Assembly (NCBI GenBank): GCA_963727765.1
Contig: CAVSGZ010000007.1
Span: 462,344-526,343, forward strand
Reading direction: 5' to 3'
Length of the DNA stretch: 64,000 nt
Source of the DNA: an uncultured Acidobacteriota bacterium
GTDB lineage: Bacteria; Acidobacteriota; Vicinamibacteria; Vicinamibacterales; Fen-181
Positions within the stretch are counted from its first letter, which is position 1. Each line of letters opens with the position of its first letter. The position numbers were made by a program, and so were the translations under genes. The notes beneath the pieces were generated by a model. That model was not told the DNA's origin, ran no database searches, and saw only the letters and a list, made by a program, of their open reading frames with translations. This document shows positions 1 to 64,000 of the stretch, piece by piece.

Positions 1-1
1 C

Positions 2-817
2 ATGAAGCCGGATCGTGTCATCATCGGGGCCGAGGACCCACGCGCGGCGCAGCTGATGATCGACCTCTACGCGCCGTTCACCCGGACGGGCGCGCCTGTC
101 ATGGTGATGGACTGCGCGAGCGCCGAACTGTGCAAGTACGCGGCCAACGCGCTGCTGGCCACGAAGATCTCCTTCATGAACGAAGTGGCCAGGGTCTGCG
201 AGCTCTATGGCGCGAACGTGGACGAGGTGCGCCGAGCGATCGGGTCGGATCGGCGCATCGGCCCCGCCTTCCTGTTTCCGGGCGTCGGCTACGGCGGCAG
301 CTGCTTTCCGAAGGATGTGCAGGCGATCCTGAGGTTTTCGTTGGACCGCGACTACCGGTTCGAGATCCTCGACGCGGTCGAGCGCGTGAACCGGCAGCAG
401 AAGACACTGCTCGTCGAGAAGATGGTGAGACACTTCGGGACGCTCGCCGGCCGGACCATCGCGGTGTGGGGCCTGGCCTTCAAACCGAGGACCGACGACA
501 TGAGGGAGGCGCCGGCGATCACGATCGTCGAGACGCTGCTCGGCCAGGGCGCGACGGTCCGCGCGTATGACCCCGAGGCGGCGAAGAACGCGGGGCGGAT
601 CTTCGGCAACCGGGTGACCGTCGTCAAGCGAAGCTACGATGCCCTGATCGGCGCCGAGGCACTGGCGCTCGTCACGGAGTGGAACGAATTCCGGGAGCCG
701 GACTTCGCCAAGATGCGCAAGCTCATGAGGACGCCCGTCGTGTTCGACGGCCGGAACATCTACAATCCGGAGCAGATGAGGGCCGATGGCTTCACCTACT
801 ACTCGATCGGGCGGTGA
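2..817 (+). CDS. ugd: UDP-glucose 6-dehydrogenase, C-terminal part (gene continues beyond the 5' edge of the window)
   Basis: ORF 2..817. Catalytic-Cys loop GVGYGGSCFPKDV and the C-terminal UDP-binding domain (AVWGLAFKPRTDDMREAP) are typical of the UDPGDH family. Confidence 0.9.
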   Translation: MKPDRVIIGAEDPRAAQLMIDLYAPFTRTGAPVMVMDCASAELCKYAANALLATKISFMNEVARVCELYGANVDEVRRAIGSDRRIGPAFLFPGVGYGGSCFPKDVQAILRFSLDRDYRFEILDAVERVNRQQKTLLVEKMVRHFGTLAGRTIAVWGLAFKPRTDDMREAPAITIVETLLGQGATVRAYDPEAAKNAGRIFGNRVTVVKRSYDALIGAEALALVTEWNEFREPDFAKMRKLMRTPVVFDGRNIYNPEQMRADGFTYYSIGR

Positions 818-1814
818 ACCCGGGACGGTCCTGGTCACGGGCGGAGCGGGCTACATCGGCAGCCACGCCGCCAAGGCGCTGGCTGCGGCCGGCCGATTGG
901 TCGTGCTCTACGACAACCTGACGGAGGGGCATCGCGAGGCGGCGCTCGGCGCGGATCTCGTCCTGGGCGACACGCGGGACGTGGCGCTTCTTCGGTCGGT
1001 GATGGTGGATCGTCGCGTGACCTCGGTCATGCACTTCGCGGCCTGGGCCGCCGTCGGCGAGTCAGTGCGCGACCCGGCCGGTTACTATGCCAACAACGTC
1101 GGCGGGACCCTGTCGGTCCTCGAGGCCATGGCCGCCGAGCGGGTGCCGACGTTCATCTTCTCGTCGACCTGCGCCGTGTTCGGCGAGCCGCTTGAGACGC
1201 CGCTCGTGGAAGACCACCCCACGCGTCCCATCAACGCCTACGGCGAGACCAAGCTGGCCATCGAGCGCGCGCTCCCGCACTACGAGCGGGCCTACGGCAT
1301 CCATGCGATCGCGCTCCGCTACTTCAATGCGGCGGGAGCCGATCCCGACGGGCAGATCGGAGAGGACCATCGTCCGGAGCGCCACCTGATCCCGCTCGCG
1401 CTCGAGGCGGCCAGCGGCGGGCGGCCCCTGGACATCTACGGAGACGACTACCCGACGCCGGACGGGACCTGCCTGCGGGATTACATCCACGTCTGGGATC
1501 TGGCCCAGGCGCACTTGCGCGCGCTCGAGCGCCTGGAGCGCGAGCCGAGGTCTGCGGTGTACAACCTGGGCATCGGGCGGCCGTTCTCGGTCCGCGAGGT
1601 GCTGGCGTCGGTCGAGCGCGTGACGGGCCGGCCGGTGCCTCACACGGTCGCGCGTCGTCGCGACGGCGACCCAGCGGTGCTGTTCGCGGCGAGCGCGAAG
1701 ATCCAGTCCGAGCTGGGCTGGCGGCCACGGTTCACCAACCTCGACGAGATCGTGGCCACAGCCTGGCAGTGGTTGCAGGCCCACCCGCGGAAGTACGACG
1801 GGTGGCCGGCATGA
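786..1814 (+). CDS. galE: UDP-glucose 4-epimerase
   Basis: ORF 786..1814. Rossmann motif VLVTGGAGYIGSH, YGETK active-site motif, full-length GalE-like SDR. Confidence 0.9.
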   Translation: MASPTTRSGGEPGTVLVTGGAGYIGSHAAKALAAAGRLVVLYDNLTEGHREAALGADLVLGDTRDVALLRSVMVDRRVTSVMHFAAWAAVGESVRDPAGYYANNVGGTLSVLEAMAAERVPTFIFSSTCAVFGEPLETPLVEDHPTRPINAYGETKLAIERALPHYERAYGIHAIALRYFNAAGADPDGQIGEDHRPERHLIPLALEAASGGRPLDIYGDDYPTPDGTCLRDYIHVWDLAQAHLRALERLEREPRSAVYNLGIGRPFSVREVLASVERVTGRPVPHTVARRRDGDPAVLFAASAKIQSELGWRPRFTNLDEIVATAWQWLQAHPRKYDGWPA

Positions 1815-2533
1815 CGCCCGCTACTCCACGCCTGCGCGGCGTCCTCGTCGACCCGCTGCTGTCGGTCGTGATGGCCGTCTACAACGAACGTGAGACGATC
1901 GAGGAAATCGTCAGGCGCGTCCTCGGCGTGCCACTCCGTATCCAGCTCATCGTGGTGGACGATGGGTCGACCGACGGTTCGCGCGAGATCCTGCAGCGTC
2001 TCGGTCAGGAACTCAAGTTCACGCTGGTCCTGCAGGACAGGAACCGCGGCAAGGGGGCGGCGCTTCGGCGCGGGTTCCAGGAGATGCAGGGGGACCTGGT
2101 GGTGGTCCAGGACGCAGACCTGGAATACTCGCCCGAGGAATACCCCGACCTCATCGAGCTGATCTGCCAGGGACGGGCAGACGTGGTGTACGGCTCGCGG
2201 TTCATCGGCCGCCACCGTGTCTTCATGTTCTCGCACTACATGGGCAACCGGATCGTGACGCTGCTGACCAACATCCTCTACAACACGATGCTGACCGACA
2301 TGGAGACCTGCTTCAAGGTCATGCGGGCCGAGATCGTGCGGGGGATGACGCTCAGGTCCAACGGCTTCGGCATCGAGCCGGAGTTGACGGCCAAGATCTT
2401 CAAGGGCGGGCACAGGGTCTACGAGATCCCGATCACCTACGACGGCCGCGGCTACGAGGAAGGCAAGAAGATCACGTGGCGTGACGGGCTCGCCGCCTTG
2501 TGGGTCCTGCTCAAGTACCGGTTTATCGATTGA
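1811..2533 (+). CDS. Family 2 glycosyltransferase (polyprenol-phosphate sugar transferase-like)
   Basis: ATG 1811 overlaps the galE stop (ATGA). LSVVMAVYNE..VVDDGSTDGS..VQDADLEY is a GT-A fold with a DxD. The ORF track start at 1769 is probably an over-extension. Confidence 0.85.
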   Translation: MTPATPRLRGVLVDPLLSVVMAVYNERETIEEIVRRVLGVPLRIQLIVVDDGSTDGSREILQRLGQELKFTLVLQDRNRGKGAALRRGFQEMQGDLVVVQDADLEYSPEEYPDLIELICQGRADVVYGSRFIGRHRVFMFSHYMGNRIVTLLTNILYNTMLTDMETCFKVMRAEIVRGMTLRSNGFGIEPELTAKIFKGGHRVYEIPITYDGRGYEEGKKITWRDGLAALWVLLKYRFID

Positions 2534-4302
2534 ACCCGTTCCTTCGCCTGCTCCGATTCTCCCGGCCCTACCGCTGGCGACTCGTGGCCGCCTTCGCGTG
2601 GATGATCCTGTACGCGCTCGGGGCGGCTGGTCTGGCCCGGCTGATCCAGAACGTCTTCGACGAGGTGCTCAGGAACGGCCAGCACCTGCTGCTGGTGGCC
2701 GTCGGGATGATGGCCGCGGGCCTGGCGAAGGGACTCGGCGGATACTTCTCCGCCTATTTGATGTCAGACGTCGGGCAGCGCGTCGTGAAGGACGTGCGCA
2801 ACAACCTGTTCGGCCACATGCTGAGCCAGTCGGCGGCGTTCTTCGCCCGCCGAAGCTCGGGCCAGCTCACCTCGCGCATTTCGAACGATGTCGGCCAGAT
2901 CCAGCAGGCCGTGTCCGAGACGATCGGGGACCTGCTGCGCGAGTCGCTGGCGCTCATCGGGTACCTGGGGCTGCTGTTCTACTACGACGCGAAACTGGCG
3001 GTCGTGTTCCTGGCCGGAGCCCCGCTCGTCGTCTACCCGCTGGCGCGGCTCGGGCGGCGGCTGCGCCGCACGGCACGGAGCAGCCAGGAGGAGCAGGAAC
3101 GGTTGTCGCACGTGAGCGTCGAGGCCTTCACCGGGCACCGAATCGTCAAGGCGTTCGCCGCCGAAGCGCGCGAGGCCGCCCGGTTCGGCCGGGCCTCCGA
3201 GCGGCTCTACCGCGCGAACATGAAAGTCACGGCCGCGCTCTCCGCGCTGCCGGGAATCATGGAGATTCTCGGCGGTGTCGGCATGGCCGCCGCGTTGTGG
3301 TACGGGGTTCGCGAGATCTCGAGCGGGAGGCTGACGCCGGGGCAGTTCACCTCGTTCTTTGCGGCGATGTTCCTGATGTACGGGCCCGCCAAGAAGCTCA
3401 GCCGGGTGAACGCCAGCCTTCAGCAGGCCAGCGCCGCGTCGGAGCGGATCTTCGAGATCCTGGACCTGCACTCCGAAGTGGTGGACCGGCCGGGCGCCGT
3501 GGCGCTGACCGGCCTGCTGCGCGAGATTGAGTTCCGCGACGTCGGCTTCCGGTACGACGACGACCGCACGGGCCCCATTCTGCGCGGCGTCTCGCTGACC
3601 GTCAGGCGGGGGCAGATGGTCGCCATCGTGGGGCGCAGCGGCGCGGGCAAGACCACGCTCGTCAACCTGCTGCCGCGGTTCTTCGACGTCACCGCCGGCT
3701 CGATCGCCATCGACGCCGTCGACATCCGCGACGTCACCCTGCGGTCGCTGCGGTCTCAGATCGGCGTCGTCACGCAGGAGACCGTGCTGTTTGACGACAC
3801 GATTGCGGGCAACATCGCCTACGGCTCGGAAGGGGCGAGCCGCGAGGCGATCGAGGCCGCCGCGCGATCGGCGCACGCGCACGACTTCATCGCGGCGATG
3901 CCGCAGGGCTATGAGACGATGATCGGAGAGCGGGGCCAGCGGCTGTCCGGCGGCCAGCGCCAGCGCCTCGCCATCGCACGGGCTCTGCTGAAGAACTCGC
4001 CGATCCTGATCCTGGACGAAGCGACCTCGTCGCTCGATGCCGAGTCCGAGCGGCTGGTGCAGGAGGCGCTCGCCAACCTGATGGCGAACCGCACCGCGAT
4101 CGTGATCGCGCACCGGCTGTCGACGATTCGCCGGGCGGACTTGATCGTGGTGCTCGAACGAGGAAGGATCGTGGAGGCGGGCCGGCACGAGGATCTGCTC
4201 GAGCGCCAGGGGGGCGCCTACGCGCAGCTGTACGCCATGCAACTGGCGGTCGAGCGGCGGCCGGAGAATCCCGAATCCCGAATCCTGAATCCTGAATCCT
4301 GA
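2500..4302 (+). CDS. ABC exporter, fused permease/ATPase (MsbA/lipid-exporter-like)
   Basis: 600-aa ORF. N-terminal 6-TM exporter domain, Walker A GRSGAGKTT, signature LSGGQRQR, Walker B ILILDEATS. Start could instead be TTG 2530, overlapping the GT2 stop. Confidence 0.9.
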   Translation: MGPAQVPVYRLNPFLRLLRFSRPYRWRLVAAFAWMILYALGAAGLARLIQNVFDEVLRNGQHLLLVAVGMMAAGLAKGLGGYFSAYLMSDVGQRVVKDVRNNLFGHMLSQSAAFFARRSSGQLTSRISNDVGQIQQAVSETIGDLLRESLALIGYLGLLFYYDAKLAVVFLAGAPLVVYPLARLGRRLRRTARSSQEEQERLSHVSVEAFTGHRIVKAFAAEAREAARFGRASERLYRANMKVTAALSALPGIMEILGGVGMAAALWYGVREISSGRLTPGQFTSFFAAMFLMYGPAKKLSRVNASLQQASAASERIFEILDLHSEVVDRPGAVALTGLLREIEFRDVGFRYDDDRTGPILRGVSLTVRRGQMVAIVGRSGAGKTTLVNLLPRFFDVTAGSIAIDAVDIRDVTLRSLRSQIGVVTQETVLFDDTIAGNIAYGSEGASREAIEAAARSAHAHDFIAAMPQGYETMIGERGQRLSGGQRQRLAIARALLKNSPILILDEATSSLDAESERLVQEALANLMANRTAIVIAHRLSTIRRADLIVVLERGRIVEAGRHEDLLERQGGAYAQLYAMQLAVERRPENPESRILNPES

Positions 4303-4307
4303 GTCCC
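4266..4307 (+). repeat. Tandem heptanucleotide array GAATCCC x2, GAATCCT x3, GAGTCCC
   Basis: Read directly: six consecutive 7-nt units spanning the last codons and the stop of the ABC exporter, 12 nt upstream of the yicC ATG. Confidence 0.95.
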
Positions 4308-4318
4308 GTGTGGTGCCT

Positions 4319-5209
4319 ATGTTCCGCTCCATGACCGGTTTCGCGTCGTTGACCAGGGAAGACCCGCAGGCCACCGTCGGCGTGACGCTCCGCGCCGTCA
4401 ACCATCGGTACTTCGACGCGCAGGTGCGGCTGCCGCAGGGGCTTCTCGCTTCGGAGGCCAGGCTCAGGGGCCTGCTGCAGCGCCACATCGCGCGCGGGCG
4501 CGTCGAGCTGAGCGTGTCGGTGCAGTTGCGGGAGCCGCCGGCCCCCGAGATCGAACTGCATGAGGCGTTCGTGCGTCGGTTGGGCGAGGCCATCGACCGG
4601 GCGCGCGCCCAGGGCGTGGTCAGCGGCAGCCTGACGCCCGGCGATCTCGTGCGAATCCCGCAGGCGATCGTCTTCCGCGAACAGCCGGCCGAGTCGCCCG
4701 AGGCCGCCGCCTCGCTTGTGGGACTGGTGGAAGCGGCCGTCGAGGAGGCCATCGCGGCCCTCGACGCCATGCGGGTTCGCGAGGGTGAGCATCTCCGGAA
4801 CGACCTCGACGAACGGAGAGCGATGCTCTCGGGGCTCATCGAGCGCATTGCCGGGGCCGCCGCCGGGGGACGAGGCGAGTTCGAGGCCAGGCTCAGCGAG
4901 CGCGTCAAGGAGCTGAGCCGCGACCTGCCGGCCGATCCGGCGGCCATCGCCCAGGAGATCGTGCGCGCGGCCGGCCGGTCGGACATCAGCGAGGAGGTCG
5001 TGCGGTTCCGGGCCCACCTGGCGCACTGGACCGTGATTGCCGAGGGCGAGGAGCCGTGCGGCCGCAAGTTCGACTTCCTGCTGCAGGAGATGAACCGCGA
5101 GGTCAACACCATCGGCTCGAAGGCCGACGGCCTCGCGGTCACCGAACTCATCGTCACCGCCAAGGCCGAACTGGAGAAGATGCGGGAACAGGTGCAGAAT
5201 GTCGAATAG
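4319..5209 (+). CDS. yicC: YicC family stress-induced protein
   Basis: MFRSMTGFAS N-terminus and C-terminal FLLQEMNREVNTIGSKA motif typical of YicC. ATG 4319 preferred over GTG 4310. Confidence 0.88.
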   Translation: MFRSMTGFASLTREDPQATVGVTLRAVNHRYFDAQVRLPQGLLASEARLRGLLQRHIARGRVELSVSVQLREPPAPEIELHEAFVRRLGEAIDRARAQGVVSGSLTPGDLVRIPQAIVFREQPAESPEAAASLVGLVEAAVEEAIAALDAMRVREGEHLRNDLDERRAMLSGLIERIAGAAAGGRGEFEARLSERVKELSRDLPADPAAIAQEIVRAAGRSDISEEVVRFRAHLAHWTVIAEGEEPCGRKFDFLLQEMNREVNTIGSKADGLAVTELIVTAKAELEKMREQVQNVE

Positions 5210-5846
5210 GCGCGGTCGCTTGTTCATCCTGTCGGCGCCGTCGGGCGCCGGGAAGACCACGGTCGCCCGGCGAGTAGTGGAGACGACCGGCGGCGTCGGA
5301 ATTTCAAGGTCCTACACGTCGCGGCCGGCTCGGGCCGGCGAGCGCGACGGTGTCGACTACAACTTCGTCAGCGTCGATCGCTTCCGCCAGCTTCGCGACG
5401 CGGGGGCGTTTCTCGAGTGGGCGGAGGTCTTCGGCGACTTCTACGGCACCGGGGCCTCCGACACGCAGGCGAGGCTGGCGGCGGGCGACGACCTGGTGCT
5501 GGTCATCGACGTGCAGGGCGCGAGGAAGGTCCGGCAGGCCGGCGTCCCGAGCGTCGGCATCTTCCTGATGCCGCCCTCCTACGCCGTGCTCGAAGAGCGT
5601 CTGCGCGGGCGTGGCCGCGACCCCGAGGCGGCGATCCTCCGCAGGCTCGTGATCGCACGGGAAGAGATCCGGGCGTTCGTCGAGTACGACTACGTGGTCG
5701 TCAACGACGAGATCGAGGCGTGCGCGGACCGCGTGAGGGCGATCCTGCTCGCCGAACGCTCGCGCCGCGCAACCATGGTTGCGGCGGCCGAGGATGTCGT
5801 CTCCACGTTTGCTCCGCCGCCGCAGGGGCGCGGGCCAGGAGCCTGA
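5199..5846 (+). CDS. gmk: Guanylate kinase
   Basis: P-loop SAPSGAGKTT, SRSYTSRPARAGERDGVDYNFV, whole-length Gmk similarity. Confidence 0.92.
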   Translation: MSNRRGRLFILSAPSGAGKTTVARRVVETTGGVGISRSYTSRPARAGERDGVDYNFVSVDRFRQLRDAGAFLEWAEVFGDFYGTGASDTQARLAAGDDLVLVIDVQGARKVRQAGVPSVGIFLMPPSYAVLEERLRGRGRDPEAAILRRLVIAREEIRAFVEYDYVVVNDEIEACADRVRAILLAERSRRATMVAAAEDVVSTFAPPPQGRGPGA

Positions 5847-5856
5847 GGACGCGCGT

Positions 5857-7095
5857 ATGTCGAAGATTGCGCTCGGCGTGACCGGCGGCATCGGGGCGTA
5901 CAAGGCGGTCGAGGTCGCGCGGGGACTGCAGAAGGCCGGCCACGACGTCGTCGTGGTGATGACGAAGGCCGCCACCGAGTTCGTCGGCCCGCTCACCTTC
6001 GAGGCCATCACGCGCCACCGCGTGATCACGGGGCAGTTCGAGCCGGGCGCGAACGCGGACATCGAGCACATCGCGCTCGCCTCGTCGATCGACCTGCTGC
6101 TCGTGGCGCCGGCGACGGCCAACAGCATCGGCAAGTTCGCCGGCGGCATCGCCGACGATTTCCTCGGCTCGCTCTACCTCGCGACACCGGCGCCCGTGCT
6201 GCTGGCGCCGGCCATGAACTCGAACATGTGGGCTCACGAGGCCGTCCAGGGGAACCTCCGGACGCTTCGCGCGCGCGGCGTCAGGATCGTCGAGCCCGGG
6301 GAGGGGTTCCTGGCCTGCGGATGGACTGGGCCCGGGCGGCTGGCTGAGCCGCCCGAGATCGTCGCGGCCGCCGAGGCGATCCTGCGCCCGACGCAGACGC
6401 TGGCGGGCAGAAGCGTGCTGGTCAGCGCCGGACCGACATTCGAGGACATCGACCCCGTCAGGTTCATCGGCAACAGGTCCAGCGGGCGCATGGGATACGC
6501 AGTCGCGGCCGAGGCCGCCCGCAGGGGCGCTCACGTCACATTGGTGTCGGGGCCGACGACGATCCCGGCGCCAGACGGGGTGGAGGTGGTGCGCGTGCGC
6601 ACGGCGATGGAGATGCATGAGGCTGTCGTGAGACTCGTGCCGGGAACCGACATGGTGGTCATGGCGGCGGCCGTCGCCGACTACGCGCCGGTGAGGGCCC
6701 CCGAGAAGATTGCGAAGGAAGGCGATGAACTGGTGCTGCGCATGGCGCGGACGCCGGACATCCTCGCAGAGCTGGGCGCGCGGCGGGCGGCTGGAGAATG
6801 GCCGCGCACGGTGCTGGTCGGCTTCGCCGCCGAGACGAGCGATGTAGTGGCGCGCGCCCGCGACAAGCGGCGCCGCAAGCAGGTGGACCTGATCGTCGTC
6901 AACGACGTGTCGCACATGGACCGCGGGTTCGACGCCGAGTCGAACGCCGTCACGATGATCGCGGCGGACGGCGAGGAAGAGGTCACGCTGCGCCCGAAGG
7001 CGGACGTGGCCAGGGCGATTCTCGACAGGGTCGAGCGGATGCTGCCTGCCGCTGTCGTGAAGCGGCCGCCGGTGCCGCATGCGGACGGAGAGTGA
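5857..7095 (+). CDS. coaBC: Bifunctional phosphopantothenoylcysteine decarboxylase / phosphopantothenate-cysteine ligase
   Basis: [16 protein letters not shown] flavoprotein N-domain, PAMNSNMW, and CoaB domain [25 protein letters not shown] 5857 chosen; 5779 is an over-extension into gmk. Confidence 0.92.
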
Positions 7096-7816
7096 CGTGG
7101 ACCCCCGCGAACAGCTGGCCGAACAGTTGACGTTCCTGATCGAGCTGGGCGTGGACGGCTTCAGCCGCGACCCCGCCTGGCGCGGTTCTGCCCGGGACCA
7201 GCAGATAGCGCAGGGCTTTAGCCCTGCGCCGGGCAGCCCCGAATCCCTCCCCTCCATACGCACGGACCTCGGTGACTGCACGCGCTGCAAGCTGGCGACG
7301 CTCGGCCGGCGGCAGATCGTCTTCGGCGTGGGGAACCCCCGCGCGCGGCTGATGTTCATCGGCGAGGCCCCCGGCCGCGACGAAGACATCCAGGGCATTC
7401 CCTTTGTCGGACGCGCCGGGCAGTTGCTCACGAAGATGATCGAGGCGATCGGCCTCAAGCGGGAGGACGTCTACATCGCCAACGTCATCAAGTGCCGTCC
7501 GCCCGAGAACCGGAACCCCGAGCCCGACGAAGTCGCCTCGTGCGAACCGTTTCTCTTCCGCCAGGTCGAGTCCATCAGCCCGGTGGTGATCGTGGCGCTC
7601 GGGACGTTCGCCGCCCAGGCGCTCCTCAAGTCGCAGGACACGATCTCGAGGCTTCGGGGCCGTGTCTACCGCTACGGCGGCGCTCAACTCGTGCCGACGT
7701 TTCACCCCGCTTACCTCCTGCGAAGCCCGGACAAGAAGCGAGACGCGTGGGAGGACCTCAAGCGAGCCAAGAGCCTGCTCGACGCCGCCGCGGCGGACAC
7801 CAGCCGGCAGGCGTAG
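7079..7816 (+). CDS. Uracil-DNA glycosylase, family 4
   Basis: Motif A GEAPGRDEDIQGIPFVGRAG, CRPPENR, HPAYLLR motif B. The N-terminal extension contains a REP-like palindrome. Confidence 0.88.
   Translation: MRTESDVDPREQLAEQLTFLIELGVDGFSRDPAWRGSARDQQIAQGFSPAPGSPESLPSIRTDLGDCTRCKLATLGRRQIVFGVGNPRARLMFIGEAPGRDEDIQGIPFVGRAGQLLTKMIEAIGLKREDVYIANVIKCRPPENRNPEPDEVASCEPFLFRQVESISPVVIVALGTFAAQALLKSQDTISRLRGRVYRYGGAQLVPTFHPAYLLRSPDKKRDAWEDLKRAKSLLDAAAADTSRQA
7205..7229. repeat. REP-like palindrome (GCGCAGGGC-TTTA-GCCCTGCGC) inside the UDG coding region
   Basis: Perfect 9-bp stem with a 4-nt loop. Shares AGATAGCGCAGGGCTT.AGCCCTGCGC with the intergenic palindrome at 41730..41759. Confidence 0.85.
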
Positions 7817-7817
7817 C

Positions 7818-10317
7818 ATGCACCGGCTCGTTTCGGTCGCCGTGCCGGTTCCCGCTCTCGATGCCCTGACCTATAGAGTCCCCGACGGCCTCTCCATGCC
7901 CGCCGTCGGCGCACGTGTTCTGGTGCCGGTCGGCGCGCGTCGGCTCACCGGGATCGTCACCCGGTCGGGCGAGGCGCGGGCGCAGGGTTCGCGCGAGGTC
8001 GCCCTCAAGGACCTCCTCGACGTCTTCGACGGCGACGCCTTCCTTCCGCCGCCGGTCGTGGCACTGACCGAGTGGGTGGCCGAGTACCTACATCTGCGGC
8101 GTGGGCGACGCCGTGGCCGCCGCGATGCCGCCGTTTGCGTGGGTCGAGAGCGAGTGGCGCGTCCGGGCGACGCCCGAGGGCCGGCAGCGACTGGAGCGCC
8201 AGCATCCGTCGGGGCGATCGACCCTGCGTGAGCGCGTGTTGGCGCTTCTGGCGGACGGCGCGTGGATGACTTTGCGCGGCGTGGCATTCCGGCTCGACCG
8301 CGAGGACTCAAGCCGCAAGGGCCGCGGCCTGCCCGTCAGGGCGGCCATCAGGGCGCTCCAGGCCGACGGGTTGGTGGAGGTCGAGGACGTCCTCGGCGGA
8401 CAGGCCGACGCATCGAAGACCGTCCGTGTGGCTGCCATCACGGACGACGGCGCACAGGCGCTCGCGAGCGGCGAGACGCTCCGTCCGAAGCAGCGGGCCG
8501 CGCTGACCCTGCTCGCCGAGGCGCCTGCGGGCCTGCCCCTGGACCGGCTGCGGGAGTCTGACGTCTCGACCGACGTCGTGCAGCGGCTGGCCGACCGCGC
8601 CTGGGTGTCCATCCGCCGCGAACGATCCGAGCGGGACCCGTTCGAGTCGTCGGCACTGCCGGCCGGGGAGGATGCCGACCCGAACGGCGAGCGCGTGCTC
8701 ACGACGGAGCAGGCAACGGCGTGGGAACGCCTGCGAACGCGCGCATCCGAGCGTCGCTTTGCGCCGGTGCTGCTGCACGGCGTGACCGGAAGCGGAAAGA
8801 CGGAGCTCTATCTCCGGCTGGCCTCGGAAGTGTGCGCGTCGGGCCGCTCGTCCCTGGTGCTCGTTCCCGAGATCGGCTTGACCCCGGCGCTGGCCGGCGC
8901 GTTCCGGGCGCGTTTCGGAGACCGCGTCGCCATCCAGCACAGCGGCCTCTCGGACGGCGAGCGTTACGACCAGTGGCAGCGCATCCGCCGCGGCGCCGTG
9001 GACGTCGTCGTCGGCACGCGGTCCGCCGTGTTCGCCCCGCTCGCCGCGCTGGGCTTGATCGTGGTGGACGAGGAGCACGACGGCTCGTACAAGCAGGAAG
9101 ACGCGCCGCGCTACCACGGACGCGACGTGGCCGTGATGCGCGGCAAGCGCGAGGGAGCGCTCGTGGTGCTCGGGTCGGCCACGCCGTCGCTCGAGAGCTA
9201 CCAGAACGCCGTGGCTGGACGATACGAACTCGTCACGCTGGACCGCCGCGTGCTCGATCGCCCGCTCGCCAGGGTCGAGATCGTCAACATGCGGGACGAG
9301 TTCGCCGAGCGCGGCCCGGAGGTCGTGCTCAGCCGCGCGTTGACCGACGCGATGGCCGCGCGGCTCGAGCGCGGCGAGCAGGCGCTCGTGCTCCTCAACC
9401 GCCGCGGTCTCGCGACCGCCGTCGTCTGCCGGCAGTGCGGCGGCACGGTGACCTGCCCAAACTGCAGCGTGTCGCTGACCGTGCACCAGGGCACGCGGGG
9501 GGTGCTGCACGCCCGGTGCCACTACTGCGACCATTCCGTCGTCGTTCCGCGTGCGTGCCCGACGTGCGCGGCGCCGTACCTGGTGCAGACCGGCTTCGGC
9601 ACCGAGCGCGTGGAGCGCGAAGTCCTGGCCGCTTTTCCCCACGCCCGCGTGGCGCGGATCGACCGCGACACCATTCGTCGCCGCGGCGCGATGGTCGCGC
9701 TGCTCGACCGGTTCGCGCGCCGGGAGATCGACATCCTGATCGGCACGCAGATGATCGCCAAGGGGCACGACTTTCCGTGCGTGACGCTGGTGGGCGTCGT
9801 GTCGGCCGACGTCGGGCTGGGGCTGGCCGACTTCCGCGCATCGGAGCGGACGTTCCAGCTGCTCACGCAGGTCGTCGGGCGGGCGGGCCGTGGAGAGCAG
9901 CCGGGCGAGGCGGTCGTGCAGACGCTGTTCCCCGAGCACTACAGCATCCGGCACGCGCGACGGCAGGACTACCGCGCATTCTTTGAAGAGGAACTGGCGT
10001 TTCGGCGCGCGATGCAGTACCCGCCGCGCCTGGCGCTCACCTGCGGCATCGTGCGGGCCGGCAGCCTCGACGAGGCCATGGCCGACGCGCACGCGGTCGT
10101 GCGCACGCTGCGCGAGGCGGCCAGGGCGGGGCACTTCTGTGTCCTCGGTCCCGCTCCGGCCCCGTTCGTCAAGCTGCGGGGCGAGCATCGCGCCCAGTTC
10201 TTCGTGAAGGGCGTGCAGCGCGCCGCCATGCGTGCGGCGATCCGCCGCGCCCTCGACGCGCGCCCCGAGCTGCGCCGACGCGTCGCCATCGACGTGGACC
10301 CGATGACGGTTCTCTGA
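7818..10317 (+). pseudogene. priA: Primosomal protein N' (PriA helicase) with one apparent +1 frameshift at about 8088 (true pseudogene or assembly indel)
   Basis: The first ~90 codons read in frame 3 from ATG 7818 (MHRLVSVAVPVP..LTEWVAEY). The protein continues in frame 1 from 8089 (YICGVGDAVAAAMPP..). Walker A GVTGSGKT, DEEH box, Zn-binding CRQCGG..CPNC and CHYC..CPTC. The ORF track shows 7662..8231 and 8101..10317 as separate pieces. Confidence 0.85.
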
Positions 10318-10350
10318 GGCCGGCGCTCACAGCCAGGTGGCCACCAGGTT

Positions 10351-11427
10351 CTACCGGCCGAGGATGACCTCGTTGATCGGGCTGGGCATGAAACAGAGCG
10401 CGAGGATGACGACCGCCACCACGGCCAGCGCGAGGCGGCCGCGGTCGAGCGGCACGTCTTCGTCCACTGTCCTCGGGTGGCGCGGCCCGAAGGCGTACAG
10501 CATCACGACGATCAGGACCGTCCACGCCAGCCAGGACAGCGAGACGAAGGTCAGTCCCATCGCCACGGCCAGCGCGGCGAAGGTCACCCTGGTCGAATGC
10601 CGGCCCAGGACGGCGTACGAAATATGTCCACCGTCGAGCTGCCCGATGGGGAAGAGGTTGAGCGCGGTGGCGAGGCACCCGAACCAGGCCGCGAAGACCA
10701 TCGGGTGCGCGTTCAGCATCGAGCCGTCGCGGATCGGACCGACGACCAGCCAGTTCGCCAGTTTGAAGAGCAATGGATCGGCGAACTCCTGCGCCGAGAT
10801 GCCCTTGGGGATCGGCACGGTCGTCGAGAGCGCCAGGCCGGCGAAGAGCACCGGCACGGCCACGACGAAGCCGGCAATCGGGCCGGCAATCCCGATATCG
10901 AAGAGCTGGCGCTTGGTCCTGATCGGCGCCCGGATCTTGATGAACGCACCCATCGTCCCCGCGATGAACGGGGGCGGGACCGGCAGGAAGAAGGGCAGCG
11001 AGGCGTTGACCTTGTAGCGGACGCACGCGAGGTAGTGCCCCATCTCGTGCGCGCCGAGGATCGCCAGCAGCGGCAGGCTGTACCACAGTCCGCCAGAGAA
11101 CAAACTCCAGGTCGGCATGCCCTGGCGTACGCGGCCCATCATGAACTGGTAGCCGTACCAGTGCTCCATCCCGACCAGCGTCGTCGTCAGCAGTGTCGCC
11201 AGCAGCAGCGCGACGTGCACCCATACGCGGTCCTTCGGGTAGACGGCGCGAAGGAATTGACCCGGCAGCACTTGCCGGGATTCCGCGTCGAGGGGGATCC
11301 GCGGTACACTGACGGCGTCGAGCCTGAAGGGGGGCGGGGACAGTGGAAGCCCGGCCTCGGCGCCGGGCGCATGCGGGCCGGTGCCTTCAACGGGCGGAAC
11401 TGCGGGGATGTCAGGAATCTGGGCCAA
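10351..11427 (-). CDS. M50 family (site-2 protease-like) membrane metalloprotease
   Basis: HEMGHY zinc motif, NLFPIGQLDGGH motif, multiple TM helices. The track ORF (to 11739) overlaps the HU gene, so the start must lie below 11436. TTG 11427 is only a guess. Confidence 0.75.
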   Translation of the reverse strand: MAQIPDIPAVPPVEGTGPHAPGAEAGLPLSPPPFRLDAVSVPRIPLDAESRQVLPGQFLRAVYPKDRVWVHVALLLATLLTTTLVGMEHWYGYQFMMGRVRQGMPTWSLFSGGLWYSLPLLAILGAHEMGHYLACVRYKVNASLPFFLPVPPPFIAGTMGAFIKIRAPIRTKRQLFDIGIAGPIAGFVVAVPVLFAGLALSTTVPIPKGISAQEFADPLLFKLANWLVVGPIRDGSMLNAHPMVFAAWFGCLATALNLFPIGQLDGGHISYAVLGRHSTRVTFAALAVAMGLTFVSLSWLAWTVLIVVMLYAFGPRHPRTVDEDVPLDRGRLALAVVAVVILALCFMPSPINEVILGR

Positions 11428-11435
11428 GGGACGGT

Positions 11436-11705
11436 TCAGCTGATATTCTGCAGGTCTTTGCCAGGTTTGAAACGAATCGTGCGACCGGGCGGAATGCGCA
11501 CTTCCTTGCCGGTGCGAGGGTTGCGGCCGATGCCTCGCTTGCGGGGCTTGACCTGGAAGACGCCGAACCCGCGGAGCTCGATCCGGTCGCCGCGCTGCAT
11601 CGAGACACGCATCGCGTCGAAGACGGCATCCACCGCCAACTCGGCCTTGACCTTCGTGATGTCCGCGGCTTTCGAGACCTCGTTGACGATGTCCACCTTG
11701 ATCAT
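11436..11705 (-). CDS. HU/IHF family DNA-binding protein
   Basis: MIKVDIVNEV..RGFGVFQVKPRKRGIGRNPRTGKEVRIPPGRTIRFKPGK arm motif. ATG 11705 has GGAG upstream. Confidence 0.9.
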   Translation of the reverse strand: MIKVDIVNEVSKAADITKVKAELAVDAVFDAMRVSMQRGDRIELRGFGVFQVKPRKRGIGRNPRTGKEVRIPPGRTIRFKPGKDLQNIS

Positions 11706-11831
11706 GCTGTGGCGCTCCATGGACGCTGCTAACTATCATAGGGAGAGAGACTTACGCTGTCAAGGCAGGAACAGCCGGCCCGGGAGGGCCGCGGCGCCCC
11801 TCGGGCGGGTGCTGTAACGCAAAGGGAGATT

Positions 11832-13268
11832 GTGGCTAGACGAGCTTTGCCGGTCGTGGGCCTGGTCGGTCGGCCGAACGTCGGGAAATCGACGCTCTTC
11901 AACCGGATTACCCGGTCGAGGCGCGCGATCGTGACGGCGATTGCGGGCACGACCCGGGACGTGATCGCGCAGCCCGTCGCGTGGGATGGCGTGGAGTTCT
12001 CGCTCGCCGACACCGGCGGCGTCTACGGCGCGAGCGAGGATCCGCTTCACGACATGGTCCACGAGCAGGGGCGGCGCGTCATCGACTCTGCCGACCTGCT
12101 CGTTCTCGTCGTGGACGGGAGACAGGGCCTCATGTCCGGCGACGAGGAGATCGTCCAGGCGCTTCGCGCGACGGGCACGCCGATGATTCTCGCCGTGAAC
12201 AAGATGGACGACAAGCGGGCGCGCGAAGGGGCGATGGAGCTGTTTCAGCTGGGCATCGAACCGGTGATCGAGATTTCGGCCGAGCACGGCCATGGCATCT
12301 CCGACTTGCTCGACGAAGTCGTGCGGCGACTGCCCGGCGCCCATCAGGCCGGCAGCAAGGCCGACGCGCAGGCGGCGGGTGAGGTGGACGGCGAAGCCGA
12401 GCACGAGCCGCTGCATGAGGCAGACCAGGCGCCGCCGGAGATTGGCGTGGCGATTATCGGGCGGCCCAACGTCGGCAAGTCGTCGCTCGTCAACCGGCTG
12501 CTGCGCGAGGAGCGGATGCTGGTCAGCGAGCTGCCGGGGACGACGCGTGATGCCGTGGACACGCTGCTCAGGTGGCATCGCCGCGACTTTCGGATCGTCG
12601 ACACGGCGGGAATCAGGCGACCGGGGCGAGTCGCCAGATCCGGGCAAGTCGAGTCGCTGAGCGTCATCATCGCCAGGCGGGCAGTCGAGGCGGCCGACGT
12701 CGCCGTCGTCCTGATCGACGCGACCGAGGGCGCGACCGAGCAGGATGGTGCCATTGCCGGTGAGGCCGAGAAGGCCGGGTGCGGGGTCATCGTCGCGGTC
12801 AACAAGTGGGACCTGATGAAGTCGCAGGGACCCGATTACGCCAAGGTGTTCGACGATCAGATGCAGCGGCGGCTGAAGTTCCTCGACTTCGCCCCGGTGC
12901 TGCACATTTCCGCCGCGACAGGGGAGCGGACAGCGAAACTCCTGGAGACGATCGACCGCGTGGCCGAAGCGCGCCAGCGGCGCATTGGTACGGGAGAGCT
13001 GAACCGGTTCGTCGAGACGGTGACGGCGGCGCATCCGCCGGCGAGCCCGGGACGCAAGGCCGTGCGCATTCTCTACGCGGCGCAGATCGGCGTGGCGCCG
13101 CCGTCGTTCGTGTTCTTCACCAACGTGGCGACGACCTTCCACTTCTCTTACGCGCGGTTCCTCGTCAACCAGCTCCGCGAGTCGTTCGGGTTCCACGGCG
13201 TGCCCATCCGGATCCAGGTGCGCGCCCGGCGCGACCACAGGGGCGCGGGCTCCAAGGACCGTATGTAG
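11832..13268 (+). CDS. der: Ribosome-biogenesis GTPase Der (EngA)
   Basis: Two tandem G domains (GRPNVGKSTLFN and GRPNVGKSSLVN) plus a KH-like C-terminus. Confidence 0.93.
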   Translation: MARRALPVVGLVGRPNVGKSTLFNRITRSRRAIVTAIAGTTRDVIAQPVAWDGVEFSLADTGGVYGASEDPLHDMVHEQGRRVIDSADLLVLVVDGRQGLMSGDEEIVQALRATGTPMILAVNKMDDKRAREGAMELFQLGIEPVIEISAEHGHGISDLLDEVVRRLPGAHQAGSKADAQAAGEVDGEAEHEPLHEADQAPPEIGVAIIGRPNVGKSSLVNRLLREERMLVSELPGTTRDAVDTLLRWHRRDFRIVDTAGIRRPGRVARSGQVESLSVIIARRAVEAADVAVVLIDATEGATEQDGAIAGEAEKAGCGVIVAVNKWDLMKSQGPDYAKVFDDQMQRRLKFLDFAPVLHISAATGERTAKLLETIDRVAEARQRRIGTGELNRFVETVTAAHPPASPGRKAVRILYAAQIGVAPPSFVFFTNVATTFHFSYARFLVNQLRESFGFHGVPIRIQVRARRDHRGAGSKDRM

Positions 13269-13325
13269 GCCGGGGCTTCCTTGGCCTGAGCGAAGTCGAA
13301 GGCAGCCCCGGCGATCGTTGGCTGC

Positions 13326-13955
13326 GTGATATACTTCGCCGTCAGAGCCGTGGCAGACACTTCCATCGACATCCCGAACCGGGCCGCGTTCAAGGCGTCA
13401 GAGGTGTGCGAGATCGCGCAGATCCCGCCCTACGTCCTGAGGTCGTGGGAGAAGGAGTTCCCCGGCCTCGGCGCGGCGGCGCGCCCTGGAGGTCCCCGGA
13501 TCTACCGGCGCGAGGACGTCGAGCAGATCCTGCGGATCAAGCAGATGGTGTTCGCCGAGGGACTGACGCTGGCCGGGGCCCGGCGGAAGATCGAGGGCGA
13601 CGCGCCGATCGAGGAACTCGTGGTGGTCCCACCGTCGGGAGTGCCCGAAGCGGTGAGGGCCAGAGTCCTGGAAGTGCGCCAGGGGCTGCGCGACCTGCTG
13701 GGCCTGCTGTCGGCGCCAGTGGAGAAGGCCCCGGGCCGCGCCGTGCCAGCTGACGCGTCGCCGAGGCGGGCGGACAATGTCGGGACGGCTGAAGACGTGC
13801 CGACGTGGCCGCCGCAGAAGGCCAAGGGGCGGCCTCTCGCCGCGCGCGACGAGGCCGCCATCCGCCAAAGGGATCTGCCGCTGCTCGAGACTCCCGAGGA
13901 ACCTGTACCCAAGCCGCGCCAGACGCGGCGGGTCGCTGCCCAGCCGCCCAAGTAG
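13326..13955 (+). CDS. MerR family transcriptional regulator
   Basis: HTH FKASEVCEIAQIPPYVLRSWEKEF..IYRREDVEQILRIKQMVFAEGLTLAGARRKI. Low-complexity C-terminus. Start uncertain. Confidence 0.7.
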   Translation: MIYFAVRAVADTSIDIPNRAAFKASEVCEIAQIPPYVLRSWEKEFPGLGAAARPGGPRIYRREDVEQILRIKQMVFAEGLTLAGARRKIEGDAPIEELVVVPPSGVPEAVRARVLEVRQGLRDLLGLLSAPVEKAPGRAVPADASPRRADNVGTAEDVPTWPPQKAKGRPLAARDEAAIRQRDLPLLETPEEPVPKPRQTRRVAAQPPK

Positions 13956-13975
13956 GGTAGAATGGTCGGACGGGT

Positions 13976-14052
13976 CGGGGCGTAGCGCAGCTTGGTAGCG
14001 CACCTGAATGGGGTTCAGGGGGTCGCTGGTTCGAATCCAGTCGCCCCGACCA
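13976..14052 (+). tRNA. tRNA-Pro (anticodon GGG)
   Basis: Manual cloverleaf: acceptor CGGGGCG/CGCCCCG, D stem GCGC/GCGC, anticodon stem CCTGA/TCAGG with loop ATGGGGT, T arm GCTGG-TTCGAAT-CCAGT, encoded CCA. Confidence 0.9.
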
Positions 14053-14062
14053 CTCTCCTCCT

Positions 14063-14911
14063 TCATACGGCGGCCCCGCCGCTCAACGAGTCCCTGCTTC
14101 TTTCCTCGCTCCTGCCGCCCTCGAGCCTCGGCGCCAGGATCTCGCCGTTCAGTAGCGCCGCCGGCCCCTCGATTTGCGGCACCTGCTCATATCCGTTCTC
14201 CTTGAGCAGCCTGCGCGTTCGGGTGACGACCGCACGGTAGGTCCCGCAGTATCCCAGATCCTCTATCGCGCGGCACAGATAGAACGTGAGCGCGCCGTGA
14301 TACACGCCCGCGATGTCGGCGTCGGCAGAGGACTGATCCGAGCGGCATCCCGCGATGAGGATCGCACCAGATTCGGCCGCCTTCGCGCCGAATCGGCGCA
14401 TGGCAAGGTCCGCGCGAATCAGGCGATGAAAGCGGGCTGGCGGATGCAGGCAGCGGCTGCGTGCGCCGGCCAGATCCCGCAACCCCGTGCCCGAGTGGCA
14501 GGAGTCGAGGATCACGGTCAGGTTCACGCCCGCCGACAGCCCGCCGACAATCGCGTGCAGGCCGTCGTCGGTGAGCGGATGATCCCAATCGAGATCGTAG
14601 GGGCAGATGATCTCGTCGAGGCCGTCGACTTCGTCCCCGTCAAGGTCCGGCACCTGCGACCCGTGGCCCGAGTAGTGGAACACCAGCACGTCGCCGGGCC
14701 TCGAATCATCCACCAGCCACCGCAGACTCGAGACGATCGCCGCCGTCGTGGCTCGCGAGTCAGTGAGCAGCCTGACGGCGCCGTCGCCGGGAAACCCGAA
14801 ATGCCCGTGAAGCAGGTCGCCGACCTGGCGGACATCGTTCAGGCAGCCGTGAAGCGCGTTCTCGGGGTCCGGGTAGCTGTTGATGCCGACGAGCAGCGCC
14901 TTCTTCGCCAT
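14063..14911 (-). CDS. Caspase-family (peptidase C14, metacaspase-like) protein
   Basis: MAKKALLVGINSYP..FHYSGHGSQ (catalytic His) ..ILDSCHSGTG (catalytic Cys). ATG 14911 is preceded by GGAGG. The track ORF to 15100 is an over-extension. Confidence 0.85.
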   Translation of the reverse strand: MAKKALLVGINSYPDPENALHGCLNDVRQVGDLLHGHFGFPGDGAVRLLTDSRATTAAIVSSLRWLVDDSRPGDVLVFHYSGHGSQVPDLDGDEVDGLDEIICPYDLDWDHPLTDDGLHAIVGGLSAGVNLTVILDSCHSGTGLRDLAGARSRCLHPPARFHRLIRADLAMRRFGAKAAESGAILIAGCRSDQSSADADIAGVYHGALTFYLCRAIEDLGYCGTYRAVVTRTRRLLKENGYEQVPQIEGPAALLNGEILAPRLEGGRSEERSRDSLSGGAAV

Positions 14912-15062
14912 GGTGCCTCCTTGGGCTGATCCGAGGTCGACCGATGATCGGGCCGAACTCGGCCGTGGACAAGAGGGCGGCGAGGGGTTGCGTGCAAACG
15001 GCGCGAGAGGGAAGAGGCGTGCAATGTCAGGCCGGTCCTGGCACGCGAATCCGTCGCAAGGA

Positions 15063-15284
15063 TCACTCTTGCACCCTCGTCGGAGGCTGGACCGTTTCAA
15101 ACAGGGCTTCGTGCTCCGGGCAGGCCTTCAGGCGCTCGGACAGCTCCTTGAAGAGCGGACACTGCTCGAAATCGCCGCCGAGGCACGGGTTCGCCGAGGC
15201 CAGACGGTCCAGCGGGACCATCTTCTTGACCGGATAGGCCCGGCAGAACAACATCACGGCTTCTTTGAGGTGTGGACAGGACAT
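15063..15284 (-). CDS. Small Cys-rich hypothetical protein (73 aa)
   Basis: ORF between the response regulator and the metacaspase on the same strand. Five Cys (MSCPHLKE..FCRAY..NPCLGGDFEQCP..LKACPEH). No family recognised. Confidence 0.55.
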   Translation of the reverse strand: MSCPHLKEAVMLFCRAYPVKKMVPLDRLASANPCLGGDFEQCPLFKELSERLKACPEHEALFETVQPPTRVQE

Positions 15285-15356
15285 CGGTTGAGTTCTCAGG
15301 GATGGTGGACCAGCAATCGGCTTCTGATCTCCGGCCGCTTCCCGCCAGGCGGCAAT

Positions 15357-16760
15357 CTAGTTCTCAGGCTCAGGCTTCTCGTCGCCTCCAGGATCAGGCT
15401 CGCCGTCCTTCTGCAGATGGTACTTGCGCATCTTGTTGTAAAGCGTCGCCCTGTCGATATCCAGCGTGCGGGCTGCGAGACTGATGTTCCCCTCCGAGCC
15501 CTGCAGGACCCTGGCGATGTGATGGCGCTCCACGCCCTCGAGCGACGCCAGCGCACTGCCGTTCTGGGCGTCGGCGCAGGGCGGACGCCGCAGACCCAGA
15601 TCGGCGGTTTGAATCACGGGTCCCGTGGTGACCACCATCGCCCGCTCGAGGCTGTTGGCCAGTTCGCGGACATTGCCCGGCCAGGTCTGGCTCATGAGCA
15701 ACCGCATGGCGTCACCTGACACGCCGTCCACGCGGCGGTTCGTCTCGGCCCCGAGCCTCTCCAGCAGATGCTCGACCAGCAGCGGCAAATCCGAGACCCG
15801 GTCGCGCAGCGGCGGCACATTGATCTGAATGATGTTTAGCCGATAGAACAGATCCCGGCGGAAGTTCCCCGCATCGACGTCCTTCTGCAGGGCGCGGTTG
15901 GTCGCGGCGATGATGCGCACGTCGACGTGGACGGATTCCGATCCGCCGACCCTGAAGAACTGCCGGTCCTCGAGCACGCGCAGCAAGTCGAGCTGGACCT
16001 TCGCGCTGATGTCGCCAATTTCGTCGAGGAACAGCGTGCCGCCGTCGGCCATCTCGAACTTGCCCTTGTGCCGCGCGGCCGCGCCGGTGAAAGCCCCCTT
16101 CTCGTGCCCGAAGAGCTCCGACTCGAGCAGCGTCTCGGTGAGCCCCGCGCAGGCGACGGCGACAAACGGCCCCTCGTTCCTCGGGCTCTCCGCGTGGATG
16201 GCGCGCGCGAGCAGCTCCTTGCCGGTCCCGCTCTCGCCGAGGATGAGGATGGTCGAGTTGCTGCGCGCGGCCGTGCGCGCGAGGTCGAAGACCGCCTGCA
16301 TCTCCGCGCTCTTGCTGATCAGGTCGCGGAAGTGATACTCGCGCTTGAGCACCTTGCGCAGCAGCACGTTCTCCCGGACGAGCGCCTGCTGGGTGACGAT
16401 CTTCTGGATCATCAGGCTCAGCTCTTCGGGGTCGAAGGGCTTGGTCAGGTAGTCGTAGGCGCCGATCTTCATGGCCGCCACGGCGCTGTCCACGGTGGCG
16501 TAGGCGGTCATGATCACGGTAGCGGCCTCAGGCTGCGTCTTCTTCGCCTCCTCGAGCACCTGCAGCCCGTCGATGCCGGGCATCTTCAGGTCCACGAGCA
16601 GGATCGACCATCGCTCCTTGTGGATGCGGTCGATGCCGGTCTCCCCGTCGGGCGCCGATGCGAGCGTGTAGCCGTCTTTCTCGAGCCACGCCGACAGCGA
16701 CTCACGCACGATCTCCTCATCGTCCACGATGAGGATGCGGGCTCGTTCTCTACTCATCAT
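15357..16760 (-). CDS. Sigma-54-dependent response regulator (NtrC family)
   Basis: Receiver domain (ILIVDDE..LLVDLKMPG), AAA+ GESGTGKELLARAIH, GAFTGA loop, C-terminal Fis-type HTH. Confidence 0.92.
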   Translation of the reverse strand: MMSRERARILIVDDEEIVRESLSAWLEKDGYTLASAPDGETGIDRIHKERWSILLVDLKMPGIDGLQVLEEAKKTQPEAATVIMTAYATVDSAVAAMKIGAYDYLTKPFDPEELSLMIQKIVTQQALVRENVLLRKVLKREYHFRDLISKSAEMQAVFDLARTAARSNSTILILGESGTGKELLARAIHAESPRNEGPFVAVACAGLTETLLESELFGHEKGAFTGAAARHKGKFEMADGGTLFLDEIGDISAKVQLDLLRVLEDRQFFRVGGSESVHVDVRIIAATNRALQKDVDAGNFRRDLFYRLNIIQINVPPLRDRVSDLPLLVEHLLERLGAETNRRVDGVSGDAMRLLMSQTWPGNVRELANSLERAMVVTTGPVIQTADLGLRRPPCADAQNGSALASLEGVERHHIARVLQGSEGNISLAARTLDIDRATLYNKMRKYHLQKDGEPDPGGDEKPEPEN

Positions 16761-18507
16761 GTTGGTGTCCTTGCTTGCGGATCTCCGCGTAGCGCGACTC
16801 GCAGTCGTGGCACAGCGCCGTGTCCTTCATATCCACCTGGGCCAGCGTCGCCGACCGCGCTATGACGCAGGTCGGCAACCGCACGATCACGGTCGTCCCT
16901 TCGCCCAACGCGCTCTCGATCTCGAGCGTCCCGCCGTGGCGCTCGATGATGCCGTAGACCACCGACAGGCCGAGGCCCGTTCCCTTCTCCTTGGTCGTGA
17001 AGAACGGGTCGAGGATGCGGGGCAGGAGCGCTGGCGCGATGCCCGGACCGGTATCGGTCATGCGCACCTCCACCTTCGAGCCGACATCCCGCGAGGTGAC
17101 GGTGAGCGATCCGCCCGTGGCCATCGCCTCGCACGCGTTGAGGGCGATGTTCACGAACGACTGGCGCAGCTGGCCGAAGTCGGCCTTCACGAGCGGCGTC
17201 GGCGGCAGGTCTTTCGCGAGCGTCACGTTCTGCATCTGCAGCCGGTGGGCGAGCAGGGACAAGGCCTCTTCGACGACCGCGCTGACGTCGAGCTCCTTCA
17301 GGCTCGGCGGGCGCTGCCGGGCAAAGTCGAGCAGGTTCCGGACGATCCCGCTGCAGCGCTCGGTTTCGCGCTGCACGAGCCGGAGGTTGCGCGTGCAGTT
17401 CTCGCGCATCTTCTCGTTGAGCTCGCCCTCCTCGTGCATGCGGATGAGGAGCTTGGCGTAGGTCAGGATGCCGGCCAGCGGGTTGTTGATCTCATGGGCC
17501 ACCGACGCGGCGAGCTTGCCGAGCGACGACATCTTCTCGGACTGGATGAGCTGCGCCTGTGCGCTCTTGAGGGCGTTGGTGCGCTCCTCGACCTGGCGCT
17601 CGAGGGTCTCGTTCAGCTGCCGGAGCTCGTCGTGCGCCTGTCCGAGCGACGTCGTCATCTGGTTGAACGAGGCGGCGAGCCGGCCGATCTCGTCGGTTTG
17701 CCGCATCCGGATCTGGTGGCCGAGATCGCCCTGGGCCACGCGTTCGGTGGCGGCGACAATCTCGCCGATCGGTCGGATGACGCGGCCCCTGAAGAACAGG
17801 CCCACGGCGACAGCCAGCAGCAGCACGCCGATCACCGAGAACACCGTCGTCTTGCGCCCGAGCGCGGCCACGGCGTGGTCCTCGTCCTCGAGAGACATCG
17901 CGATGTCCACCACGCCGAGCACGGGCCTGGCGGCCGGATGCACGTGACACGAGGCGGACGAACAGGTGGCCTCGTTGTAGATCGGCGTGATCATGGCGAG
18001 GACGCGGTGGTTGTTGCGCCTGAAGATGCGCGAGCGCGACGGCATATTGAGTCGCACGAGGGGCTGGCCGGCGGCGTGGCAGGCGTAGCAGGCCTCGGCG
18101 CGCTTGTCGACCAACCGGCCTTCCTCGGCCCGGTCGGTCGAGAAGGTGACGCGCCCCTCCTTGTTGAGCATCCGGACCTGCTCGATCCCGCGGAGCCGCC
18201 CAATCATGTCCATCGTGCGATAGGCGGCGGCCCGGTCGTTGCTCAACATGAAGTGGTAGGTGCTGGCCTTGATGGTGTCGCTGAACTGCGCCGCGCCGCG
18301 GAGCACCTCCGCGGTCAGATAGGCCTGCTGGGCGCGCAGGCTCGTCACGATGAGGACGGCGCCAGAGACCAGCGTCACGAGCGCGATGACGCCCGCCGCC
18401 TGGACGCCCAGGCGATTCCACCACCGGACCCGAAGCGTCGGGGTCGGCGGCAGGACCTGCGGCTCAGTTGGCGTCTGGGGAGGCATCACGGCACTCCAGG
18501 CCGGCAC
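16750..18507 (-). CDS. Sensor histidine kinase with two TM helices, a periplasmic loop carrying CXXCH, HAMP, HisKA and HATPase domains
   Basis: H-box SVAHEINNPLAGI, N/G boxes (NIALNACEA, TDTGPGI, GTGLGLS), HAMP after TM2. CYACH at 18076..18090 and CSSASCH at 17944..17964 lie in the predicted periplasmic loop. Confidence 0.9.
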   Translation of the reverse strand: MPAWSAVMPPQTPTEPQVLPPTPTLRVRWWNRLGVQAAGVIALVTLVSGAVLIVTSLRAQQAYLTAEVLRGAAQFSDTIKASTYHFMLSNDRAAAYRTMDMIGRLRGIEQVRMLNKEGRVTFSTDRAEEGRLVDKRAEACYACHAAGQPLVRLNMPSRSRIFRRNNHRVLAMITPIYNEATCSSASCHVHPAARPVLGVVDIAMSLEDEDHAVAALGRKTTVFSVIGVLLLAVAVGLFFRGRVIRPIGEIVAATERVAQGDLGHQIRMRQTDEIGRLAASFNQMTTSLGQAHDELRQLNETLERQVEERTNALKSAQAQLIQSEKMSSLGKLAASVAHEINNPLAGILTYAKLLIRMHEEGELNEKMRENCTRNLRLVQRETERCSGIVRNLLDFARQRPPSLKELDVSAVVEEALSLLAHRLQMQNVTLAKDLPPTPLVKADFGQLRQSFVNIALNACEAMATGGSLTVTSRDVGSKVEVRMTDTGPGIAPALLPRILDPFFTTKEKGTGLGLSVVYGIIERHGGTLEIESALGEGTTVIVRLPTCVIARSATLAQVDMKDTALCHDCESRYAEIRKQGHQHDE

Positions 18508-18753
18508 GCGCGGGCGGGACGGCCCTCAAGCTCTCGGTCGTGGACGCCGCCGGAGGACGAGGGCCCCGAAGGACAGGGCCCGAACGGTCGACGGGTGTTC
18601 ATTCTACAGCGAATGTGGCCGGGCTCATGTGCCCATGTTGAGAAATCCAACGCTCGATCGGCGAGCCAGTCCGCCTTCGCCGGGCTACGGCGGACCCGCC
18701 CAAGCGCTTCGCGCGGAGGCGGGGAGGCTCGCGCCACCGGCGGCCTTGCGGGG

Positions 18754-18759
18754 TATAAT
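18754..18759 (+). promoter_or_regulatory. Candidate -10 box TATAAT embedded in the inverted repeat GCGGGG-TATAAT-CCCCGC
   Basis: Perfect TATAAT 22 nt upstream of ATG 18782. The -35 is weak. The same architecture occurs at 49803..49816. Confidence 0.4.
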
Positions 18760-18781
18760 CCCCGCGTCCCTTGTCAACCCT

Positions 18782-20368
18782 ATGAGTCTTCCAGGGCTGG
18801 TCATCACGGGCGCGTCTGGCTTCCTGGGCCGTCATCTGGTGCAGGCCGTGCGCGAGGACTACCGCGTCTTTGCCGTCGCCCGGCGGGCCCAGGCGCGCAG
18901 CGCGGTCGCGCTCCATCAGAACCTGACCTGGCTGCAGGCCGATATCTGCGAGCGGCCGCTGATCGAGACGGCCTTCGCCGAGATCGGGCGTCAGGGCGGG
19001 GCGGAGACGGTGGTGCACCTGGCGGCCCTCTCCGATTTCACGGGGGGCGACGACGCAGAGTTCTGGCGCACCAACGTGGTCGGCCTCCGCAACGTGCTGG
19101 AGGCGGCGACGGCGCACGGCGTTCGACACGTCGTCTTCTCCAGTGCGCTGACCGCGTGTCGGGCGCCGCGTCCCGGGCGCGCGATCACCGAGGAAAGCCC
19201 TCCGCACGGGAGGCACATCGACGCGGTGACCAAGCGGGAAGGCGAAGCGCTGATGTTCGAGTTCAGCGACCGGCTGCATCCGGTGATCATCCGCTTTGCG
19301 CCGCTCTTCTCGGACTGGTGCGAACATCCGCCCCTGTTCATGCTGCTCGAGACCTGGCTGTCCGACGCGTGGAACCACCGGCTGGTCTGCGGCCAGGGAC
19401 AGTCGGCCGTACCGTACCTGCACATCAACGACGCGACACTCGTCCTGCTCGACGTCCTGTCGAGGCTCGACGAGCTGAAGCCGTGCGAGGTGCTGCTGGC
19501 GAGCGGCGACCGCGCCGTCTCGCACCGTGAGCTCTACGAAGCGGCGACGCTCGCGTTCTCGGGCGCGAGGCAGAAGCCGGTCTTCGTGCCGCGGGCGCTG
19601 TGCGGGCCCGCGCTGGCCATTCGCGACGTGATCGCGCGGATGAGCGGCGAGCCGGCCGCCGAGCGCGCCTGGATGACAAGCACGATCGACGCCGTGTTGC
19701 GCACCGACGCGAGCCGGACGCGAGCGCGGCTCGACTGGTCACCGCGGTCGCGCCTCGAGATCCTGCGGCGCATGCCGTTCCTCATCGAGAATTTCCGAAC
19801 CGATCCCGCGACGTGGGCCGAAGTGAACCGTGCGGCCATGCGGCGGGTGAGCGTCCCGGCCAATCTCAAGATCCACTGGCTGCTCGAGCAGCATCAGGAA
19901 ACCGTGATGAGCAGGTTCACCCAGATGCTGACCGGCGCGGACGGCAGGGACCGGTTCCCGAGTTACCAGAGCCTCACGCCGGCGCAGCACGACTGGCATC
20001 ATCGCCTCGTGTACCGCAACCTGTTGAGCGCCGTTCGCACGCGAGACAAGGGCGTGTTCATGGGCTACTGCCGCGACCTGGCCGAGCAGCGGCTCAAGGA
20101 GGGTTACACTGCCAACGAGTTGTGCGGCGCGCTCGAAACACTGAACCTGGTGTGCTGGCGCGTGCTGCGGCGCGATCCAACATCGAACGGCCTGCGCCAG
20201 GCCATCACCGACTATGTCACGGCCACACTCCGTTCGGGCTGCGACCAGGCGCAGGAGGTCTTCGAGCTGGCCGAGGCCCGAGAGCACCGAGCGGCCCACC
20301 GTTTGTCGGACGAGAGGGCAGCAGTTCGGGCGGAAGTAAGCGTAAGTACTGGACCAGGAACCACTTAG
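18782..20368 (+). CDS. NAD-dependent epimerase/dehydratase (SDR) fused to a ~200-aa C-terminal helical domain of unknown function
   Basis: MSLPGLVITGASGFLGRHLV Rossmann start at ATG 18782 (the track ORF from 18350 is an over-extension). The SDR fold runs to about aa 300, followed by a helical domain (HWLLEQHQETVMSRFTQML..). Confidence 0.75.
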   Translation: MSLPGLVITGASGFLGRHLVQAVREDYRVFAVARRAQARSAVALHQNLTWLQADICERPLIETAFAEIGRQGGAETVVHLAALSDFTGGDDAEFWRTNVVGLRNVLEAATAHGVRHVVFSSALTACRAPRPGRAITEESPPHGRHIDAVTKREGEALMFEFSDRLHPVIIRFAPLFSDWCEHPPLFMLLETWLSDAWNHRLVCGQGQSAVPYLHINDATLVLLDVLSRLDELKPCEVLLASGDRAVSHRELYEAATLAFSGARQKPVFVPRALCGPALAIRDVIARMSGEPAAERAWMTSTIDAVLRTDASRTRARLDWSPRSRLEILRRMPFLIENFRTDPATWAEVNRAAMRRVSVPANLKIHWLLEQHQETVMSRFTQMLTGADGRDRFPSYQSLTPAQHDWHHRLVYRNLLSAVRTRDKGVFMGYCRDLAEQRLKEGYTANELCGALETLNLVCWRVLRRDPTSNGLRQAITDYVTATLRSGCDQAQEVFELAEAREHRAAHRLSDERAAVRAEVSVSTGPGTT

Positions 20369-20391
20369 CGCTGGGAATGGAGAGGCGGACA

Positions 20392-20757
20392 ATGGCAGCG
20401 AAGCAAATCGGCGGCACGGCAGCGAAGACCGGCTTCTACTGGAACCTGGGCAAGTGGAAAATCACCATGGTGCCCAGGCAGGGCGGCACCCTGCCCGGAG
20501 ACGCGAACCGGCGCTACGTGAAGATCCCCGTCCTGGCGCTGCTCGTCGTGGCCCCGCTTATGGGCGCCGTCTACGTGATTCTCCTGCCGTTTGTCGGCCT
20601 CCTCGGGCTGTTCAGGCTCTTCGGCAAGGAGGCGGCCGCGGCCGGTCCCGGAGCCTCGGACGCCGAAGACGGCGACGTTGTCGATCCGGTCTCGATTGAC
20701 GCCTCGGTCCAGGGCAAGCAGCGCACCGAGCCGCGGCGGCCGGACCTGCACGACTGA
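20392..20757 (+). CDS. Small membrane protein, hypothetical (121 aa)
   Basis: ATG 20392 preceded by GGAGAGG. One long hydrophobic segment (IPVLALLVVAPLMGAVYVILLPFVGLLGLF). Lies in the frame of track ORF 19600..20757. Confidence 0.55.
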   Translation: MAAKQIGGTAAKTGFYWNLGKWKITMVPRQGGTLPGDANRRYVKIPVLALLVVAPLMGAVYVILLPFVGLLGLFRLFGKEAAAAGPGASDAEDGDVVDPVSIDASVQGKQRTEPRRPDLHD

Positions 20758-20945
20758 GGGAACTCAGGCTGTAGCCTCCACTCTCTGGTTGCCGCGATCT
20801 GCGGCGACGATCCAGGTCCGCGCCGAGCCGCACAGGGGTGTGTCCTGGTGTTGCGTGCAAATGCTGTCGCGCCAACGACTTGCGCTGCGTCGGTGCGGAC
20901 CTGGCGCGCCGACCGGAGTCTCGACCATTTCGGTGTGCTTTCGAG

Positions 20946-20973
20946 TTGACATGTCGGGCGCATTCGACATAAT
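20946..20973 (+). promoter_or_regulatory. Candidate sigma70-type promoter (TTGACA-16 nt-CATAAT) upstream of the fused cytochrome gene
   Basis: TTGACA at 20946..20951 and CATAAT at 20968..20973, about 100 nt upstream of ATG 21074. A GGGAGG/CCTCCC hairpin lies in the leader. Confidence 0.5.
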
Positions 20974-21073
20974 CAGGCGAATATCGGGAGGTGGCCCCTC
21001 CCGCGCCCGACACCGGAAACCTGACCAGACCCCTGAGGGCGAGACGTCTTCAGAGACGGCTGTTGCTATAACT

Positions 21074-24000
21074 ATGGACATCAATCGACGACGATTCCTC
21101 CGATTCGGTCTCGCCGCTTCATCTGTGGCGACCTCGTCTTCCCTCCTCGCCAGCGAGTCGCCGAGTCCCGCGGCGGCGGCCATGCCCGACCACGTCGGCG
21201 TGCTCGTCGACACCACGCTGTGCATCGGCTGCCGTGAATGCGAGTCGGCCTGCAACCGCCGCAACAACCTGCCTCGTGTCACGACCTCTTTCTCCGATCG
21301 AGGCATCTTCAGGACGTTCCGCCGCCCATCGGAGACCGCCTTCACCGTCGTGAACCAGTTCCCTGGCAGCCCGTCGCACGACCAGGCCTCGCTTCAGGAG
21401 ACCTATTGCAAGGTGCAGTGCATGCACTGCCTGAACCCCTCCTGCGTCTCGGCCTGCATCGTCGGAGCGCTGACCAAGGCGCCAGATGGGGCAGTCGTCT
21501 ACAACCCGAGGATCTGCATCGGCTGTCGATACTGCCAGGTCGCGTGCCCGTTCGAGGTCCCGGCCTACGAGTTCAACGAACCGCTCGTACCGCGCGTCCG
21601 GAAGTGCGAGTTCTGCAGCGATCGGGTGAAGGGCACCGGTGCCAATCCCGCGTGCGCGGCCTCGTGCCCGACCGAGGCGCTGGTGTTCGGGCGCCGCGCC
21701 GATTTGGTGGCCATGGCCAAGGAGCGGCTCGCCCGCCGGCCCGACCGCTATGTCGACCACCTGTACGGGGAGCATGAGGTGGGGGGCACGTCGTGGATAT
21801 ACCTCACGGGGCGGCCCGTGCAGGAGGTCGGGCTGGTGAACCTGCCCGACACGCCGCCGCCGGAACGTACCGAGGCCATCCAGCACGGCATCTTCAAGTA
21901 CGGCATCATTCCGGTCGCCGTTTACGGCCTGTTGGCGGCCGTCATGTGGCACACACATCGGCAGCACCCGGAAGACCATCCGGGCATTGGTGAGGTCAGC
22001 AGCCCGGCTTCCGCCGCCAAGCCGGGACGAGGGTGGGCGATCATGACGCCGCTGCACAGCGACCGGCCGCATCGCGTCACAAAGCCGTTCTTCACGTTTG
22101 GCACCGTGACGTTGTGTCTCATCATGGGCGTCGGCTACGCCTTCGGCATCACGCGGATGCTGCTCGGCCTCGGCCGCGTGACCAACCTCGACAACCACAG
22201 TCCGTGGGGCATCTGGATCTCGTTCGACGTCGCGTGCGGCGTGGCACTGGCCGCCGGCGGTTTCACCACGGCGGCGCTCGTCGACATCTTCGGCCAGCGG
22301 CGGTTCAAGGCGCTGCTCCGTCCCGCCATCCTCACCGCCTTCCTCGGCTACCTCTGGGTGGCCATCGCCCTCAGTTTCGACCTCGGGAGGTACTGGAACA
22401 TCTGGCGCCCGATCTTCAACTGGCAGGGCAACTCGGTGCTGTTCGAAGTCGGGATGTGCGTCACCGTCTACCTCATGGTGCTGACGGTGGAGATGAGCCC
22501 GTCGATCCTGGAGGGCCTGAAGGCGCGGGTCGATCAGGACGAGTGGGGAGCCAGGCTGCTTCGGAAGATCGATCGGCCGCTGATGACGCTGTACGCGGCA
22601 GTCCGGATTGTCCTGCCGCTGTTCATCGTCGCCGGCGTGGTCCTGTCGTGCATGCACCAGTCGTCGCTCGGCACGCTGATGCTGATCGCGCCGACCAAGT
22701 CGAGCCCGCTGTGGGACACGGCCATGCTGCCCGTGCTGTTCCTGCTGTCGGCGACGATGGTCGGTTTCCCGATGGTGATTCTCGAGTCCATCTACGCGAA
22801 CATCAGCTTCGGCCGCAACCCGGAGATGGAGCTGCTGACGCCGATCGCGAAGATGATCCCCTGGTTCATCGGCGCCTACGGGGTCGTGAAGCTGGGCGAC
22901 CTGGCGTTCCGCTTCGGCAGCCTGGACTTCTTCGCGCACCCGGCGGCCACCACCTCGCTCGCGGTGGAGATCCTCCTCGGTGTCGTCGCGCCGTTCCTCC
23001 TGCTGCTCAACAAGGCGGTGCGCCGCTCGCAGGGGTGGCTGTTCCTCTCGGTGGCGCTCATCATTTTCGGCGTCGTACTGAACCGGATTAACGTGTTCCT
23101 GGTCGGCTATACGCCGCCCTACGCGACACACGCCTACTTCCCCTCGGTGGGCGAGATCGCGATGACGTTCGCGATCGTGTCGAGCATCCTGTTCTGCTAC
23201 CGCTTCTTCGTCACGTTCTTCCCCATCCTGCCCGGCTACCTGCCGGAGAGCGAGAACCAGCTCGAACGCATCCGCGAGGAGCGGGAGAAGACAGTGAGCC
23301 CGTTCTGGACGTGGGTGATTCGGGGGGCGGCCATCGCGTTTCTGATCGGGTTCGTCGGACTCTACAACGGCGTCCACGTGACCGCCATGCGGGGATCGAC
23401 CCGGCTCGTCGCGGATATCCGGCGGGTCCAGTCGGCCGCACCGGTCTTCGTCAAGGTCGAGGCCGTCGCCTACCCAAACCGCCCGGCGGCCTACCGGAAC
23501 TTCTTCGAGCTGAACAGCGAGGCGTTGAGGGCGAAATCGGACGACTACGAGCCGGTGGCCTTCTCGCACCGCATCCACGACGAGATCACGGGCGGGGACT
23601 GCGGCGCCTGCCACCATCGCTTTTCGTCCGACCCGAAGGACCGGGTCGGCGTGGACATCCGCGAACTCCACGGGCAGTTCGGAGTGAAGCTGGGCGGAGC
23701 CTGTTCCACCTGCCACCAGGACATGCAGACGAACGCGCCCCAGGGCTGCCCCCGCTGCCACGGCAACCCGTCGGAGGCTGATGCGCCGTCGCGGATTGGA
23801 CTCAAGGGTGCCTACCACCGGCAGTGCATCGGTTGTCATCAGAGCCAGCCCAAGACGGCGTCCGCGCCGACGGCCTGCAACGGCTGCCATCATCCATGGA
23901 CGCCCGACCACGGCAGGCTCGTGAACCTTCCGGCACATTCGAGTCCGCAGGACGTGACGCGCGCGTGCCTCTCCTGCCACGCGAAAGCCGGGCATGACAT

Positions 24001-25336
24001 GCTGAACACCGCCCATTGGACCTGGAAGGGGATGTCGCCGACGCTCAAGGGATACGAGCACCGCCTGGACGTCGGCCTCACCGTGCTGGCGAACGGCAGC
24101 TGCGCGGCGTTCGGCTCGTCCTCCGGTGAATGCGCGTCATGCCATGTCGGCTACGGTTGGGTCGACACGAAGTTCGACTTCACCAACCCGGACAACATCG
24201 ACTGCCTCGTGTGCCACGACACGACCGGAACCTACCGCAAAGAGCCGGGCCGTGCCGGCTTGCCGGACCCCTCGCTCGACCTCGAGGCCATCGCCCGGAA
24301 GGTCGGCCGTCCCTCGAAGCAGACGTGCGGATCGTGCCATGTCGCCAGTGGTAGTGACGGCATCCTGTACGCGAAGCGAGGCGACCTCGAGCCCGCGCTG
24401 GCAAGTCCGCCCGCCGAACTCGACGTGCACATGGGCGCGCTCAAGATGCGATGCCAGGACTGTCACCAGACCAACGAGCACCGCGTCGCGGGCACCTCGA
24501 CCGGCCAGCCGGCCGCAGAAGGCCCGGTGTCGTGCGAGAAGTGCCATGGCCAGACGCCGCATGGCGTGGCCGGCGTGCTCAGCCGGCACCTCGACGATCA
24601 CGTCAGGGCAGTGGCGTGCGAGACCTGCCACATCCCGTCGTTCGCGCGCACGTCACCGGCACTGCTCCGACGCGACTACTCGGCGGCCGGCGCCGATCGG
24701 CCCGCGACGGTCGGCCGCGACGGGATGCCGCAGTACGACAAGCGCTTCGGCACGCTCACCTGGGGCAAGGAGGTGGCGCCAATCTACCTCTGGTACGACG
24801 GCACACGGACTCCCTCGGTCGCCGGTGACGCCATCGACCCGTCGAAACCGGTTGTCCTCAACCCACCGGTGGGCGAGAAGCGAAACCCGGCCGCGCGGAT
24901 CTTCCCGTTCCAGGTGCAGGCGGCCGTGCAACCCTACGACTCCATCAACAAGGTCCTGGCATTGCCGAAACTGCTCGATGGGTACTGGGTCAATTTCGAC
25001 TGGTCGAAGTCGATCGCCAGCGGGATGCAGGAGGCGAACGTCCCCTATTCCGGGAAATACGGCTTCGTCGAAACCAGGATGTACGTCCCGATCTACCATG
25101 AGGTCGTCGCCGCCAAGAAGGCGTTGGGCTGCGCCGACTGCCATGCCGCCGACGCCATCACCTGCACCCGGTGTCACAAGGACGCGGCAGGGATGAACCT
25201 CCCCGAACATCGGCGCGCGGTCTATCCGGCCGTGTCGCGGCGGATTGACTTCAAATCGCTTGGGTACCCTGACGATCCCGCTCGGACCGGTGGGCGGTTC
25301 TACGTCGGGCTCGGCCGCGGCGTGCCGCCGCGGTAA
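21074..25336 (+). CDS. Fusion protein: Tat-signal 4x[4Fe-4S] ferredoxin (NrfC/HybA-like) + NrfD/HybB-like polytopic membrane domain + multihaem cytochrome c with 14 CXXCH
   Basis: No in-frame stop from 20591 to 25336. ATG 21074 gives MDINRRRFLRFGL (twin-Arg). Four Cys clusters, then about 12 hydrophobic helices, then 14 CXXCH motifs (CGACH, CSTCH, CPRCH, CIGCH, CNGCH, CLSCH, CASCH, CLVCH, CGSCH, CQDCH, CEKCH, CETCH, CADCH, CTRCH). Confidence 0.85.
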   Translation: MDINRRRFLRFGLAASSVATSSSLLASESPSPAAAAMPDHVGVLVDTTLCIGCRECESACNRRNNLPRVTTSFSDRGIFRTFRRPSETAFTVVNQFPGSPSHDQASLQETYCKVQCMHCLNPSCVSACIVGALTKAPDGAVVYNPRICIGCRYCQVACPFEVPAYEFNEPLVPRVRKCEFCSDRVKGTGANPACAASCPTEALVFGRRADLVAMAKERLARRPDRYVDHLYGEHEVGGTSWIYLTGRPVQEVGLVNLPDTPPPERTEAIQHGIFKYGIIPVAVYGLLAAVMWHTHRQHPEDHPGIGEVSSPASAAKPGRGWAIMTPLHSDRPHRVTKPFFTFGTVTLCLIMGVGYAFGITRMLLGLGRVTNLDNHSPWGIWISFDVACGVALAAGGFTTAALVDIFGQRRFKALLRPAILTAFLGYLWVAIALSFDLGRYWNIWRPIFNWQGNSVLFEVGMCVTVYLMVLTVEMSPSILEGLKARVDQDEWGARLLRKIDRPLMTLYAAVRIVLPLFIVAGVVLSCMHQSSLGTLMLIAPTKSSPLWDTAMLPVLFLLSATMVGFPMVILESIYANISFGRNPEMELLTPIAKMIPWFIGAYGVVKLGDLAFRFGSLDFFAHPAATTSLAVEILLGVVAPFLLLLNKAVRRSQGWLFLSVALIIFGVVLNRINVFLVGYTPPYATHAYFPSVGEIAMTFAIVSSILFCYRFFVTFFPILPGYLPESENQLERIREEREKTVSPFWTWVIRGAAIAFLIGFVGLYNGVHVTAMRGSTRLVADIRRVQSAAPVFVKVEAVAYPNRPAAYRNFFELNSEALRAKSDDYEPVAFSHRIHDEITGGDCGACHHRFSSDPKDRVGVDIRELHGQFGVKLGGACSTCHQDMQTNAPQGCPRCHGNPSEADAPSRIGLKGAYHRQCIGCHQSQPKTASAPTACNGCHHPWTPDHGRLVNLPAHSSPQDVTRACLSCHAKAGHDMLNTAHWTWKGMSPTLKGYEHRLDVGLTVLANGSCAAFGSSSGECASCHVGYGWVDTKFDFTNPDNIDCLVCHDTTGTYRKEPGRAGLPDPSLDLEAIARKVGRPSKQTCGSCHVASGSDGILYAKRGDLEPALASPPAELDVHMGALKMRCQDCHQTNEHRVAGTSTGQPAAEGPVSCEKCHGQTPHGVAGVLSRHLDDHVRAVACETCHIPSFARTSPALLRRDYSAAGADRPATVGRDGMPQYDKRFGTLTWGKEVAPIYLWYDGTRTPSVAGDAIDPSKPVVLNPPVGEKRNPAARIFPFQVQAAVQPYDSINKVLALPKLLDGYWVNFDWSKSIASGMQEANVPYSGKYGFVETRMYVPIYHEVVAAKKALGCADCHAADAITCTRCHKDAAGMNLPEHRRAVYPAVSRRIDFKSLGYPDDPARTGGRFYVGLGRGVPPR

Positions 25337-25349
25337 GGAGTGAATCGAC

Positions 25350-25378
25350 CACGGCCCGCGCGGCAGCGCCGGGCCGTG
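25350..25378. terminator. GC-rich hairpin between convergent cytochrome genes (candidate bidirectional terminator)
   Basis: CACGGCCCG(CGC)..(GCG)CCGGGCCGTG inverted repeat between stop 25336 (+) and stop 25405 (-). No clear U-tract. Confidence 0.5.
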
Positions 25379-25404
25379 TCGCTTCGTGACCGCTGAACGT
25401 CGGG

Positions 25405-27432
25405 CTACTCGTCGCGAGCGGCTTCGGCTCCGGCGGCGCCCGTCGCCTTCACGTCGTGGCCCGGCCCGTCCGGCGTCGCGTGGGTCCGGTGTGCCGGCCT
25501 CGTGCCGGTAATCCACGACGGGTTCATCGGGTACTCACCCGGATCGAACACCACCCAGTAGAAATGCCACACGAGGATGGCGAGCGTGGCGAGCACCGCC
25601 TCGTAGTAGTGGATCACCTGCGCCACGTCGTGCCACACCTTGGGCAGCAGGCGCAGGACGGTCTCGGTGAACACCAGCATGATGCCGGTCACGGCCATGA
25701 TCACCGAGCCCCACACCAGTGCCCAGTATTCCGCCTTCTCGGCGTAGTTCCACCGGCGGGCCGGGGGCTGGCCGGCACCGATTCCCAGGTTGTACATCAC
25801 TTGGGCCCACGCGTCCTTCGCGTCGGCCCATGCGAACCACAGCGCACGGCCTTGACTGCGGCCGGACCGCGTACCCAAGAGGGCGCCGAGGTGCACGACG
25901 AAGAAGACCACGAACGCCCATCCGAAGACGCGGTGGAGCAGCGCACGCAGCGCGTTCCCGTCGGGCAGGACCGTGAACGGCCAGCTGAAGAACGCCTCCG
26001 GGAACTTGTGGACGAACCCGGTGTAGGCCAGGCCGACGAACAGCACCATAAGCACCGTGTGCTGATGGCGAAGCCACGGTGTCAGGCGCACCTCCGCGTT
26101 GGGGTCGGCCTTCACGGCGCGCACATGGTCTCTGGACTTGCGGTAGTAGTCGAGTGCGACGAACAGCGCCATTCCGCCAATCGTCACCACGATGACGACG
26201 ATGTAGACGATGGTGACGAGGTTGACGACCCACGGCTTGTCGGCGTGCGGGCCGGACGGCGCGTGGACCCTGAAGAACTCGGCGCTCATTCGGTTGCCGA
26301 TGCCGGGATGGCACTTGCCGCAGGTCTGGGGCAACTGTGCCGGGTTGACCTTCGATTCCGGATCCGATGACGGCAGAATGTCGTGGACGCCGTGGCAGGA
26401 CGAGCAGTTGGCGACTGTGACGTTGCCGCCCTGCAGCGCCAGGCCGTGGAAGCTCTGGGTGTAGGTGCTCATGACGTCGGGCGGCAGGCCGTACTGCGTC
26501 GCGATCCGCTGCGCCGCATGGCACTGGGCGCACGTCCCGGGCACGTTCGCGGCGGACACCCGCGACGAAGCGAGCTTCACCGCCGCGATGCTGTGCTCGC
26601 CGTGGCAGTCAGTGCAGACGGGCGCGTCGCGCACGCCCTGCGCCACCGCTTTGCCGTGGATGCTCATGGCGTAGGTGCGCTGGATGTTCTCGTGGCATTT
26701 CCCGCAGGTCGAGGGCACGGTGCGCCAGTAGAGCTTGGAGTTGGGGTTGGTCGACTTGTGGAGGTCGTGCGACCCGTGGCAGTCAGTGCAGACGGCGGAG
26801 TTCATTACCTTCTTCTGGATGACGGCGATGCCGTGGACGCTCGTCTCGTAGCTGACAATCGGGTTCTCCTGGCTCAGGTTGAACCGCCGCATCTCCGCCG
26901 TATTGCCGTGGCAGCGTCCGCAGGTGGTCGCGAGATTGGCCCGGTTGACCGGGGACTGCGGATCCCGCGAGTTCAGCAGGATGTGGGACGCTCCGTGACA
27001 GTCCTTGCATGAGGCGGCCTCGGTGACGCCCTTGTGGACCGCCTGGCCGTGGTCGCTCTTCAGGTAGATTTCCGTCTCAATGCGATGGCAGTTCGAGCAG
27101 GCCACCGGCTTGGGCACGAACTTGTCGGGGTGCGGCACTTCCCGGATGTCCGTATGGCAGCTCGTGCAGCGGTTCTTGCCGTGGATCGACGCCTGATACT
27201 GCTGGAGGTCCACGAAGATCGATTTCGGCTTGCCGTCCGGTCCCGTCGTGGCGAAGTCCTTGTCACCATGACACGCCAGGCAGTCGGTGTTCGCGATGGC
27301 CGCCGGCGCCCTGGCGGCTGTTTGGGCTTTCAGGCTGGCAGCGCCGGCCAGCAGCACGAGCGCCACGAGAAAGAGGACTTCTAAGAACTCATGACTGCGA
27401 GCCGATCTGGTCGAGCCAGTGGGAGTGGGCAT
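25405..27432 (-). CDS. Multihaem cytochrome c (11 CXXCH) fused to a C-terminal dihaem cytochrome b-type (FdnI/HydC-like) membrane domain; CbcL-like
   Basis: Signal peptide, 11 CXXCH (CLACH..CGKCH), then 5 hydrophobic helices with conserved His (HQHTVLMV, LLHRVFGW..VVHLG, WHDVAQVIHYYE..VWHFYW). Confidence 0.85.
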   Translation of the reverse strand: MPTPTGSTRSARSHEFLEVLFLVALVLLAGAASLKAQTAARAPAAIANTDCLACHGDKDFATTGPDGKPKSIFVDLQQYQASIHGKNRCTSCHTDIREVPHPDKFVPKPVACSNCHRIETEIYLKSDHGQAVHKGVTEAASCKDCHGASHILLNSRDPQSPVNRANLATTCGRCHGNTAEMRRFNLSQENPIVSYETSVHGIAVIQKKVMNSAVCTDCHGSHDLHKSTNPNSKLYWRTVPSTCGKCHENIQRTYAMSIHGKAVAQGVRDAPVCTDCHGEHSIAAVKLASSRVSAANVPGTCAQCHAAQRIATQYGLPPDVMSTYTQSFHGLALQGGNVTVANCSSCHGVHDILPSSDPESKVNPAQLPQTCGKCHPGIGNRMSAEFFRVHAPSGPHADKPWVVNLVTIVYIVVIVVTIGGMALFVALDYYRKSRDHVRAVKADPNAEVRLTPWLRHQHTVLMVLFVGLAYTGFVHKFPEAFFSWPFTVLPDGNALRALLHRVFGWAFVVFFVVHLGALLGTRSGRSQGRALWFAWADAKDAWAQVMYNLGIGAGQPPARRWNYAEKAEYWALVWGSVIMAVTGIMLVFTETVLRLLPKVWHDVAQVIHYYEAVLATLAILVWHFYWVVFDPGEYPMNPSWITGTRPAHRTHATPDGPGHDVKATGAAGAEAARDE

Positions 27433-27623
27433 GGGTGGTTGTCCGTAGCGATCTCGCTGGAGTGCGGCGGCTTCAGGCCGCCCTGCTCAAGAACCGAGAC
27501 ATCATAACCCAAGGTCTGACAGACGCGGCATGCCACGACTCATCCATCCGGGGCGAAAGGCGGCGACGGCCCCTCATCCTCCGGGTGGTCGGCTGACGGC
27601 TCGGCGTCAGCGGACCTGACCCG

Positions 27624-28010
27624 CTACCGGTCTGGCCCAATCGAGAGCACATAGGCGGTCAACTGGAGTACGGCGTCCTCTCCGAGGGAGCGCCAACCAG
27701 GCATCGGCGTTCCGGGCAAGCCGTCGCGCACCGCCCGGTACACCCGCTGGGGGGAGGTCGACTGACGCCACGCCTGGTTGGTGAAGTCGCGCGGCGGCGT
27801 CGAAAACGCCGAAGCCCGCATCCCCTGGCCGTCGCCCCGCGCGCCGTGGCAAATCTCGCAATAGCGCTGATACAGCGCGCGGCCTGCGCGAGCGGCCTCT
27901 GGGGCAGCGACGCGCGAGTCGAAGTCGGGCGGCAGGTCAGTGGGACGACGACACGACAGGCCTGTCGCCGCCAGCCACGCCGCCGCCACGACCGGAAGCA
28001 GTCGGGGCAT
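27624..28010 (-). CDS. Monohaem class I cytochrome c
   Basis: CEICHGARGDGQG haem motif and distal PMPGW Met. N-terminal hydrophobic signal MPRLLPVVAAAWLAA. Start is 28010 or 28067, and either overlaps the end of the protease gene. Confidence 0.75.
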   Translation of the reverse strand: MPRLLPVVAAAWLAATGLSCRRPTDLPPDFDSRVAAPEAARAGRALYQRYCEICHGARGDGQGMRASAFSTPPRDFTNQAWRQSTSPQRVYRAVRDGLPGTPMPGWRSLGEDAVLQLTAYVLSIGPDR

Positions 28011-28503
28011 CGCCAGCCTTCTTCTCGAGCGGGTAGCCGAGGCGGGCGGCTTCCTCGCAGACGACATCGACGAGCTGCGTGAAGGTGGCCTGCACCCGGG
28101 GTGACAGCCCGATCCCCAGTTCCGTCGTCTCGGGCACGCTGCCGAGCAAGACCAGAGTGGGAGGCACCCGGCCGCGCCATCGTGCGGCCTCGATCAAGTC
28201 TGACACGCCCACCTGGTGGACCGAGAGGCGGCCCGCGACGGCCGGGCCGACCTCCTCGCCCTCGAGGCGCACGAGCGTGCCCGGCGGCCCGTCGGCGTCG
28301 ATGGCATCGACGAGGATCGCGCACTCGGCGTCTTCGAGGTAGGGCAGAAGCTGGAGGCCCAGGGTGCCGCCGTCGAGAACCTGCACGCCGTCGGGCAGCG
28401 TGCGGGTCTCGGCAATCCGCTGGGCCACCATGGCTCCGAGCCCATCGTCGGTGCACAGCAGGTTGCCGAGGCCCAGGATCAGCAGGCGCGAACGACTATC
28501 CAC
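27937..28503 (-). CDS. [NiFe] hydrogenase maturation endopeptidase (HyaD/HybD family)
   Basis: LILGLGNLLCTDDGLGAMV..ILVDAID..HQVG motifs, directly downstream of the cytochrome b subunit. Confidence 0.88.
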   Translation of the reverse strand: MDSRSRLLILGLGNLLCTDDGLGAMVAQRIAETRTLPDGVQVLDGGTLGLQLLPYLEDAECAILVDAIDADGPPGTLVRLEGEEVGPAVAGRLSVHQVGVSDLIEAARWRGRVPPTLVLLGSVPETTELGIGLSPRVQATFTQLVDVVCEEAARLGYPLEKKAGDAPTASGRGGGVAGGDRPVVSSSH

Positions 28504-29224
28504 GCGTGTCCTTGCGGTCGATGAACCGATAGCCCGAATACACGAGGTCCTCGCGCGGCACGAACTTGTAGCCCGAGAAGATCGACTCCACCGTCGCGTT
28601 GGCCTCGACCTGTGACATCAGGACCGCGCTGTAGACGTGGTGAACGGCAAATCCGATCAGCATCCACATGAACCCGTGGTGGAGCCAGCGGGCCGTCGAG
28701 ACGCCGCCGAACCACGGCACCAGGAAGGTGAACCACCGGAGCGGCGAGCCGACGTGGGCGCTCACCGAGTACATCGCGAGCCCGGTGCCGAGCATGATCA
28801 GGTAGACCACGAACACGACCGTGTAGGCGAGGCCCGCCAGCGGGTTGTGGCCGACGAACCCGGGCGGCTTCCGAAATCGGAACAGGTAGTAGCCGAGCGT
28901 CGGCCCGAGGGCCTTCCAGCGTTTCTTGCGCGCCGGCACGAACTTGTCCCACCTCGCATAGTTGTTGCCGGCGAACATCCACCAGATCCGGCTGATGACG
29001 GCGATGCCGAAGACGATCGCCGTCGAGTAATGAATCAGCTTGGCGAGCCCCATCAGCGACCGCTGGGACGCCAGGCCGGTCGTGATCGGCCCCGGGTTTG
29101 CGATGTAGAGGCCGGTGACCGCCAGCACGGCGATCGAGCCGGCGATGAACCAGTGGCACACGCGCACGGGCCACTCCCAGACGTAGACCCGGACGGTCTC
29201 GGCGAGGGGTTGGTCCTGGATCAT
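28496..29224 (-). CDS. Ni/Fe-hydrogenase b-type cytochrome subunit
   Basis: VYVWEWPVRVCHWFIA.. with four TM helices and conserved His. Overlaps the large-subunit stop. Confidence 0.9.
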   Translation of the reverse strand: MIQDQPLAETVRVYVWEWPVRVCHWFIAGSIAVLAVTGLYIANPGPITTGLASQRSLMGLAKLIHYSTAIVFGIAVISRIWWMFAGNNYARWDKFVPARKKRWKALGPTLGYYLFRFRKPPGFVGHNPLAGLAYTVVFVVYLIMLGTGLAMYSVSAHVGSPLRWFTFLVPWFGGVSTARWLHHGFMWMLIGFAVHHVYSAVLMSQVEANATVESIFSGYKFVPREDLVYSGYRFIDRKDTRG

Positions 29225-30927
29225 GGGAGCCTCACTCGCGCGACTTCCTGCTTGCGCGCGTCAAGGACGTGGACGCCACAGGCCAGACAGGGATCGAACG
29301 AGTGGATCGTGCGCAGGATCTCGACCGGCTTGGTCGGATCGGCGACCGGCGTGCCGAGCAGGGCTTCCTCGTACGGCCCGCGCTGGCTGCTGGCATCGCG
29401 CGGCCCGGCGTTCCACGTGCTGGGCACGATGCACTGGTAATTGGCGATGGCGCCGTTGCGGATGTGGACCCAGTGGCCCAGCGCCCCGCGCGGCGCTTCG
29501 TGAAACCCGGCCCCCGACGCGTCCGCCGGCCAGCTCGACGGATCCCACTTGGCGTTGTCGTGCGTCCGCAGGTCGTGCCGCGCCATGTTGGCGGCAAGCT
29601 GGTCGAGCCATTCCCCCTGCTTCTCGGCGAGCACGAGCGTCTCGATGGCGCGCGCCGCCACGCGACCGAGCGTCGAGAAGAGCGCCTCCGGCCCGACATT
29701 CAGCTTCTGCAGCACCACGCCGACCAGTTCCTTCACGCGCGGGTGCCCGGACGCGTAGGCGACGAGCATCCGCGAGAGGGGACCGACTTCCATCGGCAGC
29801 CCGGCGTAGCGGGGCGACTTGAGCCAGCTGTACTTCGCGGCCGTATCGAGCCGCTCGTAGGGAGGCTTCGGGCCGGTGTACTTGGGTTTGGTTTCTCCCT
29901 GGAACGGGTGAAGCCCCTGCTGATCGCCGCCGTCGTACTCGTACCACGAGTGGCTGACCATTTCGGTGATCTGCCCCGTGTCGAGCTTCTCGACCTTGGT
30001 CAGATCCCGTCCCCGTATCACGCCGGAGGGGAAGAACAGCGGCGGGTTCGGCCCCTCGTCCTCCGGGTACTCGCCGTAGACGAGGTAGTTGCCCACGCCG
30101 GCTCCGTACGCGGCCCAGTCCTTGTAGAACGAGGCGACGGCGAGGACGTCGGGGATGTAGACGCGGGCCACGAAGTCGTGGGCCTTGGCGATGAGCGACC
30201 GCACCGAGGCCAGCGTGTCGGCGTTGAGCGAGGCCTGCTTGTCCAGATCCACAGGCGTCGCCATGCCGCCGACGAGGAAGCTCTGGAGGTGAGGGTTCTT
30301 GCCGCCGAGGATCGCGTGGACCTTGATCACCTCGCGCTGCCACTCGAGCGCCTCGAGGTAGTGCGCGACCGCCATGAGGTTGGCTTCCGGCGGCAGCTTG
30401 TAGGCGGGGTGGCCCCAGTAGGCGTTGGCGAACGGCCCGAGCTGGCCGCGTTCGACAAACGCCTTCAGCCGGTCACGCACTCCAGCGAAGTAGGTGGCGC
30501 TCGACAGCGGCCAGTCCGAGATCGATTCGGCGAGCGACGACGTCTTGACCGGGTCGGCGCTCAGGGCGGAGACGACGTCGACCCAGTCGAGCGCGTGCAG
30601 GTGGTAGAAGTGGATCACGTGGTCCTGCACTGCCTGCATCGCGATGATCAGGTTCCGAAGCAGGCGCGCATTGGGCGGCGGCACGGCGCCGATGGCGTTC
30701 TCGACGGCCCGGATCGACGCGATCGCATGCACCGTCGTGCACACGCCGCAGATTCGCTGGGTGAAGACCCAGGCGTCGCGGGGGTCGCGGCCCTGCAGGA
30801 TCATCTCGATGCCGCGGAACATGGTGGAGGAGGACCAGGCGTCGCGCACCGTGCCGCCGTCGACTTCAGCCTCGATCCTGAGGTGCCCTTCGATCCGGGT
30901 GACCGGATCAACGACGATGTGCGTCAT
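29221..30927 (-). CDS. [NiFe] hydrogenase large subunit (group 1, membrane-bound uptake type)
   Basis: RIEGHLRIE, N-terminal RICGVCTTVH and C-terminal DPCLACGVH Ni-binding motifs followed by a cleavable tail. Confidence 0.95.
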   Translation of the reverse strand: MTHIVVDPVTRIEGHLRIEAEVDGGTVRDAWSSSTMFRGIEMILQGRDPRDAWVFTQRICGVCTTVHAIASIRAVENAIGAVPPPNARLLRNLIIAMQAVQDHVIHFYHLHALDWVDVVSALSADPVKTSSLAESISDWPLSSATYFAGVRDRLKAFVERGQLGPFANAYWGHPAYKLPPEANLMAVAHYLEALEWQREVIKVHAILGGKNPHLQSFLVGGMATPVDLDKQASLNADTLASVRSLIAKAHDFVARVYIPDVLAVASFYKDWAAYGAGVGNYLVYGEYPEDEGPNPPLFFPSGVIRGRDLTKVEKLDTGQITEMVSHSWYEYDGGDQQGLHPFQGETKPKYTGPKPPYERLDTAAKYSWLKSPRYAGLPMEVGPLSRMLVAYASGHPRVKELVGVVLQKLNVGPEALFSTLGRVAARAIETLVLAEKQGEWLDQLAANMARHDLRTHDNAKWDPSSWPADASGAGFHEAPRGALGHWVHIRNGAIANYQCIVPSTWNAGPRDASSQRGPYEEALLGTPVADPTKPVEILRTIHSFDPCLACGVHVLDARKQEVARVRLP

Positions 30928-32054
30928 ACGGTGTCCCCCTTCTTCGAGTCAGTCGTCTGGGGCTGCGCCGGCTCGGGTTCGGGCTTCTGGCGCGAGCGCT
31001 TGATGTAGGAGATCAGCCCGTGGGTGGCGAACGCCGCGGCGATGCCGGCCGTGGCCGCCACGCCGACGCGGTCCACGGTGTAGCCGGGCCCCAGGAAGGG
31101 CGGTCCCGGCAGGTGGTTGTAGAACGGCGTCATCTTGTCCCAGAAGTCCGGTTCGGCACAGCCCACGCATGGGTGGCCGCAGCCGATCGGCCAGTTGGTG
31201 CCCTCGTTCCAGCGGACGCGCGGGCAGTTCTGGAAGGTCACCGGCCCCTTGCAGCCCATCTTGTAGAGGCAGTACCCGGTGCGGTGCCCCTCGTCTCCCC
31301 AGGCCTCGACGTACTGGCCGGCGTCATAGTGCGCGCGCCGTTCGCAGTTGTCGTGGATCAGCTTGCCGTAGGCGAACAGCGGCCGCCCGAACTCGTCGAG
31401 CGGCGGCCAGTACTTGAAGGTGAGATAGTGCACGAGCAGCGCCGTGATGTTCTCGGCGTTGGCCGGGCAGGCCGGCAGGTTCACCAGGTTCTTGATTCCC
31501 GGCACCGCGTCGCGCACGCTCAGCGCGCCGGTCGGGTTGGGCGACGCCGCCGGCAGGCCGCCGTACGCCGCGCACGTGCCCATGGCGATGGTCGCCGCGG
31601 CTCCGCCGCACACCTCGCGCGCGATGTCGATCGCCGCGCGGCCGCCGATCGTGCAGTAGGCCCCGTTCTCAAACGTCGGGATCGAGCCCTCCACGACGAC
31701 GAAGTACTGCCCCTTCTTGTCGCCCACGACCTTGTGCAGCGCTTCCTCGGCTTGCGTGCCGGCCGCCGCCATGATCGTCTCGTGATAGTCCACCGAGAAC
31801 ACGTCGAGGACGATGTCCGCGACCGTTGGGCGCGCCGCCCGGAGGAACGACTCGGTGTTGCCGCAGCAGTCCTGGAACTCGAGCCAGACCAGCACCGGCT
31901 TCTCGGCCCCCTGGATGGCCTTGGCGATCTTCGCCGACACCGACGCCGGCAAGGCGAGTGTCGAGGCCATGACGGTGCAGAACCCCAGGAAATCGCGGCG
32001 GGACACCCCTCGCCGCTCCAGTTCCTCGATGAACCAGTTCTCGCGCTCGCTCAT
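30924..32054 (-). CDS. [NiFe] hydrogenase small subunit with Tat signal and C-terminal membrane anchor
   Basis: RRDFLGFC twin-Arg signal, FeS Cys ligands (WLEFQDCCGNTES, CPANAEN, CGHPCVGC), C-terminal hydrophobic helix. Confidence 0.95.
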   Translation of the reverse strand: MSERENWFIEELERRGVSRRDFLGFCTVMASTLALPASVSAKIAKAIQGAEKPVLVWLEFQDCCGNTESFLRAARPTVADIVLDVFSVDYHETIMAAAGTQAEEALHKVVGDKKGQYFVVVEGSIPTFENGAYCTIGGRAAIDIAREVCGGAAATIAMGTCAAYGGLPAASPNPTGALSVRDAVPGIKNLVNLPACPANAENITALLVHYLTFKYWPPLDEFGRPLFAYGKLIHDNCERRAHYDAGQYVEAWGDEGHRTGYCLYKMGCKGPVTFQNCPRVRWNEGTNWPIGCGHPCVGCAEPDFWDKMTPFYNHLPGPPFLGPGYTVDRVGVAATAGIAAAFATHGLISYIKRSRQKPEPEPAQPQTTDSKKGDTV

Positions 32055-32209
32055 AGGTCACGTCCTTTGACGGCAGTCGTTCGACCAGGCGAACGCTGCG
32101 CGCTTCAAGCAGGTTGGCGACCGGCCGGACGGGTCATCCGGCTCGAACGAAAGGGCCCGCGACGGGCGCCGAACGCTACCGGCGATGTGGTTGGGAGACC
32201 TGGGGCGGG

Positions 32210-32238
32210 ATTATAGCAAGAGTGCCCGCTCGCGCAAG
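32210..32238 (-). promoter_or_regulatory. Candidate sigma70-type promoter for the hydrogenase operon (TTGCGC-16 nt-TATAAT on the minus strand)
   Basis: A perfect TATAAT is the reverse complement of 32210..32215, with TTGCGC 16 nt upstream. It lies about 155 nt upstream of the small-subunit ATG. Confidence 0.45.
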
Positions 32239-32331
32239 CGCTTTCGGCACCGACGGGTCGAATGACCCTCTGCGGGACCGCACGCTCGAGCTAGGGCGTT
32301 CGGTTCACAAGCCAAGGCCGCGTGCAGCGCC

Positions 32332-33035
<704 letters not shown>

Positions 33036-33039
<4 letters not shown>

Positions 33040-33749
33040 GCCGTCGTCGCCTCCATGCTCTCGTCGACCACCTGGCCGTCGAACAGGTGGATGTTCCGGT
33101 CGGCCTGGCGCGTGAAGCGCGGGTCGTGCGTCACCATGCAGATGGTCGAGCCCTGCTGGTGCAGCTCGCGCAGCAGGTCCATCACGGCCTCGCCGTTGCG
33201 CGAGTCGAGGTTGCCGGTCGGCTCGTCGGCCAGCAGGATCAGCGGGCTCCCGACGAGCGCCCGGGCGACGGCGACGCGCTGCTGCTGGCCGCCGGACAGC
33301 TGGCTCGGCAGGTGCTTGGCGCGGTGCGCCATCCCGACCTTCTCGAGCGCCTCGGTCACGCGCGTCTTCCGCTCCGACGACTTCATGCCGCGGTAGGTGA
33401 GCGGCAGCTCGACGTTCTCGAAGACGCTGAGGTCGCCGATCAGGTTGAAGCTCTGGAAGATGAAGCCGATCTCCCGGTTGCGGATGCGCGCCCGGTCGGC
33501 CATGTTCAGGTTCGCCACCGGCTGGCCGTTGAGCGTGTAGCTGCCGCCGGTCGGCGTGTCGAGCAGGCCCAGGATCGACAGCAGCGTCGACTTGCCGCAT
33601 CCCGAGGGACCGGCGATCGAGACGTACTCGCCCTTCCTGATCTCCATGTGGATGCCGGACAGGGCGTGGGTTTCGACTTCGTCGGTGTAGAAGACCTTGG
33701 TCACACCGTCGAGCCGAATGAGCGGTTGCGTTTGGCCGTTGCCGTTCAT
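33036..33749 (-). CDS. ABC transporter ATP-binding protein (MacB/LolD-type NBD only)
   Basis: Walker A GPSGCGKST, LSGGQQQR, LLADEPTGNLD, MVTHD. Confidence 0.9.
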
Positions 33750-33783
33750 CGTGCCTCCAGATTGCCCGTGACCTGCCGGGCGG

Positions 33784-35040
33784 CTACTTCAGCCTGATGC
33801 GATCGAACGCGTCGTACTGGGACATGTCGGACAGGATGACCTGGTCGCCCTGCTTCAACCCGGCCTTGACTTCGACCGTGTTGACCGACGTCTTGCCAAT
33901 CGTCACCTTCACCCGCGTGCAGTTGACTCCGTCCTCATCCAGCTTGAAGAGGCTGATGACGCTCTGCTCCTGCCCGTAGGTGGGGCGGCCGACGTAGAGG
34001 ATGTCGTTGAGCCGCTCGAGTTCGATCGTGCCGTCGACGCTCAGGTCCGGGCGCGCGCCCTTCGGCAGCTCGCCTTCGAGCGCCACGTCCACCGTCACCG
34101 TGCCGTTCTGGACCGCGGGGTCGATGCGCGAGACCTTGCCCTGGATGATGCCGTTCCTGGTGTCGATGGCCGCGGGCTGTCCGATCATCACGTCCTTGGC
34201 CTGCGTCTCCGCGATCTTCAGCTGCGCCTTCAGGTGATTCTGATCGGCGACGCGCGCGAGGTTGGTCCCCGGGCTCACCTGCTGCCCGACTTCGACCGGG
34301 ACCTGCTGCAGCATTCCCGCCAGCCCTGCGCGCACATGCAGCTGATTCACCTGGCTCTGGCGCAGGTCCACCAGCGCGCGCAGCCGATCCACCTCGGCCT
34401 GCTGCACGGCCATCCGCGACTGCGACGAATCGCGCATGGCCCCCAGCCGCTTCCGCTCGATCTGATCGCGGTCGCCGAGGTTGTCCGATCTCACCTGAGA
34501 AAGCTTGGTCGTCAGCGACGACACCAGGCCCTCCTTGGCCAGTTCGGCGTCGGCTTCGGCCTGGAGCTTCGCCTGCCGGTAGTCGGCCGTCACCGCACTC
34601 GCCGCCGCTTCCTGGGCGAGCAGTTCGTTGGCGACGGTCACCTTCAGGTTCAGATACTGCGCCTCGGCCGCCTTGAGCTGCTGCTGGGCCTCGAGCAGCG
34701 CCTGCGTCTGCGTCGGGTTCACCAGCTCCAGGATGATGGTCTCGGCCGTCACCGGCGTGCCCGGGTAGACGACGATCCGCTCGACGCGGCCGTCGGTGGC
34801 GGCGGGGATCCACCGGATATCCTCGGGCACGAGCGTGCCCAGCCCTCGAACCTGCCGCACCATCGGCCCCCGTTTCACGGTGTCGATGTACGCAGCGCCG
34901 CGCTCGACGGTCGGTGCCGCCGGCTTGAGGCGCGAGAGCGCCAGGGTCACCACGCCGACGAGGACGATGACGACGCCGGCAATGATGAACTGCCGGATCT
35001 TCTTGTTGCGTGCCACGCTGGAGGGTCGTTGAATATCCAT
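33784..35040 (-). CDS. HlyD/MacA-type periplasmic adaptor (membrane fusion protein)
   Basis: N-terminal TM helix, coiled-coil hairpin region, beta-barrel and lipoyl-like segments typical of an MFP. Confidence 0.85.
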   Translation of the reverse strand: MDIQRPSSVARNKKIRQFIIAGVVIVLVGVVTLALSRLKPAAPTVERGAAYIDTVKRGPMVRQVRGLGTLVPEDIRWIPAATDGRVERIVVYPGTPVTAETIILELVNPTQTQALLEAQQQLKAAEAQYLNLKVTVANELLAQEAAASAVTADYRQAKLQAEADAELAKEGLVSSLTTKLSQVRSDNLGDRDQIERKRLGAMRDSSQSRMAVQQAEVDRLRALVDLRQSQVNQLHVRAGLAGMLQQVPVEVGQQVSPGTNLARVADQNHLKAQLKIAETQAKDVMIGQPAAIDTRNGIIQGKVSRIDPAVQNGTVTVDVALEGELPKGARPDLSVDGTIELERLNDILYVGRPTYGQEQSVISLFKLDEDGVNCTRVKVTIGKTSVNTVEVKAGLKQGDQVILSDMSQYDAFDRIRLK

Positions 35041-35265
35041 CTTCGAAAGGCTTAGACGTGCGAAATGGCAAAAAAGGTCACTCCGGATCGTCCGTTGAGG
35101 CGGACACCACCCGGCCAGGGGCCGCTCACGAGGACGGCGCCGGCGTGTGCGGGCACAATTATATACCGTGAGGGCAATAGGTTACAGTGACGACTGCGCT
35201 TGATTTCACAGGTCGCGGATGCGCGGGAACCGACCCATTCGTCCCGTAAACGGGCGGTCTCCAGG

Positions 35266-36261
35266 CTACTCGCAGACGCCGCCGGGTGTCTTGAAGATGG
35301 TGAGGATTTCGTCCTGGCGGACCTCGATGACATCGAAGCGCTCGAAGCCCCACGTCGAGCGCTGAACCACCCAGAAGAGTCGGCCGCCGACGTGGAACGA
35401 CCCGAGGATGAGAGAATACAGGAGTCCCTGGCGGCGAACATCGGAAAGCGTGGCGCTGACCTTGACGTCGGGCGGAGCGGACGGGTTGATGCGGGCGAAA
35501 CCCACCGCGTAGGTGATGAGGCCGCCCGGCGGGAGGCCGGCGCGCGCGACGTAACGCTTGACGCCCTCGAAGTACAGCACGGTGCCTCCCGGCTTCACGT
35601 CGGGAGAGGCGAACAGAACCTCGAGCGAGAAATCCGTCGCGGCCATGGCCCTGGCGGTGATGACCGACTGCAAGTTCGAGTCCTTCAGCAGGGGAGCCTC
35701 GACTGAAGCGACCGCGGCGGCAACCGCCGTCGAGACCGCAGCCCACTCCGGCGACCCGGCACCGAGCAGGCTGACCGGCTCGATCTTCACATTGCCGGCG
35801 GTGGCGAGGCCGTCCTTCGGGAACGGCTGGATTTTCGGCGGCTCGGGCGGTTCCGCCGAGCGATAGTCGGTCTCCAGCCCGATGTGCGGCTGGCACTCGA
35901 CAATCAGGTTGACCGGGTTCTTCACGTGAATCGTCCGGCTCTCGCCCCGGATGGGCCAGGCCGTCCATTCGGCGATCGGTCGCCTGTTGGCCCACCAGCC
36001 CTTGGGAGAGTCGTTGAGTGTGATCGGGATGTCCTGACGGCGGCCCGGGTCAGGCCAGCGGTTCACCCAGCCGCCGACGCCGTAGCTGACAATCGGGACG
36101 ATGACGCCGTCGCGCCGGAGGACGGCGATCGTGAAGGACGGGACGGGGGCTCCGTGGACCTGCTCGGCCAGGCCCACGGTCTCTTGAGGCCAACCGAACG
36201 AGATGCAGGACATCTCGATCAGCCCGGTGATCGCCAGCACGCACACGAGGAACTTGCGCAC
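35266..36261 (-). CDS. Hypothetical exported protein
   Basis: Coding-like ORF with an N-terminal hydrophobic segment (VRKFLVCVLAITGLIEMSC). GTG 36261 is preceded by GAGGG. No family recognised. Confidence 0.5.
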   Translation of the reverse strand: MRKFLVCVLAITGLIEMSCISFGWPQETVGLAEQVHGAPVPSFTIAVLRRDGVIVPIVSYGVGGWVNRWPDPGRRQDIPITLNDSPKGWWANRRPIAEWTAWPIRGESRTIHVKNPVNLIVECQPHIGLETDYRSAEPPEPPKIQPFPKDGLATAGNVKIEPVSLLGAGSPEWAAVSTAVAAAVASVEAPLLKDSNLQSVITARAMAATDFSLEVLFASPDVKPGGTVLYFEGVKRYVARAGLPPGGLITYAVGFARINPSAPPDVKVSATLSDVRRQGLLYSLILGSFHVGGRLFWVVQRSTWGFERFDVIEVRQDEILTIFKTPGGVCE

Positions 36262-36270
36262 ACTCGCCCT

Positions 36271-36305
36271 CGACCTCTTACTTCTTACTTCGTACTTCCT
36301 ACTTC
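36271..36305 (-). repeat. Tandem heptanucleotide array (minus strand GAAGTAN x4-5) at the M14-peptidase stop
   Basis: Plus strand reads cgacctc ttacttc ttacttc gtacttc ctacttc. Contains the 11-mer CTTCGTACTTC, also found at 47006..47016. Confidence 0.9.
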
Positions 36306-39300
36306 TCGTCGAACTTCCGTCCGGCATCGAGGTGGTCGAAGTTCAGGATGGCGTTGAACACCATCCCGTAGCTGCCCATCGTCTCGCCCCGCCAGACCGG
36401 ATTGGGCGAGAACACGACCACATGGCCCTTGTCGTGCGGGATATCGACGACCGCCGGGCGCTGCGCAATCTCCGCCCCTCCTTCAAGCAGGCCGGACACG
36501 AGCAGGTCCTTCGCGTCGCCGAACCGCAGGATGACACGGGGCCGCTGGTTCACCGGAATCACGGTGATCCCGTTGCGCAGCTGTTCGGCGGTGACCGGCG
36601 CCGCTTGCCACGGCTCGACCTTCGGCTCGACGGGCGGCTGCTCGAAGGGCCGCCCTTGCGGCACGTCGGGATCGTCCACCGTGCCCCGTCCCGTCGGGCG
36701 GTCGGCGTCGCCGCCTCCGAACCGGAAGCCGCGGCCACCGAGCGTATTGCTGACCGAGAGGATGAGCCCGCCGGAGAGATACACGGACAGATTCTCGTCG
36801 TACCCGTACGCGACAGGGCTGGCCAGGTCCACGAACTTCGAGCGCACGACGCTGCCAGGCACATTCAGGTGCTGGCTCGTCTGAATCGAGACGCCCTCGG
36901 TCAGGCCATAGCTGATGGCGAGTTCCGCCGTGTCGTCGGTTGTGACGAGGAGGCCTCCGTTGCGGACGAACGCGTCCAGGTTGGCCAGGCCCGCGTAGCC
37001 CAAGCCGGGGCGCATGTCGTCGGTTGAGTCAATCTTGCCGATGTTCGGCGTGAGCGCCGTCGTCTTCCACGGCAGCGGGTTGCCCCACATCGGCAGGCCG
37101 GCCACGATCTGCGCCGCGCCGCGGCCGACCGGCGGGAAGAGGATGACGTCGTACGTCGCGTTCAGGTTCGGCGTCGCGGCGACGATCTGGGTGCTGATGT
37201 ACCTCGTAGGGGATCTTCAGCCTGTCGAGTTCCTGCCGCCACCACCCCTCATCCTGCGTGCCCAGCCACGAGTGGACATAGCCGATGCGCGGGACCTTGA
37301 CGGCATGCGTCTTCACCGTCGGCGCCGAGGTCACCGCGTAGATGTGGAGCCCGAGCTGGTCGGCGACGTTCTGGATGTCGGCCGACCCGCACTTCGTAAT
37401 GAGAAAACTGCCGCGGGCGAACTTGTGGCCGGCGGCCTCGAATGGTTCCTCGGCGACGTCGAAGGCGGCGTCCTTCAGCCGGTAGCGAAGGGCGAAGAGC
37501 GCCGGGTCCGTGTTGGCGTTGACGAGATAGGTCGTCCCGCTGCCTTCCACCGACGCTGCCGCCTTCACCTCGCCTGTCACCAGTTCCATCGGCGCGTCGA
37601 GCACCTTGGTGTCGGTGACGCGAACGACCTTCACGTCGAACAGCTCACCGAACGTCCAGCCGGTGTCGTCGTACGGATCCTTCTGGGGGTCGCTCGGGCT
37701 CCAGGTACCTGGTAGTCGAGGAGGGCGTCGGCGATGCGGCTGTAGGGCTGGTCCATTCGGACGATGTACGAGCCGGCCGGGAACTGCTTGGTCTCGGTGG
37801 TTCTCTCCGGGACTTTCCCGTCACCCTTCGCGGCAGCGCTCGCCTGGCTCGCCGAAGCCGGCGGCGAAGAGGGCTCGCCGGCCTTCTCGTCGGCTTTCTT
37901 CTTGGCCGGCAGCGTCACGGTGAACGGCGCCGTCGCGCGCGAGATCTCGCAGCGCTGGGTCTGCAGCACGCGCAACAGGTCGGCCTGGAGGCCCGGGTGC
38001 GGGTCGTCGGCAGGCAGCACGTAAGCCGCCGGCCCTTCGGTCTTCGCCTTGAGCACAGACCGCTTGGCCTTCAGGTAGAAGTTCTTGAGGAACAGCTTGC
38101 TGTTGGCCGAGTAGTAGGAGAGCGAGGTCAGCAGGCCGGTCTCGATGTAGTTGTTGTTGTTGCGCTGCGACCACATCACCTTGGGCAGCGGCGGGTTCTG
38201 GCGGTACCAGGTCCGGGCGTACTCGCTGGGGCGCAGCGTGCGTTCGACCGTGTCCGCGCCCCCGTTGCCGAACGTCTCGTAGAGGCGGCTGGTGCCGTTG
38301 TGCATCGCCGCGATGAACATCAGGTAGCCGGGCGACCAGGTGTCGAACTGCCCGTGCGTGAAGGCGCCGGGCATCCCCAGCTTGGTCATCTCCGACATGT
38401 TGTTCCAGCCGATGAGCTGCCATTCGTCGGTCAGGATCGGGTCCACCCAGGCGTTGTAGGGCCCGTCGCCGACGGTGTTGTCGTAGAGGAACGGCACCGA
38501 CTCGTGCAGGTCGTGCAGCAGCTGGGCCTTCTGGTCCACGAAGGCGTTGATGACGTTCTTGGTCAAGGCCAGCGTGGCGCCCATCGCATCGCGGTTGTTG
38601 TCGTGCACGAGATAGTGGCCCCAGTAGACCAGCGGAGGCGTGTTCTCCTTCGGATGGGCGAGGTGCCAGTTGTAGATGTCAACCTGCCGGTCGCGGCCGT
38701 CCACCTCGATCACCGGCGTGATCAGCGTGATCACGTTCGCCCGAATCGCCTTGATGTAGGGGGCGTCGTCGACGGCGAGCCGGTAGGCGAGCTCCATCAG
38801 GGCGGTGGGCGCTCCGGTCTCCGGCGAGTGGATCGTGCCAGTGATGTAGTAGATCGGCGTCGAGGCCGCCACCAGCCGGTCGGCCTCCGCGTCGTCGAGC
38901 TTGATCGTGCGCGGGTCGGCCAGCTTGGACAGCCGCGCACGGTTCTCGTCGAGCTTGGCGATGAGCGGCGCGTCGGCCACTGCGACCGCAATCATCTCCC
39001 GGCCTTCTTCCGACTTGCCGATCGAGAAGACCTTGACGCGCGCGCTGGCCTTGGCCAGCGCGCGCATGTACTGGTACACCTGCGCGGTGTAGGGGAGCTT
39101 GCCCGGCGCGCCGGCGATGTCGCCGATCACCGATTCCGGTGTCGGAACGGTCTTGGAGGCCGGCAGGTAGTCGACAAGCGGAGACAGGAAGTACGGCTCG
39201 GTCGTGTACTGCTTGATCTTCTTCGTGTACTCCTCGTCCACGGGCTGCTTGGGGTCGGGAGCCCACTTTGACTGCTGGGCGTGCAGGAAGCCGCCGGCCG

Positions 39301-39352
39301 CGACGGCAAGCAGGCCGGCGAGCAGGAACCTGAGCGATGTCTTGCGAGTCAT
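36299..39352 (-). pseudogene. M14 family zinc carboxypeptidase-like secreted protein (~1,017 codons) interrupted by two apparent frameshifts
   Basis: Track ORFs 37631..39352, 37029..37634 and 36299..37105 are colinear parts of one protein. Signal peptide and HxxE zinc motif (GTIHSPETG). Frame breaks at about 37704..37710 (..ALLDYQ | ..WSPSDPQKDPYDDTGW) and at 37202 (..KIPYE | YISTQIVAATPNL). Confidence 0.8.
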
Positions 39353-39409
39353 GGTTGTCCTCGGAGGGGCTACGGTAACGAACGCGATACTGGTGGCGAT
39401 TCTACTCCC

Positions 39410-40429
39410 TCATCCGCCGCGGGTGTGCATCTCGAGATGCACGTCGCCCTTGAGTTCCGCGGCGGCGATGTAGATGCCGCGCTCGCGCTCGCCGGCGCGA
39501 AGTTCGGCGCCGCGCTCGGCGCGCGCGCGCCAGGCGTCCTGGATGCGCGCGGCGATCTGCGAAGGCGAGTCCCCAGCTCGAAGCGGGCCGCGCAGGTCGA
39601 GGCCGCGTGTGGCGTAGAGGCACATCAGCCACATGCCGTCCGCAGTCAGCCTGGCCCGGTCGCAAGTGGAGCAGAAGGGCGTCGTCGTCGAGGCGATGAT
39701 GCCGACCGTCGCGCCGTCGGGCAGCCGGTAGCGATCGGCCGGAGCCCAGGTGGCCGCGTCAATCGGATCCAGGCGCCCGTAGTGTGCGGCGAGACGATCG
39801 AGAATCTCCTGGCGCGGCACGACCATGCCGGCCGACCAGTGCGTGGCGCCGGCCACATCCATGTACTCGATGAACCGGACCTCGCCGTGCCGCTCCCGCG
39901 CATACTCCACGAGCGGCACCAGTTCGTCGTCGTTGACGCCGCGCATCACGACACAGTCGAACTTGAGCGAGGGGAACACCCGGGCGGCCGCGTCGATTCC
40001 CTCGAGCACGCGGGCGTGCGTGGTGAGCCTGGTCAGCGCGGTGAAGCGATCGGGGCGGAGCGTGTCGAGGCTGACGGTCACGCGCATCAGGCCGGCTTCC
40101 CGCAGCGGGTTGGCCTGCTCGGCGAGCAGGACGCCGTTGGTGGTCAGCGCAAGATCGGTGAGGCGGCGATCGGCGGCGAGCAGGCGCACCAGGTCGGGGA
40201 GGTTGCGGCGAAGCAGCGGCTCTCCGCCGGTCAGGCGGACCTTGTCCACGCCGCACGACGCGAACACGTCGACCAGACGACCGATCTCTTCGAAGCTGAG
40301 CAGATCCTCCCGGGGCAGCCAGGCGTACTCCGCCTCGGGCATGCAGTACTGGCAGCGCAAGTTGCAGCGATCGGTGACCGAGACACGGAGACTGCGCAGC
40401 GGGCGTCCCAGCAGATCGACGAGCGGCAT
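39410..40429 (-). CDS. moaA: GTP 3',8-cyclase (molybdenum cofactor biosynthesis protein A)
   Basis: MPLVDLLGRPLRSLRVSVTDRCNLRCQYCMP radical-SAM start, C-terminal CSTCDRARLTADG cluster motif. ATG 40429 chosen. Confidence 0.9.
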   Translation of the reverse strand: MPLVDLLGRPLRSLRVSVTDRCNLRCQYCMPEAEYAWLPREDLLSFEEIGRLVDVFASCGVDKVRLTGGEPLLRRNLPDLVRLLAADRRLTDLALTTNGVLLAEQANPLREAGLMRVTVSLDTLRPDRFTALTRLTTHARVLEGIDAAARVFPSLKFDCVVMRGVNDDELVPLVEYARERHGEVRFIEYMDVAGATHWSAGMVVPRQEILDRLAAHYGRLDPIDAATWAPADRYRLPDGATVGIIASTTTPFCSTCDRARLTADGMWLMCLYATRGLDLRGPLRAGDSPSQIAARIQDAWRARAERGAELRAGERERGIYIAAAELKGDVHLEMHTRGG

Positions 40430-40460
40430 CACCACGATCTTAGCAGATGGTACGCGGCGG

Positions 40461-40545
40461 CTTTCGGCTCTCGGCATTTGGCTCTTGGCGGTGTCACGCG
40501 TATCACGCCGAGAGTCCATAGCCTGAAGGCCAGAGCCTGAATTGG
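40461..40545 (-). repeat. Heptanucleotide-periodic tract in the moaA leader (minus strand GCCAAGA GCCAAAT GCCGAGA GCCGAAA; TCAGGCT CTGGCCT TCAGGCT ATGGACT)
   Basis: Read directly. Two blocks of four 7-nt units at 40461..40488 and 40511..40538. Confidence 0.8.
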
Positions 40546-40576
40546 CTGGTCGGCAGGGCGAGGCTCTAGCCTTGCC

Positions 40577-41635
40577 TCAGGACCAACGCCCGGGCACTGC
40601 CAACCCGCAGGTCGGACAGCAGCCCTGCGGCGTCAGGCCGTAACGGCGCAGGAGGAACCCCGACCGTTCGATGAGCCGTTCACCGCAAGCGGGGCAGTGC
40701 GTATTCTCGAGGTCGTCGCCGACCCGTCCGAGGTTGCCGACATAGACAAACTGCAGGCCGGCCTCGCGCCCGATCGCCGCCGCGTGATGGAGCGCCGCGC
40801 GGCTCGTGTGGGAGGCCGTGTCCATCCGGTAGTCCGCATGGAAGGCGGTGACGTGCCAGGGGATCGACCGGGAAACGTCCGCGATGAACCCGGTGAGGCG
40901 GCGCAGCTCATCCTCCGAGTCGTTGAAGCCCGGCACGAGCAGCGTGACGACCTCCACCCAGACGCCGTCGCGGTGCAGCGCGGCAATCGTGTCGAGGACG
41001 GGCTGGAGCCGCCCGCCCAGCTGACGGTAACGGCGATCGTCGAACCCCTTCAAGTCGACCTTGAACAGGTCGATCCACGGGCGCAGGTAGTCGAGCACTT
41101 CCGGTGTGGCGTTGCCGTTGGACACGAACCCGGTCGCCAGGCCACGGGCCCGCGCCTGCTTGAAGATCTCGACGGCCCATTCGGCGGTGATGAGCGGCTC
41201 GTTATAGGTGCTGACCACGGCGCGCGCGCCCCATCCGACCGCGGCGCGTGCCAGCCCCTCGGGTGTCGCCGGTTCGGAGCGCAGCATCGCCTCGGGGTCG
41301 CGCAGCGCCTGCGAGGTCACCCAGTTCTGGCAATAGCTGCAGTGGAGGTCGCAGCCGAGCATGCCGAAGCTATAGGCGAGAGCGCCCGGATAGGCGTGGT
41401 AGAAGGGCTTCTTCTCGATCGGGTCGCACTGCGCGCCGGCCACGTAGCCCCAGGGGACCATCAGGCGCCCGCCCCGGTTGAAGCGCACCTTGCACACGCC
41501 CCGCGAGCCGGCGGGGATAGGGCAGCGGTGGGCGCAGGCGAGGCACCGCGTCCACGTGTCATTGTAGCGTTCGTACAGCTCGCCTTCACGAGTCTGCTCG
41601 GCCAGCGCGTCGGCGAGCGGCAGCATCTCGGCCAT
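40577..41635 (-). CDS. AmmeMemoRadiSam system radical SAM enzyme
   Basis: CLACAHRCPIPAGSRGVCKVR zinc-ribbon-like N-terminus, CDLHCSYCQNW CX3CX2C motif, PFL-activase-like fold. ATG 41635 preferred. Confidence 0.85.
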   Translation of the reverse strand: MAEMLPLADALAEQTREGELYERYNDTWTRCLACAHRCPIPAGSRGVCKVRFNRGGRLMVPWGYVAGAQCDPIEKKPFYHAYPGALAYSFGMLGCDLHCSYCQNWVTSQALRDPEAMLRSEPATPEGLARAAVGWGARAVVSTYNEPLITAEWAVEIFKQARARGLATGFVSNGNATPEVLDYLRPWIDLFKVDLKGFDDRRYRQLGGRLQPVLDTIAALHRDGVWVEVVTLLVPGFNDSEDELRRLTGFIADVSRSIPWHVTAFHADYRMDTASHTSRAALHHAAAIGREAGLQFVYVGNLGRVGDDLENTHCPACGERLIERSGFLLRRYGLTPQGCCPTCGLAVPGRWS

Positions 41636-41729
41636 AAGCCCTGGAGCCGTTATAGCGCCGCGCGGCCGCGGATGCAATGACGGCGGAGAAAGAGGGCCCA
41701 AGGCTCAGGGCTCAGGGGGCGCGCAATGA

Positions 41730-41759
41730 GATAGCGCAGGGCTTAAGCCCTGCGCTATC
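41730..41759. repeat. Perfect 30-bp palindrome GATAGCGCAGGGCTT|AAGCCCTGCGCTATC (REP-like)
   Basis: Lies in the divergent intergenic region between the radical-SAM gene and the acyltransferase gene. Related copy at 7205..7229. Confidence 0.9.
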
Positions 41760-41770
41760 CTTGTCGCGTC

Positions 41771-42916
41771 ATGGCCACCTCTGCCGCTCCCGCCCCGCGC
41801 CTTGCCGGCCGCCTGGTGTCGCTCGACGTCTTCCGCGGCCTCACGATGGCCGCGATGGTGATCGTCAACGACCCGGGCGACTGGGACCACGCCTACTGGC
41901 CGCTGCTCCATGCGGAATGGAACGGCTGGACGCCGACGGACCTGATCTTCCCGTTCTTCCTGTTCATGGTCGGCGTGTCGATGACGCTGTCGAAATCGAC
42001 CATGGGCTCGGGCTGGAAGTCAGTGCGCCGCGGTCTCACCATCATGGTGCTCGGCGCCCTGCTGGCAGGCTTCCCACGCTTCCCGCTGGCCACCTGGCGG
42101 ATCCCAGGTGTGCTGGTGCGCATCGGCCTGTGCTACCTCGCGGCGGTGGGCATCTTCAGGCTGACGGCGCCGGGATCGGAGAGAAACGACTGGCGCCACG
42201 GATGGCGGATCCTGGCATGGATCGTCGGACTGACCGTGGGGTACTGGCTCGCCATGGTCTTCGTCCCGTATCCAGGCCACAACCCGGGCGATCTCACCCC
42301 GGCGGGCAACCTCGGCGCTTTTATCGACCGCGCAGTGATCGGTCAGAGCCACCTGTGGCAGCGGCGGCCGTGGGATCCCGAGGGGCTGCTGAGCACGGTG
42401 CCGGCCATTGCCTCGACGTTGATGGGGGTCCTGGCCGGCTTCTGGCTGCGCGCGAAGGTTTCCGACGGGCGGCGGACGTTGACGCTGGCGGCGGCCGGCG
42501 TGGCAGCGATGGCTGTCGGCCTCGTCTGGGACCTCGCGTTCCCGATCAACAAGAACCTCTGGACCAGTTCGTATGTCTGGTTCACCGGCGGCGCGGCGGC
42601 CTTCGGCCTCGCCTTGTGCTACTGGGTCGTCGACGTCAGGCAGTGGCGATGGTGGACGAAGCCGTTCGTGGTGCTCGGCGTCAATGCCATCGCCCTGTTC
42701 ATGCTGGAGGGAGGCATCGCCAAGGTCCTCCTGCTCGTGAAACTGGTCGGCCCCAACGGCAAACCGGTGTCGCTCTACACGTCCATCTACCGGCAGGTCT
42801 TCCAGCCCCTGGCGTCGCCCTACAACTCGTCGCTGCTCTTCGCTCTGGCCTATCTGCTCGCGCTGTACCTGATACTCTGGGTGATGTATCGGCGCCGGAT
42901 CTTCCTGAAGGTGTAG
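41771..42916 (+). CDS. Heparan-alpha-glucosaminide N-acetyltransferase-like membrane acyltransferase (DUF1624/DUF5009 type)
   Basis: RLVSLDVFRGLTMAAMVIVNDPG..HAEWNGWTPTDLIFPFFLFMVGVS and about 10 TM helices. Confidence 0.8.
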   Translation: MATSAAPAPRLAGRLVSLDVFRGLTMAAMVIVNDPGDWDHAYWPLLHAEWNGWTPTDLIFPFFLFMVGVSMTLSKSTMGSGWKSVRRGLTIMVLGALLAGFPRFPLATWRIPGVLVRIGLCYLAAVGIFRLTAPGSERNDWRHGWRILAWIVGLTVGYWLAMVFVPYPGHNPGDLTPAGNLGAFIDRAVIGQSHLWQRRPWDPEGLLSTVPAIASTLMGVLAGFWLRAKVSDGRRTLTLAAAGVAAMAVGLVWDLAFPINKNLWTSSYVWFTGGAAAFGLALCYWVVDVRQWRWWTKPFVVLGVNAIALFMLEGGIAKVLLLVKLVGPNGKPVSLYTSIYRQVFQPLASPYNSSLLFALAYLLALYLILWVMYRRRIFLKV

Positions 42917-43020
42917 CCACGGCCGGGCCCGTGTTTGCCGCTTGATGTCGGCAGCCGGCGCCCGTATTCTGGAGGGCACCCGGAGCGGCGGGCGGCCGCC
43001 TGGCGGGGCGAGGGGCATTG

Positions 43021-43756
43021 ATGAACGAACGGGTGGCGTTCGGTCTCGAGCTGCGGCGCATCAGGGAGCGGCGGGGGCTGTCGCTCGAGCAGATGTGCGG
43101 GCAGACCAAGGTGAGCGTGGCGCACTACGCCGCGCTCGAGTCGGGCGATTTGTCCCGCTGGCCCTCGGGGATCTTCCGCCGCGCGTTCGTCCGCAGCTAT
43201 GCGACCGCAGTCGGGCTCAACCCTGAAGAGGTCCTGGCCGAGTTCGGTCGGATTTTTCCGGATCCGGCCGACGGGCCGCGAGCCGCTGCACGCATCGAGG
43301 CGGCCCTTCGGGAGCAGGAGGCGCTGGCCGCCGAGCGGGAAGCCGGCGAGTCCGAGGAGGACCTGCCGGTGTTCCGGCTCGCGCTCGAATCCGCCGAGGC
43401 CCGAGCACGGACTTGGCTGGTTCAAGATCGCGGGACCGCGTCTGGCGGCGGCGCTCGTCGATGTCTTTCTGGCGCTGATGCCGGCGGCCGCTGCCGGCGC
43501 GATGCTCGGGCGCGCATGGTTTCTCCCGACGGCGGCAGCCGTCGGCTTCCTCGGGCACATCGTCTATTACTCGGTCAGGGGTGCGACGCCTGGAAGCTGG
43601 GTGGTCGCGAAGCTGCCGAAGCAGCTCTCTCAGAAGCTGTCGAGGGTCGCGATTCGCCGCCGACAGCCGGCCGATGAGGGCGCGGCGCCACGTCGTCGTT
43701 TCGCCCGCCATTCGACCAGCCACTCCGCCTCGCACGCCCACCGCGTGCAGCACTGA
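43021..43756 (+). pseudogene. HTH (XRE/RodZ-like) N-domain plus RDD-family membrane domain, split by an apparent frameshift near 43400
   Basis: Frame 1 gives MNERVAFGLELRRIRERRGLSLEQMCGQTKVS..PVFRLALESAEAR. Frame 2 continues with LGWFKIAGPRLAAALVDVFLAL..GHIVYYSVRGATPGSWV (RDD-like) and has no start codon of its own nearby. Confidence 0.6.
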
Positions 43757-43762
43757 GACGGC

Positions 43763-45019
43763 GTGCCAATGGGCGTCGACACGGGCCCGCCCTCATCCTC
43801 GTCCGGCGACTCCAGTGCCGGCGCGGCACCGTTCGGCCTGCCACGCCCCGTTTGGCTGCTCGGACTGACGAGCCTGTTCACCGACACCGCCAGCGAAGCG
43901 ATCTATCCACTGCTGCCGGTCTACCTGACACGCGTGCTCGGCGCGGGGGCTGCATCGCTTGGCCTCATCGAGGGCATGGCCGAGGCGGCGAACAGCCTGC
44001 TGAAGATCCTGTCGGGCCGAGTGTCGGACCGCTGGAAGATCCGCCGCCCGGTCGTCATCGGGGGCTACGGGCTCTCCTCGGTCGTCCGGCCGTTCATCGC
44101 GCTCGTCTCGACCTGGCCGCAGCTGCTGCTGGTGCGGGTGATGGACCGGGTGGGGAAGGGCATCCGCGGAGCGCCCCGGGATGCGATGCTCGCGGCGTGC
44201 GCCACGCTGTCCACGCGCGGCCGTGTCTTCGGCTTCCACCGCTCGATGGACCACGTCGGGGCGATCGTCGGGCCGCTGCTGGCGTCGGCATTCCTCCTGG
44301 CGTGGCCGGGTCGGTACCGCTGGCTGTTCGCCTTGACGATCATCCCAGGCGCGCTGGCGGTCGGCTCGCTCTTCCTCGTTGACGAGCCGAAAGACCGCAG
44401 GCAGCCGTCAGCCGAGGCGCCGCCGACCCGCGGCGATGAGCCGGTCCCATCGTGGCGCGAACTGCCGTCGCAGCTGTTCGTCGTCCTCGGCGTCGTGTCG
44501 GTGTTTACGCTCGGCAACTCCGCGGATGCGTTCCTCCTGCTCCGCCTGAGCGATGCGGGCGTGTCCGTCGCCGGCATCCCCCTCCTCTGGGCAGCCCTGC
44601 ACGTCGTCAAGGCTGGGATGTCGACGTGGGGCGGCGTGAAGTCCGACCGGTGGGGGCGGCGCGTGGTCATTGGAGCGGGTTGGCTGGTCTACGCGGTCGT
44701 GTACGGCGGCTTCGCGCTTAGTTCGACCGTGCCGGCGCTGGTCGCGTGGTTCATGGTCTACGGCGTTTACTACGGCCTGTCGGAGGGAACAGAGAAGGCG
44801 CTCGTGGCCGACCTCACACCGCCGGCGCTTCGCGGAACGGCGTTCGGCATCTACAACGGCGCCCTTGGGTTCGGGTCGCTGCTCGCGAGCGTCGTGTTCG
44901 GCCTCGTCTGGAAGCTGGTGAGCCCGGCCGCCGCCTTCGGTCTCGGCGCTGCGCTCGCGCTGCTCGCGGCGGTCCTGCTCGGCGTGACACGGCCGCCGGC
45001 CGGAGCCCGCACGCTATAA
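43763..45019 (+). CDS. MFS transporter
   Basis: 418 aa with 12 predicted TM helices. LTSLFTDTASE and GRVSDRWKIRRP loop motifs. Confidence 0.85.
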   Translation: MPMGVDTGPPSSSSGDSSAGAAPFGLPRPVWLLGLTSLFTDTASEAIYPLLPVYLTRVLGAGAASLGLIEGMAEAANSLLKILSGRVSDRWKIRRPVVIGGYGLSSVVRPFIALVSTWPQLLLVRVMDRVGKGIRGAPRDAMLAACATLSTRGRVFGFHRSMDHVGAIVGPLLASAFLLAWPGRYRWLFALTIIPGALAVGSLFLVDEPKDRRQPSAEAPPTRGDEPVPSWRELPSQLFVVLGVVSVFTLGNSADAFLLLRLSDAGVSVAGIPLLWAALHVVKAGMSTWGGVKSDRWGRRVVIGAGWLVYAVVYGGFALSSTVPALVAWFMVYGVYYGLSEGTEKALVADLTPPALRGTAFGIYNGALGFGSLLASVVFGLVWKLVSPAAAFGLGAALALLAAVLLGVTRPPAGARTL

Positions 45020-45020
45020 T
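45015..45020 (+). promoter_or_regulatory. Candidate -10 box TATAAT 10 nt upstream of the surE ATG (leaderless-type arrangement)
   Basis: Perfect TATAAT overlapping the MFS stop codon. No Shine-Dalgarno sequence between it and ATG 45031. Confidence 0.4.
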
Positions 45021-45030
45021 CGACGGACCA

Positions 45031-45774
45031 ATGACTCGCATTCTCGTGACCAATGACGACGGGGTCCGCTCCAAGGGCATCAAGGCCCTGGCGGCGGCGC
45101 TGGCGCCGCTCGGCGACGTCGTGGTCGTGGCGCCGGCCCGCGAGGCGAGCGCCGTCGGCCACGCGTTGACGCTGCATCACCCGCTGCGGCTCGAGCATCT
45201 CCGAGATGCGATCTACGCGCTCGACGGGACGCCAACCGACTGCGTGAACATCGCCGTCGCGGCGGTACTACAGGGGTTGCCTGACCTGGTGGTGTCGGGG
45301 ATCAACAAGGGGCTCAACATCGGCGACGACGTAACCTACTCCGGCACCGTGTCGGGGGCGCTCGAGGGAGCGCTGCTCGGCGTGCCGTCGATCGCCGTGT
45401 CCCTGCAGCAGGGGCCGGGGGAGTGGGACTTCGCCGATGCGGGGCGCATCGCGTCCGAGGTCGCCGTGAAGGTCCTTCAGAGCGGACTTCCCGCGCGGAC
45501 CTTCCTCAACGTCAACGTGCCGCGCGTCGCGCCGAAGGGCCTTCGCCTCACGGTGCAGGGGAAGCGCGCGCATGCCACCACCGTGTCAGAGCGTCGCGAC
45601 CCGCGCGGACGGACCTACTTCTGGATCGGCGAAGGCGAGGACGAGTGGATTCCCGACGGCGCGTCCGACTATGCGGCGATTCGGGCCGGCTACGTGTCGC
45701 TCACGCCGCTGCAGTCGGACATGACCGCGGTGAGCGCGGCGGCGTTCGTAAAAGGTCTTGGCCTCGAGCGCTGA
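45031..45774 (+). CDS. surE: 5'/3'-nucleotidase SurE
   Basis: MTRILVTNDDGVRSKGIKAL N-terminus, GINKGLNIGDDVTYSGTVSGA motif. Confidence 0.92.
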   Translation: MTRILVTNDDGVRSKGIKALAAALAPLGDVVVVAPAREASAVGHALTLHHPLRLEHLRDAIYALDGTPTDCVNIAVAAVLQGLPDLVVSGINKGLNIGDDVTYSGTVSGALEGALLGVPSIAVSLQQGPGEWDFADAGRIASEVAVKVLQSGLPARTFLNVNVPRVAPKGLRLTVQGKRAHATTVSERRDPRGRTYFWIGEGEDEWIPDGASDYAAIRAGYVSLTPLQSDMTAVSAAAFVKGLGLER

Positions 45775-45801
45775 GGTGGGGTAAGCTTAAGCTTCTTGGG
45801 T

Positions 45802-45878
45802 CGGGGCGTGGCTCAGCCTGGTAGAGCACTCGGTTCGGGACCGAGGGGTCGGTGGTTCGAATCCACTCGCCCCGACCA
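45802..45878 (+). tRNA. tRNA-Pro (anticodon CGG)
   Basis: Manual cloverleaf: acceptor CGGGGCG/CGCCCCG, D stem GCTC/GAGC, anticodon stem CTCGG/CCGAG with loop TTCGGGA, T arm GGTGG-TTCGAAT-CCACT, CCA encoded. Confidence 0.9.
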
Positions 45879-45913
45879 ATTTTCCCGCAATAGAATCAAG
45901 CGCTTACGAGAAT

Positions 45914-45944
45914 GGCCCGGCGGATTACCGTCGGGCCGTTTTTT
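45914..45944 (+). terminator. Rho-independent terminator downstream of tRNA-Pro
   Basis: GGCCCGGCGG-ATTA-CCGTCGGGCC stem-loop followed by GTTTTTTG. Confidence 0.8.
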
Positions 45945-46011
45945 GTCGGCGCGGTGACAGAGCAGGCCTCTGCGACGGGATCGCGAGCCCCTCGCGCGGT
46001 GGGGGCCCTTC

Positions 46012-46995
46012 CTACTCGTGGATCTCGACAATATCCCCGTCGGAGAGGACGTGGTCGCGGTGGACCGTCTGGCCCGGGAACACGCCGGCGCCCCAGGCCC
46101 GCGCGAACGTCATGTTCGCCAGCAGGTCCTTGTGGATCCGCACGGCGAGGTCCGCGACCGTGGCGCCGCGGGGGAGTGTGAAGGGCGTGCTGCTCGGGTC
46201 GGGCGGCTTGCCGGGCTGCTTCGTGAAGACGCGAATGATGGCCAGCGCTTCGAACGTGCGGCCCGGCAGCGCGTCGAGGCCCGCGCGGCTGATCGTCGAG
46301 ACCGCGGCCGGCGGCCACCGGTGCCCCAGGAGGTCGTCGAGCGCATCGAGCGAGGCGGCCAGTTCGGGCCGGTCGACGCCGGTCACCACCAGCAGCGCGG
46401 ACTGCACGACGCGCTCGAGGTCCCTGACGGCGCGGGGTTCGCCGACCGGCCTGATGCCGATGTGGCGCTCGGCCAGGATTCGCAGTGTCTCGTCGAACCC
46501 CTCGATCGGCCAGCGCCCGTCCACGACAATCCAGCACAGGTCGGCAGTGCGCACCAGGTCGAACACCCACGGCTCGACGTGCTGTGTCGAAATCGGGGGC
46601 AGATCGACCAGCTGGATCGAGACGTTCTCGAACCGCATCATCCCGGGCACCGCCTCGCGAGTGGTGAACGGGTAGTCCGCCACTTCCGGCGTCGCGCGCG
46701 TGAGTGCCGTGACCAGAGCCGATTTCCCGGAGTTGGGCGGGCCGACCAGCGCCACCTGTCCCGCGCCTTCGCGCGGGACCATGTGGCTGAAGGTGCTCTT
46801 GCCGACCTTGCTGGCCGGCTGGTTCCGGAGCTTCGAGATGCGCGCCTTCAGGTCGGCCTGCAGGCCGTCGGTCCCCTTGTGCTTGGGCACGACGCGTAGC
46901 ATCTCTTCGAGGGCCTCGAGCTTCTCACCAGGGTCCCTCGCAGTCCGGTAATGCTCCTCCGCTCGCTTGTACTCGGGAGTCAGGTTCGCCGGCAT
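46012..46995 (-). CDS. OBG/DRG-family GTP-binding protein with C-terminal TGS domain
   Basis: G1 GPPNSGKSAL, DYPFTT, DLPP, C-terminal TGS (..GDIVEIHE). ATG 46995 is preceded by GAGGGGG. Confidence 0.85.
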   Translation of the reverse strand: MPANLTPEYKRAEEHYRTARDPGEKLEALEEMLRVVPKHKGTDGLQADLKARISKLRNQPASKVGKSTFSHMVPREGAGQVALVGPPNSGKSALVTALTRATPEVADYPFTTREAVPGMMRFENVSIQLVDLPPISTQHVEPWVFDLVRTADLCWIVVDGRWPIEGFDETLRILAERHIGIRPVGEPRAVRDLERVVQSALLVVTGVDRPELAASLDALDDLLGHRWPPAAVSTISRAGLDALPGRTFEALAIIRVFTKQPGKPPDPSSTPFTLPRGATVADLAVRIHKDLLANMTFARAWGAGVFPGQTVHRDHVLSDGDIVEIHE

Positions 46996-47018
46996 GGCCC
47001 CCTCGCTTCGTACTTCTC

Positions 47019-49223
47019 CTATCTCGCCTTCGCCGGCGCGCCGACGACGGCCATTTCCTTGATCAGGGTCGTGGCGCCGTCCACCTCGGCCATGTTCCAC
47101 AGCATGTAGCGCGTGTCCACATGGATCGACCGCGTCTTCACGTCGTCGAACAGGTAGTCGGACGACACTGACTCGTAGGTCCCGTCGAAGAGCAGGCCGA
47201 CGAGTTCCCCTTGCGCATTCAGCGTCGGCGACCCCGAGTTGCCGCCGGTCGTGTCCACGGTCGAGAGGAAGTTGACCGGCACGTCCTTGATGGCCGGATC
47301 AAGATACGGACCCTTCGGGTTCTTGAGGAACGCGCGAATCACGTCGATCTGTTTCTGCGGCGCGTTGAAATCCCCCTCGCCCGTCTGCTTCTCGAGGATG
47401 CCGGCAAGACCGGTCTGCGGCTTGTAGAACAGACCGTCCCTGGCATCCACGCCCTTCACCTGTCCGTAGGTGACGCGCAGCGTGCTGTTGGCGTCGGGCG
47501 CGACGAGACCGCCGGCCTTTGCAAGCAGCGCCTGCATGTATCGCGGCCGCAGGCGGGCGTACGCGCCGGCGCGGCTCTTCGCGGTCTCGCGCATCGACTC
47601 GGCGAGCGGCTCCAGCGCTGACGCGAGCGCGATGAACGAGTCGTGCGACGCCGCCAGGTCCGCGGTGCTCTTGTCGATCATCGCCAGGCGGGCGTCCCGG
47701 TCGCCCATCTTCGTCCCGGCGTACAGCTTGTCGAGATAGCCATCGATGGCGCGGTTGGCCTCGGCGGCCGGAAGTCCGGCGCGCATGCCCACGGCCTTGT
47801 CGAGCGAATCGATCCGCTGGTCGGCCGGCAGCGCCGCAGCCAGGCCCAGCGCCCAGCGCAGGAACGCGCGGTCGGCGGTGGCGTCGAGCGAGCGCTGCAG
47901 CCGGTCGAGGCTCTCGCGAATCCGGCCCCAGTCGCGCTCCTGGTAACCTGCGTCGCGGTCGAGGTCGCTCTTCGGACGCTGCACCGACAGCCGATACAAC
48001 GTCTGTGCGGCGCTCAGGTACTGCGACGCCGACGACAGGGATCCCAGCACGGCGTTCCGCTCGCGCACCTTCTCGCCCTCGGCCTGGAGCGCCGCGAGCG
48101 CGGGCAGCACGTCGCCGTACTGCTTCTGCCGCGCCGGCGTGGCGGCGATCCACGCCACCAGCGCCTTCTCCTGGGCTTCCTTCAGGGCCAGCGCGCCGCC
48201 CTTTACCAGGCCTTCGAGTACGCCCCTGTTGTTGGTCAGGCCGTTGTTGAGGCCCTGGATTCGCCCGGCCAGCTTGATGGCCATGTCCTTGTCGTTGGCC
48301 GTCAGCTTGTCGATGAGCGCGAGCTGCTCTTCAGCGAGACGCACCGACCGCGGCAGCGCCCACTCGGTCGTCTCCTTGATCTCCGCGTAGGTGCGGTGCC
48401 GCATCGTCCGCCCCGGGTAGCCGACGACGAAGACGAGTTCGCCGGGCCTTGCGCCCTGGGCCGAGACTTTCAGCCAGTGGGCCGGCTTGTAGGGGACGTT
48501 GTCCTTCGAGTACGCGGCAGACTTTCCGTCCCTGCCGACGTACGCGCGGAGGAAACTCCAGTCGCCGGTATGGCGCGGCCACCGCCAGTTGTCCGTCTCG
48601 CCGCCGAACACGCCGATGCCTTCCGCCGGCGCGTAGACGAGGCGGACGTCCCGGATCTCGAGCTGCGCGATCTCGAAGTACTTGAGCCCCTCGAAGAACG
48701 AGGTCACGCTGCACCGGAGGCCGGCCTTCTCGCACGCCGCCACGCGCTCCTTGATGCGCCGATCGATCGTGTCGTTGCGCTGCCGGTCGGTGGCGGCCGG
48801 GCCGATCTTCCCCACGATGTCCGCCGTCACCTCTTTCACCGACGTCGTCACGTAGACCCGCGAGCCGGGGCCGTTCGAGAGCTCCTCGTCGCGCGTCCTC
48901 GCCAGAAACCCTTCGGTGAGCAGGTTCCGCTGGGGCGTCGAGTTGAACTGGAGCCCCCCCACCACGCAGTGATGGTTGGTGACGATCAGGCCGTCGGGCG
49001 AGACAAACGACGCCGTGCACCCGCCGAGCGACACGACGGCACCCATCGGCTGGCCGGTGAGGTCGGCAAAGGCCGCCGGATCTCCGGCGAAGCCGAGCGC
49101 CCTCAGCCTGGATGCGAGGTCGGGGATCTGCTGCGGCATCCACATGCCCTGCTCGGCTGTGAGGCCGGCCACGGCCGCAAGCAGGATGACGATGCTCAGA
49201 AGGATGCGGTGCCAACGGGTCAT
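47019..49223 (-). CDS. S46 family peptidase (dipeptidyl-peptidase 7/11-like)
   Basis: Signal peptide, catalytic His TNHHCV, catalytic Ser GGNSGSP, 734 aa. Confidence 0.9.
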   Translation of the reverse strand: MTRWHRILLSIVILLAAVAGLTAEQGMWMPQQIPDLASRLRALGFAGDPAAFADLTGQPMGAVVSLGGCTASFVSPDGLIVTNHHCVVGGLQFNSTPQRNLLTEGFLARTRDEELSNGPGSRVYVTTSVKEVTADIVGKIGPAATDRQRNDTIDRRIKERVAACEKAGLRCSVTSFFEGLKYFEIAQLEIRDVRLVYAPAEGIGVFGGETDNWRWPRHTGDWSFLRAYVGRDGKSAAYSKDNVPYKPAHWLKVSAQGARPGELVFVVGYPGRTMRHRTYAEIKETTEWALPRSVRLAEEQLALIDKLTANDKDMAIKLAGRIQGLNNGLTNNRGVLEGLVKGGALALKEAQEKALVAWIAATPARQKQYGDVLPALAALQAEGEKVRERNAVLGSLSSASQYLSAAQTLYRLSVQRPKSDLDRDAGYQERDWGRIRESLDRLQRSLDATADRAFLRWALGLAAALPADQRIDSLDKAVGMRAGLPAAEANRAIDGYLDKLYAGTKMGDRDARLAMIDKSTADLAASHDSFIALASALEPLAESMRETAKSRAGAYARLRPRYMQALLAKAGGLVAPDANSTLRVTYGQVKGVDARDGLFYKPQTGLAGILEKQTGEGDFNAPQKQIDVIRAFLKNPKGPYLDPAIKDVPVNFLSTVDTTGGNSGSPTLNAQGELVGLLFDGTYESVSSDYLFDDVKTRSIHVDTRYMLWNMAEVDGATTLIKEMAVVGAPAKAR

Positions 49224-49347
49224 GATGACGTCTCCTGAAGTGGGTCGGAAGTCTTGCCCCGCGCGCCGGGGCCTGCCAGCGGCTCACTATAAACCGGTCC
49301 GGCACCTGGAAGGTAATGCGCGCTGCGCCAGCGTGTACAATTCAGCT

Positions 49348-49797
49348 ATGCGCATCTACCTGGCCTGCACCGTTCGCGGCAACCGCTCGGGAGTCGCGGC
49401 TGCACGCGTGGCCGCCGAGACGCTCCAGGCGCTCGGCCACGAGGTACTCACCTCGCATCTCCTCGAAGAAGGGGTGGAGCAGGCCGAGTCGTCGCTGACC
49501 GAGCGCGAGGTCTACGCGCGCGATCGCGCGTGGCTCGAATCCTGCGATGCCATCGTCGCGGAGGCCTCCGGGTCCACCTACGGCGTCGGCTTCGAAGTCG
49601 GCTACGTGACCGGCCGGGCGCCCACCTCGGGCCAGCGCATCTTCGTGCTCTACGATGCGGCCCGCCGCGACGCCGTGTCGCGGCTCATCTCCGGCTACGC
49701 CAATCCGCACGGCGCCACCTGCGCCTACACATCGACCGATGAGGTGCGCGCGTTCGTCGAACGGCATTTCGCGGTGAGGCCAGGGGCTGAAGGGTAG
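49348..49797 (+). CDS. Nucleoside 2-deoxyribosyltransferase-like / DNPH1 (Rcl)-like protein
   Basis: MRIYLACTVRGNR.., GVGFEVGY motif, about 149 aa. TACAAT lies 6 nt upstream of the ATG with no SD. Confidence 0.6.
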   Translation: MRIYLACTVRGNRSGVAAARVAAETLQALGHEVLTSHLLEEGVEQAESSLTEREVYARDRAWLESCDAIVAEASGSTYGVGFEVGYVTGRAPTSGQRIFVLYDAARRDAVSRLISGYANPHGATCAYTSTDEVRAFVERHFAVRPGAEG

Positions 49798-49847
49798 GCC
49801 TCGCGGTATAATCCGCCGTTCGCGCGCAGCCGCCGGGGGTGATCGAG

Positions 49848-50120
49848 ATGACCGTGGCGCGTCGGTTCGTGCTGTCCGGCCGGGTGCAGGGCGTCGGCTT
49901 CCGGTGGTTCACCATGGAACGCGCGGCCGTCGAAGGCATCACGGGTTGGGTGTGCAACCGGCCGGACGGAGACGTCGAGGTGCTGGCCGAAGGCGAAGCC
50001 GAAGCGCTGGCCAGGTTCGAGCTGGCCATTCGCCAGGGCCCGCCGCGCGCGCGGGTGGACGACGTGGAAACCGAGATTCTGGCGCCGGCCGGGCGGTTCG
50101 CCGGCTTCACGGCGCGCTGA
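49848..50120 (+). CDS. Acylphosphatase
   Basis: VLSGRVQGVGFRWF signature, about 90 aa. ATG 49848 follows GGGGGTG. Confidence 0.88.
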   Translation: MTVARRFVLSGRVQGVGFRWFTMERAAVEGITGWVCNRPDGDVEVLAEGEAEALARFELAIRQGPPRARVDDVETEILAPAGRFAGFTAR

Positions 50121-50137
50121 GGGAGAAGCGAGAGACG

Positions 50138-50653
50138 ATGGACGCTCTGAAATCACGCATCCGCAACGTGCCCGACTTCCCGAAGCCGGGCATCCTCTTC
50201 TACGACATCACGACGCTGCTGCGCGACGCCGGGGGGTTCAGGGCGGCCATCGACGCGATGGCTGCGCCGTACAAGGGCAAGGAAATCTCCCTCGTCGTCG
50301 GCATCGAGAGCCGTGGGTTCATTCTCGGCGCTGCGGTGGCCGACAGGCTCGGCGTCGGATTCTGCCCGATTCGCAAGCCCGGCAAGCTGCCGGCGAAGAC
50401 GCTCAAGGAATCGTTCAATCTCGAATACGGAAGCGACGCGATCGAGATCCACGCCGACGGGGTGGACCCGGGGCAGAAGGTGCTGATCGTGGACGACGTT
50501 CTGGCGACCGGCGGGACGGCGCGGGCGGCCGCGCGGCTCGTGAAGAGCCTGGGCGGCGATCTGCGCGGGATGGCGTTTCTCATCGAACTCGAGGCGCTGG
50601 GCGGGCGCAAGCTGCTCGAAGGGGAGCAGGTCTACTCGGTCCTCAAGTATTAG
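50138..50653 (+). CDS. apt: Adenine phosphoribosyltransferase
   Basis: IRNVPDFPKPGILFYDIT, PRPP motif VLIVDDVLATGGTA. Confidence 0.93.
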   Translation: MDALKSRIRNVPDFPKPGILFYDITTLLRDAGGFRAAIDAMAAPYKGKEISLVVGIESRGFILGAAVADRLGVGFCPIRKPGKLPAKTLKESFNLEYGSDAIEIHADGVDPGQKVLIVDDVLATGGTARAAARLVKSLGGDLRGMAFLIELEALGGRKLLEGEQVYSVLKY

Positions 50654-50688
50654 CGGCGGCGCGGGTCGGTAGTAGGAATCACCCGTAG

Positions 50689-50708
50689 GCCGGGGCTTCA
50701 GCCCCGGC
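50689..50708. repeat. REP-like hairpin GCCGGGGC-TTCA-GCCCCGGC after apt
   Basis: Perfect 8-bp stem. GTAGGCCGGGGCTTC is also present at 13265..13279 after der. Related GGCGGC-TTCAG-GCCGCC at 27466..27482. Confidence 0.8.
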
Positions 50709-50755
50709 GGACAAGGGGTAGCGCACGAAATTCCCGTGTCATAATGAGAGGTCGG

Positions 50756-50832
50756 GCGCCCGTAGCTCAGCAGGATAGAGCATCGGTTTCCTAAACCGGG
50801 GGTCGCGTGTTCGAGTCACGCCGGGCGCACCA
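50756..50832 (+). tRNA. tRNA-Arg (anticodon CCT); its 3' 45 nt form attL of the integrated element
   Basis: Acceptor GCGCCCG/CGGGCGC, D stem GCTC/GAGC, anticodon stem TCGGT/ACCGG with loop TTCCTAA, T arm GCGTG-TTCGAGT-CACGC, CCA encoded. Confidence 0.9.
50788..50832 (+). repeat. attL: 45-bp direct repeat (3' part of tRNA-Arg)
   Basis: TTCCTAAACCGGGGGTCGCGTGTTCGAGTCACGCCGGGCGCACCA is identical to 59725..59769. About 24 further nt are 18/24 similar. Confidence 0.9.
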
Positions 50833-50873
50833 CTTATCATCAATATAGACAGGCAGATACAGAGACGGCCGGA

Positions 50874-51143
50874 TCAAGGCGATCCGGCCGTTCGTGTCTG
50901 GTGGTGATTTAGTGGTGCAGCGTGGAACGGGCCGCCGGACATGCGCCGGGCGCGGCGCGCGATCGCGTCGGGCTCGAGGCCCGCGAGTTCCGCCCACACC
51001 CCGCCACCGCCGTCCAGGAACGTCCTGGCGCCTCGCCTCGTCGTCTCGGGCAGGGAGGGGTCGGCCGCGTCCTTCACGGCCCTGGCGAGCACCGCGGCAG
51101 CTAGATTGCGAACCTGGTCAGCGGACGCACCAGCGTCGCTCAT
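50874..51143 (-). CDS. Hypothetical element protein (~89 aa)
   Basis: MSDAGASADQVRNLAAAVLARAVKDA.. within track ORF 50874..51266. Last gene before attL. Confidence 0.4.
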   Translation of the reverse strand: MSDAGASADQVRNLAAAVLARAVKDAADPSLPETTRRGARTFLDGGGGVWAELAGLEPDAIARRARRMSGGPFHAAPLNHHQTRTAGSP

Positions 51144-51477
51144 CGTTGTCGCGTCCTTCGCGCCGGCGCGCCCGGCAGGGCCTGCAGCGACGCGGCCACT
51201 TTGCGGTGTCGAAGCGCTTGGCGAGTTTGGCGAGCTCGGCGACAGTGACAACGAAGGCCGCGCCACAGACGACGCAGATCCGCTGCAGTTCGCCGTCGGC
51301 CTCGCCGTCTTGCGCGGGCGGGAGGCGTTGTCCCGCCATCGCGAGGCACTGCGCTTCCGAGAGCGCCAGCCCCACCGCCAGGCCGGCCCGCCCGGCCGCG
51401 ATCAGCCGCGCCCGGCGCGCGACGTCTTCATCGGGCTCGTTCGCTTTGGCGATGAATCGCCGCAACCTGCCGAGCAT
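51118..51477 (-). CDS. Hypothetical element protein with a Cys-pair (zinc-ribbon-like) C-terminus
   Basis: MLGRLRRFIAKANEPDEDV..CVVCGAAF..RRCRPCRARR within track ORF 51118..51531. Confidence 0.45.
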   Translation of the reverse strand: MLGRLRRFIAKANEPDEDVARRARLIAAGRAGLAVGLALSEAQCLAMAGQRLPPAQDGEADGELQRICVVCGAAFVVTVAELAKLAKRFDTAKWPRRCRPCRARRREGRDNDERRWCVR

Positions 51478-51547
51478 CGAGCACCTCTTGGGTGTCTGAG
51501 AGTCGGGGCGGCCCGGCCATCCGGCTAGCACCGCCCCGTGGTGAACG

Positions 51548-51978
51548 CTACGCCGTGCCCTCGGCCGGCGTGACGTGCAGCTCGGCGATCTGCGTGCCGC
51601 TGACGCTGTTCGCGTCGAGGCAGCTCACCGCCGCGCCGTACCGGACCGCCCAGATCGACTCGCACGTGCTTGAGCTCCCGCGCTTCACGACGACGCGCAG
51701 GTACCGCAAGGTCGGCCGGGCGATTTCGCAGAATCGAGATCCTCGTCGGACGCGCCCGACACGACCTTGCTGTCCGCCAGGTCGGCCATCGTGCCGCCGG
51801 CCGGGTCGATGTCCTGCTGGACCACCAGGTAGTTGTTTGCGTTCGCGACGCTGAGCGACGTCACGAAGACGACGCCCTGGTAGCCGGCCATGTCCAGGAT
51901 CGCCGAGGTGACGTCGGCGGTCCCGGCGGTCGTGTGGTCGGCGAGCTTGGTGAAGACGGCGTGCTGTAAGAGGTTCAT
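51548..51978 (-). pseudogene. Head-module hypothetical protein downstream of the capsid gene, with an apparent frameshift near 51700-51730
   Basis: ORF 51685..51978 (MNLLQHAVFTKLADH..) ends abruptly. A second frame continues without stops (..IARPTLRYLRVVVKRGSSSTCESIWAVRYGA..AEGTA*) to the stop at 51548. Confidence 0.5.
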
Positions 51979-51987
51979 GTTCGCCCC

Positions 51988-53164
51988 CTACCCGGCCGCC
52001 AGGCCCGCGATGATCTCCACCGCGCCCGCGTTGAGGATGCCCAGACCCGCGAAGCGCGCCGTCGCGCGCACGAGCACGCTGTCGTAGTCGCTCTTCGAGT
52101 ACGGGTCGAGGAACAGGTTGATCTCGAGGCGCCGACCGACCACGAGCTGCGCCGGGTCGACCACCGCCAGCCAGGACTTCGTCGCGCCGCCGACGTCCTC
52201 GGTGATGGAGATCTGCGAGCTCGTGACGATCGGCAGCCCGAAGAGGCTCGGCGCCGGCGAGTTCGCCAGGTTCGGCACGAGGTAGTAATTCGCGTCGCCG
52301 CCCTTCGCCTTGATCAACTGCCCGGCCGTGCGCGGATGGCAGACAATCACCTTCGGGTCGGCGTTGTTCGTCTTGCAGCGCGTGATCGCGTCCAGCACGT
52401 TGTCGGGCGTGACCACCGCGCCGCTGCCGCTGCCGAGTGTCGTCACGGTCGGCCCGGTCAGCCGCCGCAGGCCCGTGAGCTCGGCACCGGCGCCGGTGCC
52501 CTCGAGCAGCTCGTAATCGAGCTTGGCCGACATCGTCTTGAGCAGGTCCATCTCGACGAACTGCCGCAGGTTCCCGCTGGCGTCCGCCATCACCTCGTTC
52601 GAGGCCTGGACCAACGCCCCCAGCTTCTTGGCCGTGAGCGTGAGCTGCGCCAGCGTGAGGTCACTGGCCGAGAATCTGCGCGCCCTCACCGACCATAGCG
52701 GCCGTCGCGCTCGCCGAGAGCCTCGGCATGAGCATCGTCGTGCTCGCCATCGTCACCGACTGGAGGCCCGGGAGCCTCAGCATGACCGTCGCCGCGCGGA
52801 GCCTGTCGTAGATTTGCTGCGACATCTCCGGGTTCACGTCGAAGCCGCCCTGGGCGTCGACGCCGAGCGAGAGCGCGCGGGACTCCTGCAGCGTCGGCAG
52901 CCATCGCTTCGACGGCCCACCGGCGTCCTCGCCGGGCTCCATGAACCGCCGCGACTCGGGGATCGTCTGGCGAGCCTCGGCGTCCGCCCGCTCGTCGCGC
53001 TCGAGTTCCTCGCCGATGGTCTTGATCTCCTCGCGCATCTCCACGATCTTGTCGGAGTCGTCCTTGGACAGCGCCTTGCCGTCCTTCGTGCGCTCGTCGA
53101 GGAACGCCCGGGCCGCCGCGATGAGCGTGGCGCGCTTCGCCTTCAACTGTTCCGTCGTCAACAT
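51988..53164 (-). pseudogene. HK97-fold major capsid protein, split by a 1-nt frame break near 52680
   Basis: N-part (track ORF 52661..53194) has a coiled-coil delta-like region and ..AAMVGEGAQI. C-part (51988..52689) reads SASDLTLAQLTLTAKKLGALVQASNEV..LDYELLEGTG... ATG 53164 is preceded by AGGGGG. Confidence 0.75.
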
Positions 53165-53469
53165 GGGGTACCCCCTGTCGGCTTTCGCCGACACGTATGC
53201 GTTGTCTTGAAGGATGCCCGGATCGGAAGGCGCGCCGTCTCGGCGCTCGCTGGCGCTCTCGACGCGTAACCGACCGCGGAGCCGCTGTGACCGAGGCCGC
53301 CGGTGACGTGCAACTTCCGCCGTCGGTGGCGTGCGCTCGCGCCGTCGATGGGGCCTCTGGGGCCCTCCACGACGTGTGAGAAGAAAGCCGGCCGGGGCCT
53401 CGAGGGCCTCTCACGCGCGGGCGCGCGTCGGCGAGCTCGAAACGATCATAGCACATCCACGCGGCCACC

Positions 53470-53757
53470 TCAGTGGGTCCGCTCGCCCGCGGGGCGATCG
53501 AGGATGTCGAGCCCGAACATCGGCGTGGCAGGATCGATGCCGATGATCGCCACCGGCTCGATCTGGTGCGTCTCGGGGTCGGTCACACCGACCGAGAGCA
53601 TCCGCGTCTCATCGTCGAAGACGATCCGGCATGGACGTGTTTTGACGAGCGCCAAGTCGGCCGGCGAGAGCGCCACTTCGCTCAGCTCGTGAAGAGAGAT
53701 CAGCATCTTCGCCACGAGTGCCTTCTGTCGGGTCTGCCGTTCTTCAGTCGTCATCAT
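53470..53757 (-). CDS. Hypothetical element protein (95 aa)
   Basis: Track ORF 53470..53757. Overlaps the upstream gene's stop. Coding-like composition. Confidence 0.5.
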   Translation of the reverse strand: MMTTEERQTRQKALVAKMLISLHELSEVALSPADLALVKTRPCRIVFDDETRMLSVGVTDPETHQIEPVAIIGIDPATPMFGLDILDRPAGERTH

Positions 53758-54469
53758 CGTCTCCTGGCGCGTTGGCGTCCTGCTCGCGGTTGTCCACCGG
53801 CTTCTCGCTGGAACCTCCTGTGGGCCCCCACAGGAAGGTGTCGGGTTGCACCACCTCCGGCGCGAAGTCCGCGGCCGTCAGGCGCTGCGCCTCGCCTGGG
53901 AGCAGCAGGTTGTGCCGGCGAAGGTAGTCGGCCTGGGATTCGTAGACCGGCGGGTCGTCCGGGTCGATCGGCTGCCCCGCGAAGGGCCCAAGGCATCGCC
54001 CGATCCCGCGGGCGTAGATCAAGCGCCCCTCCGGGCTGGTGAAGATTCGGATGTCATCCGCCGTGATGAATTTGATCGGGCGGCCGGCCGTGAACTCGGG
54101 ACGGCCGGCCAGCACGTCATGCCGCGCGGTGCCGACGCCGCCGAGCCGGCGCCGCGGCTCGGCCAGCGCCTCGAGTTCAGCGTTGCCCTCGGCGCGACAC
54201 CAGGCCGGGAGCTCCGCGCGCGCCCACCGTGGCGCGTCGAATCGCCACCAGCAAAACGGTCGCGTGCCGGGTCGCTCGCACATCCACCGCGCGAGCAGCC
54301 CCTCGCGTGCCGCCGCCCAATCGGCCGTCACCCCCGCGTCGTCGGGGCCCGTCTTGCCGAAGACTTCCCAGAAGGCCCGGCCGTCATCTGGGAACTCGCC
54401 GAAGAGCATGTAGTTTTTGAGACCCTCTGCGGTCGCCGAGTCGACCGATTGCCGATTTCGTCGAAGCAT
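53744..54469 (-). CDS. Hypothetical element protein (241 aa)
   Basis: Track ORF directly downstream of TerS. Acidic C-terminus. No recognisable TerL, portal or protease motifs. Confidence 0.55.
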   Translation of the reverse strand: MLRRNRQSVDSATAEGLKNYMLFGEFPDDGRAFWEVFGKTGPDDAGVTADWAAAREGLLARWMCERPGTRPFCWWRFDAPRWARAELPAWCRAEGNAELEALAEPRRRLGGVGTARHDVLAGRPEFTAGRPIKFITADDIRIFTSPEGRLIYARGIGRCLGPFAGQPIDPDDPPVYESQADYLRRHNLLLPGEAQRLTAADFAPEVVQPDTFLWGPTGGSSEKPVDNREQDANAPGDDDDD

Positions 54470-54470
54470 G

Positions 54471-54917
54471 TCACCCCTCCGGTTCGATCTCGAGTTCCCT
54501 CAGGACGCTGATTAGTTCGTTCTCGATCTGTCGCAAGTGTCGGACCAGCGGATTGAGATACTTCCGGCCACCGCCGCTGTAAAGCACCGCGCCGCCTTTC
54601 GCCAGGTCGCGGCGGGTGACCGCCGCGTCATCGATGAGCGTGGCGCCGAGCCGGAGTAGCGCCGTCGCGGAAGCGTCCACAGCCGCGTTTTGCCGGCCGA
54701 GCTCGAGCCACTTGTCCGCGAGAAATTGGCGGCCCGGGTCGTCGAGCCCCTCGAGCAGTTTCGGAGGAATCGGGCCCAGGACAGCCGGCGCCGCGGACGC
54801 CGCCGCCCGGGAGGCCGCCAGGCGAGCGCCATGCCGGTCGGCCCTGAATGTTCCCCGGGCCAAATGCAGCGCGATTGGAAGGGGTTTTCGGCCGGATCGC
54901 CCTGGCTTCCCACTCAC
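54471..54917 (-). CDS. Phage terminase small subunit (P27 family-like)
   Basis: SGKPGRSGRKPLPIALHLARGTFRADRHG N-terminus typical of P27-type TerS. GTG 54917 is preceded by AGGAGG. The track ORF extends to 55001. Confidence 0.7.
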   Translation of the reverse strand: MSGKPGRSGRKPLPIALHLARGTFRADRHGARLAASRAAASAAPAVLGPIPPKLLEGLDDPGRQFLADKWLELGRQNAAVDASATALLRLGATLIDDAAVTRRDLAKGGAVLYSGGGRKYLNPLVRHLRQIENELISVLRELEIEPEG

Positions 54918-55211
54918 ATGTCCTCCTAATATTTGCCTTTTCCGTTTTGTGCCATTCTGCGAGCGCGAGGGCCTGTCCGGTTTTCCGGCCCGACGCGCCA
55001 AAGATTTCGACCCCCTATCCGCTCGAACGTCCCCACCCGCCGTCCTCGCGGTTCGTCTTGCGGCTGTGGCGCCCGTGCGCCTCTGCCACGAGCCGGCGCG
55101 CCGACGCGGGGAGCCGGTTCGTAACGGGGCCGGTGACGGCCCTGTTGCCTCCCGGTTTCCCCAAAGTGAGACCGACTAATACCCCCCGAACAGGTGGTCC
55201 ACGGTGACGGG

Positions 55212-55329
55212 TGTGACAGGTTTGGAGTCAATTCTGGTTTTTCTGTACTTCGTCTCTCGTAAGGAAAAAACATGAAACTACCCCTCAACCTGTCACCGAC
55301 CGCATAAACATTGGTCCAAACCTGTCACC
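55212..55329. promoter_or_regulatory. Three copies of AACCTGTCAC(C) (one inverted) in the AT-richer non-coding gap between the primase and TerS genes
   Basis: Direct copies at 55287..55297 and 55319..55329. Inverted 10/11 copy at 55212..55222. The region 54918..55324 has no convincing ORF. Confidence 0.6.
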
Positions 55330-56709
55330 AATCCCGGCGCGCGAGGCCAAGAAACGCCCTCCGCAGCCGTCCGGCCCCTCGTTGCAGCCGGTCGTTGGCC
55401 TTCCGCCCGAACAACGTCGCCGAGAACCGTTCCCGCACGCCATACCCCTGAGCGTTCGCCCACTTCTCGTAGTGGTCGAACAGATCCTTGAAGGCCACCA
55501 CGGCATCCGGGTCGGGCTCGGTCGCCTCATCCAGGAACCGGCCGAAGTGATCCGAGTCTTCGCGGTAGGCCGACGTGGCCTCGGTGACGATGGGCGGTGT
55601 GGACAGGCCCCGCTCTTGCCACGCCAGGCAGCCACGAACGAGCCACGCGAGAATACCGGGCGCCTCCTCGTGCAGGGTGGCCCCCAGTGTCGGGATCGGG
55701 CTGGAAGGTCCGCACAAAGGGAATGAGCCGCACTCGGCGCCAGAACGCAAACGAGTCGTCACGCACGACGGGCTTGTGATTGAACGCCAGCCAGATCTTG
55801 CCGACCGGCTGGAAGGTGAAGTACTCGCCGTGGAGGAACCGAGCCGTGCAGGCATCGCCTCCGGTCAGGCTCTTGATCCGGGCCTCGTTCAACCGCGTCC
55901 CATCGTTCGTCTCGCTGGCGAGGATGAACCGCCGGCCGGCGAGGGCCGCCAGGTCGTTCGGGATCGAGGCGCGCTGGTTTAGCTCGACCACGCTGAACGG
56001 CATGTCGTACGCGTAGTCGCCGACGGCGTTCGCAATCGCGCGGAGGCTCGTGCTCTTCCCGTTGGCGCCGCCCGCGTAGCCGCCGAAGAGCGCCTGCTCC
56101 GTGGTGACGCCGGTGATCGAGTAGCCGAAGGCCAACCACACAAACTCGGCCAGGGCGGGATCGGGGAACCACTCGCGAATCGCCTGCTCCCACCGCGGAC
56201 ACCGCGCCTCGGGGTCGAAACCCACGGCGGTCTGCATCGTGATCCGATCCTCGGGGCGGCCATCGCGGAGGTCGCCGGTTCGCAGATCCACCACACCGGT
56301 CGGCGTCCCGAGCAGCAAGGGGTCGGCGTCCACCGGTCGCCGTCGTCGGCGACCGGGCACAGACACTTCACGAGATTCAGCATCGCCTGCAGCTTGGCCA
56401 GGCGGTCGAAACCCATCGACCACTTGATCGTGTCGTCGCGCCGGAAGGCGTCGAGAGGTCCACAGCCTCGTGCTGCCAGCGCCGCACGGCCGCTCGCGCC
56501 AGGCGGATGACTTCGCCGCTCGTGTCGGGCGCCCAGTGATGATCGCGGAAGATCACCCACTGGTTCCGCGGGTGAATGAACTTCAGATCGTGCGCGTGGT
56601 CCGCCGCGAACCGCTCGGCGCCGCCGGCCTCGGTGAGTCGGTGCTCGAGCGGGACGCGCGACACCTGATCGCCGAAGTTCGGCTGCGGTTGGCGGACTCG
56701 CCGACTCAT
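55325..56709 (-). pseudogene. Phage/plasmid primase (P4/D5 family, helicase-type P-loop domain) with three apparent frame breaks
   Basis: Colinear pieces in four frames-segments: MSRRVRQPQPNFGD..TEAGGAERFAADHAHDLKF.., then ..AFRRDDTIKWSMGFDRLAKLQAML.., then ..VDADPLLLGTPTGVVDL..GGYAGGANGKST..RLIPFVRTF.., then ..LGATLHEEAPGILAWLVRGCLAWQERGL... Breaks near 56450, 56335 and 55700. Confidence 0.75.
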
Positions 56710-57022
56710 GCGACACGCTCGCAGTCGGCGCGCATCGTTCGCGCTGGTGCTCGCGTCGGTCCAGTTCGTCCCGCCAGTCCTCGAAGATGTCGAGTCGGGC
56801 ATGGATGAGCATCGCGTCCCAGTCGCCGGGCCGCCCAGGCTCGTCAGCCAGGCGCCGCCAGTTCCGCGCGATCGCCGTCGCCGCGTAGGTCGTCAACCAA
56901 GCCAGGTAGTCGAGCCGGCACGCGCCGAGCAGCTCCAGCGCCTCGATCGTGCGCCGGGCGTCGGCCAGCTCGCGCACCTTCTCAGCCAGGACGCGCGCCA
57001 GGGGATTGTCGAGAGCGGTCAT
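56707..57022 (-). CDS. Hypothetical element protein (~100 aa); 3' end uncertain
   Basis: MTALDNPLARVLAEKVRELADARRTIEAL... The reading frame has no stop before the primase ATG. A TGA overlapping that ATG (ATGA) exists only in another frame, so one more frame break is possible. Confidence 0.4.
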
Positions 57023-57222
57023 CGCGTCGCCTCGATGATTGCCGCGGCCAGGTCGCGCGCCACGTCCTCGCGGACGGCCAGCGCCGCGGTGTGGCTGGCC
57101 AGGTGCTCGAGCAGTACCTTGCGCTCGTCGTCGACCACGACGTCACTGTCGAGCAAGCTGTCGCGGAGGATTCGCACACGATCGAGAACGTCGGTGCGTG
57201 CTACACTTTGTCGGTCGGTCAC
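57019..57222 (-). CDS. Hypothetical element protein (67 aa)
   Basis: Track ORF. Its stop overlaps the next start (ATGA). Confidence 0.45.
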   Translation of the reverse strand: MTDRQSVARTDVLDRVRILRDSLLDSDVVVDDERKVLLEHLASHTAALAVREDVARDLAAAIIEATR

Positions 57223-57289
57223 AAGCTCTCCCTTGTGGCGACTGCGCCCGGTTCGAGTGCCTGCTCGCGCCGGGCGTTCGCGCGTACAG

Positions 57290-57526
57290 CTACGCTGCGT
57301 CCCTGGTCCGGTGGACGTGGGCGTTGAGCCAGGCGTCGAGGTCGGCGAGCCGGTAGCCGATGGCGCGGGTGGAGAGCTGCACCCAAGCGGGTCCGCGATC
57401 GTGCATCCGGGCGATGCGGAGGAACGATCGCGAGCGGGAGAGATACCGCGCCGCGTCTTTCTCCGTGATGACGTTGTGCAGTTCGGGACGGATGTTGGCG
57501 GGTTGTGGCGGCGCTGCGTGCTTCAT
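57290..57526 (-). CDS. AlpA/excisionase-type HTH DNA-binding protein
   Basis: MKHAAPP..VITEKDAARYLSRSRSFLRIARMHDRGPAWVQLSTRAIGYRLADLDAWL matches the AlpA/Xis pattern. Confidence 0.65.
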   Translation of the reverse strand: MKHAAPPQPANIRPELHNVITEKDAARYLSRSRSFLRIARMHDRGPAWVQLSTRAIGYRLADLDAWLNAHVHRTRDAA

Positions 57527-57566
57527 GCAGAGAGCATGAACGCGAGCACGGGACCGTGTTACTTCG

Positions 57567-58358
57567 CTATCGGCCCTTCGGCAGACCCTCGATATTGCGG
57601 TAGAGAGACAGGAACCTGACCACCCTCGCCACGTCCCTGAACAGGTCAACGGGCACGCCGCAGCCCGCGGCCTCATACGCAATCGCCAACGTCTTGGCGA
57701 AAATGCCGTCTGCGCTCTTCATAATGGGCAGCCTCGCGAGGGTGAAGCGTTCGCCGAGATCAAGTGCGATGGCTTCCCGATCCTCGGCCGTTTTGCGCCC
57801 CGGTTTGCCGAAACTCTGATGCCGGTAGGTGGTCAGCCGTTTTTCGATGCGGTCGAGACTCGCTTGAAGGGCCTCTATCTCTTGCCGCCGCTCCTCCAGC
57901 CACGTGGTCTGCCGGCTCAAGTAATCACGCCATGCGCGCGTGCGCTGTTCGCTGAAGGGATCGTCTCTGGCGTTCGCCTTCTCCAGGGCCACGCGCTGGT
58001 CGCGTAGCCAGTCCTCCTCGTCGAACGCACCAGCAAAGCTGGCAAGCATGCAGTCAGCGCCATCGAGGGCCTCGAGTGCGGCCCGGCACGATTTAGTAGC
58101 CGCGCGCAGGCGCCGGATCTTGCCTGCGAGGGCTTGATACATTTGCGGAAGCCTCAGTCCGTTTCGTTCCTGCCGCGCGTGGATGACGACGAGTATCAGA
58201 GCCGGGACGAACTTCGGATAGTCGCCGCCAAGGATACCCATGAGGGCCCTACGCTGGCCGGCATCGAAGACAATTGAGATGTCGGTGTCTGCGAGGATTC
58301 GCCTGTCCGCCTCGTCGTCATCCACGCGAGCACGTTCCAGTTCGCCTGTTGCAGCCAT
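57567..58358 (-). CDS. Hypothetical element protein (263 aa) between the integrase and Xis genes
   Basis: ATG 58358 overlaps the integrase stop (TAATG). MAATGELERARVDDDEADRRILADT... Predicted helical. No family recognised. Confidence 0.55.
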   Translation of the reverse strand: MAATGELERARVDDDEADRRILADTDISIVFDAGQRRALMGILGGDYPKFVPALILVVIHARQERNGLRLPQMYQALAGKIRRLRAATKSCRAALEALDGADCMLASFAGAFDEEDWLRDQRVALEKANARDDPFSEQRTRAWRDYLSRQTTWLEERRQEIEALQASLDRIEKRLTTYRHQSFGKPGRKTAEDREAIALDLGERFTLARLPIMKSADGIFAKTLAIAYEAAGCGVPVDLFRDVARVVRFLSLYRNIEGLPKGR

Positions 58359-59557
58359 TACGCACCCCCCAGCTTCGCCACGGCCGCCGCCAAGTTCTCC
58401 GGGGCCAAGTGGGCGTACCGCAACGTCAGCGCGAAGTCGGAATGGCCGAGCAGCGCGCGGACGCTGGCGAGATCCACGCCGGCCTGGACGAGCTTCGAGG
58501 CGAAGTGGTGTCGGAGGTCGTGCAGTCGAAACTTCGTAATCCCCGCGTTGTCGAGCAACGTGGACCACGCCGTTTTCAGCGTCGTCATCTTCGCGCCGGC
58601 CTCGTCGCTGGGGAACACGCGGTCTGCGACCGCGCCGGTCTGCCAGGCTTTCAAGGCGTCGTGCGCCTCGGTGTTGAGCGGGATATGCCGCGTGCGTCCG
58701 CTCTTGGCGCCTTCGCCGCGCACCGTCAGGACACGGCCCACGAGATCCACGTCCTGCCAGGTCAGGTTGAAGAGTTCCCCGCGCCGACAGCCGGTGTTCA
58801 TCGCCAGCAGGACGAACGGGGTCAGGTGGTCGGTGTAGGTGCCGAAGTCGGGGAGCAGGAAATAGCCGCGTTGACGTCGCCAGTCGTTCGCGCTGGCCCG
58901 CGCCGCCCGTCGAGCGTTGTCGCGCGCCACGAGGGCGAGGCGCAGTCGGATCTCTTCGTCCACGTTCAGAAACCGCACCGTCGCCGAGCGGTCCTCTTGG
59001 GACTGCTTCACGCGCCGCAGGGGATGATCGGGCAGTAGGTTCCACGCGACCGCTTTCGAGAGCGCCGCCCGCAGCGCCGCCAGATCGCGATTGGCCGTCG
59101 CCTTCGTGACGTCCTTCAGTCGGGCCGTGCGCCACCGCTCCACGGCGAAGCCGGTGATCTCGGTGAGCGGCTTGGCGCCGAACGGATCATCGAATTGTGC
59201 GTGCAGGCGCGCGAGCAGGGAAGGGGCGTGCTTCAGGTTCGCCCGCGCCCACGGCTCGTAATGCTTCTCGAGGAAGTCGGCGAAGGTTGCGGCCGTCTTC
59301 TTCGCCTTCTCAGCGATCGGGTCCGCGCCGTCGGCGACGTGGCCGAAAACCCCGCGCGCCAACTCGCGCGCCTTCTCCGGCTTCAGGTCGGCCACGCGGC
59401 CGAGCGTGTACCACTTCCCGCGGCCCAGGCTGACCAGATACGAGTGCTTGCCGCTCGGTCTGACCCGAAGCACCAGCCGTGGTTGTTTGTCGTCCCAGAC
59501 GTCGTAGGAGCCCTTGGCGAGGCCCTTCACGAGGTCCACCGTGATGGTCGCTTTCAT
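58358..59557 (-). CDS. int: Tyrosine-type site-specific integrase
   Basis: N-terminal DUF4102-like arm domain (LRVRPSGKHSYLVSLGRGKW), catalytic R..HDLRH..LGHSDFALTLRYAH. ATG 59557 is preceded by GGAGGG. Confidence 0.9.
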   Translation of the reverse strand: MKATITVDLVKGLAKGSYDVWDDKQPRLVLRVRPSGKHSYLVSLGRGKWYTLGRVADLKPEKARELARGVFGHVADGADPIAEKAKKTAATFADFLEKHYEPWARANLKHAPSLLARLHAQFDDPFGAKPLTEITGFAVERWRTARLKDVTKATANRDLAALRAALSKAVAWNLLPDHPLRRVKQSQEDRSATVRFLNVDEEIRLRLALVARDNARRAARASANDWRRQRGYFLLPDFGTYTDHLTPFVLLAMNTGCRRGELFNLTWQDVDLVGRVLTVRGEGAKSGRTRHIPLNTEAHDALKAWQTGAVADRVFPSDEAGAKMTTLKTAWSTLLDNAGITKFRLHDLRHHFASKLVQAGVDLASVRALLGHSDFALTLRYAHLAPENLAAAVAKLGGA

Positions 59558-59724
59558 GCGCCCTCCAAATCCTGGTGGTGCAATGGTGGTGCATGAGGCG
59601 TGAACTGACTGCACCACCAGAAAACCACGCCGCACCGATAACGCATTGTAAGCGCTTGAGACGACAGGCGCAAGCGGTATTTGTCGAATCTGCGTGGTTT
59701 CGACGTGTTTACGGTCGGAAGGCG

Positions 59725-59769
59725 TTCCTAAACCGGGGGTCGCGTGTTCGAGTCACGCCGGGCGCACCA
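59725..59769 (+). repeat. attR: 45-bp direct repeat (orphan 3' tRNA-Arg fragment)
   Basis: Identical to 50788..50832. No 5' tRNA half precedes it. Confidence 0.9.
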
Positions 59770-59906
59770 TTTCTAATCAATAAACACAGGCATGAATCGC
59801 AACGGCCCGGCAGAACAGCGCCAGGCCCGTTCTTTGACAGCGGACGAACGAGATTCCGGCTTGACACCTCGAAAAGCCCTCCGGCATGTTCGGGAGGTCT
59901 GGCTCC

Positions 59907-60311
59907 ATGATTCAGAACAAGATCGTAGCCCGCTACCAGGATGGACGCGTTCTCAAGGGCCAGACCGGCGACTTCCTGCCGACCAAACCGGTGTTTCATC
60001 TGACGTTGCACGATGCGCCTCAAGGTGAGAAGCCGCTCGAGGTGCAGATCGCCGAGCTCAAGGCCGTCTTCTTCGTGAAGGACTTCGAGGGTAATCGCGA
60101 ACGCAGGGATACCCAGGAATTCGGAGCCGGAAAGGCCGTCGTCGGCCGCAGGATTCGGGTGGTCTTCCAGGATGACGAAACGCTCGTCGGCACGACTCAG
60201 GGATACGATCCCTCCCGGCCCGGCTTCTTCGTCGTCCCCGCGGACTCGGACTCCAACAACGACCGCTGCTTCGTGGTCGCCCGCGCGACCAAAGAGGTGG
60301 CGTTCATTTGA
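59907..60311 (+). CDS. Hypothetical conserved protein (134 aa)
   Basis: MIQNKIVARYQDGRVLKGQTGDF.. ATG 59907 is preceded by GGGAGG. Confidence 0.6.
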   Translation: MIQNKIVARYQDGRVLKGQTGDFLPTKPVFHLTLHDAPQGEKPLEVQIAELKAVFFVKDFEGNRERRDTQEFGAGKAVVGRRIRVVFQDDETLVGTTQGYDPSRPGFFVVPADSDSNNDRCFVVARATKEVAFI

Positions 60312-60490
60312 GCTGTCCTGGCGTGACGGCGGTGCCCATGCGACCGCGAAGCGCTTCAGAAATTCTTCAGTTTCTCCGCCCCGGCCGGAATGGTAGAGTC
60401 CGGCGGCATGGCGCGTCGGTCCCAAAGCACCTGCGTAAGATACGACTCACGGCGGCTACCGAGACGCCACGTTCACTTGCGAGGAAGCAT

Positions 60491-61549
60491 ATGAAGAAAT
60501 GCCTGATCATCGCGTTGACTGCCTTCGTCGTTGCCGCTCTCGGCGCGCCCCGCGTCGGATCGGCCCAGACCTTCAAGGTCGATAAGTACGACATCAAGGG
60601 CGACGGCGGCACGGACTACGTGGCCGTCGAAGCCGCCACCGGGCGCGTTTTCGTCTCGCGCGCCACCCACGTGATGGTCGTCGAAGGCGCCACGGGCAAG
60701 GTGCTCGGCGACATCCCGAACACGCCGGGCGTGCACGGCGCCGGCCTCGTCACCAAGCACAACCACGGCTTCACCACCAACGGCGGCGACCAGACGGTCA
60801 CCATGTTCGACTTGAAGACGCTGGCGGTGGTCAAGCAGATCAAGGTCGGTCCCGGACTCGACGGCATCATGTACGACGCGCCGGACGACCTGATCATCCT
60901 CACCAACCACAGCCGGCCGATCGGCACGCTCACCGCGATCGATCCGAAGACCGGTGACATTGCTGCAACGGTGGAACTCGAGGACAACTCGCCGGAGGGC
61001 GCCGCCGCGGACGGCAAGGGCCACATCTTCGTGAACAACGAGGGCAAGAGCACGATCCAGGTGATCGACGTGAAAACCTGGAAGGCAACGGCGTCGTGGC
61101 CGCTGGCGCCGTGCGAGGGGCCGACTGGCATCGCGTACGACAAGGCGACCAACCGGATCTTCTCCGGCTGCAGCAACACCTCCGTCGTCCTGGATGCCAG
61201 CACCGGCAAGGTCGTGGCGTCCATCAAGAACGGGACTCGCGTCGACGCGCTGGGGTGGGATCCGGCCAGGAAGCTGATCTACATCCCGAACGGCGGGGAG
61301 GGAAACGTCACCGTCGTCCACCAGGATGCGGCCGACAAGTACTCGGTAGTGACCACGGTCGAGACGTTCCGCGGCGCCAAGACGATCTGCGTGGATCCCA
61401 AGACTCACAACGTGTACCTGTTCCAACCCGAGCGCGGGCCGGCTCCACCCCCGCCGCCGGGCACGCTGCCGCCGGCTGCCGGACAGCGCGGGCGCGGCCC
61501 GCAGGGACCGATCCTGGCGGCCTGGTTCATCGTGATCAAGCAGCAGTGA
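60491..61549 (+). CDS. Secreted YncE/YVTN-type beta-propeller protein
   Basis: Signal peptide MKKCLIIALTAFVVAALGAP. Repeated propeller blades (GVHGAGL, GLDGIMYD, PEGAAADGKG, PTGIAYD). Pro/Gly-rich tail. Confidence 0.75.
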   Translation: MKKCLIIALTAFVVAALGAPRVGSAQTFKVDKYDIKGDGGTDYVAVEAATGRVFVSRATHVMVVEGATGKVLGDIPNTPGVHGAGLVTKHNHGFTTNGGDQTVTMFDLKTLAVVKQIKVGPGLDGIMYDAPDDLIILTNHSRPIGTLTAIDPKTGDIAATVELEDNSPEGAAADGKGHIFVNNEGKSTIQVIDVKTWKATASWPLAPCEGPTGIAYDKATNRIFSGCSNTSVVLDASTGKVVASIKNGTRVDALGWDPARKLIYIPNGGEGNVTVVHQDAADKYSVVTTVETFRGAKTICVDPKTHNVYLFQPERGPAPPPPPGTLPPAAGQRGRGPQGPILAAWFIVIKQQ

Positions 61550-61660
61550 AGCAGCCCTCCCGCTGACTTTCTGGCGTCCGGCGCGGTCTGAGGTACCATT
61601 AGGCTGGAGGTTCATCCAGTGATCGCTGTCCTGCTGCAGAGTCAGACGGGTTTCGTCAGG

Positions 61661-63028
61661 ATGCTCGGTCGCGCGGCCGTGGCCATGCTGGCGGTCATTT
61701 GCGCGGGGTCGCTCGCCTCCGTCGCCGCGGCGCAACAGCCGCCCGTGTCCACGCCGACGCCGGCAAAGCCGCAGGAGAACATGACGGCGTTGCAGCAGAA
61801 GGCCGCGCTCGGTGATGCCCAGGCCGAGTATCGGCTCGGCCGCATCTACCACGCTGGCGAGAGCGTCGCCCGCGACGATGCCGAAGCGCTCCGTTGGTAC
61901 CGCAAGGCGGCGGACCAGGGTGTCGTGGACGCGCTGAAGGCCATCGGGGAGGCTTACGCCCAGGGATTCGGCGTCGCCAAGGACGAAGCGCAGGCGGTCG
62001 AGTGGTTCCGCAAGGCGGCCGACAAGGGGGATGCGGAAGCGCAGATGACACTGGGCTTTGCATACACCCATGGCTGGGGCGTGAAACAGGACGACGCGGC
62101 GGGCGCGGCGTGGTACCGCAAGGCCGCAGACCAGGGGCTGGCCGGCGCGCAGTGCAACCTGGGCGTCGCCTACGCGAAGGGCCTGGGCCTGCCGCAAAGC
62201 TTTGCGGAGGCCAACAAGTGGTTCAGCCTGGCGGCCGACCAGGGCTACCCGGAAGCGGAGACGAACCTGGGCTTCGCCTATCTCAACGGGCGCGGCGTGC
62301 CACAAGATCTCGCCATGGCGGCGACCTGGCTTCGCAAGGCGGCCGAGCACGGTGTCGCACCGGTCCAGTACACGCTCGGCGCGATGTACGCGGCCGGCCA
62401 GGGCGTGCCGCAGGACGACGCCCAGGCCGTCTACTGGTGGCGCAAGGCCGCCGAGCAGGGCGACGTGCAGGCGGAAAGCAACCTCGGGGCCATGTACGAC
62501 ATGGGCCGGGGCGTGCCGCAGGACCCCGCGCAGGCCGCGCAGTGGTGGCGCAAGGCTGCGGACCAGGGTGACGCCAAGTCCCAGAACAACCTCGGCACGA
62601 TGTACCAAGCAGGCCGAGGTGTGCCGAAGGACGACAAGCTGGCGGTCGAGTGGTTTCGCAAGGCGGCCGATCAGGGCCATGTCCGGGCGCAGACCAACCT
62701 GGGCGTGATCTACAGCTCCGGCCAGGGCGTGCCGAAGGACGACACGGAGGCGCTGAAGTGGTACACCAAGGCGGCCGAGCAGGGTTTCCCGAGAGCGCAG
62801 TATGCGCTCGCCGGTCTCTACGAGGCCGGACGCGGCGTCGCCCAGGATTACGTCGAGGCCCACAAGTGGTACCACCTCGCGGCGATTCTGGCCGCCGACG
62901 ACGTCAAGGCGGCCGCCATGAAGGACGGAGACCGCCTCGGCCAGAAGATGACCGCCGAGCAGCTTTCCGAGTCGGTGAAGCGCACGAACGCCTGGCTGGA
63001 GGACTTCAAGAAGCGCGTGGGGAAGTAG
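61661..63028 (+). CDS. Sel1-repeat (SLR/TPR-like) secreted protein
   Basis: Signal peptide, then about 10 tandem 36-aa units (A.A..NLG.MY..G.GVPQD.A.A..W.RKAA.QG). Start is ATG 61661 or GTG 61619. Confidence 0.85.
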   Translation: MLGRAAVAMLAVICAGSLASVAAAQQPPVSTPTPAKPQENMTALQQKAALGDAQAEYRLGRIYHAGESVARDDAEALRWYRKAADQGVVDALKAIGEAYAQGFGVAKDEAQAVEWFRKAADKGDAEAQMTLGFAYTHGWGVKQDDAAGAAWYRKAADQGLAGAQCNLGVAYAKGLGLPQSFAEANKWFSLAADQGYPEAETNLGFAYLNGRGVPQDLAMAATWLRKAAEHGVAPVQYTLGAMYAAGQGVPQDDAQAVYWWRKAAEQGDVQAESNLGAMYDMGRGVPQDPAQAAQWWRKAADQGDAKSQNNLGTMYQAGRGVPKDDKLAVEWFRKAADQGHVRAQTNLGVIYSSGQGVPKDDTEALKWYTKAAEQGFPRAQYALAGLYEAGRGVAQDYVEAHKWYHLAAILAADDVKAAAMKDGDRLGQKMTAEQLSESVKRTNAWLEDFKKRVGK

Positions 63029-63081
63029 GGCAGACAGAGGGGTCGCCAAGTCTGCCGTGTGGGGAACCGGGGCAGGTAAAC

Positions 63082-63087
63082 TATAAT
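63082..63087 (+). promoter_or_regulatory. Candidate -10 box TATAAT 8 nt upstream of ATG 63096 (leaderless-type)
   Basis: TATAATTTGCAGCTATG can be compared with TACAATTCAGCTATG at 49336..49350. Confidence 0.4.
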
Positions 63088-63095
63088 TTGCAGCT

Positions 63096-63827
63096 ATGAA
63101 GAGAACCGAACGCCATCGCCTCAAGGAAAACGAGGTCGCCTCGACCGTCGTGCGCGCGAAGGAGACCTTCGACCGTTATCGCACCCCCATCCTGGCCGCC
63201 GCCGTCGGCGTGCTCGTCGTCGCCGTGGGTGTCGCCGCCTACCTCACGTGGCGCTCGCAGATCGCCAGCCGGTCCCAGGAAATGCTGGCCGAGGCCCTGA
63301 CCGTGGCGCAGACCAAGGTCGCGCCGGCACCCGCGCCGGGCGCGGCTCCCGCCGCCAAGCCGGCGAGCGGATTCGCCACCGAGCGGGCGAGAGACGAAGC
63401 GGCGCTGGCCCAGTTCATGGCCGTGGCGAACCAGTATCCCTCGACCGACTCGGGCGTCGCGGCGCGTTATCACGCCGCCGGCACGCTGGTCGCGCTCGGC
63501 CGGAATGCGGACGCGGTGCAGCTGTACCAGGACGTGATCGCCAAGGCCCCCGGGACGTTGTACGCCCAGATGGCGAAGCTAGGAGTCGCGGATGCGGAGG
63601 TGGCGTCCGGGAAGTTCGACGCCGCGATCGCGACCTACCGGGAGATGGCCGCGGCCGCGACGGGCGACGTTCCGGTTGATGGCATCCTGATGCGGCTCGC
63701 GTACGCCTGCCAGGCGGCGGGCAAGCCGGCAGAGGCCCGCCAGGCCTACAAGCGGATCGTGGACGAGTTCCCGCAGTCGCCGTACACGGTCGATGCCAAG
63801 CGCGCGATGGATGCGCTCGCGGGCTAG
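63096..63827 (+). CDS. Membrane-anchored TPR protein (YfgM-like)
   Basis: N-terminal MKRTERHRLKENEVA.. followed by one TM helix and a TPR-like C-domain. Confidence 0.7.
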   Translation: MKRTERHRLKENEVASTVVRAKETFDRYRTPILAAAVGVLVVAVGVAAYLTWRSQIASRSQEMLAEALTVAQTKVAPAPAPGAAPAAKPASGFATERARDEAALAQFMAVANQYPSTDSGVAARYHAAGTLVALGRNADAVQLYQDVIAKAPGTLYAQMAKLGVADAEVASGKFDAAIATYREMAAAATGDVPVDGILMRLAYACQAAGKPAEARQAYKRIVDEFPQSPYTVDAKRAMDALAG

Positions 63828-64000
63828 CGCGCCATCGCGAAGCGGTAGCTGAGGATCTTGTAGATCAGTTTCGCGCAGAGGAAGTTCGGCCCCACCATGC
63901 CCGGCAACGGGCACAACTCGACGACATCGCAACCGACGAGGTGGCGCTGGCTCACGACAGCCTTGAGCAGCGCCATCGTCTCGTGCCACGACAGCCCTCC
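63824..64000 (-). CDS. Agmatinase/arginase-family protein, C-terminal fragment (gene continues beyond the 3' edge)
   Basis: Manual translation of the minus strand from 64000 gives GGLSWHETMALLKAVVSQRHLVGCDVVELCPLPG..YRFAMAR*. Not in the ORF track because it has no start codon inside the window. Confidence 0.7.
   Translation of the reverse strand, partial: GGLSWHETMALLKAVVSQRHLVGCDVVELCPLPGMVGPNFLCAKLIYKILSYRFAMAR

Follow-up and report, generated by a model that had tools for sequence, protein, structure and literature searches.

The region of interest lies within a 64,000-nucleotide stretch of DNA (hereafter the window) from an uncultured soil member of the Acidobacteriota, probably of the order Vicinamibacterales. 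Its minus strand carries the genes for a [NiFe]-hydrogenase, a maturation protease, a monohaem cytochrome c and a CbcL-like protein, and the plus strand carries, in convergent orientation, a small membrane ORF, a HybA-like iron-sulphur part and an NrfD part joined to a 14-haem part (Table 1). The hydrogenase operon, the CbcL-like gene and the NrfD module are set apart from each other by strand or by intergenic gaps. All of the genes named in an earlier interpretation of this DNA (the sequence-only reading) were recovered at the same coordinates by ORF and Pfam/TIGRFAM matching, and its count of 26 CXXCH motifs in three c-type cytochrome genes was reproduced (14 + 11 + 1). The remaining 44 ORFs of the window, comprising ~16,000 amino acids, hold a single CXXCH motif, which resides within a sensor kinase. 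Therefore, the enrichment of this motif in the cluster is far beyond chance. As that reading also stated, genes for hyp, ccm or an outer-membrane porin-cytochrome conduit were not found among the window ORFs having coding-type GC3.

Table 1. Features of the hydrogenase-cytochrome region, in order of window position
Feature	Position	Strand	Family matches and remarks
NtrC-type sigma54-dependent response regulator, kinase partner	15357..16760	-	Response_reg, Sigma54_activat, HTH_8 (Pfam)
Histidine kinase, periplasmic haem-binding sensor domain	16750..18507	-	HAMP, HisKA, HATPase (Pfam)
120-aa ORF, one TM helix	20395..20757	+	No family match (Pfam, TIGRFAM-type profiles)
Sigma70-like promoter match TTGACA-16-CATAAT	20946..20973	+	11/12, consensus match only
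HybA/HmcB-like periplasmic 4x[4Fe-4S] protein	21074..22045	+	NF008134 HybA 277 bits; Fer4_11
Junction, extra nucleotide vs L001 in poorly conserved HybA-like tail	21990..22045	+	Three-frame translation, DNA alignment
HybB/HmcC-like NrfD protein + 14-haem cytochrome	22043..25336	+	PF03916, PF11783; TIGR04315 443 bits
CbcL/MtrH/MtoC-type protein	25405..27432	-	11 CXXCH; PF01292 (cytochrome b561) aa 450-629; c7/c3/paired-CXXCH families
Monohaem class-I cytochrome c, fifth operon gene	27624..28067	-	PF13442, PF00034
HyaD/HybD-type hydrogenase maturation endopeptidase	27937..28503	-	PF01750, TIGR00072
HyaC-type b-type cytochrome, quinone-reducing membrane subunit	28496..29224	-	PF01292 102 bits; TIGR02125 146 bits
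[NiFe]-hydrogenase large subunit, group 1 membrane-bound uptake type	29221..30927	-	PF00374 787 bits
[NiFe]-hydrogenase small subunit	30924..32054	-	PF14720, PF01058; TIGR00391 432 bits

Judging from its predicted features, the hydrogenase is of the quinone-linked, membrane-bound type. The small subunit carries the Tat motif RRDFL and a C-terminal transmembrane helix (aa 330-348), and the cytochrome b, with four hydrophobic helices, exceeds the cut-off of 121.5 bits for the HyaC-type family TIGR02125. These features bear out the earlier claim that a membrane-bound hydrogenase is present here with its own quinone-reducing cytochrome b. The top solved relative of the large subunit is 3myr (A. 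vinosum HynL, 756 bits), followed by 4c3o (671 bits), and the subunit is 65-91% identical to those at 80 loci from Acidobacteriota, Myxococcota and Geobacter-type genomes. The Tat signal, the membrane anchor and the gene order (small subunit, large subunit, cytochrome b, protease) are shared with HyaC-type group 1 [NiFe]-hydrogenases, such as A. vinosum HynSL (3myr), Salmonella Hyd-5 (4c3o) and those of Geobacter/Geomonas-type operons. However, the window operon adds the monohaem cytochrome c gene and, unlike the A. vinosum type, carries no isp genes. Our motif survey across loci also revealed that the proximal-cluster motif of the small subunit is C-x-G-N/D throughout the window's clade, instead of C-x-G-C, and reads C-C-G-N in the window itself. 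The added cytochrome gene overlaps the 3′ end of the protease gene and encodes the haem motif CEICH, with a PMPGW Met ligand motif further downstream. A homologue is located directly 3′ of the protease gene in 35 of the 42 loci whose large subunits are at least 73% identical to that of the window, compared with one of the 35 loci below this value. No other cytochrome gene shows such a stable linkage to the hydrogenase.

The CbcL-like gene, which is separated from the monohaem gene by 191 bp, encodes a signal or anchor, 11 haem c sites predicted to be periplasmic, one transmembrane helix and a four-helix FdnI/HydC-like b-type domain. By architecture it resembles Geobacter sulfurreducens CbcL, which likewise joins a periplasmic multihaem c domain at the N-terminus to a HydC/FdnI-like b-type membrane domain at the C-terminus, although CbcL has nine haem motifs. 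The CbcL/MtrH/MtoC family is known from 15 phyla and ranges from 3 to 23 haem motifs (PMC6295460). Our searches yielded about 8,000 matches to this very large family, with identities of 60-75% being retained across Acidobacteriota, Binatia, Verrucomicrobiae and Brocadiia. A hydrogenase is near the CbcL-like gene in none of 46 metagenome loci (each at least 8 kb) and is likewise absent in L086. A HybA/NrfD pair adjoins the gene in 16 of these 46 loci and a sigma54 regulator in 17. At L169, a full-length paralogue with CbcL architecture (33% identical), HybA and the NrfD-14-haem gene are all co-directional. Locus L106 additionally encodes a multihaem subunit as a separate protein, together with ResB/CcsB for cytochrome biogenesis.

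On the plus strand, nucleotides 21074-25336 form a single uninterrupted frame that encodes a Tat signal with a HybA-like 4Fe-4S part, an NrfD domain and 14 CXXCH motifs. The '14-haem fusion' proposed by the sequence-only reading is therefore accurate for the window as one open frame, but the HybA-like (~325 aa) and NrfD-14-haem (~1095 aa) proteins are the products of two genes in every relative examined. These genes overlap by 4 to 14 nt (4 nt, as ATGA, in most loci and 14 nt in L002), and in the closest relative with called genes they are separate with a 4-nt overlap. Only in this window is HybA in frame with the NrfD gene, through a 1-nt difference: the distance from GGTGAG to ATG is 54 nt, versus 53 nt in L001, such that the ancestral HybA stop (TGA of ATGA, 22043-22046) lies out of frame. 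It is thus one extra nucleotide in the HybA tail that causes the HybA-like gene to read into the NrfD gene without a stop.

The HybA-like protein has a Tat signal and a C-terminal transmembrane anchor and passes the HybA cut-off of 263 bits (NF008134), whereas its score of 318 bits to HmcB is under that family's cut-off of 420. Its neighbour, for which we found at least 243 homologues of ~1095 aa each, comprises an NrfD part with ~10 transmembrane helices, an extra transmembrane helix and a periplasmic 14-haem cytochrome made of a hexahaem part like the HmcA C-terminus and an octahaem part of the OTR family. This predicted topology is consistent with periplasmic haems. Scores of the protein against HybB (309 bits) and HmcC (272 bits) are both below the respective cut-offs, as is that against HmcA. 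Taken with the CbcL-type protein, the pair agrees with the earlier claim of two further quinol-interacting multihaem modules.

A Tat-exported, anchored 4x[4Fe-4S] protein combined with a 10-TM NrfD-type subunit is also found in E. coli HybA/HybB and in Desulfovibrio HmcB/HmcC or NhcB/NhcC; in all of these the NrfD-type quinone-site subunit is without cofactors, and 10 transmembrane helices are predicted for HybB-type subunits (PMC8076601). In the window, however, the partner is a cytochrome fused to the membrane subunit rather than a hydrogenase or a separate HmcA/NhcA. A similar series of modules, leading from an NrfD quinol site through an NrfC-like FeS protein and electron-transfer haems to a terminal haem domain, is present in E. 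coli NrfABCD, and the same logic applies to FeS/NrfD/multihaem complexes of Melioribacter and MBNT15 (PMC9386147). Compared to these systems, the window haem subunits are fused to NrfD and the terminal domain is of the OTR type without its Lys ligand.

The kinase and the sigma54 regulator (15357-18507) fall outside the coordinates covered by the sequence-only reading. The kinase sensor domain carries both a CXXCH (CYACH) and a CX4CH (CSSASCH) motif, and this same domain, again with the two motifs, adjoins HybA/NrfD modules at L014 and L142. This gene pair is kept in a close relative, and it probably belongs to, or regulates, the cytochrome modules. CbcL-type and HybA/NrfD units, accompanied by a haem-sensor kinase and a sigma54 regulator, recur in several phyla without a hydrogenase. 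The sigma70-like match is located ~100 bp 5′ of the HybA-like start, and neither a shared promoter nor a sigma54 consensus was found upstream of the hydrogenase operon, the CbcL-like gene or the NrfD module. It is doubtful that the small ORF is part of the system, and its homologue adjoins an epimerase gene at L005-7 without an NrfD module.

The complete arrangement is shared by just two contigs, both near-identical (L085 and one from JGI). Where identity falls to 64-82%, the two cytochrome modules are located elsewhere, without a hydrogenase: none is found beside the NrfD-14-haem pair in L001, L002, L004, L167, L168, L169 or L170, nor in L003, whose contig ends at the gene. Conserved co-localisation in related genomes therefore fails for these particular genes beyond ~90% identity. 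These units may be functionally independent and have become neighbours by accident, with the slot that separates the hydrogenase operon from the epimerase gene being a hot spot of gene turnover, an explanation we consider possible but rather unlikely. Loci L005-7 have the same flanks (HlyD-ABC-ABC-hydrogenase versus small TM ORF plus epimerase), and yet the genes between them are different: a 9-haem cytochrome with an FdnI-like cytochrome b (a split CbcL-like pair), an M56 peptidase, a kinase and a LuxR-type regulator. Yet another gene order is evident at L134, the cytochrome genes are on their own at L001, L002, L004, L086, L167, L168 and L170, and the window modules are convergent, with a promoter-like site of their own. 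However, the slot has been refilled in at least five independent lineages with a single class of genes, those for inner-membrane, quinone-interacting multihaem proteins, and chance is hard to invoke for gene types that have a handful of copies per genome. The modules that adjoin this hydrogenase clade are non-orthologous and include, besides the L005-7 pair, HybA and NrfD with three haems and the same haem-sensor kinase (L014), ImcH-like genes (L018 and L022), and OTR with a CbcL-like gene (L051). This recurrence favours a loose coupling of the units via the quinone pool.

Two other explanations assign different roles to the NrfD-14-haem protein. The octahaem domain might be a terminal reductase for tetrathionate, nitrite or hydroxylamine that is fed with menaquinol via NrfD/HybA, as in NrfABCD, with the hydrogenase as its preferred donor; we assign a small probability to such H2-driven oxyanion respiration. 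The C-terminal ~400 aa of the protein align end to end with Shewanella oneidensis OTR (PDB 1SP3, E=1.4e-97; HMC structures match the 14-haem part with E ~1e-16), the curated TIGR04315 cut-off is passed (443 vs 375 bits), and neither the active-site Cys nor any of the eight haem motifs has been lost. The layout parallels NrfD, NrfC, NrfB and NrfA. Moreover, L051 carries a typical OTR (G-K...C signature) and a CbcL-like gene directly upstream of the same hydrogenase type, with a hybrid-cluster protein gene downstream. Unlike the soluble Shewanella enzyme, however, the window domain is fused behind six more haems to NrfD, and HMMER and MAFFT alignments both place a Leu of the window protein, and of nearly all close homologues, at the position of the Lys that ligates the catalytic haem. 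The defining site features are those given in a figure legend of a preprint (Supplementary Figure 14, bioRxiv 10.1101/2023.04.20.537704). Furthermore, the haem-2 CXXCH is missing in 28 of 120 homologues, in which the protein is otherwise kept. A precedent for an electron conduit with such losses is Methanosarcina MmcA, a heptahaem OTR-derived cytochrome joined to the membrane complex Rnf (bioRxiv 10.1101/2023.04.20.537704). In MmcA the Lys, the Cys and the second haem motif are all missing, whereas the window protein lost only the Lys and has NrfD/HybA as its partner. The 13-haem relatives of the window protein resemble MmcA. Loss of the Lys ligand therefore makes an electron wire more likely than an oxyanion reductase, and the earlier proposal of N- or S-oxyanion reduction is weakened. 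Both haem 2 and the Cys near it are present in the window clade, so that the domain may yet hold a catalytic site ligated by His or in some other way.

Alternatively, the NrfD-14-haem module could operate in the opposite direction as a quinone reductase, passing electrons from periplasmic donors to menaquinone in the manner of Hmc, Nhc or Qrc. One such donor could be H2, with the hydrogenase oxidising it and the monohaem cytochrome c of its operon acting as the relay. In Desulfovibrio, such complexes take electrons from periplasmic hydrogenases via cytochrome c3. Outside the hydrogenase families, the FeS subunit scores best against HmcB and the membrane subunit against HmcC, and the hexahaem part is matched by the HmcA C-terminus and the nine-haem cytochrome. 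In addition, the monohaem cytochrome c is a conserved member of the hydrogenase operon. However, we consider this scheme improbable, as the hydrogenase already has its own quinone-reducing cytochrome b, every Hmc score is under the curated cut-off, HmcDEF genes are absent, and 35 loci without the NrfD module also keep the monohaem gene.

The claim of a 'dedicated route' from H2 to periplasmic multihaem proteins is an overstatement. Modules of the same class do adjoin the hydrogenase in several lineages, but these particular genes are not co-localised beyond ~90% identity, and the data allow neighbouring modules that share a quinone pool. We favour, with a confidence that is evenly balanced, a model in which three autonomous respiratory units occupy a rearrangement-prone slot and are coupled solely via this pool. 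One unit would be the Tat-exported, membrane-anchored uptake hydrogenase, whose electrons from H2 would pass through the FeS small subunit and the HyaC-type cytochrome b to menaquinone, and whose five-gene operon also encodes the clade-conserved monohaem cytochrome c. The CbcL-type unit would trade electrons with the quinone pool through its b-haem domain and conduct them into the periplasm along its 11 c-haems. The remaining unit would be a HybA-like/NrfD-like quinone module with its multihaem partner fused to the NrfD C-terminus behind the extra transmembrane helix. That partner would combine six HmcA-like haems with the OTR-derived octahaem domain, and the latter most likely serves as a wire. 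Because Hmc/Nhc/Qrc-type relatives are quinone reductases, electrons might instead run the other way. For FeS/NrfD/multihaem complexes, a role as quinol:acceptor reductases has been put forward (PMC9386147). The presence of both cytochrome units beside the hydrogenase in this lineage makes it likely that electrons would pass from H2 to menaquinol, and that the multihaem quinol oxidases would hand them on to acceptors in the periplasm or outside the cell.

Because the window is ~68% G+C, genes were called by third-position GC and the calls were then checked against Pfam and NCBIfam. The inventory (table below) bears out the sequence-only reading in that a [NiFe] hydrogenase is clustered with three cytochrome genes carrying 26 CXXCH motifs (14 + 11 + 1). 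The 44 other ORFs of the window, which amount to ~16,000 amino acids, contain just one such motif, and thus the enrichment is well beyond chance. That reading had also noted the absence of accessory systems, and indeed neither a porin-cytochrome conduit (an outer-membrane beta-barrel with multihaem partners) was found among the scanned window ORFs, nor hyp or ccm genes within the 64 kb. The monohaem and CbcL-like genes are separated by 191 bp. A terminator scan yielded no site at the convergent junction (25336-25405), and overall returned fewer sites than shuffled sequences. A start at 20591 for the long plus-strand frame (1581 aa) was rejected, as the Tat signal and all homologues begin at 21074.

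Genes of the hydrogenase-cytochrome cluster and neighbouring features of the window
Feature	Coordinates	Strand	Remarks
[NiFe]-hydrogenase small subunit	30924-32054	-	RRDFL Tat motif, C-terminal TM helix
[NiFe]-hydrogenase large subunit	29221-30927	-	PF00374, 787 bits
HyaC-type cytochrome b	28496-29224	-	TIGR02125, 146.2 bits, cut-off 121.5
HyaD-type protease	27937-28503	-	
Class-I monohaem cytochrome c, 147 aa	27624-28067	-	CEICH; overlaps end of protease gene
CbcL-like protein, 675 aa	25405-27432	-	11 CXXCH, then cytochrome b561/FdnI-like membrane domain (PF01292)
Single open frame	21074-25336	+	Tat signal and HybA-like 4Fe-4S domain, NrfD domain, 14 CXXCH
120-aa ORF, one TM helix	20395-20757	+	Upstream of the 21074-25336 frame
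NAD-dependent epimerase/dehydratase	18782-20368		~200-aa C-terminal extension, no family match
Sensor kinase	16750-18507		Periplasmic sensor domain
Three consecutive ORFs (353, 268, 201 aa)	35266-37634	-	Coding-type GC3, no Pfam match
Small integrated element or prophage remnant	51100-59650		
Phage capsid family protein	51988-52689		
D5-type primase	55527-56423		
Tyrosine integrase	58358-59635		

Several neighbouring features of the window were also recorded. The extended epimerase adjoins the small TM ORF also in the related loci L005-7 and in a close relative. The three consecutive ORFs lie between HlyD/ABC genes and an M14 peptidase gene, and the equivalent position in L085, a very close relative of the window, is occupied by similar-sized ORFs of 339 and 341 aa.

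The hydrogenase has the features of a group 1 membrane-bound uptake enzyme: a large subunit of the NiFeSe_Hases family, a small subunit with both a Tat signal (RRDFLGF, amino acids 19-25) and a membrane anchor (hydrophobic helix, amino acids 330-348), and a cytochrome b encoded in the operon. Both cysteine pairs of the NiFe site are visible in the translation (RICGVC and DPCLACGVH), and the closest solved structures are the membrane-bound enzyme of A. vinosum (3myr, 756 bits) and then Salmonella Hyd-5 (671 bits). The dedicated cytochrome b, which scores above its family cut-off, and the anchored small subunit indicate a quinone-linked respiratory hydrogenase, as had been proposed, rather than a type unconnected with quinone reduction.

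To place this operon among its relatives, one genome per species was scanned, 80 loci with 65-91% large-subunit identity were kept, and all proteins of the cluster were mapped onto them. This clade takes in the Geobacter/Geomonas-type operons (66-69% identity), and most loci have all four core genes. The monohaem cytochrome c gene directly follows the protease gene in 35 of the 42 loci with at least 73% identity, which come from Acidobacteriota, Thermoanaerobaculia, Myxococcota and some Burkholderiales, whereas below 73% identity (Geobacter, Nitrospirota and similar types) it does so in only 1 of 35. No other cytochrome c gene is stably linked to the hydrogenase clade. A further trait of these enzymes lies in the small subunit, at its first proximal-cluster motif (FQDCCGNTES, amino acids 59-68, window 31860-31890). 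In nearly all 80 loci (L005-L084), C-x-G-N/D replaces the usual C-x-G-C, and thus one canonical cysteine ligand, the second cysteine of the motif, is swapped for Asn or Asp across the clade. The C-T-C-C pattern, sought by motif inspection with the O2-tolerant group 1d in mind, is absent from the window's small subunit, which has C-C-G-N at this place.

The larger cytochrome genes behave differently from the monohaem gene. The arrangement of the window, including the epimerase, kinase and sigma54 regulator genes, recurs in L085 (CbcL-like protein 94% and NrfD-cytochrome 96% identical) and in a further close relative, a JGI contig (CbcL-like protein 90% identical), and to this extent the co-localisation is conserved. 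At lower identity, however, the link is lost. Orthologues of the window's CbcL-like or NrfD-14-haem gene adjoin the hydrogenase in none of the 80 loci, and hydrogenase genes are absent from all 46 CbcL-centred metagenome loci of at least 8 kb. The HybA/NrfD-14-haem pair (54-82% identical) occurs in unrelated contexts in L001, L002, L004, L167, L168 and L170; L003 is also without a hydrogenase, but its contig ends there. In L086 the CbcL-like gene (73% identical) stands alone. The short contig L134 (1-2601; CbcL-like protein 96% identical) carries the small TM ORF between the monohaem and CbcL-like genes, an order differing from that of the window, which suggests that this slot is prone to rearrangement.

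What does recur is a different association. HybA-like and NrfD genes lie next to the CbcL-like gene in 16 of the 46 CbcL-centred loci, and a sigma54 regulator gene is present in 17. The Verrucomicrobiae locus L106 encodes a CbcL-like protein, a separate 330-aa multihaem cytochrome, an FeS protein, NrfD, a kinase and a regulator, amid genes for ResB/CcsB and additional multihaem proteins. In L169, a Thermoanaerobaculia locus, genes for a paralogue of CbcL architecture (33% identical), HybA and NrfD-14-haem are co-directional, and the set sits behind ImcH-like, Rieske, cytochrome b and multihaem genes. From these counts and loci, the recurrent unit is a CbcL-type protein, a HybA/NrfD/multihaem module and a two-component regulator, without the hydrogenase.

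The CbcL-like protein itself is readily classified. Behind a signal or anchor helix it carries an N-terminal periplasmic multihaem c-type domain of the CbcL/MtrH/MtoC kind (11 CXXCH between amino acids 51 and 375), followed by a b-type HydC/FdnI-like domain (PF01292, 47.6 bits against a cut-off of 30.1, amino acids 450-629). TIGR01583 matches it only weakly, and its TM pattern is one helix plus four more. By these features it has the architecture of CbcL and is predicted to be a quinone-interacting bc-cytochrome. The family yields ~8,000 candidates at E<1e-10 and keeps 60-75% identity from Acidobacteriota and Binatia to Verrucomicrobiae and Brocadiia; homologues of CbcL/MtrH/MtoC bearing 3-23 haem motifs have been reported from 15 phyla (PMC6295460). 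The window protein therefore belongs to an already known family. Two variations on this gene were seen among the relatives. A tandem full-length paralogue (~30% identical) often precedes it (L094, L095, L125, L127, L137, L138, L141, L153 and L161), and in Brocadiia-type records (P0162, P0165 and P0167) the family is represented by ~1009-aa proteins joined to Lrp-type regulator domains, which may be gene-call fusions.

The single frame that joins HybA-like, NrfD and 14-haem regions in the window was considered as a genuine triple fusion. This was rejected because every relative, including the closest with called genes, has two genes, and what sets the window apart is a single nucleotide in a tail that varies. 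A protein collection search gave at least 243 homologues, all ~1095 aa and covering the NrfD domain and 14 haems only, from Acidobacteriota (including a MAG labelled Vicinamibacterales), Binatia, Methylomirabilota and Thermoanaerobaculia. In eleven related loci (L001-L004, L167-L170, the JGI contig, and L014 and L142 with shorter cytochrome parts), a HybA-like gene of ~325 aa lies immediately upstream of the NrfD gene and overlaps it; the overlap is mostly 4 nt (ATGA), but 14 nt in L002. At the junction (21990-22045), the distance from GGTGAG to ATG is 54 nt in the window and 53 nt in L001. This extra nucleotide in the HybA-like tail, whose length differs among relatives, puts the ancestral stop out of frame, so that the gene reads into its neighbour. 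A GAGGG motif precedes the internal ATG, and the NrfD gene is thus predicted to be translatable alone. The in-frame junction reflects either an error of sequencing or assembly or a change peculiar to this strain. The conserved fusion is that of NrfD with the multihaem cytochrome, and the join to HybA is not a family trait.

Within this module, the membrane domain belongs to the NrfD/PsrC family (PF03916, 62.5 bits against a cut-off of 25.8), and a gene for a Tat-exported 4x[4Fe-4S] partner of the NrfC/HybA type adjoins it in all loci examined. The FeS protein scores above the curated HybA cut-off (277 against 263 bits). The membrane part resembles HybB but scores below the cut-off of NF008133, the model for the E. 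coli type (309 against 450 bits), and its gene lies outside any hyb operon; true hyb-type operons were found separately in L016, L017 and L067. The FeS and membrane parts also resemble HmcB and HmcC, but the module does not qualify as the Hmc complex of sulfate reducers: HmcA (71.5 against 400), HmcB (318 against 420) and HmcC (272 against 550 bits) all fall below their cut-offs, and no HmcDEF-like genes occur near it. The hydropathy profile shows about ten helices, the number predicted for HybB-type subunits (PMC8076601), and then an eleventh right before the haem domain, which would place the haems in the periplasm. Of the 14 haems, the first six are similar to the C-terminal part of 16-haem HmcA and of nine-haem cytochromes (E about 1e-16), and the last eight match octahaem tetrathionate reductase (OTR) of Shewanella over its full length (1sp3, E=1.4e-97). 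Literature searches turned up neither a described NrfD-OTR fusion nor a Vicinamibacteria hydrogenase-cytochrome cluster, and returned only general accounts of FeS/NrfD/multihaem complexes.

The likeness to OTR raises the question of whether the octahaem domain is an enzyme, as supposed when N- or S-oxyanion reduction was named as one possible end of the pathway, or an electron conduit. By sequence the domain belongs to the OTR family (TIGR04315, 442.8 bits against a cut-off of 375). According to the legend of Supplementary Figure 14 in a preprint on MmcA (bioRxiv 10.1101/2023.04.20.537704), the catalytic signature of OTR comprises the second haem motif, a lysine ligand and a cysteine. Two of these elements are kept in the window, where CASCH aligns with CTSCH of 1sp3 and NGSC with NNFC (position 64), and both are retained across the window's clade. 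The lysine ligand of the catalytic haem is not: 1sp3 position 56, by our own count of the alignment, corresponds to Leu (VGLTV), and HMMER and MAFFT align this site identically. Close homologues have G/S-L-T here, and Lys occurs only in a few distant ones (P0076, P0101 and P0103). The haem-2 motif itself has been lost from 28 of 120 homologues, none of them more than 61% identical, which leaves 13 haems (a subclade among P0088-P0120).

Members of the family can therefore do without the OTR active site, which points to electron transfer rather than tetrathionate or nitrite reduction, the role shown for MmcA, an OTR relative of Methanosarcina (bioRxiv 10.1101/2023.04.20.537704). A catalytic site with other ligation may exist in the domain, but the missing lysine weakens the case for oxyanion reduction, and the OTR-derived domain is probably non-catalytic. 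With the lysine gone, and in the subclade the catalytic haem as well, this family would be a second case in nature, following MmcA, in which an OTR became a wire. Automatic annotation labels its members (at least 243 clusters) either 'hydrogenase cytochrome b subunit' or 'octaheme tetrathionate reductase'. Each label misleads, and their correction matters for inferring hydrogen, sulfur and nitrogen cycling from metagenomes.

Regulation of the cytochrome modules may involve the adjacent two-component system. The sensor domain of the kinase contains CXXCH and CX4CH motifs, so that it is probably a haem-c sensor. A search with this domain alone matched only L014 and L142, where kinases with both motifs stand beside HybA/NrfD modules. 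The kinases beside CbcL-like genes in other phyla thus have different sensor domains, and the idea that they and the window's kinase are one regulator was rejected on this ground. Together with the neighbouring sigma54 regulator, the kinase is the strongest candidate to control the cytochrome modules. A consensus scan for sigma54 promoters (TGGCAC-N5-TTGCW, at most two mismatches) returned 12 sites where chance predicts 21, none of which precedes a cluster gene, and so lends no support to this regulator driving them; a good sigma70-type match, likewise from a consensus scan only, lies upstream of the HybA-like gene.

Although the window's own cytochrome genes are rarely found beside hydrogenases, other multihaem quinone modules are. 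In L005-7, where the large subunit is 90-91% identical and the flanks are as in the window, the genes directly beside the operon encode a 9-haem cytochrome and, separately, an FdnI-like cytochrome b, forming a split CbcL-like pair ~29% identical to the window protein. In L014, HybA, NrfD fused to a 3-haem domain, a kinase and a sigma54 regulator are encoded upstream of the operon, and hyp genes lie downstream of it. In two Vicinamibacteria MAGs (L018, 2582-3964; L022, 2677-4050) the small-subunit gene is immediately preceded by a gene for an ImcH-like cytochrome (NapC/NirT N-terminal region, 5-6 CXXCH, ~460-500 aa), and in a Desulfobacterota MAG (L050, 3890-5395) such a gene lies 3.5 kb upstream of it. 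Another Desulfobacterota MAG (L051, 2665-15381) carries, in the same direction, genes for DUF3373, OTR and a 9-haem CbcL-like protein followed by the hydrogenase operon, with a hybrid-cluster protein gene downstream; its OTR is typical, with the G-K...C signature (Lys and Cys) kept. L051 is thus an independent instance of OTR, CbcL-type and hydrogenase genes occurring together. Altogether, 13 of the 80 hydrogenase loci have a flanking ORF with at least three CXXCH. These arrangements represent at least five independent events and four non-homologous solutions. By a rough estimate uncorrected for phylogeny, chance adjacency of such few-copy gene types should be well below 1% per genome. Multihaem quinone modules adjoin this hydrogenase clade too often for indifference.

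The proposal of coupling through the quinone pool therefore stands in part. The hydrogenase, the CbcL-like protein and the HybA/NrfD-14-haem module are all predicted to interact with quinones, and such modules recur beside the clade. However, the particular genes of the window are autonomous, widespread and usually unlinked to hydrogenases, and nothing shows the dedicated route from H2 to multihaem proteins that the sequence-only reading had envisaged. What sequence comparison adds here is the two-gene structure of the apparent fusion, its OTR-derived and probably non-catalytic domain, the conserved monohaem gene of the hydrogenase operon, and the recurrent set of CbcL-type protein, HybA-NrfD module and regulator. 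A bolder reading, which we consider unlikely though worth stating, is that inner-membrane multihaem quinone modules of CbcL-type, ImcH-type and NrfD-fused kinds have been recruited time and again by this clade of soil and sediment hydrogenases (Acidobacteriota, Myxococcota and relatives). With the monohaem cytochrome c of the hydrogenase operon, they would make up an H2-driven route, so far undescribed, by which uncultured Vicinamibacteria reach periplasmic or extracellular acceptors; in it, an OTR-derived 14-haem wire fused covalently to NrfD would take the place that soluble cytochromes have in known systems.

Little is known of the anaerobic energy metabolism of Vicinamibacteria and related Acidobacteriota, which are abundant in soil and for the most part uncultured. 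If their H2 oxidation is coupled to multihaem quinol oxidases, these organisms would have a role in soil in the H2-driven reduction of metals, humics and other periplasmic acceptors.

Follow-up and report, generated by a model that had tools for sequence, protein, structure and literature searches.

A three-gene module consisting of a Tat-exported, tail-anchored FeS protein, a HybB-like quinol oxidase and an octahaem cytochrome c of the octahaem tetrathionate reductase (OTR) family has been described bioinformatically (bioRxiv 10.1101/2023.11.02.564894 = PMC10924467). Related components occur in Desulfovibrio Hmc, which combines a 16-haem cytochrome (HmcA), an FeS protein (HmcB) and an NrfD-like protein (HmcC), and in the HybA/HybB pair of Escherichia coli hydrogenase-2, whose genes overlap. 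The NrfD/FeS/multihaem menaquinol:cytochrome c oxidoreductase operons of metal reducers and Ca. Methanoperedens, and likewise the Geobacter Cbc complexes, lead from the quinone pool to a periplasmic haem chain by way of separate subunits.

The locus studied here, in a 64-kb stretch of DNA (the window), is best read as a self-contained quinone-linked module in a two-gene form, the NrfD-like and cytochrome parts being fused. It shares with the three-gene module the same three parts in the same order and an FeS protein with a twin-arginine signal and a C-terminal tail helix; the flanks are not conserved. It differs in that a single gene encodes both the HybB-like part and the cytochrome, together with an extra helix, a five-haem block and a fourteenth haem, and in that the FeS gene also runs in frame into this NrfD–cytochrome gene. 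The HmcB and HmcC models are among its best NCBIfam matches and the five-haem block matches the C-terminal domain of HmcA (1H29, 1GWS), but all scores stay under the equivalog cutoffs (313.8 vs. 420 for HmcB, 271 vs. 550 for HmcC, NF045714, and 69.6 vs. 400 for HmcA, whose model matches the window through its last domain alone). Unlike Hmc, the haem domain is mostly OTR-like, and no HmcDEF-like genes were found among the adjacent genes scanned. The gene overlap of E. coli HybA/HybB recurs in the window's family and the HybA model passes its cutoff, whereas identity to HybB is 33%, the HybB model NF008133 scores under its cutoff (308 vs. 450), and the window's operon contains no hydrogenase subunits. 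Since neither the HybB nor the HmcC cutoff is reached, the membrane domain is a relative rather than an orthologue of these proteins. The quinone-pool-to-haem-chain logic of the menaquinol:cytochrome c oxidoreductase operons and Cbc complexes is the same, but their cytochromes are different; a 41%-identical relative at a Methanoperedens locus is encoded by separate genes.

Features of the locus, with positions in the window
Feature	Position	Strand	Basis or remark
HAMP histidine kinase (16750–18507) and sigma-54-dependent response regulator (15357–16760)	15357–18507	−	domain scan of genes
Candidate sigma-70-like promoter, TTGACA-16-CATAAT	20946–20973	+	roughly 100 nt before the FeS start codon
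FeS subunit gene, HybA/HmcB-like	21074–22042	+	domain searches, Cys groups, hydropathy; own stop absent in the window
Junction	21986–22046	+	variable tail with one extra nucleotide; comparison with relatives
HybB/HmcC-like NrfD-family membrane domain	22043–23248	+	10 helices, no redox cofactor, predicted quinone site
Eleventh helix, returning the chain to the periplasm	23300–23383	+	hydropathy, AlphaFold model
Five-haem c3/c7-like block	23555–23908	+	nearest is the HmcA C-terminal domain
OTR-like domain with eight CXXCH	23936–25153	+	TIGR04315, 1SP3 alignment
Fourteenth haem site (CTRCH, residue 1364), C-terminal tail and stop	25154–25336	+	site kept in 120/120

An earlier note on this DNA had reported an open 1,420-codon frame, and we confirmed that no in-frame stop occurs between 20591 and the TGA at 25334–25336, with 1,420 residues counted from the ATG at 21074. 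This start is supported by homology: the window's MDINRRRFL resembles the MDLxRRRFL with which homologous FeS proteins begin, and an RR pair lies within the first 15 residues in 118 of 120 FeS homologues. The candidate promoter matches at 11 of 12 positions (0.5 expected in shuffles), an assignment by consensus match alone. Domain searches back each of the three module assignments of the note (FeS, NrfD-like and haem), and its twin-arginine signal and four Cys clusters are likewise present: the signal spans residues 1–36 (NRRRFL at 4–9), and 16 cysteines form four [4Fe-4S] groups at residues 50–60, 116–128, 148–158 and 178–198. Residues 1–300 match Fer4_11, HmcB and the HybA model NF008134 (273.7 bits, cutoff 263), and an anchor helix at residues 272–292 (nt 21887–21949) completes the set of HybA-type features, being followed by a variable tail.

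Hydropathy places one helix at residues 272–292, ten at 338–723 and one at 743–770, in agreement with the proposed 1+10+1 topology; the FeS and haem domains are both periplasmic, because the K/R-rich loops lie on one side. An AlphaFold2 model of residues 324–1420 again contained 10+1 long helices, with pLDDT of 60–84 in the membrane part and poor values in the haem part. Residues 333–720 match NrfD, HybB and HmcC (PF03916: 62.5 bits vs. a cutoff of 25.8, residues 369–679), and Foldseek finds a resemblance to PsrC and to ActC of alternative complex III (TM-score 0.61–0.65 for ActC). Four residues functionally tested in E. coli HybB, which also has ten helices (R89, Y99, E148 and H184; PMC8076601), correspond to R416, Y426, E473 and H528 of the window and are kept in 39–40 of 40 family members. 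E. coli HybB stops just short of the position of the eleventh helix.

All 14 haem motifs counted by the note were recovered, at residues 843–1364, none lying N-terminal to residue 843. Its division of them into a c3-like five-haem block and an OTR-like remainder holds as well: Cytochrome_C7 matches residues 828–896, all five CXXCH of the block are kept in 120/120 homologues, and TIGR04315 covers residues 955–1360 (442 bits, cutoff 375). Eight motifs align in register with Shewanella oneidensis OTR (PDB 1SP3), the best fold match in the PDB; the aligned part of 1SP3 ends at residue 416 of 443, and the fourteenth haem site lies outside it. The window's domain differs from that enzyme in being membrane-tethered, with five haems before it and one after, and in the ligand of the catalytic haem 2: no equivalent of OTR Lys56 (numbering Lys56/C74xxC77H78 from PMC3769277) is present in the window, where the column holds Leu1002 (nt 24077–24079). 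The haem-2 motif itself is C1020–H1024 (nt 24131–24145).

The earlier note had claimed an FeS–NrfD–cytochrome fusion, of which one junction stands and the other does not. The best 120 homologues of the whole ORF (53–82% identity) are 990–1,105 aa long, typically about 1,095 aa; among their named sources are MAGs of Acidobacteriota, NC10/Methylomirabilota, Binatia and Thermoanaerobaculia. In every contig that is long enough, the NrfD ORF of relatives continues into the haem domain; dozens of metagenome contigs contain 12 CXXCH in the first 980 aa, and complete genes contain 14. Judged by this conservation, the NrfD–cytochrome fusion is genuine and widespread. The FeS part is absent from all 120, which cover the NrfD and cytochrome part alone, and the best 120 homologues of residues 1–323 are all stand-alone proteins of 317–340 aa. 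An in-frame FeS–NrfD junction was found in none of these 240 homologous clusters, and in none of about 85 loci of the window's own family except for one error-ridden locus (L008) and two decayed ones (L082/L083).

Between conserved anchors around the junction, the window is 1 nt longer than its relatives, and MAFFT assigns the surplus base to a CCGGG run at about 22020–22026, within the variable, G/C-rich tail. As written, the joined ORF reads ...AAKPGRGWAIMTPLH... across the junction and lacks the tail-anchored FeS ending that is present in 120/120 homologues. Removal of one base restores this ending as DHPGIGEVSSPASAAKPDEGGRS*, with the 23-residue tail and ATGA overlap of the closest relatives. 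Such an overlap of the FeS TGA with the ATG of the next gene occurs in about 75 related loci (L001–L006, L009, L010 and about 65 metagenome loci). The elements of the two-gene arrangement are still in place, namely an SD-like GAGG (22029–22032), the NrfD–cytochrome ATG (22043–22045) and the ancestral FeS stop TGA (22044–22046), now out of frame. Owing to this overlap, the frame of the downstream gene is shifted back by one base relative to that of the FeS gene, so that a +1 indel anywhere in the tail suffices to fuse them and no chance stretch of open codons is required. That sequencing indels can produce such a false join is illustrated by L008, which reads in frame across the junction in a MAG copy with several other frameshifts, and by P0263, a frameshift-ridden gene call spanning the junction. 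On this comparison, the window owes its triple join either to a frameshift of very recent date or to an assembly/sequencing indel, and the join is not an evolved architecture of the lineage. About 200 relatives all lack the extra nucleotide; an indel that separates the modules, named in the note as grounds against the fusion, is in effect what the comparison with relatives reveals.

The further claim that these modules are always separate polypeptides is too strong. The P0255 cluster, from metagenomes, is a conserved FeS–NrfD–11-haem triple fusion with 12 full-length members of 1,031–1,054 aa on separate contigs, with an RR motif, Fer4_11, NrfD and 11 CXXCH. FeS–NrfD fusions are kept in at least six further clusters, among them the metagenomic P0243, P0242 and P0258, and the modules also occur as FeS–NrfD with a separate cytochrome. 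P0243, P0242, P0258 and P0255 have the module order, twin-arginine motif and even helix count of the window's ORF, but they are 35–47% identical to it, belong to separate lineages with many full-length members and carry a different type of haem domain, whereas the window's join is a singleton arising from one base. Homologues of the histidine kinase and sigma-54 regulator adjoin the operon in about 12 related loci and also adjoin P0242; the pair probably regulates the operon. A CbcL-like gene lies beside the window's operon, as it does beside P0243. A neighbouring [NiFe] hydrogenase is encoded on the opposite strand with its own cytochrome b.

The organism may truly carry the extra base. Some 35 other genes tested in the window have full-length domain matches and no frameshifts were seen in them, so the assembly is not generally indel-prone, which counts somewhat against sequencing error. 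It is nevertheless rather unlikely, in our estimate, that the base yields a working 150-kDa chain, a nascent triple fusion whose folded FeS domain would pass through Tat and whose remaining 11 of 12 helices and 650-residue, 14-haem domain would follow through Sec/YidC and cytochrome c maturation. The topology of such a chain would be coherent, its helices being even in number and its cytoplasmic linker 40 residues long, and the fusions conserved in other lineages show that cells can produce and retain a joined protein. The window's copy, however, stands alone against the 240 clusters and the roughly 85 loci of its family, its intact SD, ATG and latent TGA give no sign of adaptation, and its sequence could yield no free FeS subunit. 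That the base is real but harmful, the operon having only just become a pseudogene or the consensus having captured a minority variant, is quite unlikely. Here the joined protein would be misassembled and only internally initiated NrfD–cytochrome would be made. For this reading, the frameshift deletes the stop codon of a Tat substrate whose usual form has a short tail after the anchor helix, the internal SD and ATG survive, and bacterial cytochrome genes are often frameshifted, as noted for S. oneidensis (PMC3769277). Against this, each half is otherwise undamaged and retains every cluster cysteine, haem motif and key HybB residue, and other lineages show joined forms to be viable.

A separate question is whether the cytochrome part could be a true OTR-type terminal reductase, acting as a menaquinol:tetrathionate, nitrite or hydroxylamine reductase rather than as a conduit. 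The TIGR04315 score above cutoff, the match to 1SP3 (E = 1e-97 by sequence, TM-score 0.68 by fold) and the retention in the window's clade of the haem-2 CXXCH and of Cys1010, the equivalent of OTR Cys64, all speak for it, and the domain may catalyse with a different haem-2 ligand. We consider a reductase unlikely, however, as the Lys56 column holds Leu in 106/120 relatives, like the window, and Lys in 3/120; the haem-2 motif is missing in 27/120, while the other 13 are kept in 119–120/120; and the unrelated P0255 fusion bears a compact 11-haem c3-like domain in its place. The OTR-like part is probably mainly a haem wire and not a lysine-ligated reductase.

Overall, we consider it highly probable that the locus is a two-gene quinone-linked electron-transfer module whose genes were joined by one extra nucleotide, through a recent frameshift or an assembly/sequencing indel, and not an evolved fusion. 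Its likely function, as read from the sequence, is that of a menaquinol:cytochrome electron-transfer module. The first gene would encode a Tat-exported, tail-anchored HybA/HmcB-like protein with four [4Fe-4S] clusters, and the second a cofactor-less ten-helix NrfD-family subunit continued by the eleventh helix and a periplasmic 14-haem cytochrome c, made up of the five-haem HmcA-like block, the eight-haem OTR-like scaffold and one extra haem. The scheme that we infer for electron direction, partners and proton coupling is this: menaquinol would be oxidised, or quinone reduced, at a periplasm-facing site of the NrfD-like domain, and the FeS subunit's four clusters and the tethered haem chain would carry electrons to or from a partner in the periplasm or outside the cell, with quinone chemistry that is possibly proton-coupled, as proposed for HybB and QrcD.

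In this two-gene state there would be no biogenesis conflict, with the FeS protein exported via Tat and the NrfD–cytochrome protein inserted via Sec/YidC with periplasmic haem attachment. The puzzle raised in the earlier note, how Tat export of an FeS domain is reconciled with Sec translocation and Ccm, is a fair one for the fused families elsewhere, where the conservation of FeS–NrfD(–cytochrome) fusions makes both the architecture and the question real; it is not secure for the window. Should the 150-kDa chain of the window prove genuine, it would be a fresh copy of the triple fusion that the P0255 lineage has fixed, and the export of a Tat domain ahead of Sec domains would become approachable by experiment, the unfused sequence, which differs by a single base, serving as a natural control.

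The reading frame runs uninterrupted from 20591 to its stop codon (25334–25336) and encodes 1,420 residues from the ATG at 21074, the likely start because the N-terminus MDINRRRFL resembles the MDLxRRRFL of homologous FeS proteins and because of a strong sigma-70-like promoter match. Profile searches recovered every module, and the whole ORF contains 16 cluster cysteines and 14 CXXCH motifs. Hydropathy gave a 1+10+1 helix arrangement, and the positive-inside pattern would put both the FeS and the haem domains in the periplasm. An AlphaFold2 model of residues 324–1420 showed 10+1 long helices, in agreement with hydropathy, and Foldseek matched it to octahaem tetrathionate reductase (OTR; PDB 1SP3) and to the 10-helix ActC subunits of alternative complex III; the haem domains had a pLDDT below 50, too poor for judging haem ligation. 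The open frame, modules, haem motifs, helices and periplasmic redox domains had all been read from the sequence in the earlier note and were confirmed. Its interpretation of the ORF as a genuine triple fusion held for the modules and for the NrfD–cytochrome fusion, but not for the FeS–NrfD join, which is found in none of the closest homologues and coincides with one additional nucleotide in the FeS tail.

Features of the 1,420-residue ORF and its surroundings (window numbering unless residues are indicated)
Feature	Position	Strand	Details
HAMP histidine kinase and sigma-54 response regulator	15357–18507		gene pair
Small ORF	20395–20757	+	120 aa, one hydrophobic helix
Sigma-70-like promoter match	20946–20973		strong
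FeS module, HybA/HmcB-type 4x[4Fe-4S]	residues 1–300		profile search; HybA model 273.7 bits (cutoff 263)
NrfD family, HybB/HmcC type	residues 333–720		profile search
c3/c7-like haem block	residues 828–945		profile search
OTR family domain	residues 955–1360		profile search; 442 bits (cutoff 375)
Junction remnant GAGG	22029–22032	+
Junction remnant ATG	22043–22045	+
Junction remnant TGA	22044–22046	+
CbcL-like gene	25405–27432	-	multihaem c3/c7 domains fused to Ni_hydr_CYTB b-type cytochrome, 675 aa
HyaD-type maturation protease	27937–28503	-	hydrogenase operon
Cytochrome b	28496–29224	-	hydrogenase operon
[NiFe] hydrogenase large subunit	29221–30927	-	uptake-type hydrogenase operon
[NiFe] hydrogenase small subunit	30924–32054	-	uptake-type hydrogenase operon
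Probable integrated mobile element	~50750–58400
tRNA gene	50756–50829
D5_N/DUF5906 primase-helicase-like ORF	55527–56423	-	inside the ~50750–58400 region

The best 120 homologues of the whole ORF (990–1,105 aa, 53–82% identity) cover 70–77% of the query, from the NrfD domain onwards; named sources are metagenome-assembled genomes (MAGs) of Acidobacteriota, NC10/Methylomirabilota, Binatia and Thermoanaerobaculia. Dozens of independent metagenome contigs have no stop between the NrfD and haem domains, which stay in one frame; the NrfD–cytochrome fusion is a real, widespread and fixed design. Two further metagenome contigs (L088, Ga0315279_10005528; L090, Ga0315289_10056833) carry shorter NrfD–multihaem fusions of ~794–820 aa with 12–13 CXXCH motifs and 58–65% identity in the NrfD part; more than one design of such a fusion therefore exists.

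The FeS part presents a different picture: the best 120 homologues of residues 1–323 are all stand-alone proteins of 317–340 aa (69–81% identity). In the closest genome (L001/L002, 81–82% identity) the TGA of the FeS gene overlaps the ATG of the next gene, and the same ATGA overlap with an identical frame offset recurs in six further related loci (L003–L006, L009 and L010) and ~65 metagenome loci. The window retains the remnants of this junction, and the joined protein reads AAKPGRGWAIMTPLH across it. From the conserved HPGIG codons to the ATG the window is 1 nt longer than its eight closest relatives, with the MAFFT gap falling in the run AAGCCGGGAC (~22020–22026). In the other frame the window tail finishes as ...PSRDEGGRS*; deletion of one base turns it into DHPGIGEVSSPASAAKPDEGGRS*, which puts 23 residues behind HPE, precisely the number found in L001, L003, L006, L012, L013 and L016–L018. 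With the downstream gene set back by a single base, an uninterrupted fusion follows from any +1 indel in the tail, without the need for a coincidence. The triple fusion in the window rests on a single nucleotide, and the FeS–NrfD join is peculiar to the window and not an evolved feature of its lineage, whether it arose by error or by mutation. Annotations should not carry the 1,420-aa protein forward as an architecture established in this lineage; the locus represents two genes, one base off every relative.

Whether the extra base is an assembly artefact or a real mutation was weighed on the surrounding sequence and on related loci. Exact look-ups of the fused ORF, its CbcL-like neighbour and the hydrogenase large subunit returned no independent record, and scans of genomes and metagenomes found no contig of the same species, and no relative exceeded 82% identity across the full protein or 95% in its best-matching segment. 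Full-length domain matches, without signs of frameshift, were obtained for ~35 further ORFs of the window; the assembly is therefore not generally indel-prone, so a general tendency to error is not favoured as an explanation, and this weighs slightly towards a real mutation. Against such a mutation, the junction is without any sign of adaptation. Sequencing errors do create such joins in practice, as illustrated by L008, which is in-frame across the junction, and by P0263, a gene call made on a sequence of this kind. We rejected both as support for an in-frame junction, the former because the gene copy in its source MAG has several other frameshifts and the latter as a frameshift-ridden gene call. 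On balance, we give an artefact slightly less than an even chance and a real mutation slightly more than one, the latter share being split roughly in half between a joined protein that is tolerated and an operon that is damaged.

In three MAG contigs with MFD names (L007, L008 and L009) the NrfD–cytochrome gene is split into several frames, a pattern typical of an indel-rich long-read consensus; these assemblies can serve as a control for how errors appear in this gene. We also rejected L082/L083 (metagenome contigs FWWM01024325.1 and FWPU01017280.1, about 2000–4900) as support for an in-frame junction. This 31%-GC operon copy has several frame changes, a TGA at an expected conserved Trp (WGI*IAIDV) and a deletion of most of the OTR domain, and is either a decaying pseudogene, a case of alternative genetic code or a poor assembly.

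Joined forms do exist in other lineages. An exhaustive phmmer search with residues 1–800 against 1.84 billion representative proteins recovered proteins that align to the FeS and NrfD halves in a single continuous alignment. Clusters of FeS–NrfD fusions comprised P0243 (704 aa, at least 10 full-length members on 14 contigs), P0242 (771 aa, three full-length members), P0258 (724–725 aa, four full-length members, Nitrospinota), P0279 (749 aa, five members), P0253 (640–642 aa, two members, Planctomycetota) and P0272 (621 aa, two members); singleton matches were P0254 (725 aa) and P0261 (742 aa, Anaeromyxobacteraceae). Upstream of P0243 lies a CbcL-like gene, and downstream a separate multihaem cytochrome; P0242 has a histidine kinase and a sigma-54 activator in front of it and two multihaem cytochromes behind. 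These contexts agree with that of the window. At L095–L098 (6001–8115, 704 aa) and L099 (6001–8316, 771 aa), cytochrome-less fusions are followed by separate multihaem cytochromes, one lying among CbcL-like, ImcH-like (Cytochrom_NNT) and MtrC-like genes and the other behind a histidine kinase, a sigma-54 activator and an Rrf2 regulator.

The P0255 cluster is a true triple fusion of 1,031–1,054 aa. Each of its 12 full-length members lies on its own contig, in one case a contig of 2.2 Mb, and the fusion combines a twin-arginine motif (TRRTAL) with Fer4_11, NrfD, another helix and 11 CXXCH motifs. On the 2.2-Mb contig (L093, JGI Ga0645779_00011, 6001–9108) it is a single gene, alone beside a MarR-type regulator.

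In a published bioinformatic survey, the FeS, NrfD/HybB-like and cytochrome modules are each encoded by a gene of their own (bioRxiv 10.1101/2023.11.02.564894; PMC10924467). Four arrangements are thus known: three genes, FeS with NrfD–cytochrome, FeS–NrfD with cytochrome, and all three fused. As Rosetta-stone evidence, they are good evidence that the three parts would form one complex, probably in fixed proportion. They are likewise good evidence that a chain with a Tat signal first and a polytopic part after it can be assembled. The question of how Tat export could be reconciled with Sec-dependent haem attachment, raised in the earlier note, is legitimate, but its secure examples are the fixed fusion families elsewhere and not the window. 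In dual Sec–Tat membrane proteins of the actinobacterial Rieske type, the Tat-dependent domain comes last. Conserved fusions with the Tat signal first, then polytopic and haem-bearing, pose a real question for Tat/Sec cooperation, and the P0255 cluster is a natural system in which Tat-first, Sec-after biogenesis could be tested cleanly.

Among related loci, no conserved flanking genes were found besides the kinase/regulator pair, which also stands beside ~12 relatives. No sigma-54 promoter was found upstream of the operon within two mismatches of the consensus, though a sigma-54 activator adjoins it. The hydrogenase operon, with the CbcL-like gene last, converges on the FeS/NrfD–cytochrome operon, which suggests a respiratory island; this neighbourhood is not common to relatives. 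The small ORF just upstream of the operon promoter matches no family, and none of the related loci has a counterpart. Farther along the window, after the tRNA gene come several kb of ORFs whose third-position GC is lower and which lack Pfam matches, probably an integrated mobile element.

NrfD-family subunits are cofactor-less, and their quinone-binding site lies close to the periplasmic face, adjoining the FeS subunit (PMC8076601). The NrfD domain of the window keeps, as R416, Y426, E473 and H528, the residues whose replacement impairs activity in E. coli HybB. Menaquinol would exchange electrons with the four FeS-protein clusters, and from there they would pass along the tethered haem chain. 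All but one of the 14 haem motifs are kept in 119–120 of 120 relatives; the exception, that of OTR catalytic haem 2, is absent in 27 of the 120. The column of Lys56, the OTR haem ligand (numbering of PMC3769277), holds Leu in the window and 106 of the 120 relatives. Both changes favour a putative role as electron conduit over an OTR-type reductase; the window's clade retains the haem-2 motif and a neighbouring cysteine, which leaves room for catalysis. To judge from how unevenly the catalytic site has been kept, an enzyme scaffold seems to have been reused as a wire.

No description of an NrfD–cytochrome or FeS–NrfD fusion was found in the literature searched, and the widespread NrfD–cytochrome fusion, with its 14 haems and an OTR active site in decay, is apparently an undescribed variant of a known module, of moderate novelty. 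The solid result is the direct tethering of a 14-haem chain to a HybB-like quinone subunit throughout a large uncultured family that spans Acidobacteriota, NC10, Binatia and others.

Follow-up and report, generated by a model that had tools for sequence, protein, structure and literature searches.

What kind of mobile element encodes a capsid protein and a candidate small terminase without a portal or tail gene? The question is raised by an integrative element of 8.9 kb that sits in the 3' end of a tRNA-Arg(CCT) gene of an uncultured Vicinamibacterales bacterium (Acidobacteriota), a soil acidobacterium. We analysed the 64-kb stretch of DNA that contains it (the window; all coordinates are positions within it), starting from a sequence-only reading that had proposed a helper-dependent phage satellite matching none of the described families. 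Features are collected in Table 1.

Results

Insertion site and boundaries

Comparison of the two ends revealed that the last 45 nt of the tRNA-Arg gene recur exactly 8,937 bp downstream, as the sequence-only reading had noted: this core has just two copies in the window, as compared to none in 100 shuffles, and similarity continues beyond it, as had also been claimed, at 86% over 83 nt. A hairpin had been described after each repeat. The element-supplied hairpin that follows attL is strong (-31.7 kcal/mol, z = -6.4) and probably substitutes for the tRNA-Arg terminator, whereas that on the attR side folds no better than shuffled sequence (z = -0.8). All genes with coding signal between the repeats lie on the minus strand, in the order previously given. 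Integrase and AlpA/Xis genes, together with the exact att repeats, mark a site-specific insertion.

Both flanks of the element consist of ordinary, intact chromosomal genes: ten flanking host genes have normal domain matches, the largest of which covers 697 of 698 profile positions, and the remainder of the window is tiled by long ORFs, the longest of 1,581 aa. An empty attB, which had been suggested as a check, was found in a related Vicinamibacterales genome (L054), where the same tRNA-Arg has the core only once and the right-flank Sel1/TPR genes come immediately after it. Of two further contigs, one from Logan (L044) has 100% identity over 59754-57320, and variant L043 (9,014 bp) spans exactly the inter-repeat sequence.

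Table 1. Features of the element and its insertion site, by position in the window.
Feature	Position	Strand	Evidence or remark
tRNA-Arg(CCT), complete	50756..50832	+	ARAGORN; Rfam tRNA 65.9 bits
attL core (tRNA-Arg 3' 45 nt)	50788-50832	+	direct repeat
Strong hairpin just downstream of tRNA-Arg	50864..50893	+	fold of 50833-50900
orf89, small protein, tRNA-proximal end	50874..51143	-	
orf119, small treble-clef zinc-finger protein (zf_Tbcl-like)	51118..51477	-	PF13451 E = 8e-4
Post-capsid gene (PHROG 5707)	51548..51978	-	frame change near 51725
HK97-fold major capsid protein, N-terminal coiled-coil (delta-like) region	51988..53164	-	one frame break
G+C-rich spacer, 305 nt	53165..53469	.	no convincing ORF
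orf95, small protein between X and capsid gene	53470..53757	-	
X, stand-alone homologue of large-terminase N-terminal extension domain	53744..54469	-	hhalign
Small terminase (TerS) candidate, divergent P27 / Terminase_4 type	54471..54917	-	same-position HMM
Non-coding gap, 407 bp	54918..55324	.	origin-like
D5_N + DUF5906 replicative helicase ('pri-rep')	55325..56709	-	three 1-nt frameshifts
orf107, small ORF	56760..57022	-	3' end uncertain
orf67, small ORF	57019..57222	-	
AlpA/Xis-type helix-turn-helix protein (excisionase or regulator)	57290..57526	-	phrog_66 1.7e-6
orf263 (263 aa), integrase-proximal accessory slot	57567..58358	-	
Tyrosine integrase with arm-binding domain, intact	58358..59557	-	PF00589 2.6e-29; PF13356 2.6e-8
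attR core (exact copy of tRNA-Arg 3' end)	59725..59769	+	direct repeat

Integrase side and small genes

The start codon of orf263 overlaps the integrase stop codon, and its product matched nothing significant in Pfam, PHROGs, NCBIfam, PADLOC or PDB sequences. The AlpA/Xis-type protein scores 0.0096 against PF05930, below that model's cut-off. In L052 the same tRNA holds a different island, which includes a 90%-identical AlpA, and a 14-aa stretch of orf89 recurs in L052 beside tRNA-Arg at 93% identity. The C-terminal part of orf89 is also 54% identical to the same-position gene of L006, an Acidobacteria element whose end lies at tRNA-Pro and carries these same small genes; the L006 gene in the orf119 position matches PF13451 at E = 1.5e-9. 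Family matches were absent for orf67 (Pfam, PHROGs, PADLOC), orf107 (Pfam, PHROGs, NCBIfam) and orf89 (profile searches including PHROGs and NCBIfam); orf107 has an uncertain 3' end, as its frame runs on without a stop into the helicase region.

Helicase and candidate origin

The gene previously read as a P4/D5-type primase encodes instead a helicase whose joined product matches PF08706 (7e-24) and PF19263, with no primase domain recognisable by Pfam. Its frameshifts, of 1 nt each, lie near 56447, 56338 and 55694; tblastn of P0054/P0056 recovers the gene as four pieces in three frames, and alignment to intact homologues of 460-470 aa covers 99-100% of the length. Variant L043 carries a helicase allele that is 17-20% diverged, with the differences biased to third codon positions.

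Downstream of this gene, the ~400-bp non-coding gap that had been noted is present. Three copies of GTGACAGGTT, the only ones in the 64 kb, surround an A+T-rich patch at 55213-55222 (+), 55287-55296 (-) and 55319-55328 (-). In variant L043 the layout is unchanged and the motif is altered to GTGACGGGT, such that the origin-like repeats and the helicase allele vary together. We propose that the gap is a candidate replication origin and/or a late promoter and packaging site. SaPI-type origins lie directly downstream of the helicase gene and have short repeats flanking an A+T-rich segment, a layout that the candidate origin region appears to share; its repeat sequence and helicase family differ from theirs.

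Terminase-related genes

The ORF that follows the gap had been called a P27-type TerS. It starts with GTG behind an AGGAGG ribosome-binding site and has no direct Pfam or PHROG match of its own, but an HMM made from the same-position genes of related loci gives it 18.7 bits, and it may tentatively be assigned to the P27 type.

Alignment by hhalign paired the adjacent protein X with two large terminases (TerLs), over their residues 4-139 and 4-160 at probabilities of 99.4% and 98.3%; the TerL identity in L049 and L041 was set by Pfam. Judged from these alignments, X is a free-standing homologue of the N-terminal domain that is fused to TerL in some phages, and it lacks an ATPase or nuclease domain. 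No Pfam, PHROG, NCBIfam or PADLOC model describes its family, which comprises 53 word-indexed matches and 3,395 representatives at 50% clustering. An AF2 model (pLDDT 87.8) matched no fold in the PDB or BFVD, nor any portal, protease, TerL motor or tail protein. In related loci X comes directly after TerS, and the adjacent upstream ORF matches Terminase_4 (PF05119) in 21 of the 27 scanned. X was not found among 50,697 GenBank phages; of 2.9 million IMG/VR contigs 7 have it, and most of these are short. Next to it, orf95 has no family match in Pfam, PHROGs, NCBIfam or further profiles; it aligns end-to-end with the same-position 85-aa gene of L006 (26% identity, pairwise E = 6e-5), and most related loci have an ORF of 60-200 aa in this position.

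Capsid region and missing functions

The HK97 capsid gene identified earlier is indeed one by profile, although an extra T at 52673/4 breaks it in two. Once joined, its 391-aa product matches PF05065 (2e-42, positions 1-267 of 280 unbroken) and TIGR01554 (2e-49), and an independent, 99.9%-identical Logan contig (L001) lacks the extra T, such that the gene reads through. The protein is less than 30% identical to any deposited phage capsid, and it fits phage HK97 models with no encapsulin family match in Pfam or NCBIfam. The joined post-capsid product matches phrog_5707 over residues 3-114 (E = 3e-4); its frame change is probably a frameshift, the alternative being two overlapping ORFs. The spacer upstream of the capsid gene has no Rfam match.

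The ORFs that were searched with Pfam, PHROGs, NCBIfam or PADLOC included no gene for a portal, a protease, a complete TerL, a tail or lysis. The absence asserted by the sequence-only reading thus stands for profile searches, with the qualification that X is homologous to part of TerL. One of orf263, orf107, orf67, orf95, the post-capsid ORF or orf89 could be an unrecognisable structural protein.

Related elements and known systems

In several phyla, small integrative elements of similar make-up have the same module of TerS, X, a small ORF and a capsid gene. A search for intact copies had been suggested as a check, and complete small elements with this module exist: L042 has the same compact design in 9.6 kb between 52-nt tRNA-His repeats, with the module present and every gene intact, and a 9.9-kb IMG/VR contig (L048) encodes helicase, TerS, X, capsid protein and integrase.

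In phiRv1/2 the prohead protease gene presumably lies between terS and the capsid gene; the element has no prohead protease, and X and orf95 fill that slot. Mycobacterial PICI candidates have been defined by an integrase together with a major capsid gene (PMC10654092), and 'integrase + capsid' elements, the mycobacterial phiRv1/phiRv2 among them, already count as candidate PICIs (PMC10085698, PMC10654092). Together with the temperate HK97 'mini' genomes of ~9 kb without portal and tail genes described in 2025 (10.1101/2025.06.18.659913), these make the design less unprecedented than first supposed. The element resembles PICIs, by the description of the SatelliteFinder model, in its size class (~9-10 kb), its integration with att repeats (here in a tRNA gene), its co-oriented int, alpA/xis, pri-rep, terS and capsid-related gene, and its lack of tail, holin, portal and connector genes (PMC10085698). 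It differs in its host phylum, Acidobacteriota, and in encoding a full HK97 major capsid protein rather than a capsid-remodelling factor; we found no counterpart of X described for PICIs in the literature. Like cf-PICIs such as EcCIEDL933, it has its own HK97-type capsid protein and TerS, its other parts being presumably helper-dependent. By contrast, cf-PICIs are ~15 kb long and steal tails only, with protease, portal, head-tail connector, HNH and complete TerL genes of their own; none of those genes was found in the element, where TerL is represented by an N-terminal domain only.

Discussion

We consider the element to be probably a PICI-like phage satellite in tRNA-Arg(CCT), its helper dependence being suggested by the parts that it lacks. 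The recurrence of the compact design elsewhere supports the satellite logic put forward in the sequence-only reading; the dependence itself has only been deduced, and with four to five 1-nt frame breaks this copy may be defective. Given these breaks, it is either recently inactivated or imperfectly assembled.

The main competing account, which we regard as a serious possibility falling somewhat short of even, is that a satellite-type element lost its function through the helicase and capsid frameshifts and persists as a passenger, with integrase, orf263 and AlpA at most still active. The three breaks in the helicase gene, the one in the capsid gene and the probable one in the post-capsid gene point this way, as do the normal state of the ten flanking genes and of the long ORFs elsewhere in the window, the presence of the post-capsid frame layout in variant L043 as well, and the 100% conservation of integrase and orf263 in L043 and L044. 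On the other hand, all breaks are single-base indels, at least two of them in short G runs, and such indels are also typical of long-read consensus errors; the helicase breaks sit exactly where the divergent second allele circulates in related samples, and mixed alleles could corrupt a consensus. L043 is itself full of frameshifts whose mismatches lack codon bias, a sign of sequencing noise, and its assemblies appear to belong to the same series, judging from similar ERZ accession numbers and contig naming. Because the capsid break is absent from the independent L001, decay and consensus error are indistinguishable.

It is improbable that the element is an autonomous 'mini' HK97 entity, temperate, tailless and portal-less, that forms capsids and packages or compartmentalises without a helper phage. 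Its 8.9 kb, integrase, replication gene and capsid gene without portal and tail genes do fit the 'twilight' mini HK97 genomes of Aguilar et al. 2025, and no helper phage has been identified. Their main clade, however, is of human-gut origin and lacks terminase or packaging genes, its capsid proteins being encapsulin-like, whereas the X-bearing family retains TerS and the TerL-derived domain beside a standard phage-type capsid gene; such retention makes sense only if a terminase motor and a portal are at hand, and the element has neither. We give very little credence to the reading as a remnant of a larger prophage, with the other part on the far side of an alternative att copy. Immediately beyond attR, positions 59770-59807 do resemble the end of the element itself, and 59770-61590 (1.8 kb, lower G+C) is also missing from the L054 empty site. 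Yet the window has no third att copy, the genes right of attR encode DUF6982, beta-propeller, Sel1 and TPR proteins rather than phage functions, elements that match it in size and gene set are present elsewhere in complete form, and L043 covers just the inter-repeat sequence. Its chromosomal flanks being intact and the site being empty in L054, the element is discrete, as had been claimed.

As a PICI-like satellite, the element would excise upon helper infection or induction and replicate from its own origin. Its TerS would recognise a site on the element, and X, as TerL's presumed TerS-docking domain in free form, might either link this TerS to the helper's TerL motor or keep the helper's TerS from that motor by titration. 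Small heads would be built on the helper portal from the element's capsid protein, with protease, connectors and tail supplied by the helper. A capsid protein that comes with neither portal nor protease would need to fit those of the helper, an arrangement for which we found no experimental precedent in the literature. What is new is the stand-alone homologue of the TerL N-terminal domain, the recurrence of its module across phyla, and the frame breaks in this copy. Together, these observations suggest that the element most likely spreads with parts borrowed from a helper phage, namely motor, portal and tail.

Boundaries and insertion site of the element

The two ends of the element lie at a tRNA-Arg(CCT) gene and at a second copy of its 3' part. 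The exact direct repeat reported from a sequence-only reading was recovered: the 3' 45 nt of the tRNA recur at the far end, and similarity extends beyond them at 86% over 83 nt. Allowing ≤3 mismatches, a 35-nt core is present at two sites only within the window (0 of 100 shuffles). The same reading had placed a hairpin after each copy, of which the one after attL stood (-31.7 kcal/mol, z = -6.4) and the one after attR did not, its sequence folding much as shuffles do (z = -0.8). An Rfam scan returned the tRNA as its single match, and G+C content is equal in element and host (67.5% and 67.8%).

Ten host genes flanking the element have normal domain matches (e.g. Peptidase_S46 at 1-697 of 698), the remainder of the window is tiled by long ORFs, and the S46 peptidase beside the tRNA shares 84-87% identity with Vicinamibacterales proteins, which places the host among uncultured Acidobacteriota. 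An empty attB, which had been proposed as something to look for, was found in a relative, L054 (GCA_936411765.1): this genome has one core copy at the same tRNA-Arg, with Sel1 and TPR genes ~100 nt past the core, and the same genes sit to the right of the element in the window. By sequence comparison, the L054 tRNA-Arg is an unoccupied site. A larger prophage with the element as its remnant was rejected, because the core occurs only twice in the window, the flanks are chromosomal and the L054 site is empty.

The same tRNA-Arg(CCT) hosts a different island in a further related Vicinamibacterales genome (L052 1-8340; ENA ERZ25039489 contig_61570), with an AlpA 90% identical to that of the element, a primase spread over several ORFs and an N-terminus resembling TerS; matches to X, the product of an unnamed ORF of our element, and to an HK97 capsid protein are both absent from it. 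This site is a hotspot for related, modular elements. The 1.8 kb to the right of attR (59770-61590) contain DUF6982 and beta-propeller genes at 58-64% G+C, nothing phage-like among them, and are missing in L054; their first 38 nt are similar to the element's own end, and the segment may be what is left of an earlier insertion into this tRNA, or simply a difference in gene content. A second island at the tRNA-Pro(GGG) of the window was considered and rejected, as ordinary genes adjoin it. L006, an acidobacterial X-bearing locus, is integrated at a tRNA-Pro(GGG) (3437-3712), the 3' part of which is ~90% identical at the translated level to the tRNA-Pro(GGG) of the window (13974-14060), unoccupied here.

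Gene content

Because the genome is G+C-rich, reading frames were picked by third-position G+C; as had been read before, all coding signal inside the repeats falls on the minus strand.

Features of the element and its insertion site, with genes in minus-strand order
Feature	Position	Strand	Evidence or remark
tRNA-Arg(CCT)	50756-50832		ARAGORN, window
attR core	59725-59769		exact repeat of tRNA 3' end
Tyrosine integrase	58358-59557	-	PF00589 2.6e-29; arm-binding domain; intact, 399 aa
orf263	57567-58358	-	no significant match in Pfam, PHROGs, NCBIfam, PADLOC or PDB sequences
AlpA/Xis	57290-57526	-	phrog_66 1.7e-6; PF05930 0.0096, below cut-off
orf67 and orf107	between AlpA/Xis and helicase	-	coding frame
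D5_N + DUF5906 helicase	55325-56709	-	full-length homology to intact proteins
Non-coding gap, 407 nt	between helicase and TerS candidate
TerS candidate	54471-54917	-	18.7 bits against a profile of same-position genes
X	53744-54469	-	241 aa; homologue of TerL N-terminal domain
orf95	53470-53757	-	no HMMER homologues among same-position genes; weak pairwise match to L006
HK97 major capsid protein	51988-53164	-	PF05065 2e-42; TIGR01554 2e-49
PHROG-5707 protein	next after capsid gene	-
Treble-clef zinc-finger protein	after PHROG-5707 protein	-
orf89	after zinc-finger gene, last	-
attL core	50788-50832		tRNA 3' end

The reported lack of portal, protease and tail genes held up: in Pfam, PHROGs and NCBIfam, no element ORF matches a family of portals, prohead proteases, tail proteins, holins or lysins, or the ATPase or nuclease of TerL, and a search of the 8.9-kb att-bounded unit for an autonomous tailed prophage with the same three databases likewise returned no TerL, portal, tail or lysis genes. 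Peptidase_S78/U35 had no match in these databases, an HNH gene was not matched in the element, and PADLOC found no defence systems. Exact-protein look-ups of AlpA, orf67 and the post-capsid ORF gave no match; that of orf89 returned L043, a variant contig of the element, alone. The N-terminus of the capsid protein is a coiled-coil region. Between orf95 and the capsid gene lies a G+C-rich spacer of 305 nt (53165-53469) with no ORF, Rfam match or obvious repeat. The orf107 frame (56700-57022 region) is stop-free until 55979, deep into the helicase but out of frame with it; another indel may have removed the true stop, or else an overlap with the start of the helicase gene is natural.

X is a free-standing version of a large terminase N-terminal extension

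X has 53 word-indexed relatives, none of them named, and a full profile search collected 3,395 cluster representatives, the best 150 of which measure 164-265 aa. No Pfam, PHROG, NCBIfam or PADLOC model covers it, its profile has no match among PDB sequences, and it was not found in 50,697 deposited phage genomes. An AlphaFold model built from 42 sequences is mostly helical and confident (pLDDT 87.8), and Foldseek matched it to nothing in PDB or BFVD. A portal, a protease and a TerL motor were each rejected as identities for X, given the lack of a family match and of a PDB or BFVD match to the predicted fold.

In the genomes scanned with an alignment of 11 sequences (37 loci), and likewise on 7 IMG/VR contigs, X directly follows a short gene, and 21 of the 27 scanned ORFs adjoining X upstream match Terminase_4. 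A profile of these upstream neighbours picks out the TerS candidate of the window, weakly, a gene with no Pfam or PHROG match of its own. Two phage-type contigs have no separate X gene; instead, large terminases of 740 and 784 aa begin with 140-160 residues of X sequence, followed by TerL_ATPase and TerL_nuclease domains; a portal gene comes next and, in one of the two (L049), a capsid gene too. Comparing X with the two TerL N-termini, hhalign gave probabilities of 99.4% and 98.3%. Together, the fusions and the profile alignments identify X, at the level of sequence, as a stand-alone version of the TerL N-terminal extension. On a 4.3-kb IMG/VR contig (L051 1852-3241), a short X-motif ORF is followed directly by a portal gene, TerL not lying between them.

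X-bearing relatives

In related loci, the most frequent arrangement downstream of X is a small ORF followed by an HK97 capsid gene: Phage_capsid accounts for 10 matches among 41 downstream ORFs of at least 300 aa, and the 25 most frequent of 27 families include one portal and no TerL. The capsid gene of relatives is sometimes fused to an S78 protease, and S78 or S78-capsid fusions are present in some distant relatives. One complete example, a thermodesulfobacteriotal locus (L042), spans 9.6 kb between 52-nt tRNA-His repeats and encodes an integrase, an AAA_25 replicase, an SF2 helicase, Terminase_4, X, a 66-aa ORF and a capsid protein, every gene being intact. Two others are a 9.9-kb IMG/VR contig (L048), which encodes an integrase and a D5_N helicase besides TerS, X and capsid, and L006, which has X, an orf95-like gene, capsid, an orf89-like gene and a zinc-finger gene, with its end at tRNA-Pro. 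Replication modules are freely swapped among X-bearing elements.

In some relatives, tape-measure or Mu-type baseplate-hub genes replace or accompany the capsid gene. A tail tape-measure gene follows X in place of the capsid gene in L046 (2536-5635), which also has an MmeI-type restriction-modification gene, and in L020 (7384-11037). By family counts, Mu GpP/gp44-type baseplate-hub domains occur in 4 of the 41 large ORFs downstream of X; the sole nameable candidate is a 751-aa ORF of L003 (13266-15518), which has no precomputed Pfam match. Some X-bearing relatives may thus bring tail-tip parts.

Frame breaks and a proposed helicase-origin pair

The helicase, previously called a primase, and the capsid gene both contain frame breaks that had gone unremarked. 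The helicase is legible only as four pieces in three frames, to which the intact, 64%-identical proteins P0054 and P0056 align at 56703-56458, 56440-56345, 56336-55683 and 55720-55334, and the joined product spans 99-100% of its 460-470-aa relatives; its breaks lie near 56447, 56338 and 55694. An extra T at 52673/4 splits the capsid gene, whose two parts, once joined, follow the capsid profile without interruption. Each break is an indel of one base, and two of them shorten brief G runs. The post-capsid ORF changes frame near 51725, with the same layout in L043.

These breaks may reflect recent inactivation of the element or errors in the consensus sequence. Inactivation is favored by the state of the surroundings, where the ten flanking host genes tested match their domains normally and the other ORFs of the window are long. 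Against it, a near-identical Logan contig (L001, run ERR11594402; 99.9% over 2,295 bp) lacks the extra T, so that its capsid gene reads through, and a second contig of that run (L044) is 100% identical over 2,435 bp; moreover, the helicase breaks fall exactly where a second allele circulates. L043 was ruled out as a test of decay, since its differences outside the helicase have no codon bias and frameshifts run throughout. If the frameshifts of the window copy are real, it would show on a small scale how a satellite decays in situ.

L043 (ENA ERZ25039480 contig_106959, 9,014 bp) corresponds exactly to the inter-repeat sequence. It was rejected as evidence for a circular form: it ends at the repeat edges with no core copy and looks like an assembly-graph break. 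The contig is a mosaic, 100% identical to the element over the integrase and orf263 and ~80% identical over helicase and putative origin (helicase 17-20% diverged), with a 122-nt insertion within the gap; its remaining sequence is noisy and has frameshifts. Because its helicase differences fall mainly at third codon positions (e.g. 78 of 110 in the largest piece), the L043 helicase indicates a functional alternative allele. Three copies of the motif GTGACAGGTT exist in the window, clustered in the 116 nt that immediately follow the helicase stop codon; two are direct and 32 nt apart, one is inverted, and an A+T-rich patch lies between. L043 has the identical repeat layout, with each copy reading GTGACGGGT. 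Repeats that co-vary with the helicase allele have the look of a matched initiator-origin pair, and the layout of the gap resembles that of SaPI origins, in which repeats are similarly arranged.

Comparison with known satellites

SatelliteFinder models a PICI as int together with a regulator, pri-rep, terS and a gene for capsid morphogenesis, and does not allow genes for tails, holins, portals or connectors (PMC10085698). The element has the integrase (PF00589), an alpA/merR/stl-type regulator (phrog_66) and a primase-replicase (D5_N + DUF5906), the last three times frameshifted in the window copy. Its candidate small terminase is the weak match to the neighbour-built profile, and the candidate for the capsid morphogenesis component, compared by the model's description, is a full HK97 capsid protein (Pfam, NCBIfam). 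None of the forbidden tail, holin, portal and head-tail connector or attachment genes was detected with Pfam, PHROGs or NCBIfam. The element thus largely fits the PICI model, TerS and the capsid component being the weak points.

cf-PICIs require portal, protease, connectors, HNH and TerL; in contrast, a portal, prohead protease and head-tail connectors were not detected in the element (Pfam, PHROGs, NCBIfam), and in place of a complete TerL with HNH it has only the 241-aa TerL N-terminal homologue, with no ATPase or nuclease. The psu-delta-sid operon, epsilon and alpha primase of P4-like satellites had no match among the general profiles of PHROGs, Pfam and NCBIfam. Marine VEIMEs encode no capsid gene, and Streptomyces satellites have a full head module. 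In phiRv1 and phiRv2 of M. tuberculosis, terS and the capsid gene are separated by a prohead protease gene, a slot that X and orf95 fill in the element. 'Integrase + capsid' elements, mycobacterial phiRv1/2 among them, have already been treated as candidate PICIs (PMC10085698, PMC10654092), and temperate HK97 mini genomes of ~9 kb with no portal or tail were reported in 2025, their main clade having no terminase genes (10.1101/2025.06.18.659913). What is new in our element is its host phylum (Acidobacteriota), a head module consisting of the capsid gene alone, and X.

Proposed mechanism and significance

From this gene content we infer that the element is a helper-dependent satellite. It would retain the DNA-recognition end of the terminase (TerS and the TerL N-terminal domain) and the shell protein; since motor, portal, protease, connectors, tail and lysis genes are missing, a helper would have to supply them, and the capsid protein would presumably need the helper's protease and portal. 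X could act as an adaptor that links the element's TerS to the helper's TerL core, or as a decoy that sequesters the helper's TerS, by the same logic as SaPI Ppi or PICI Rpp. A helper phage was not found.

We tentatively propose, as a possibility on the doubtful side, that X-bearing elements are a large multi-phylum satellite lineage in which a free TerL N-terminal (TerS-docking) copy and its cognate TerS capture or blockade the helper's motor, and heads of the element's own capsid protein are built on a borrowed portal. No description of such a lineage was found in the literature searched. If true, satellite and helper would share the work in a way that has not been seen with P4, PICI, cf-PICI or PLE. 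Classical PICIs remodel the helper capsid and cf-PICIs bring a whole head, whereas X-bearing elements bring only the shell protein and that end of the terminase which recognizes DNA; this suggests a strategy intermediate between the two.

Satellites are known chiefly from Proteobacteria, Firmicutes and a few Actinobacteria; the element and its relatives would extend them to soil Acidobacteriota, Gemmatimonadota, Thermodesulfobacteriota, Planctomycetota and others. X itself is a family of thousands of unannotated members, with a confident predicted fold that has no known match, and offers a testable handle on TerS-TerL communication in P27-type packaging systems.
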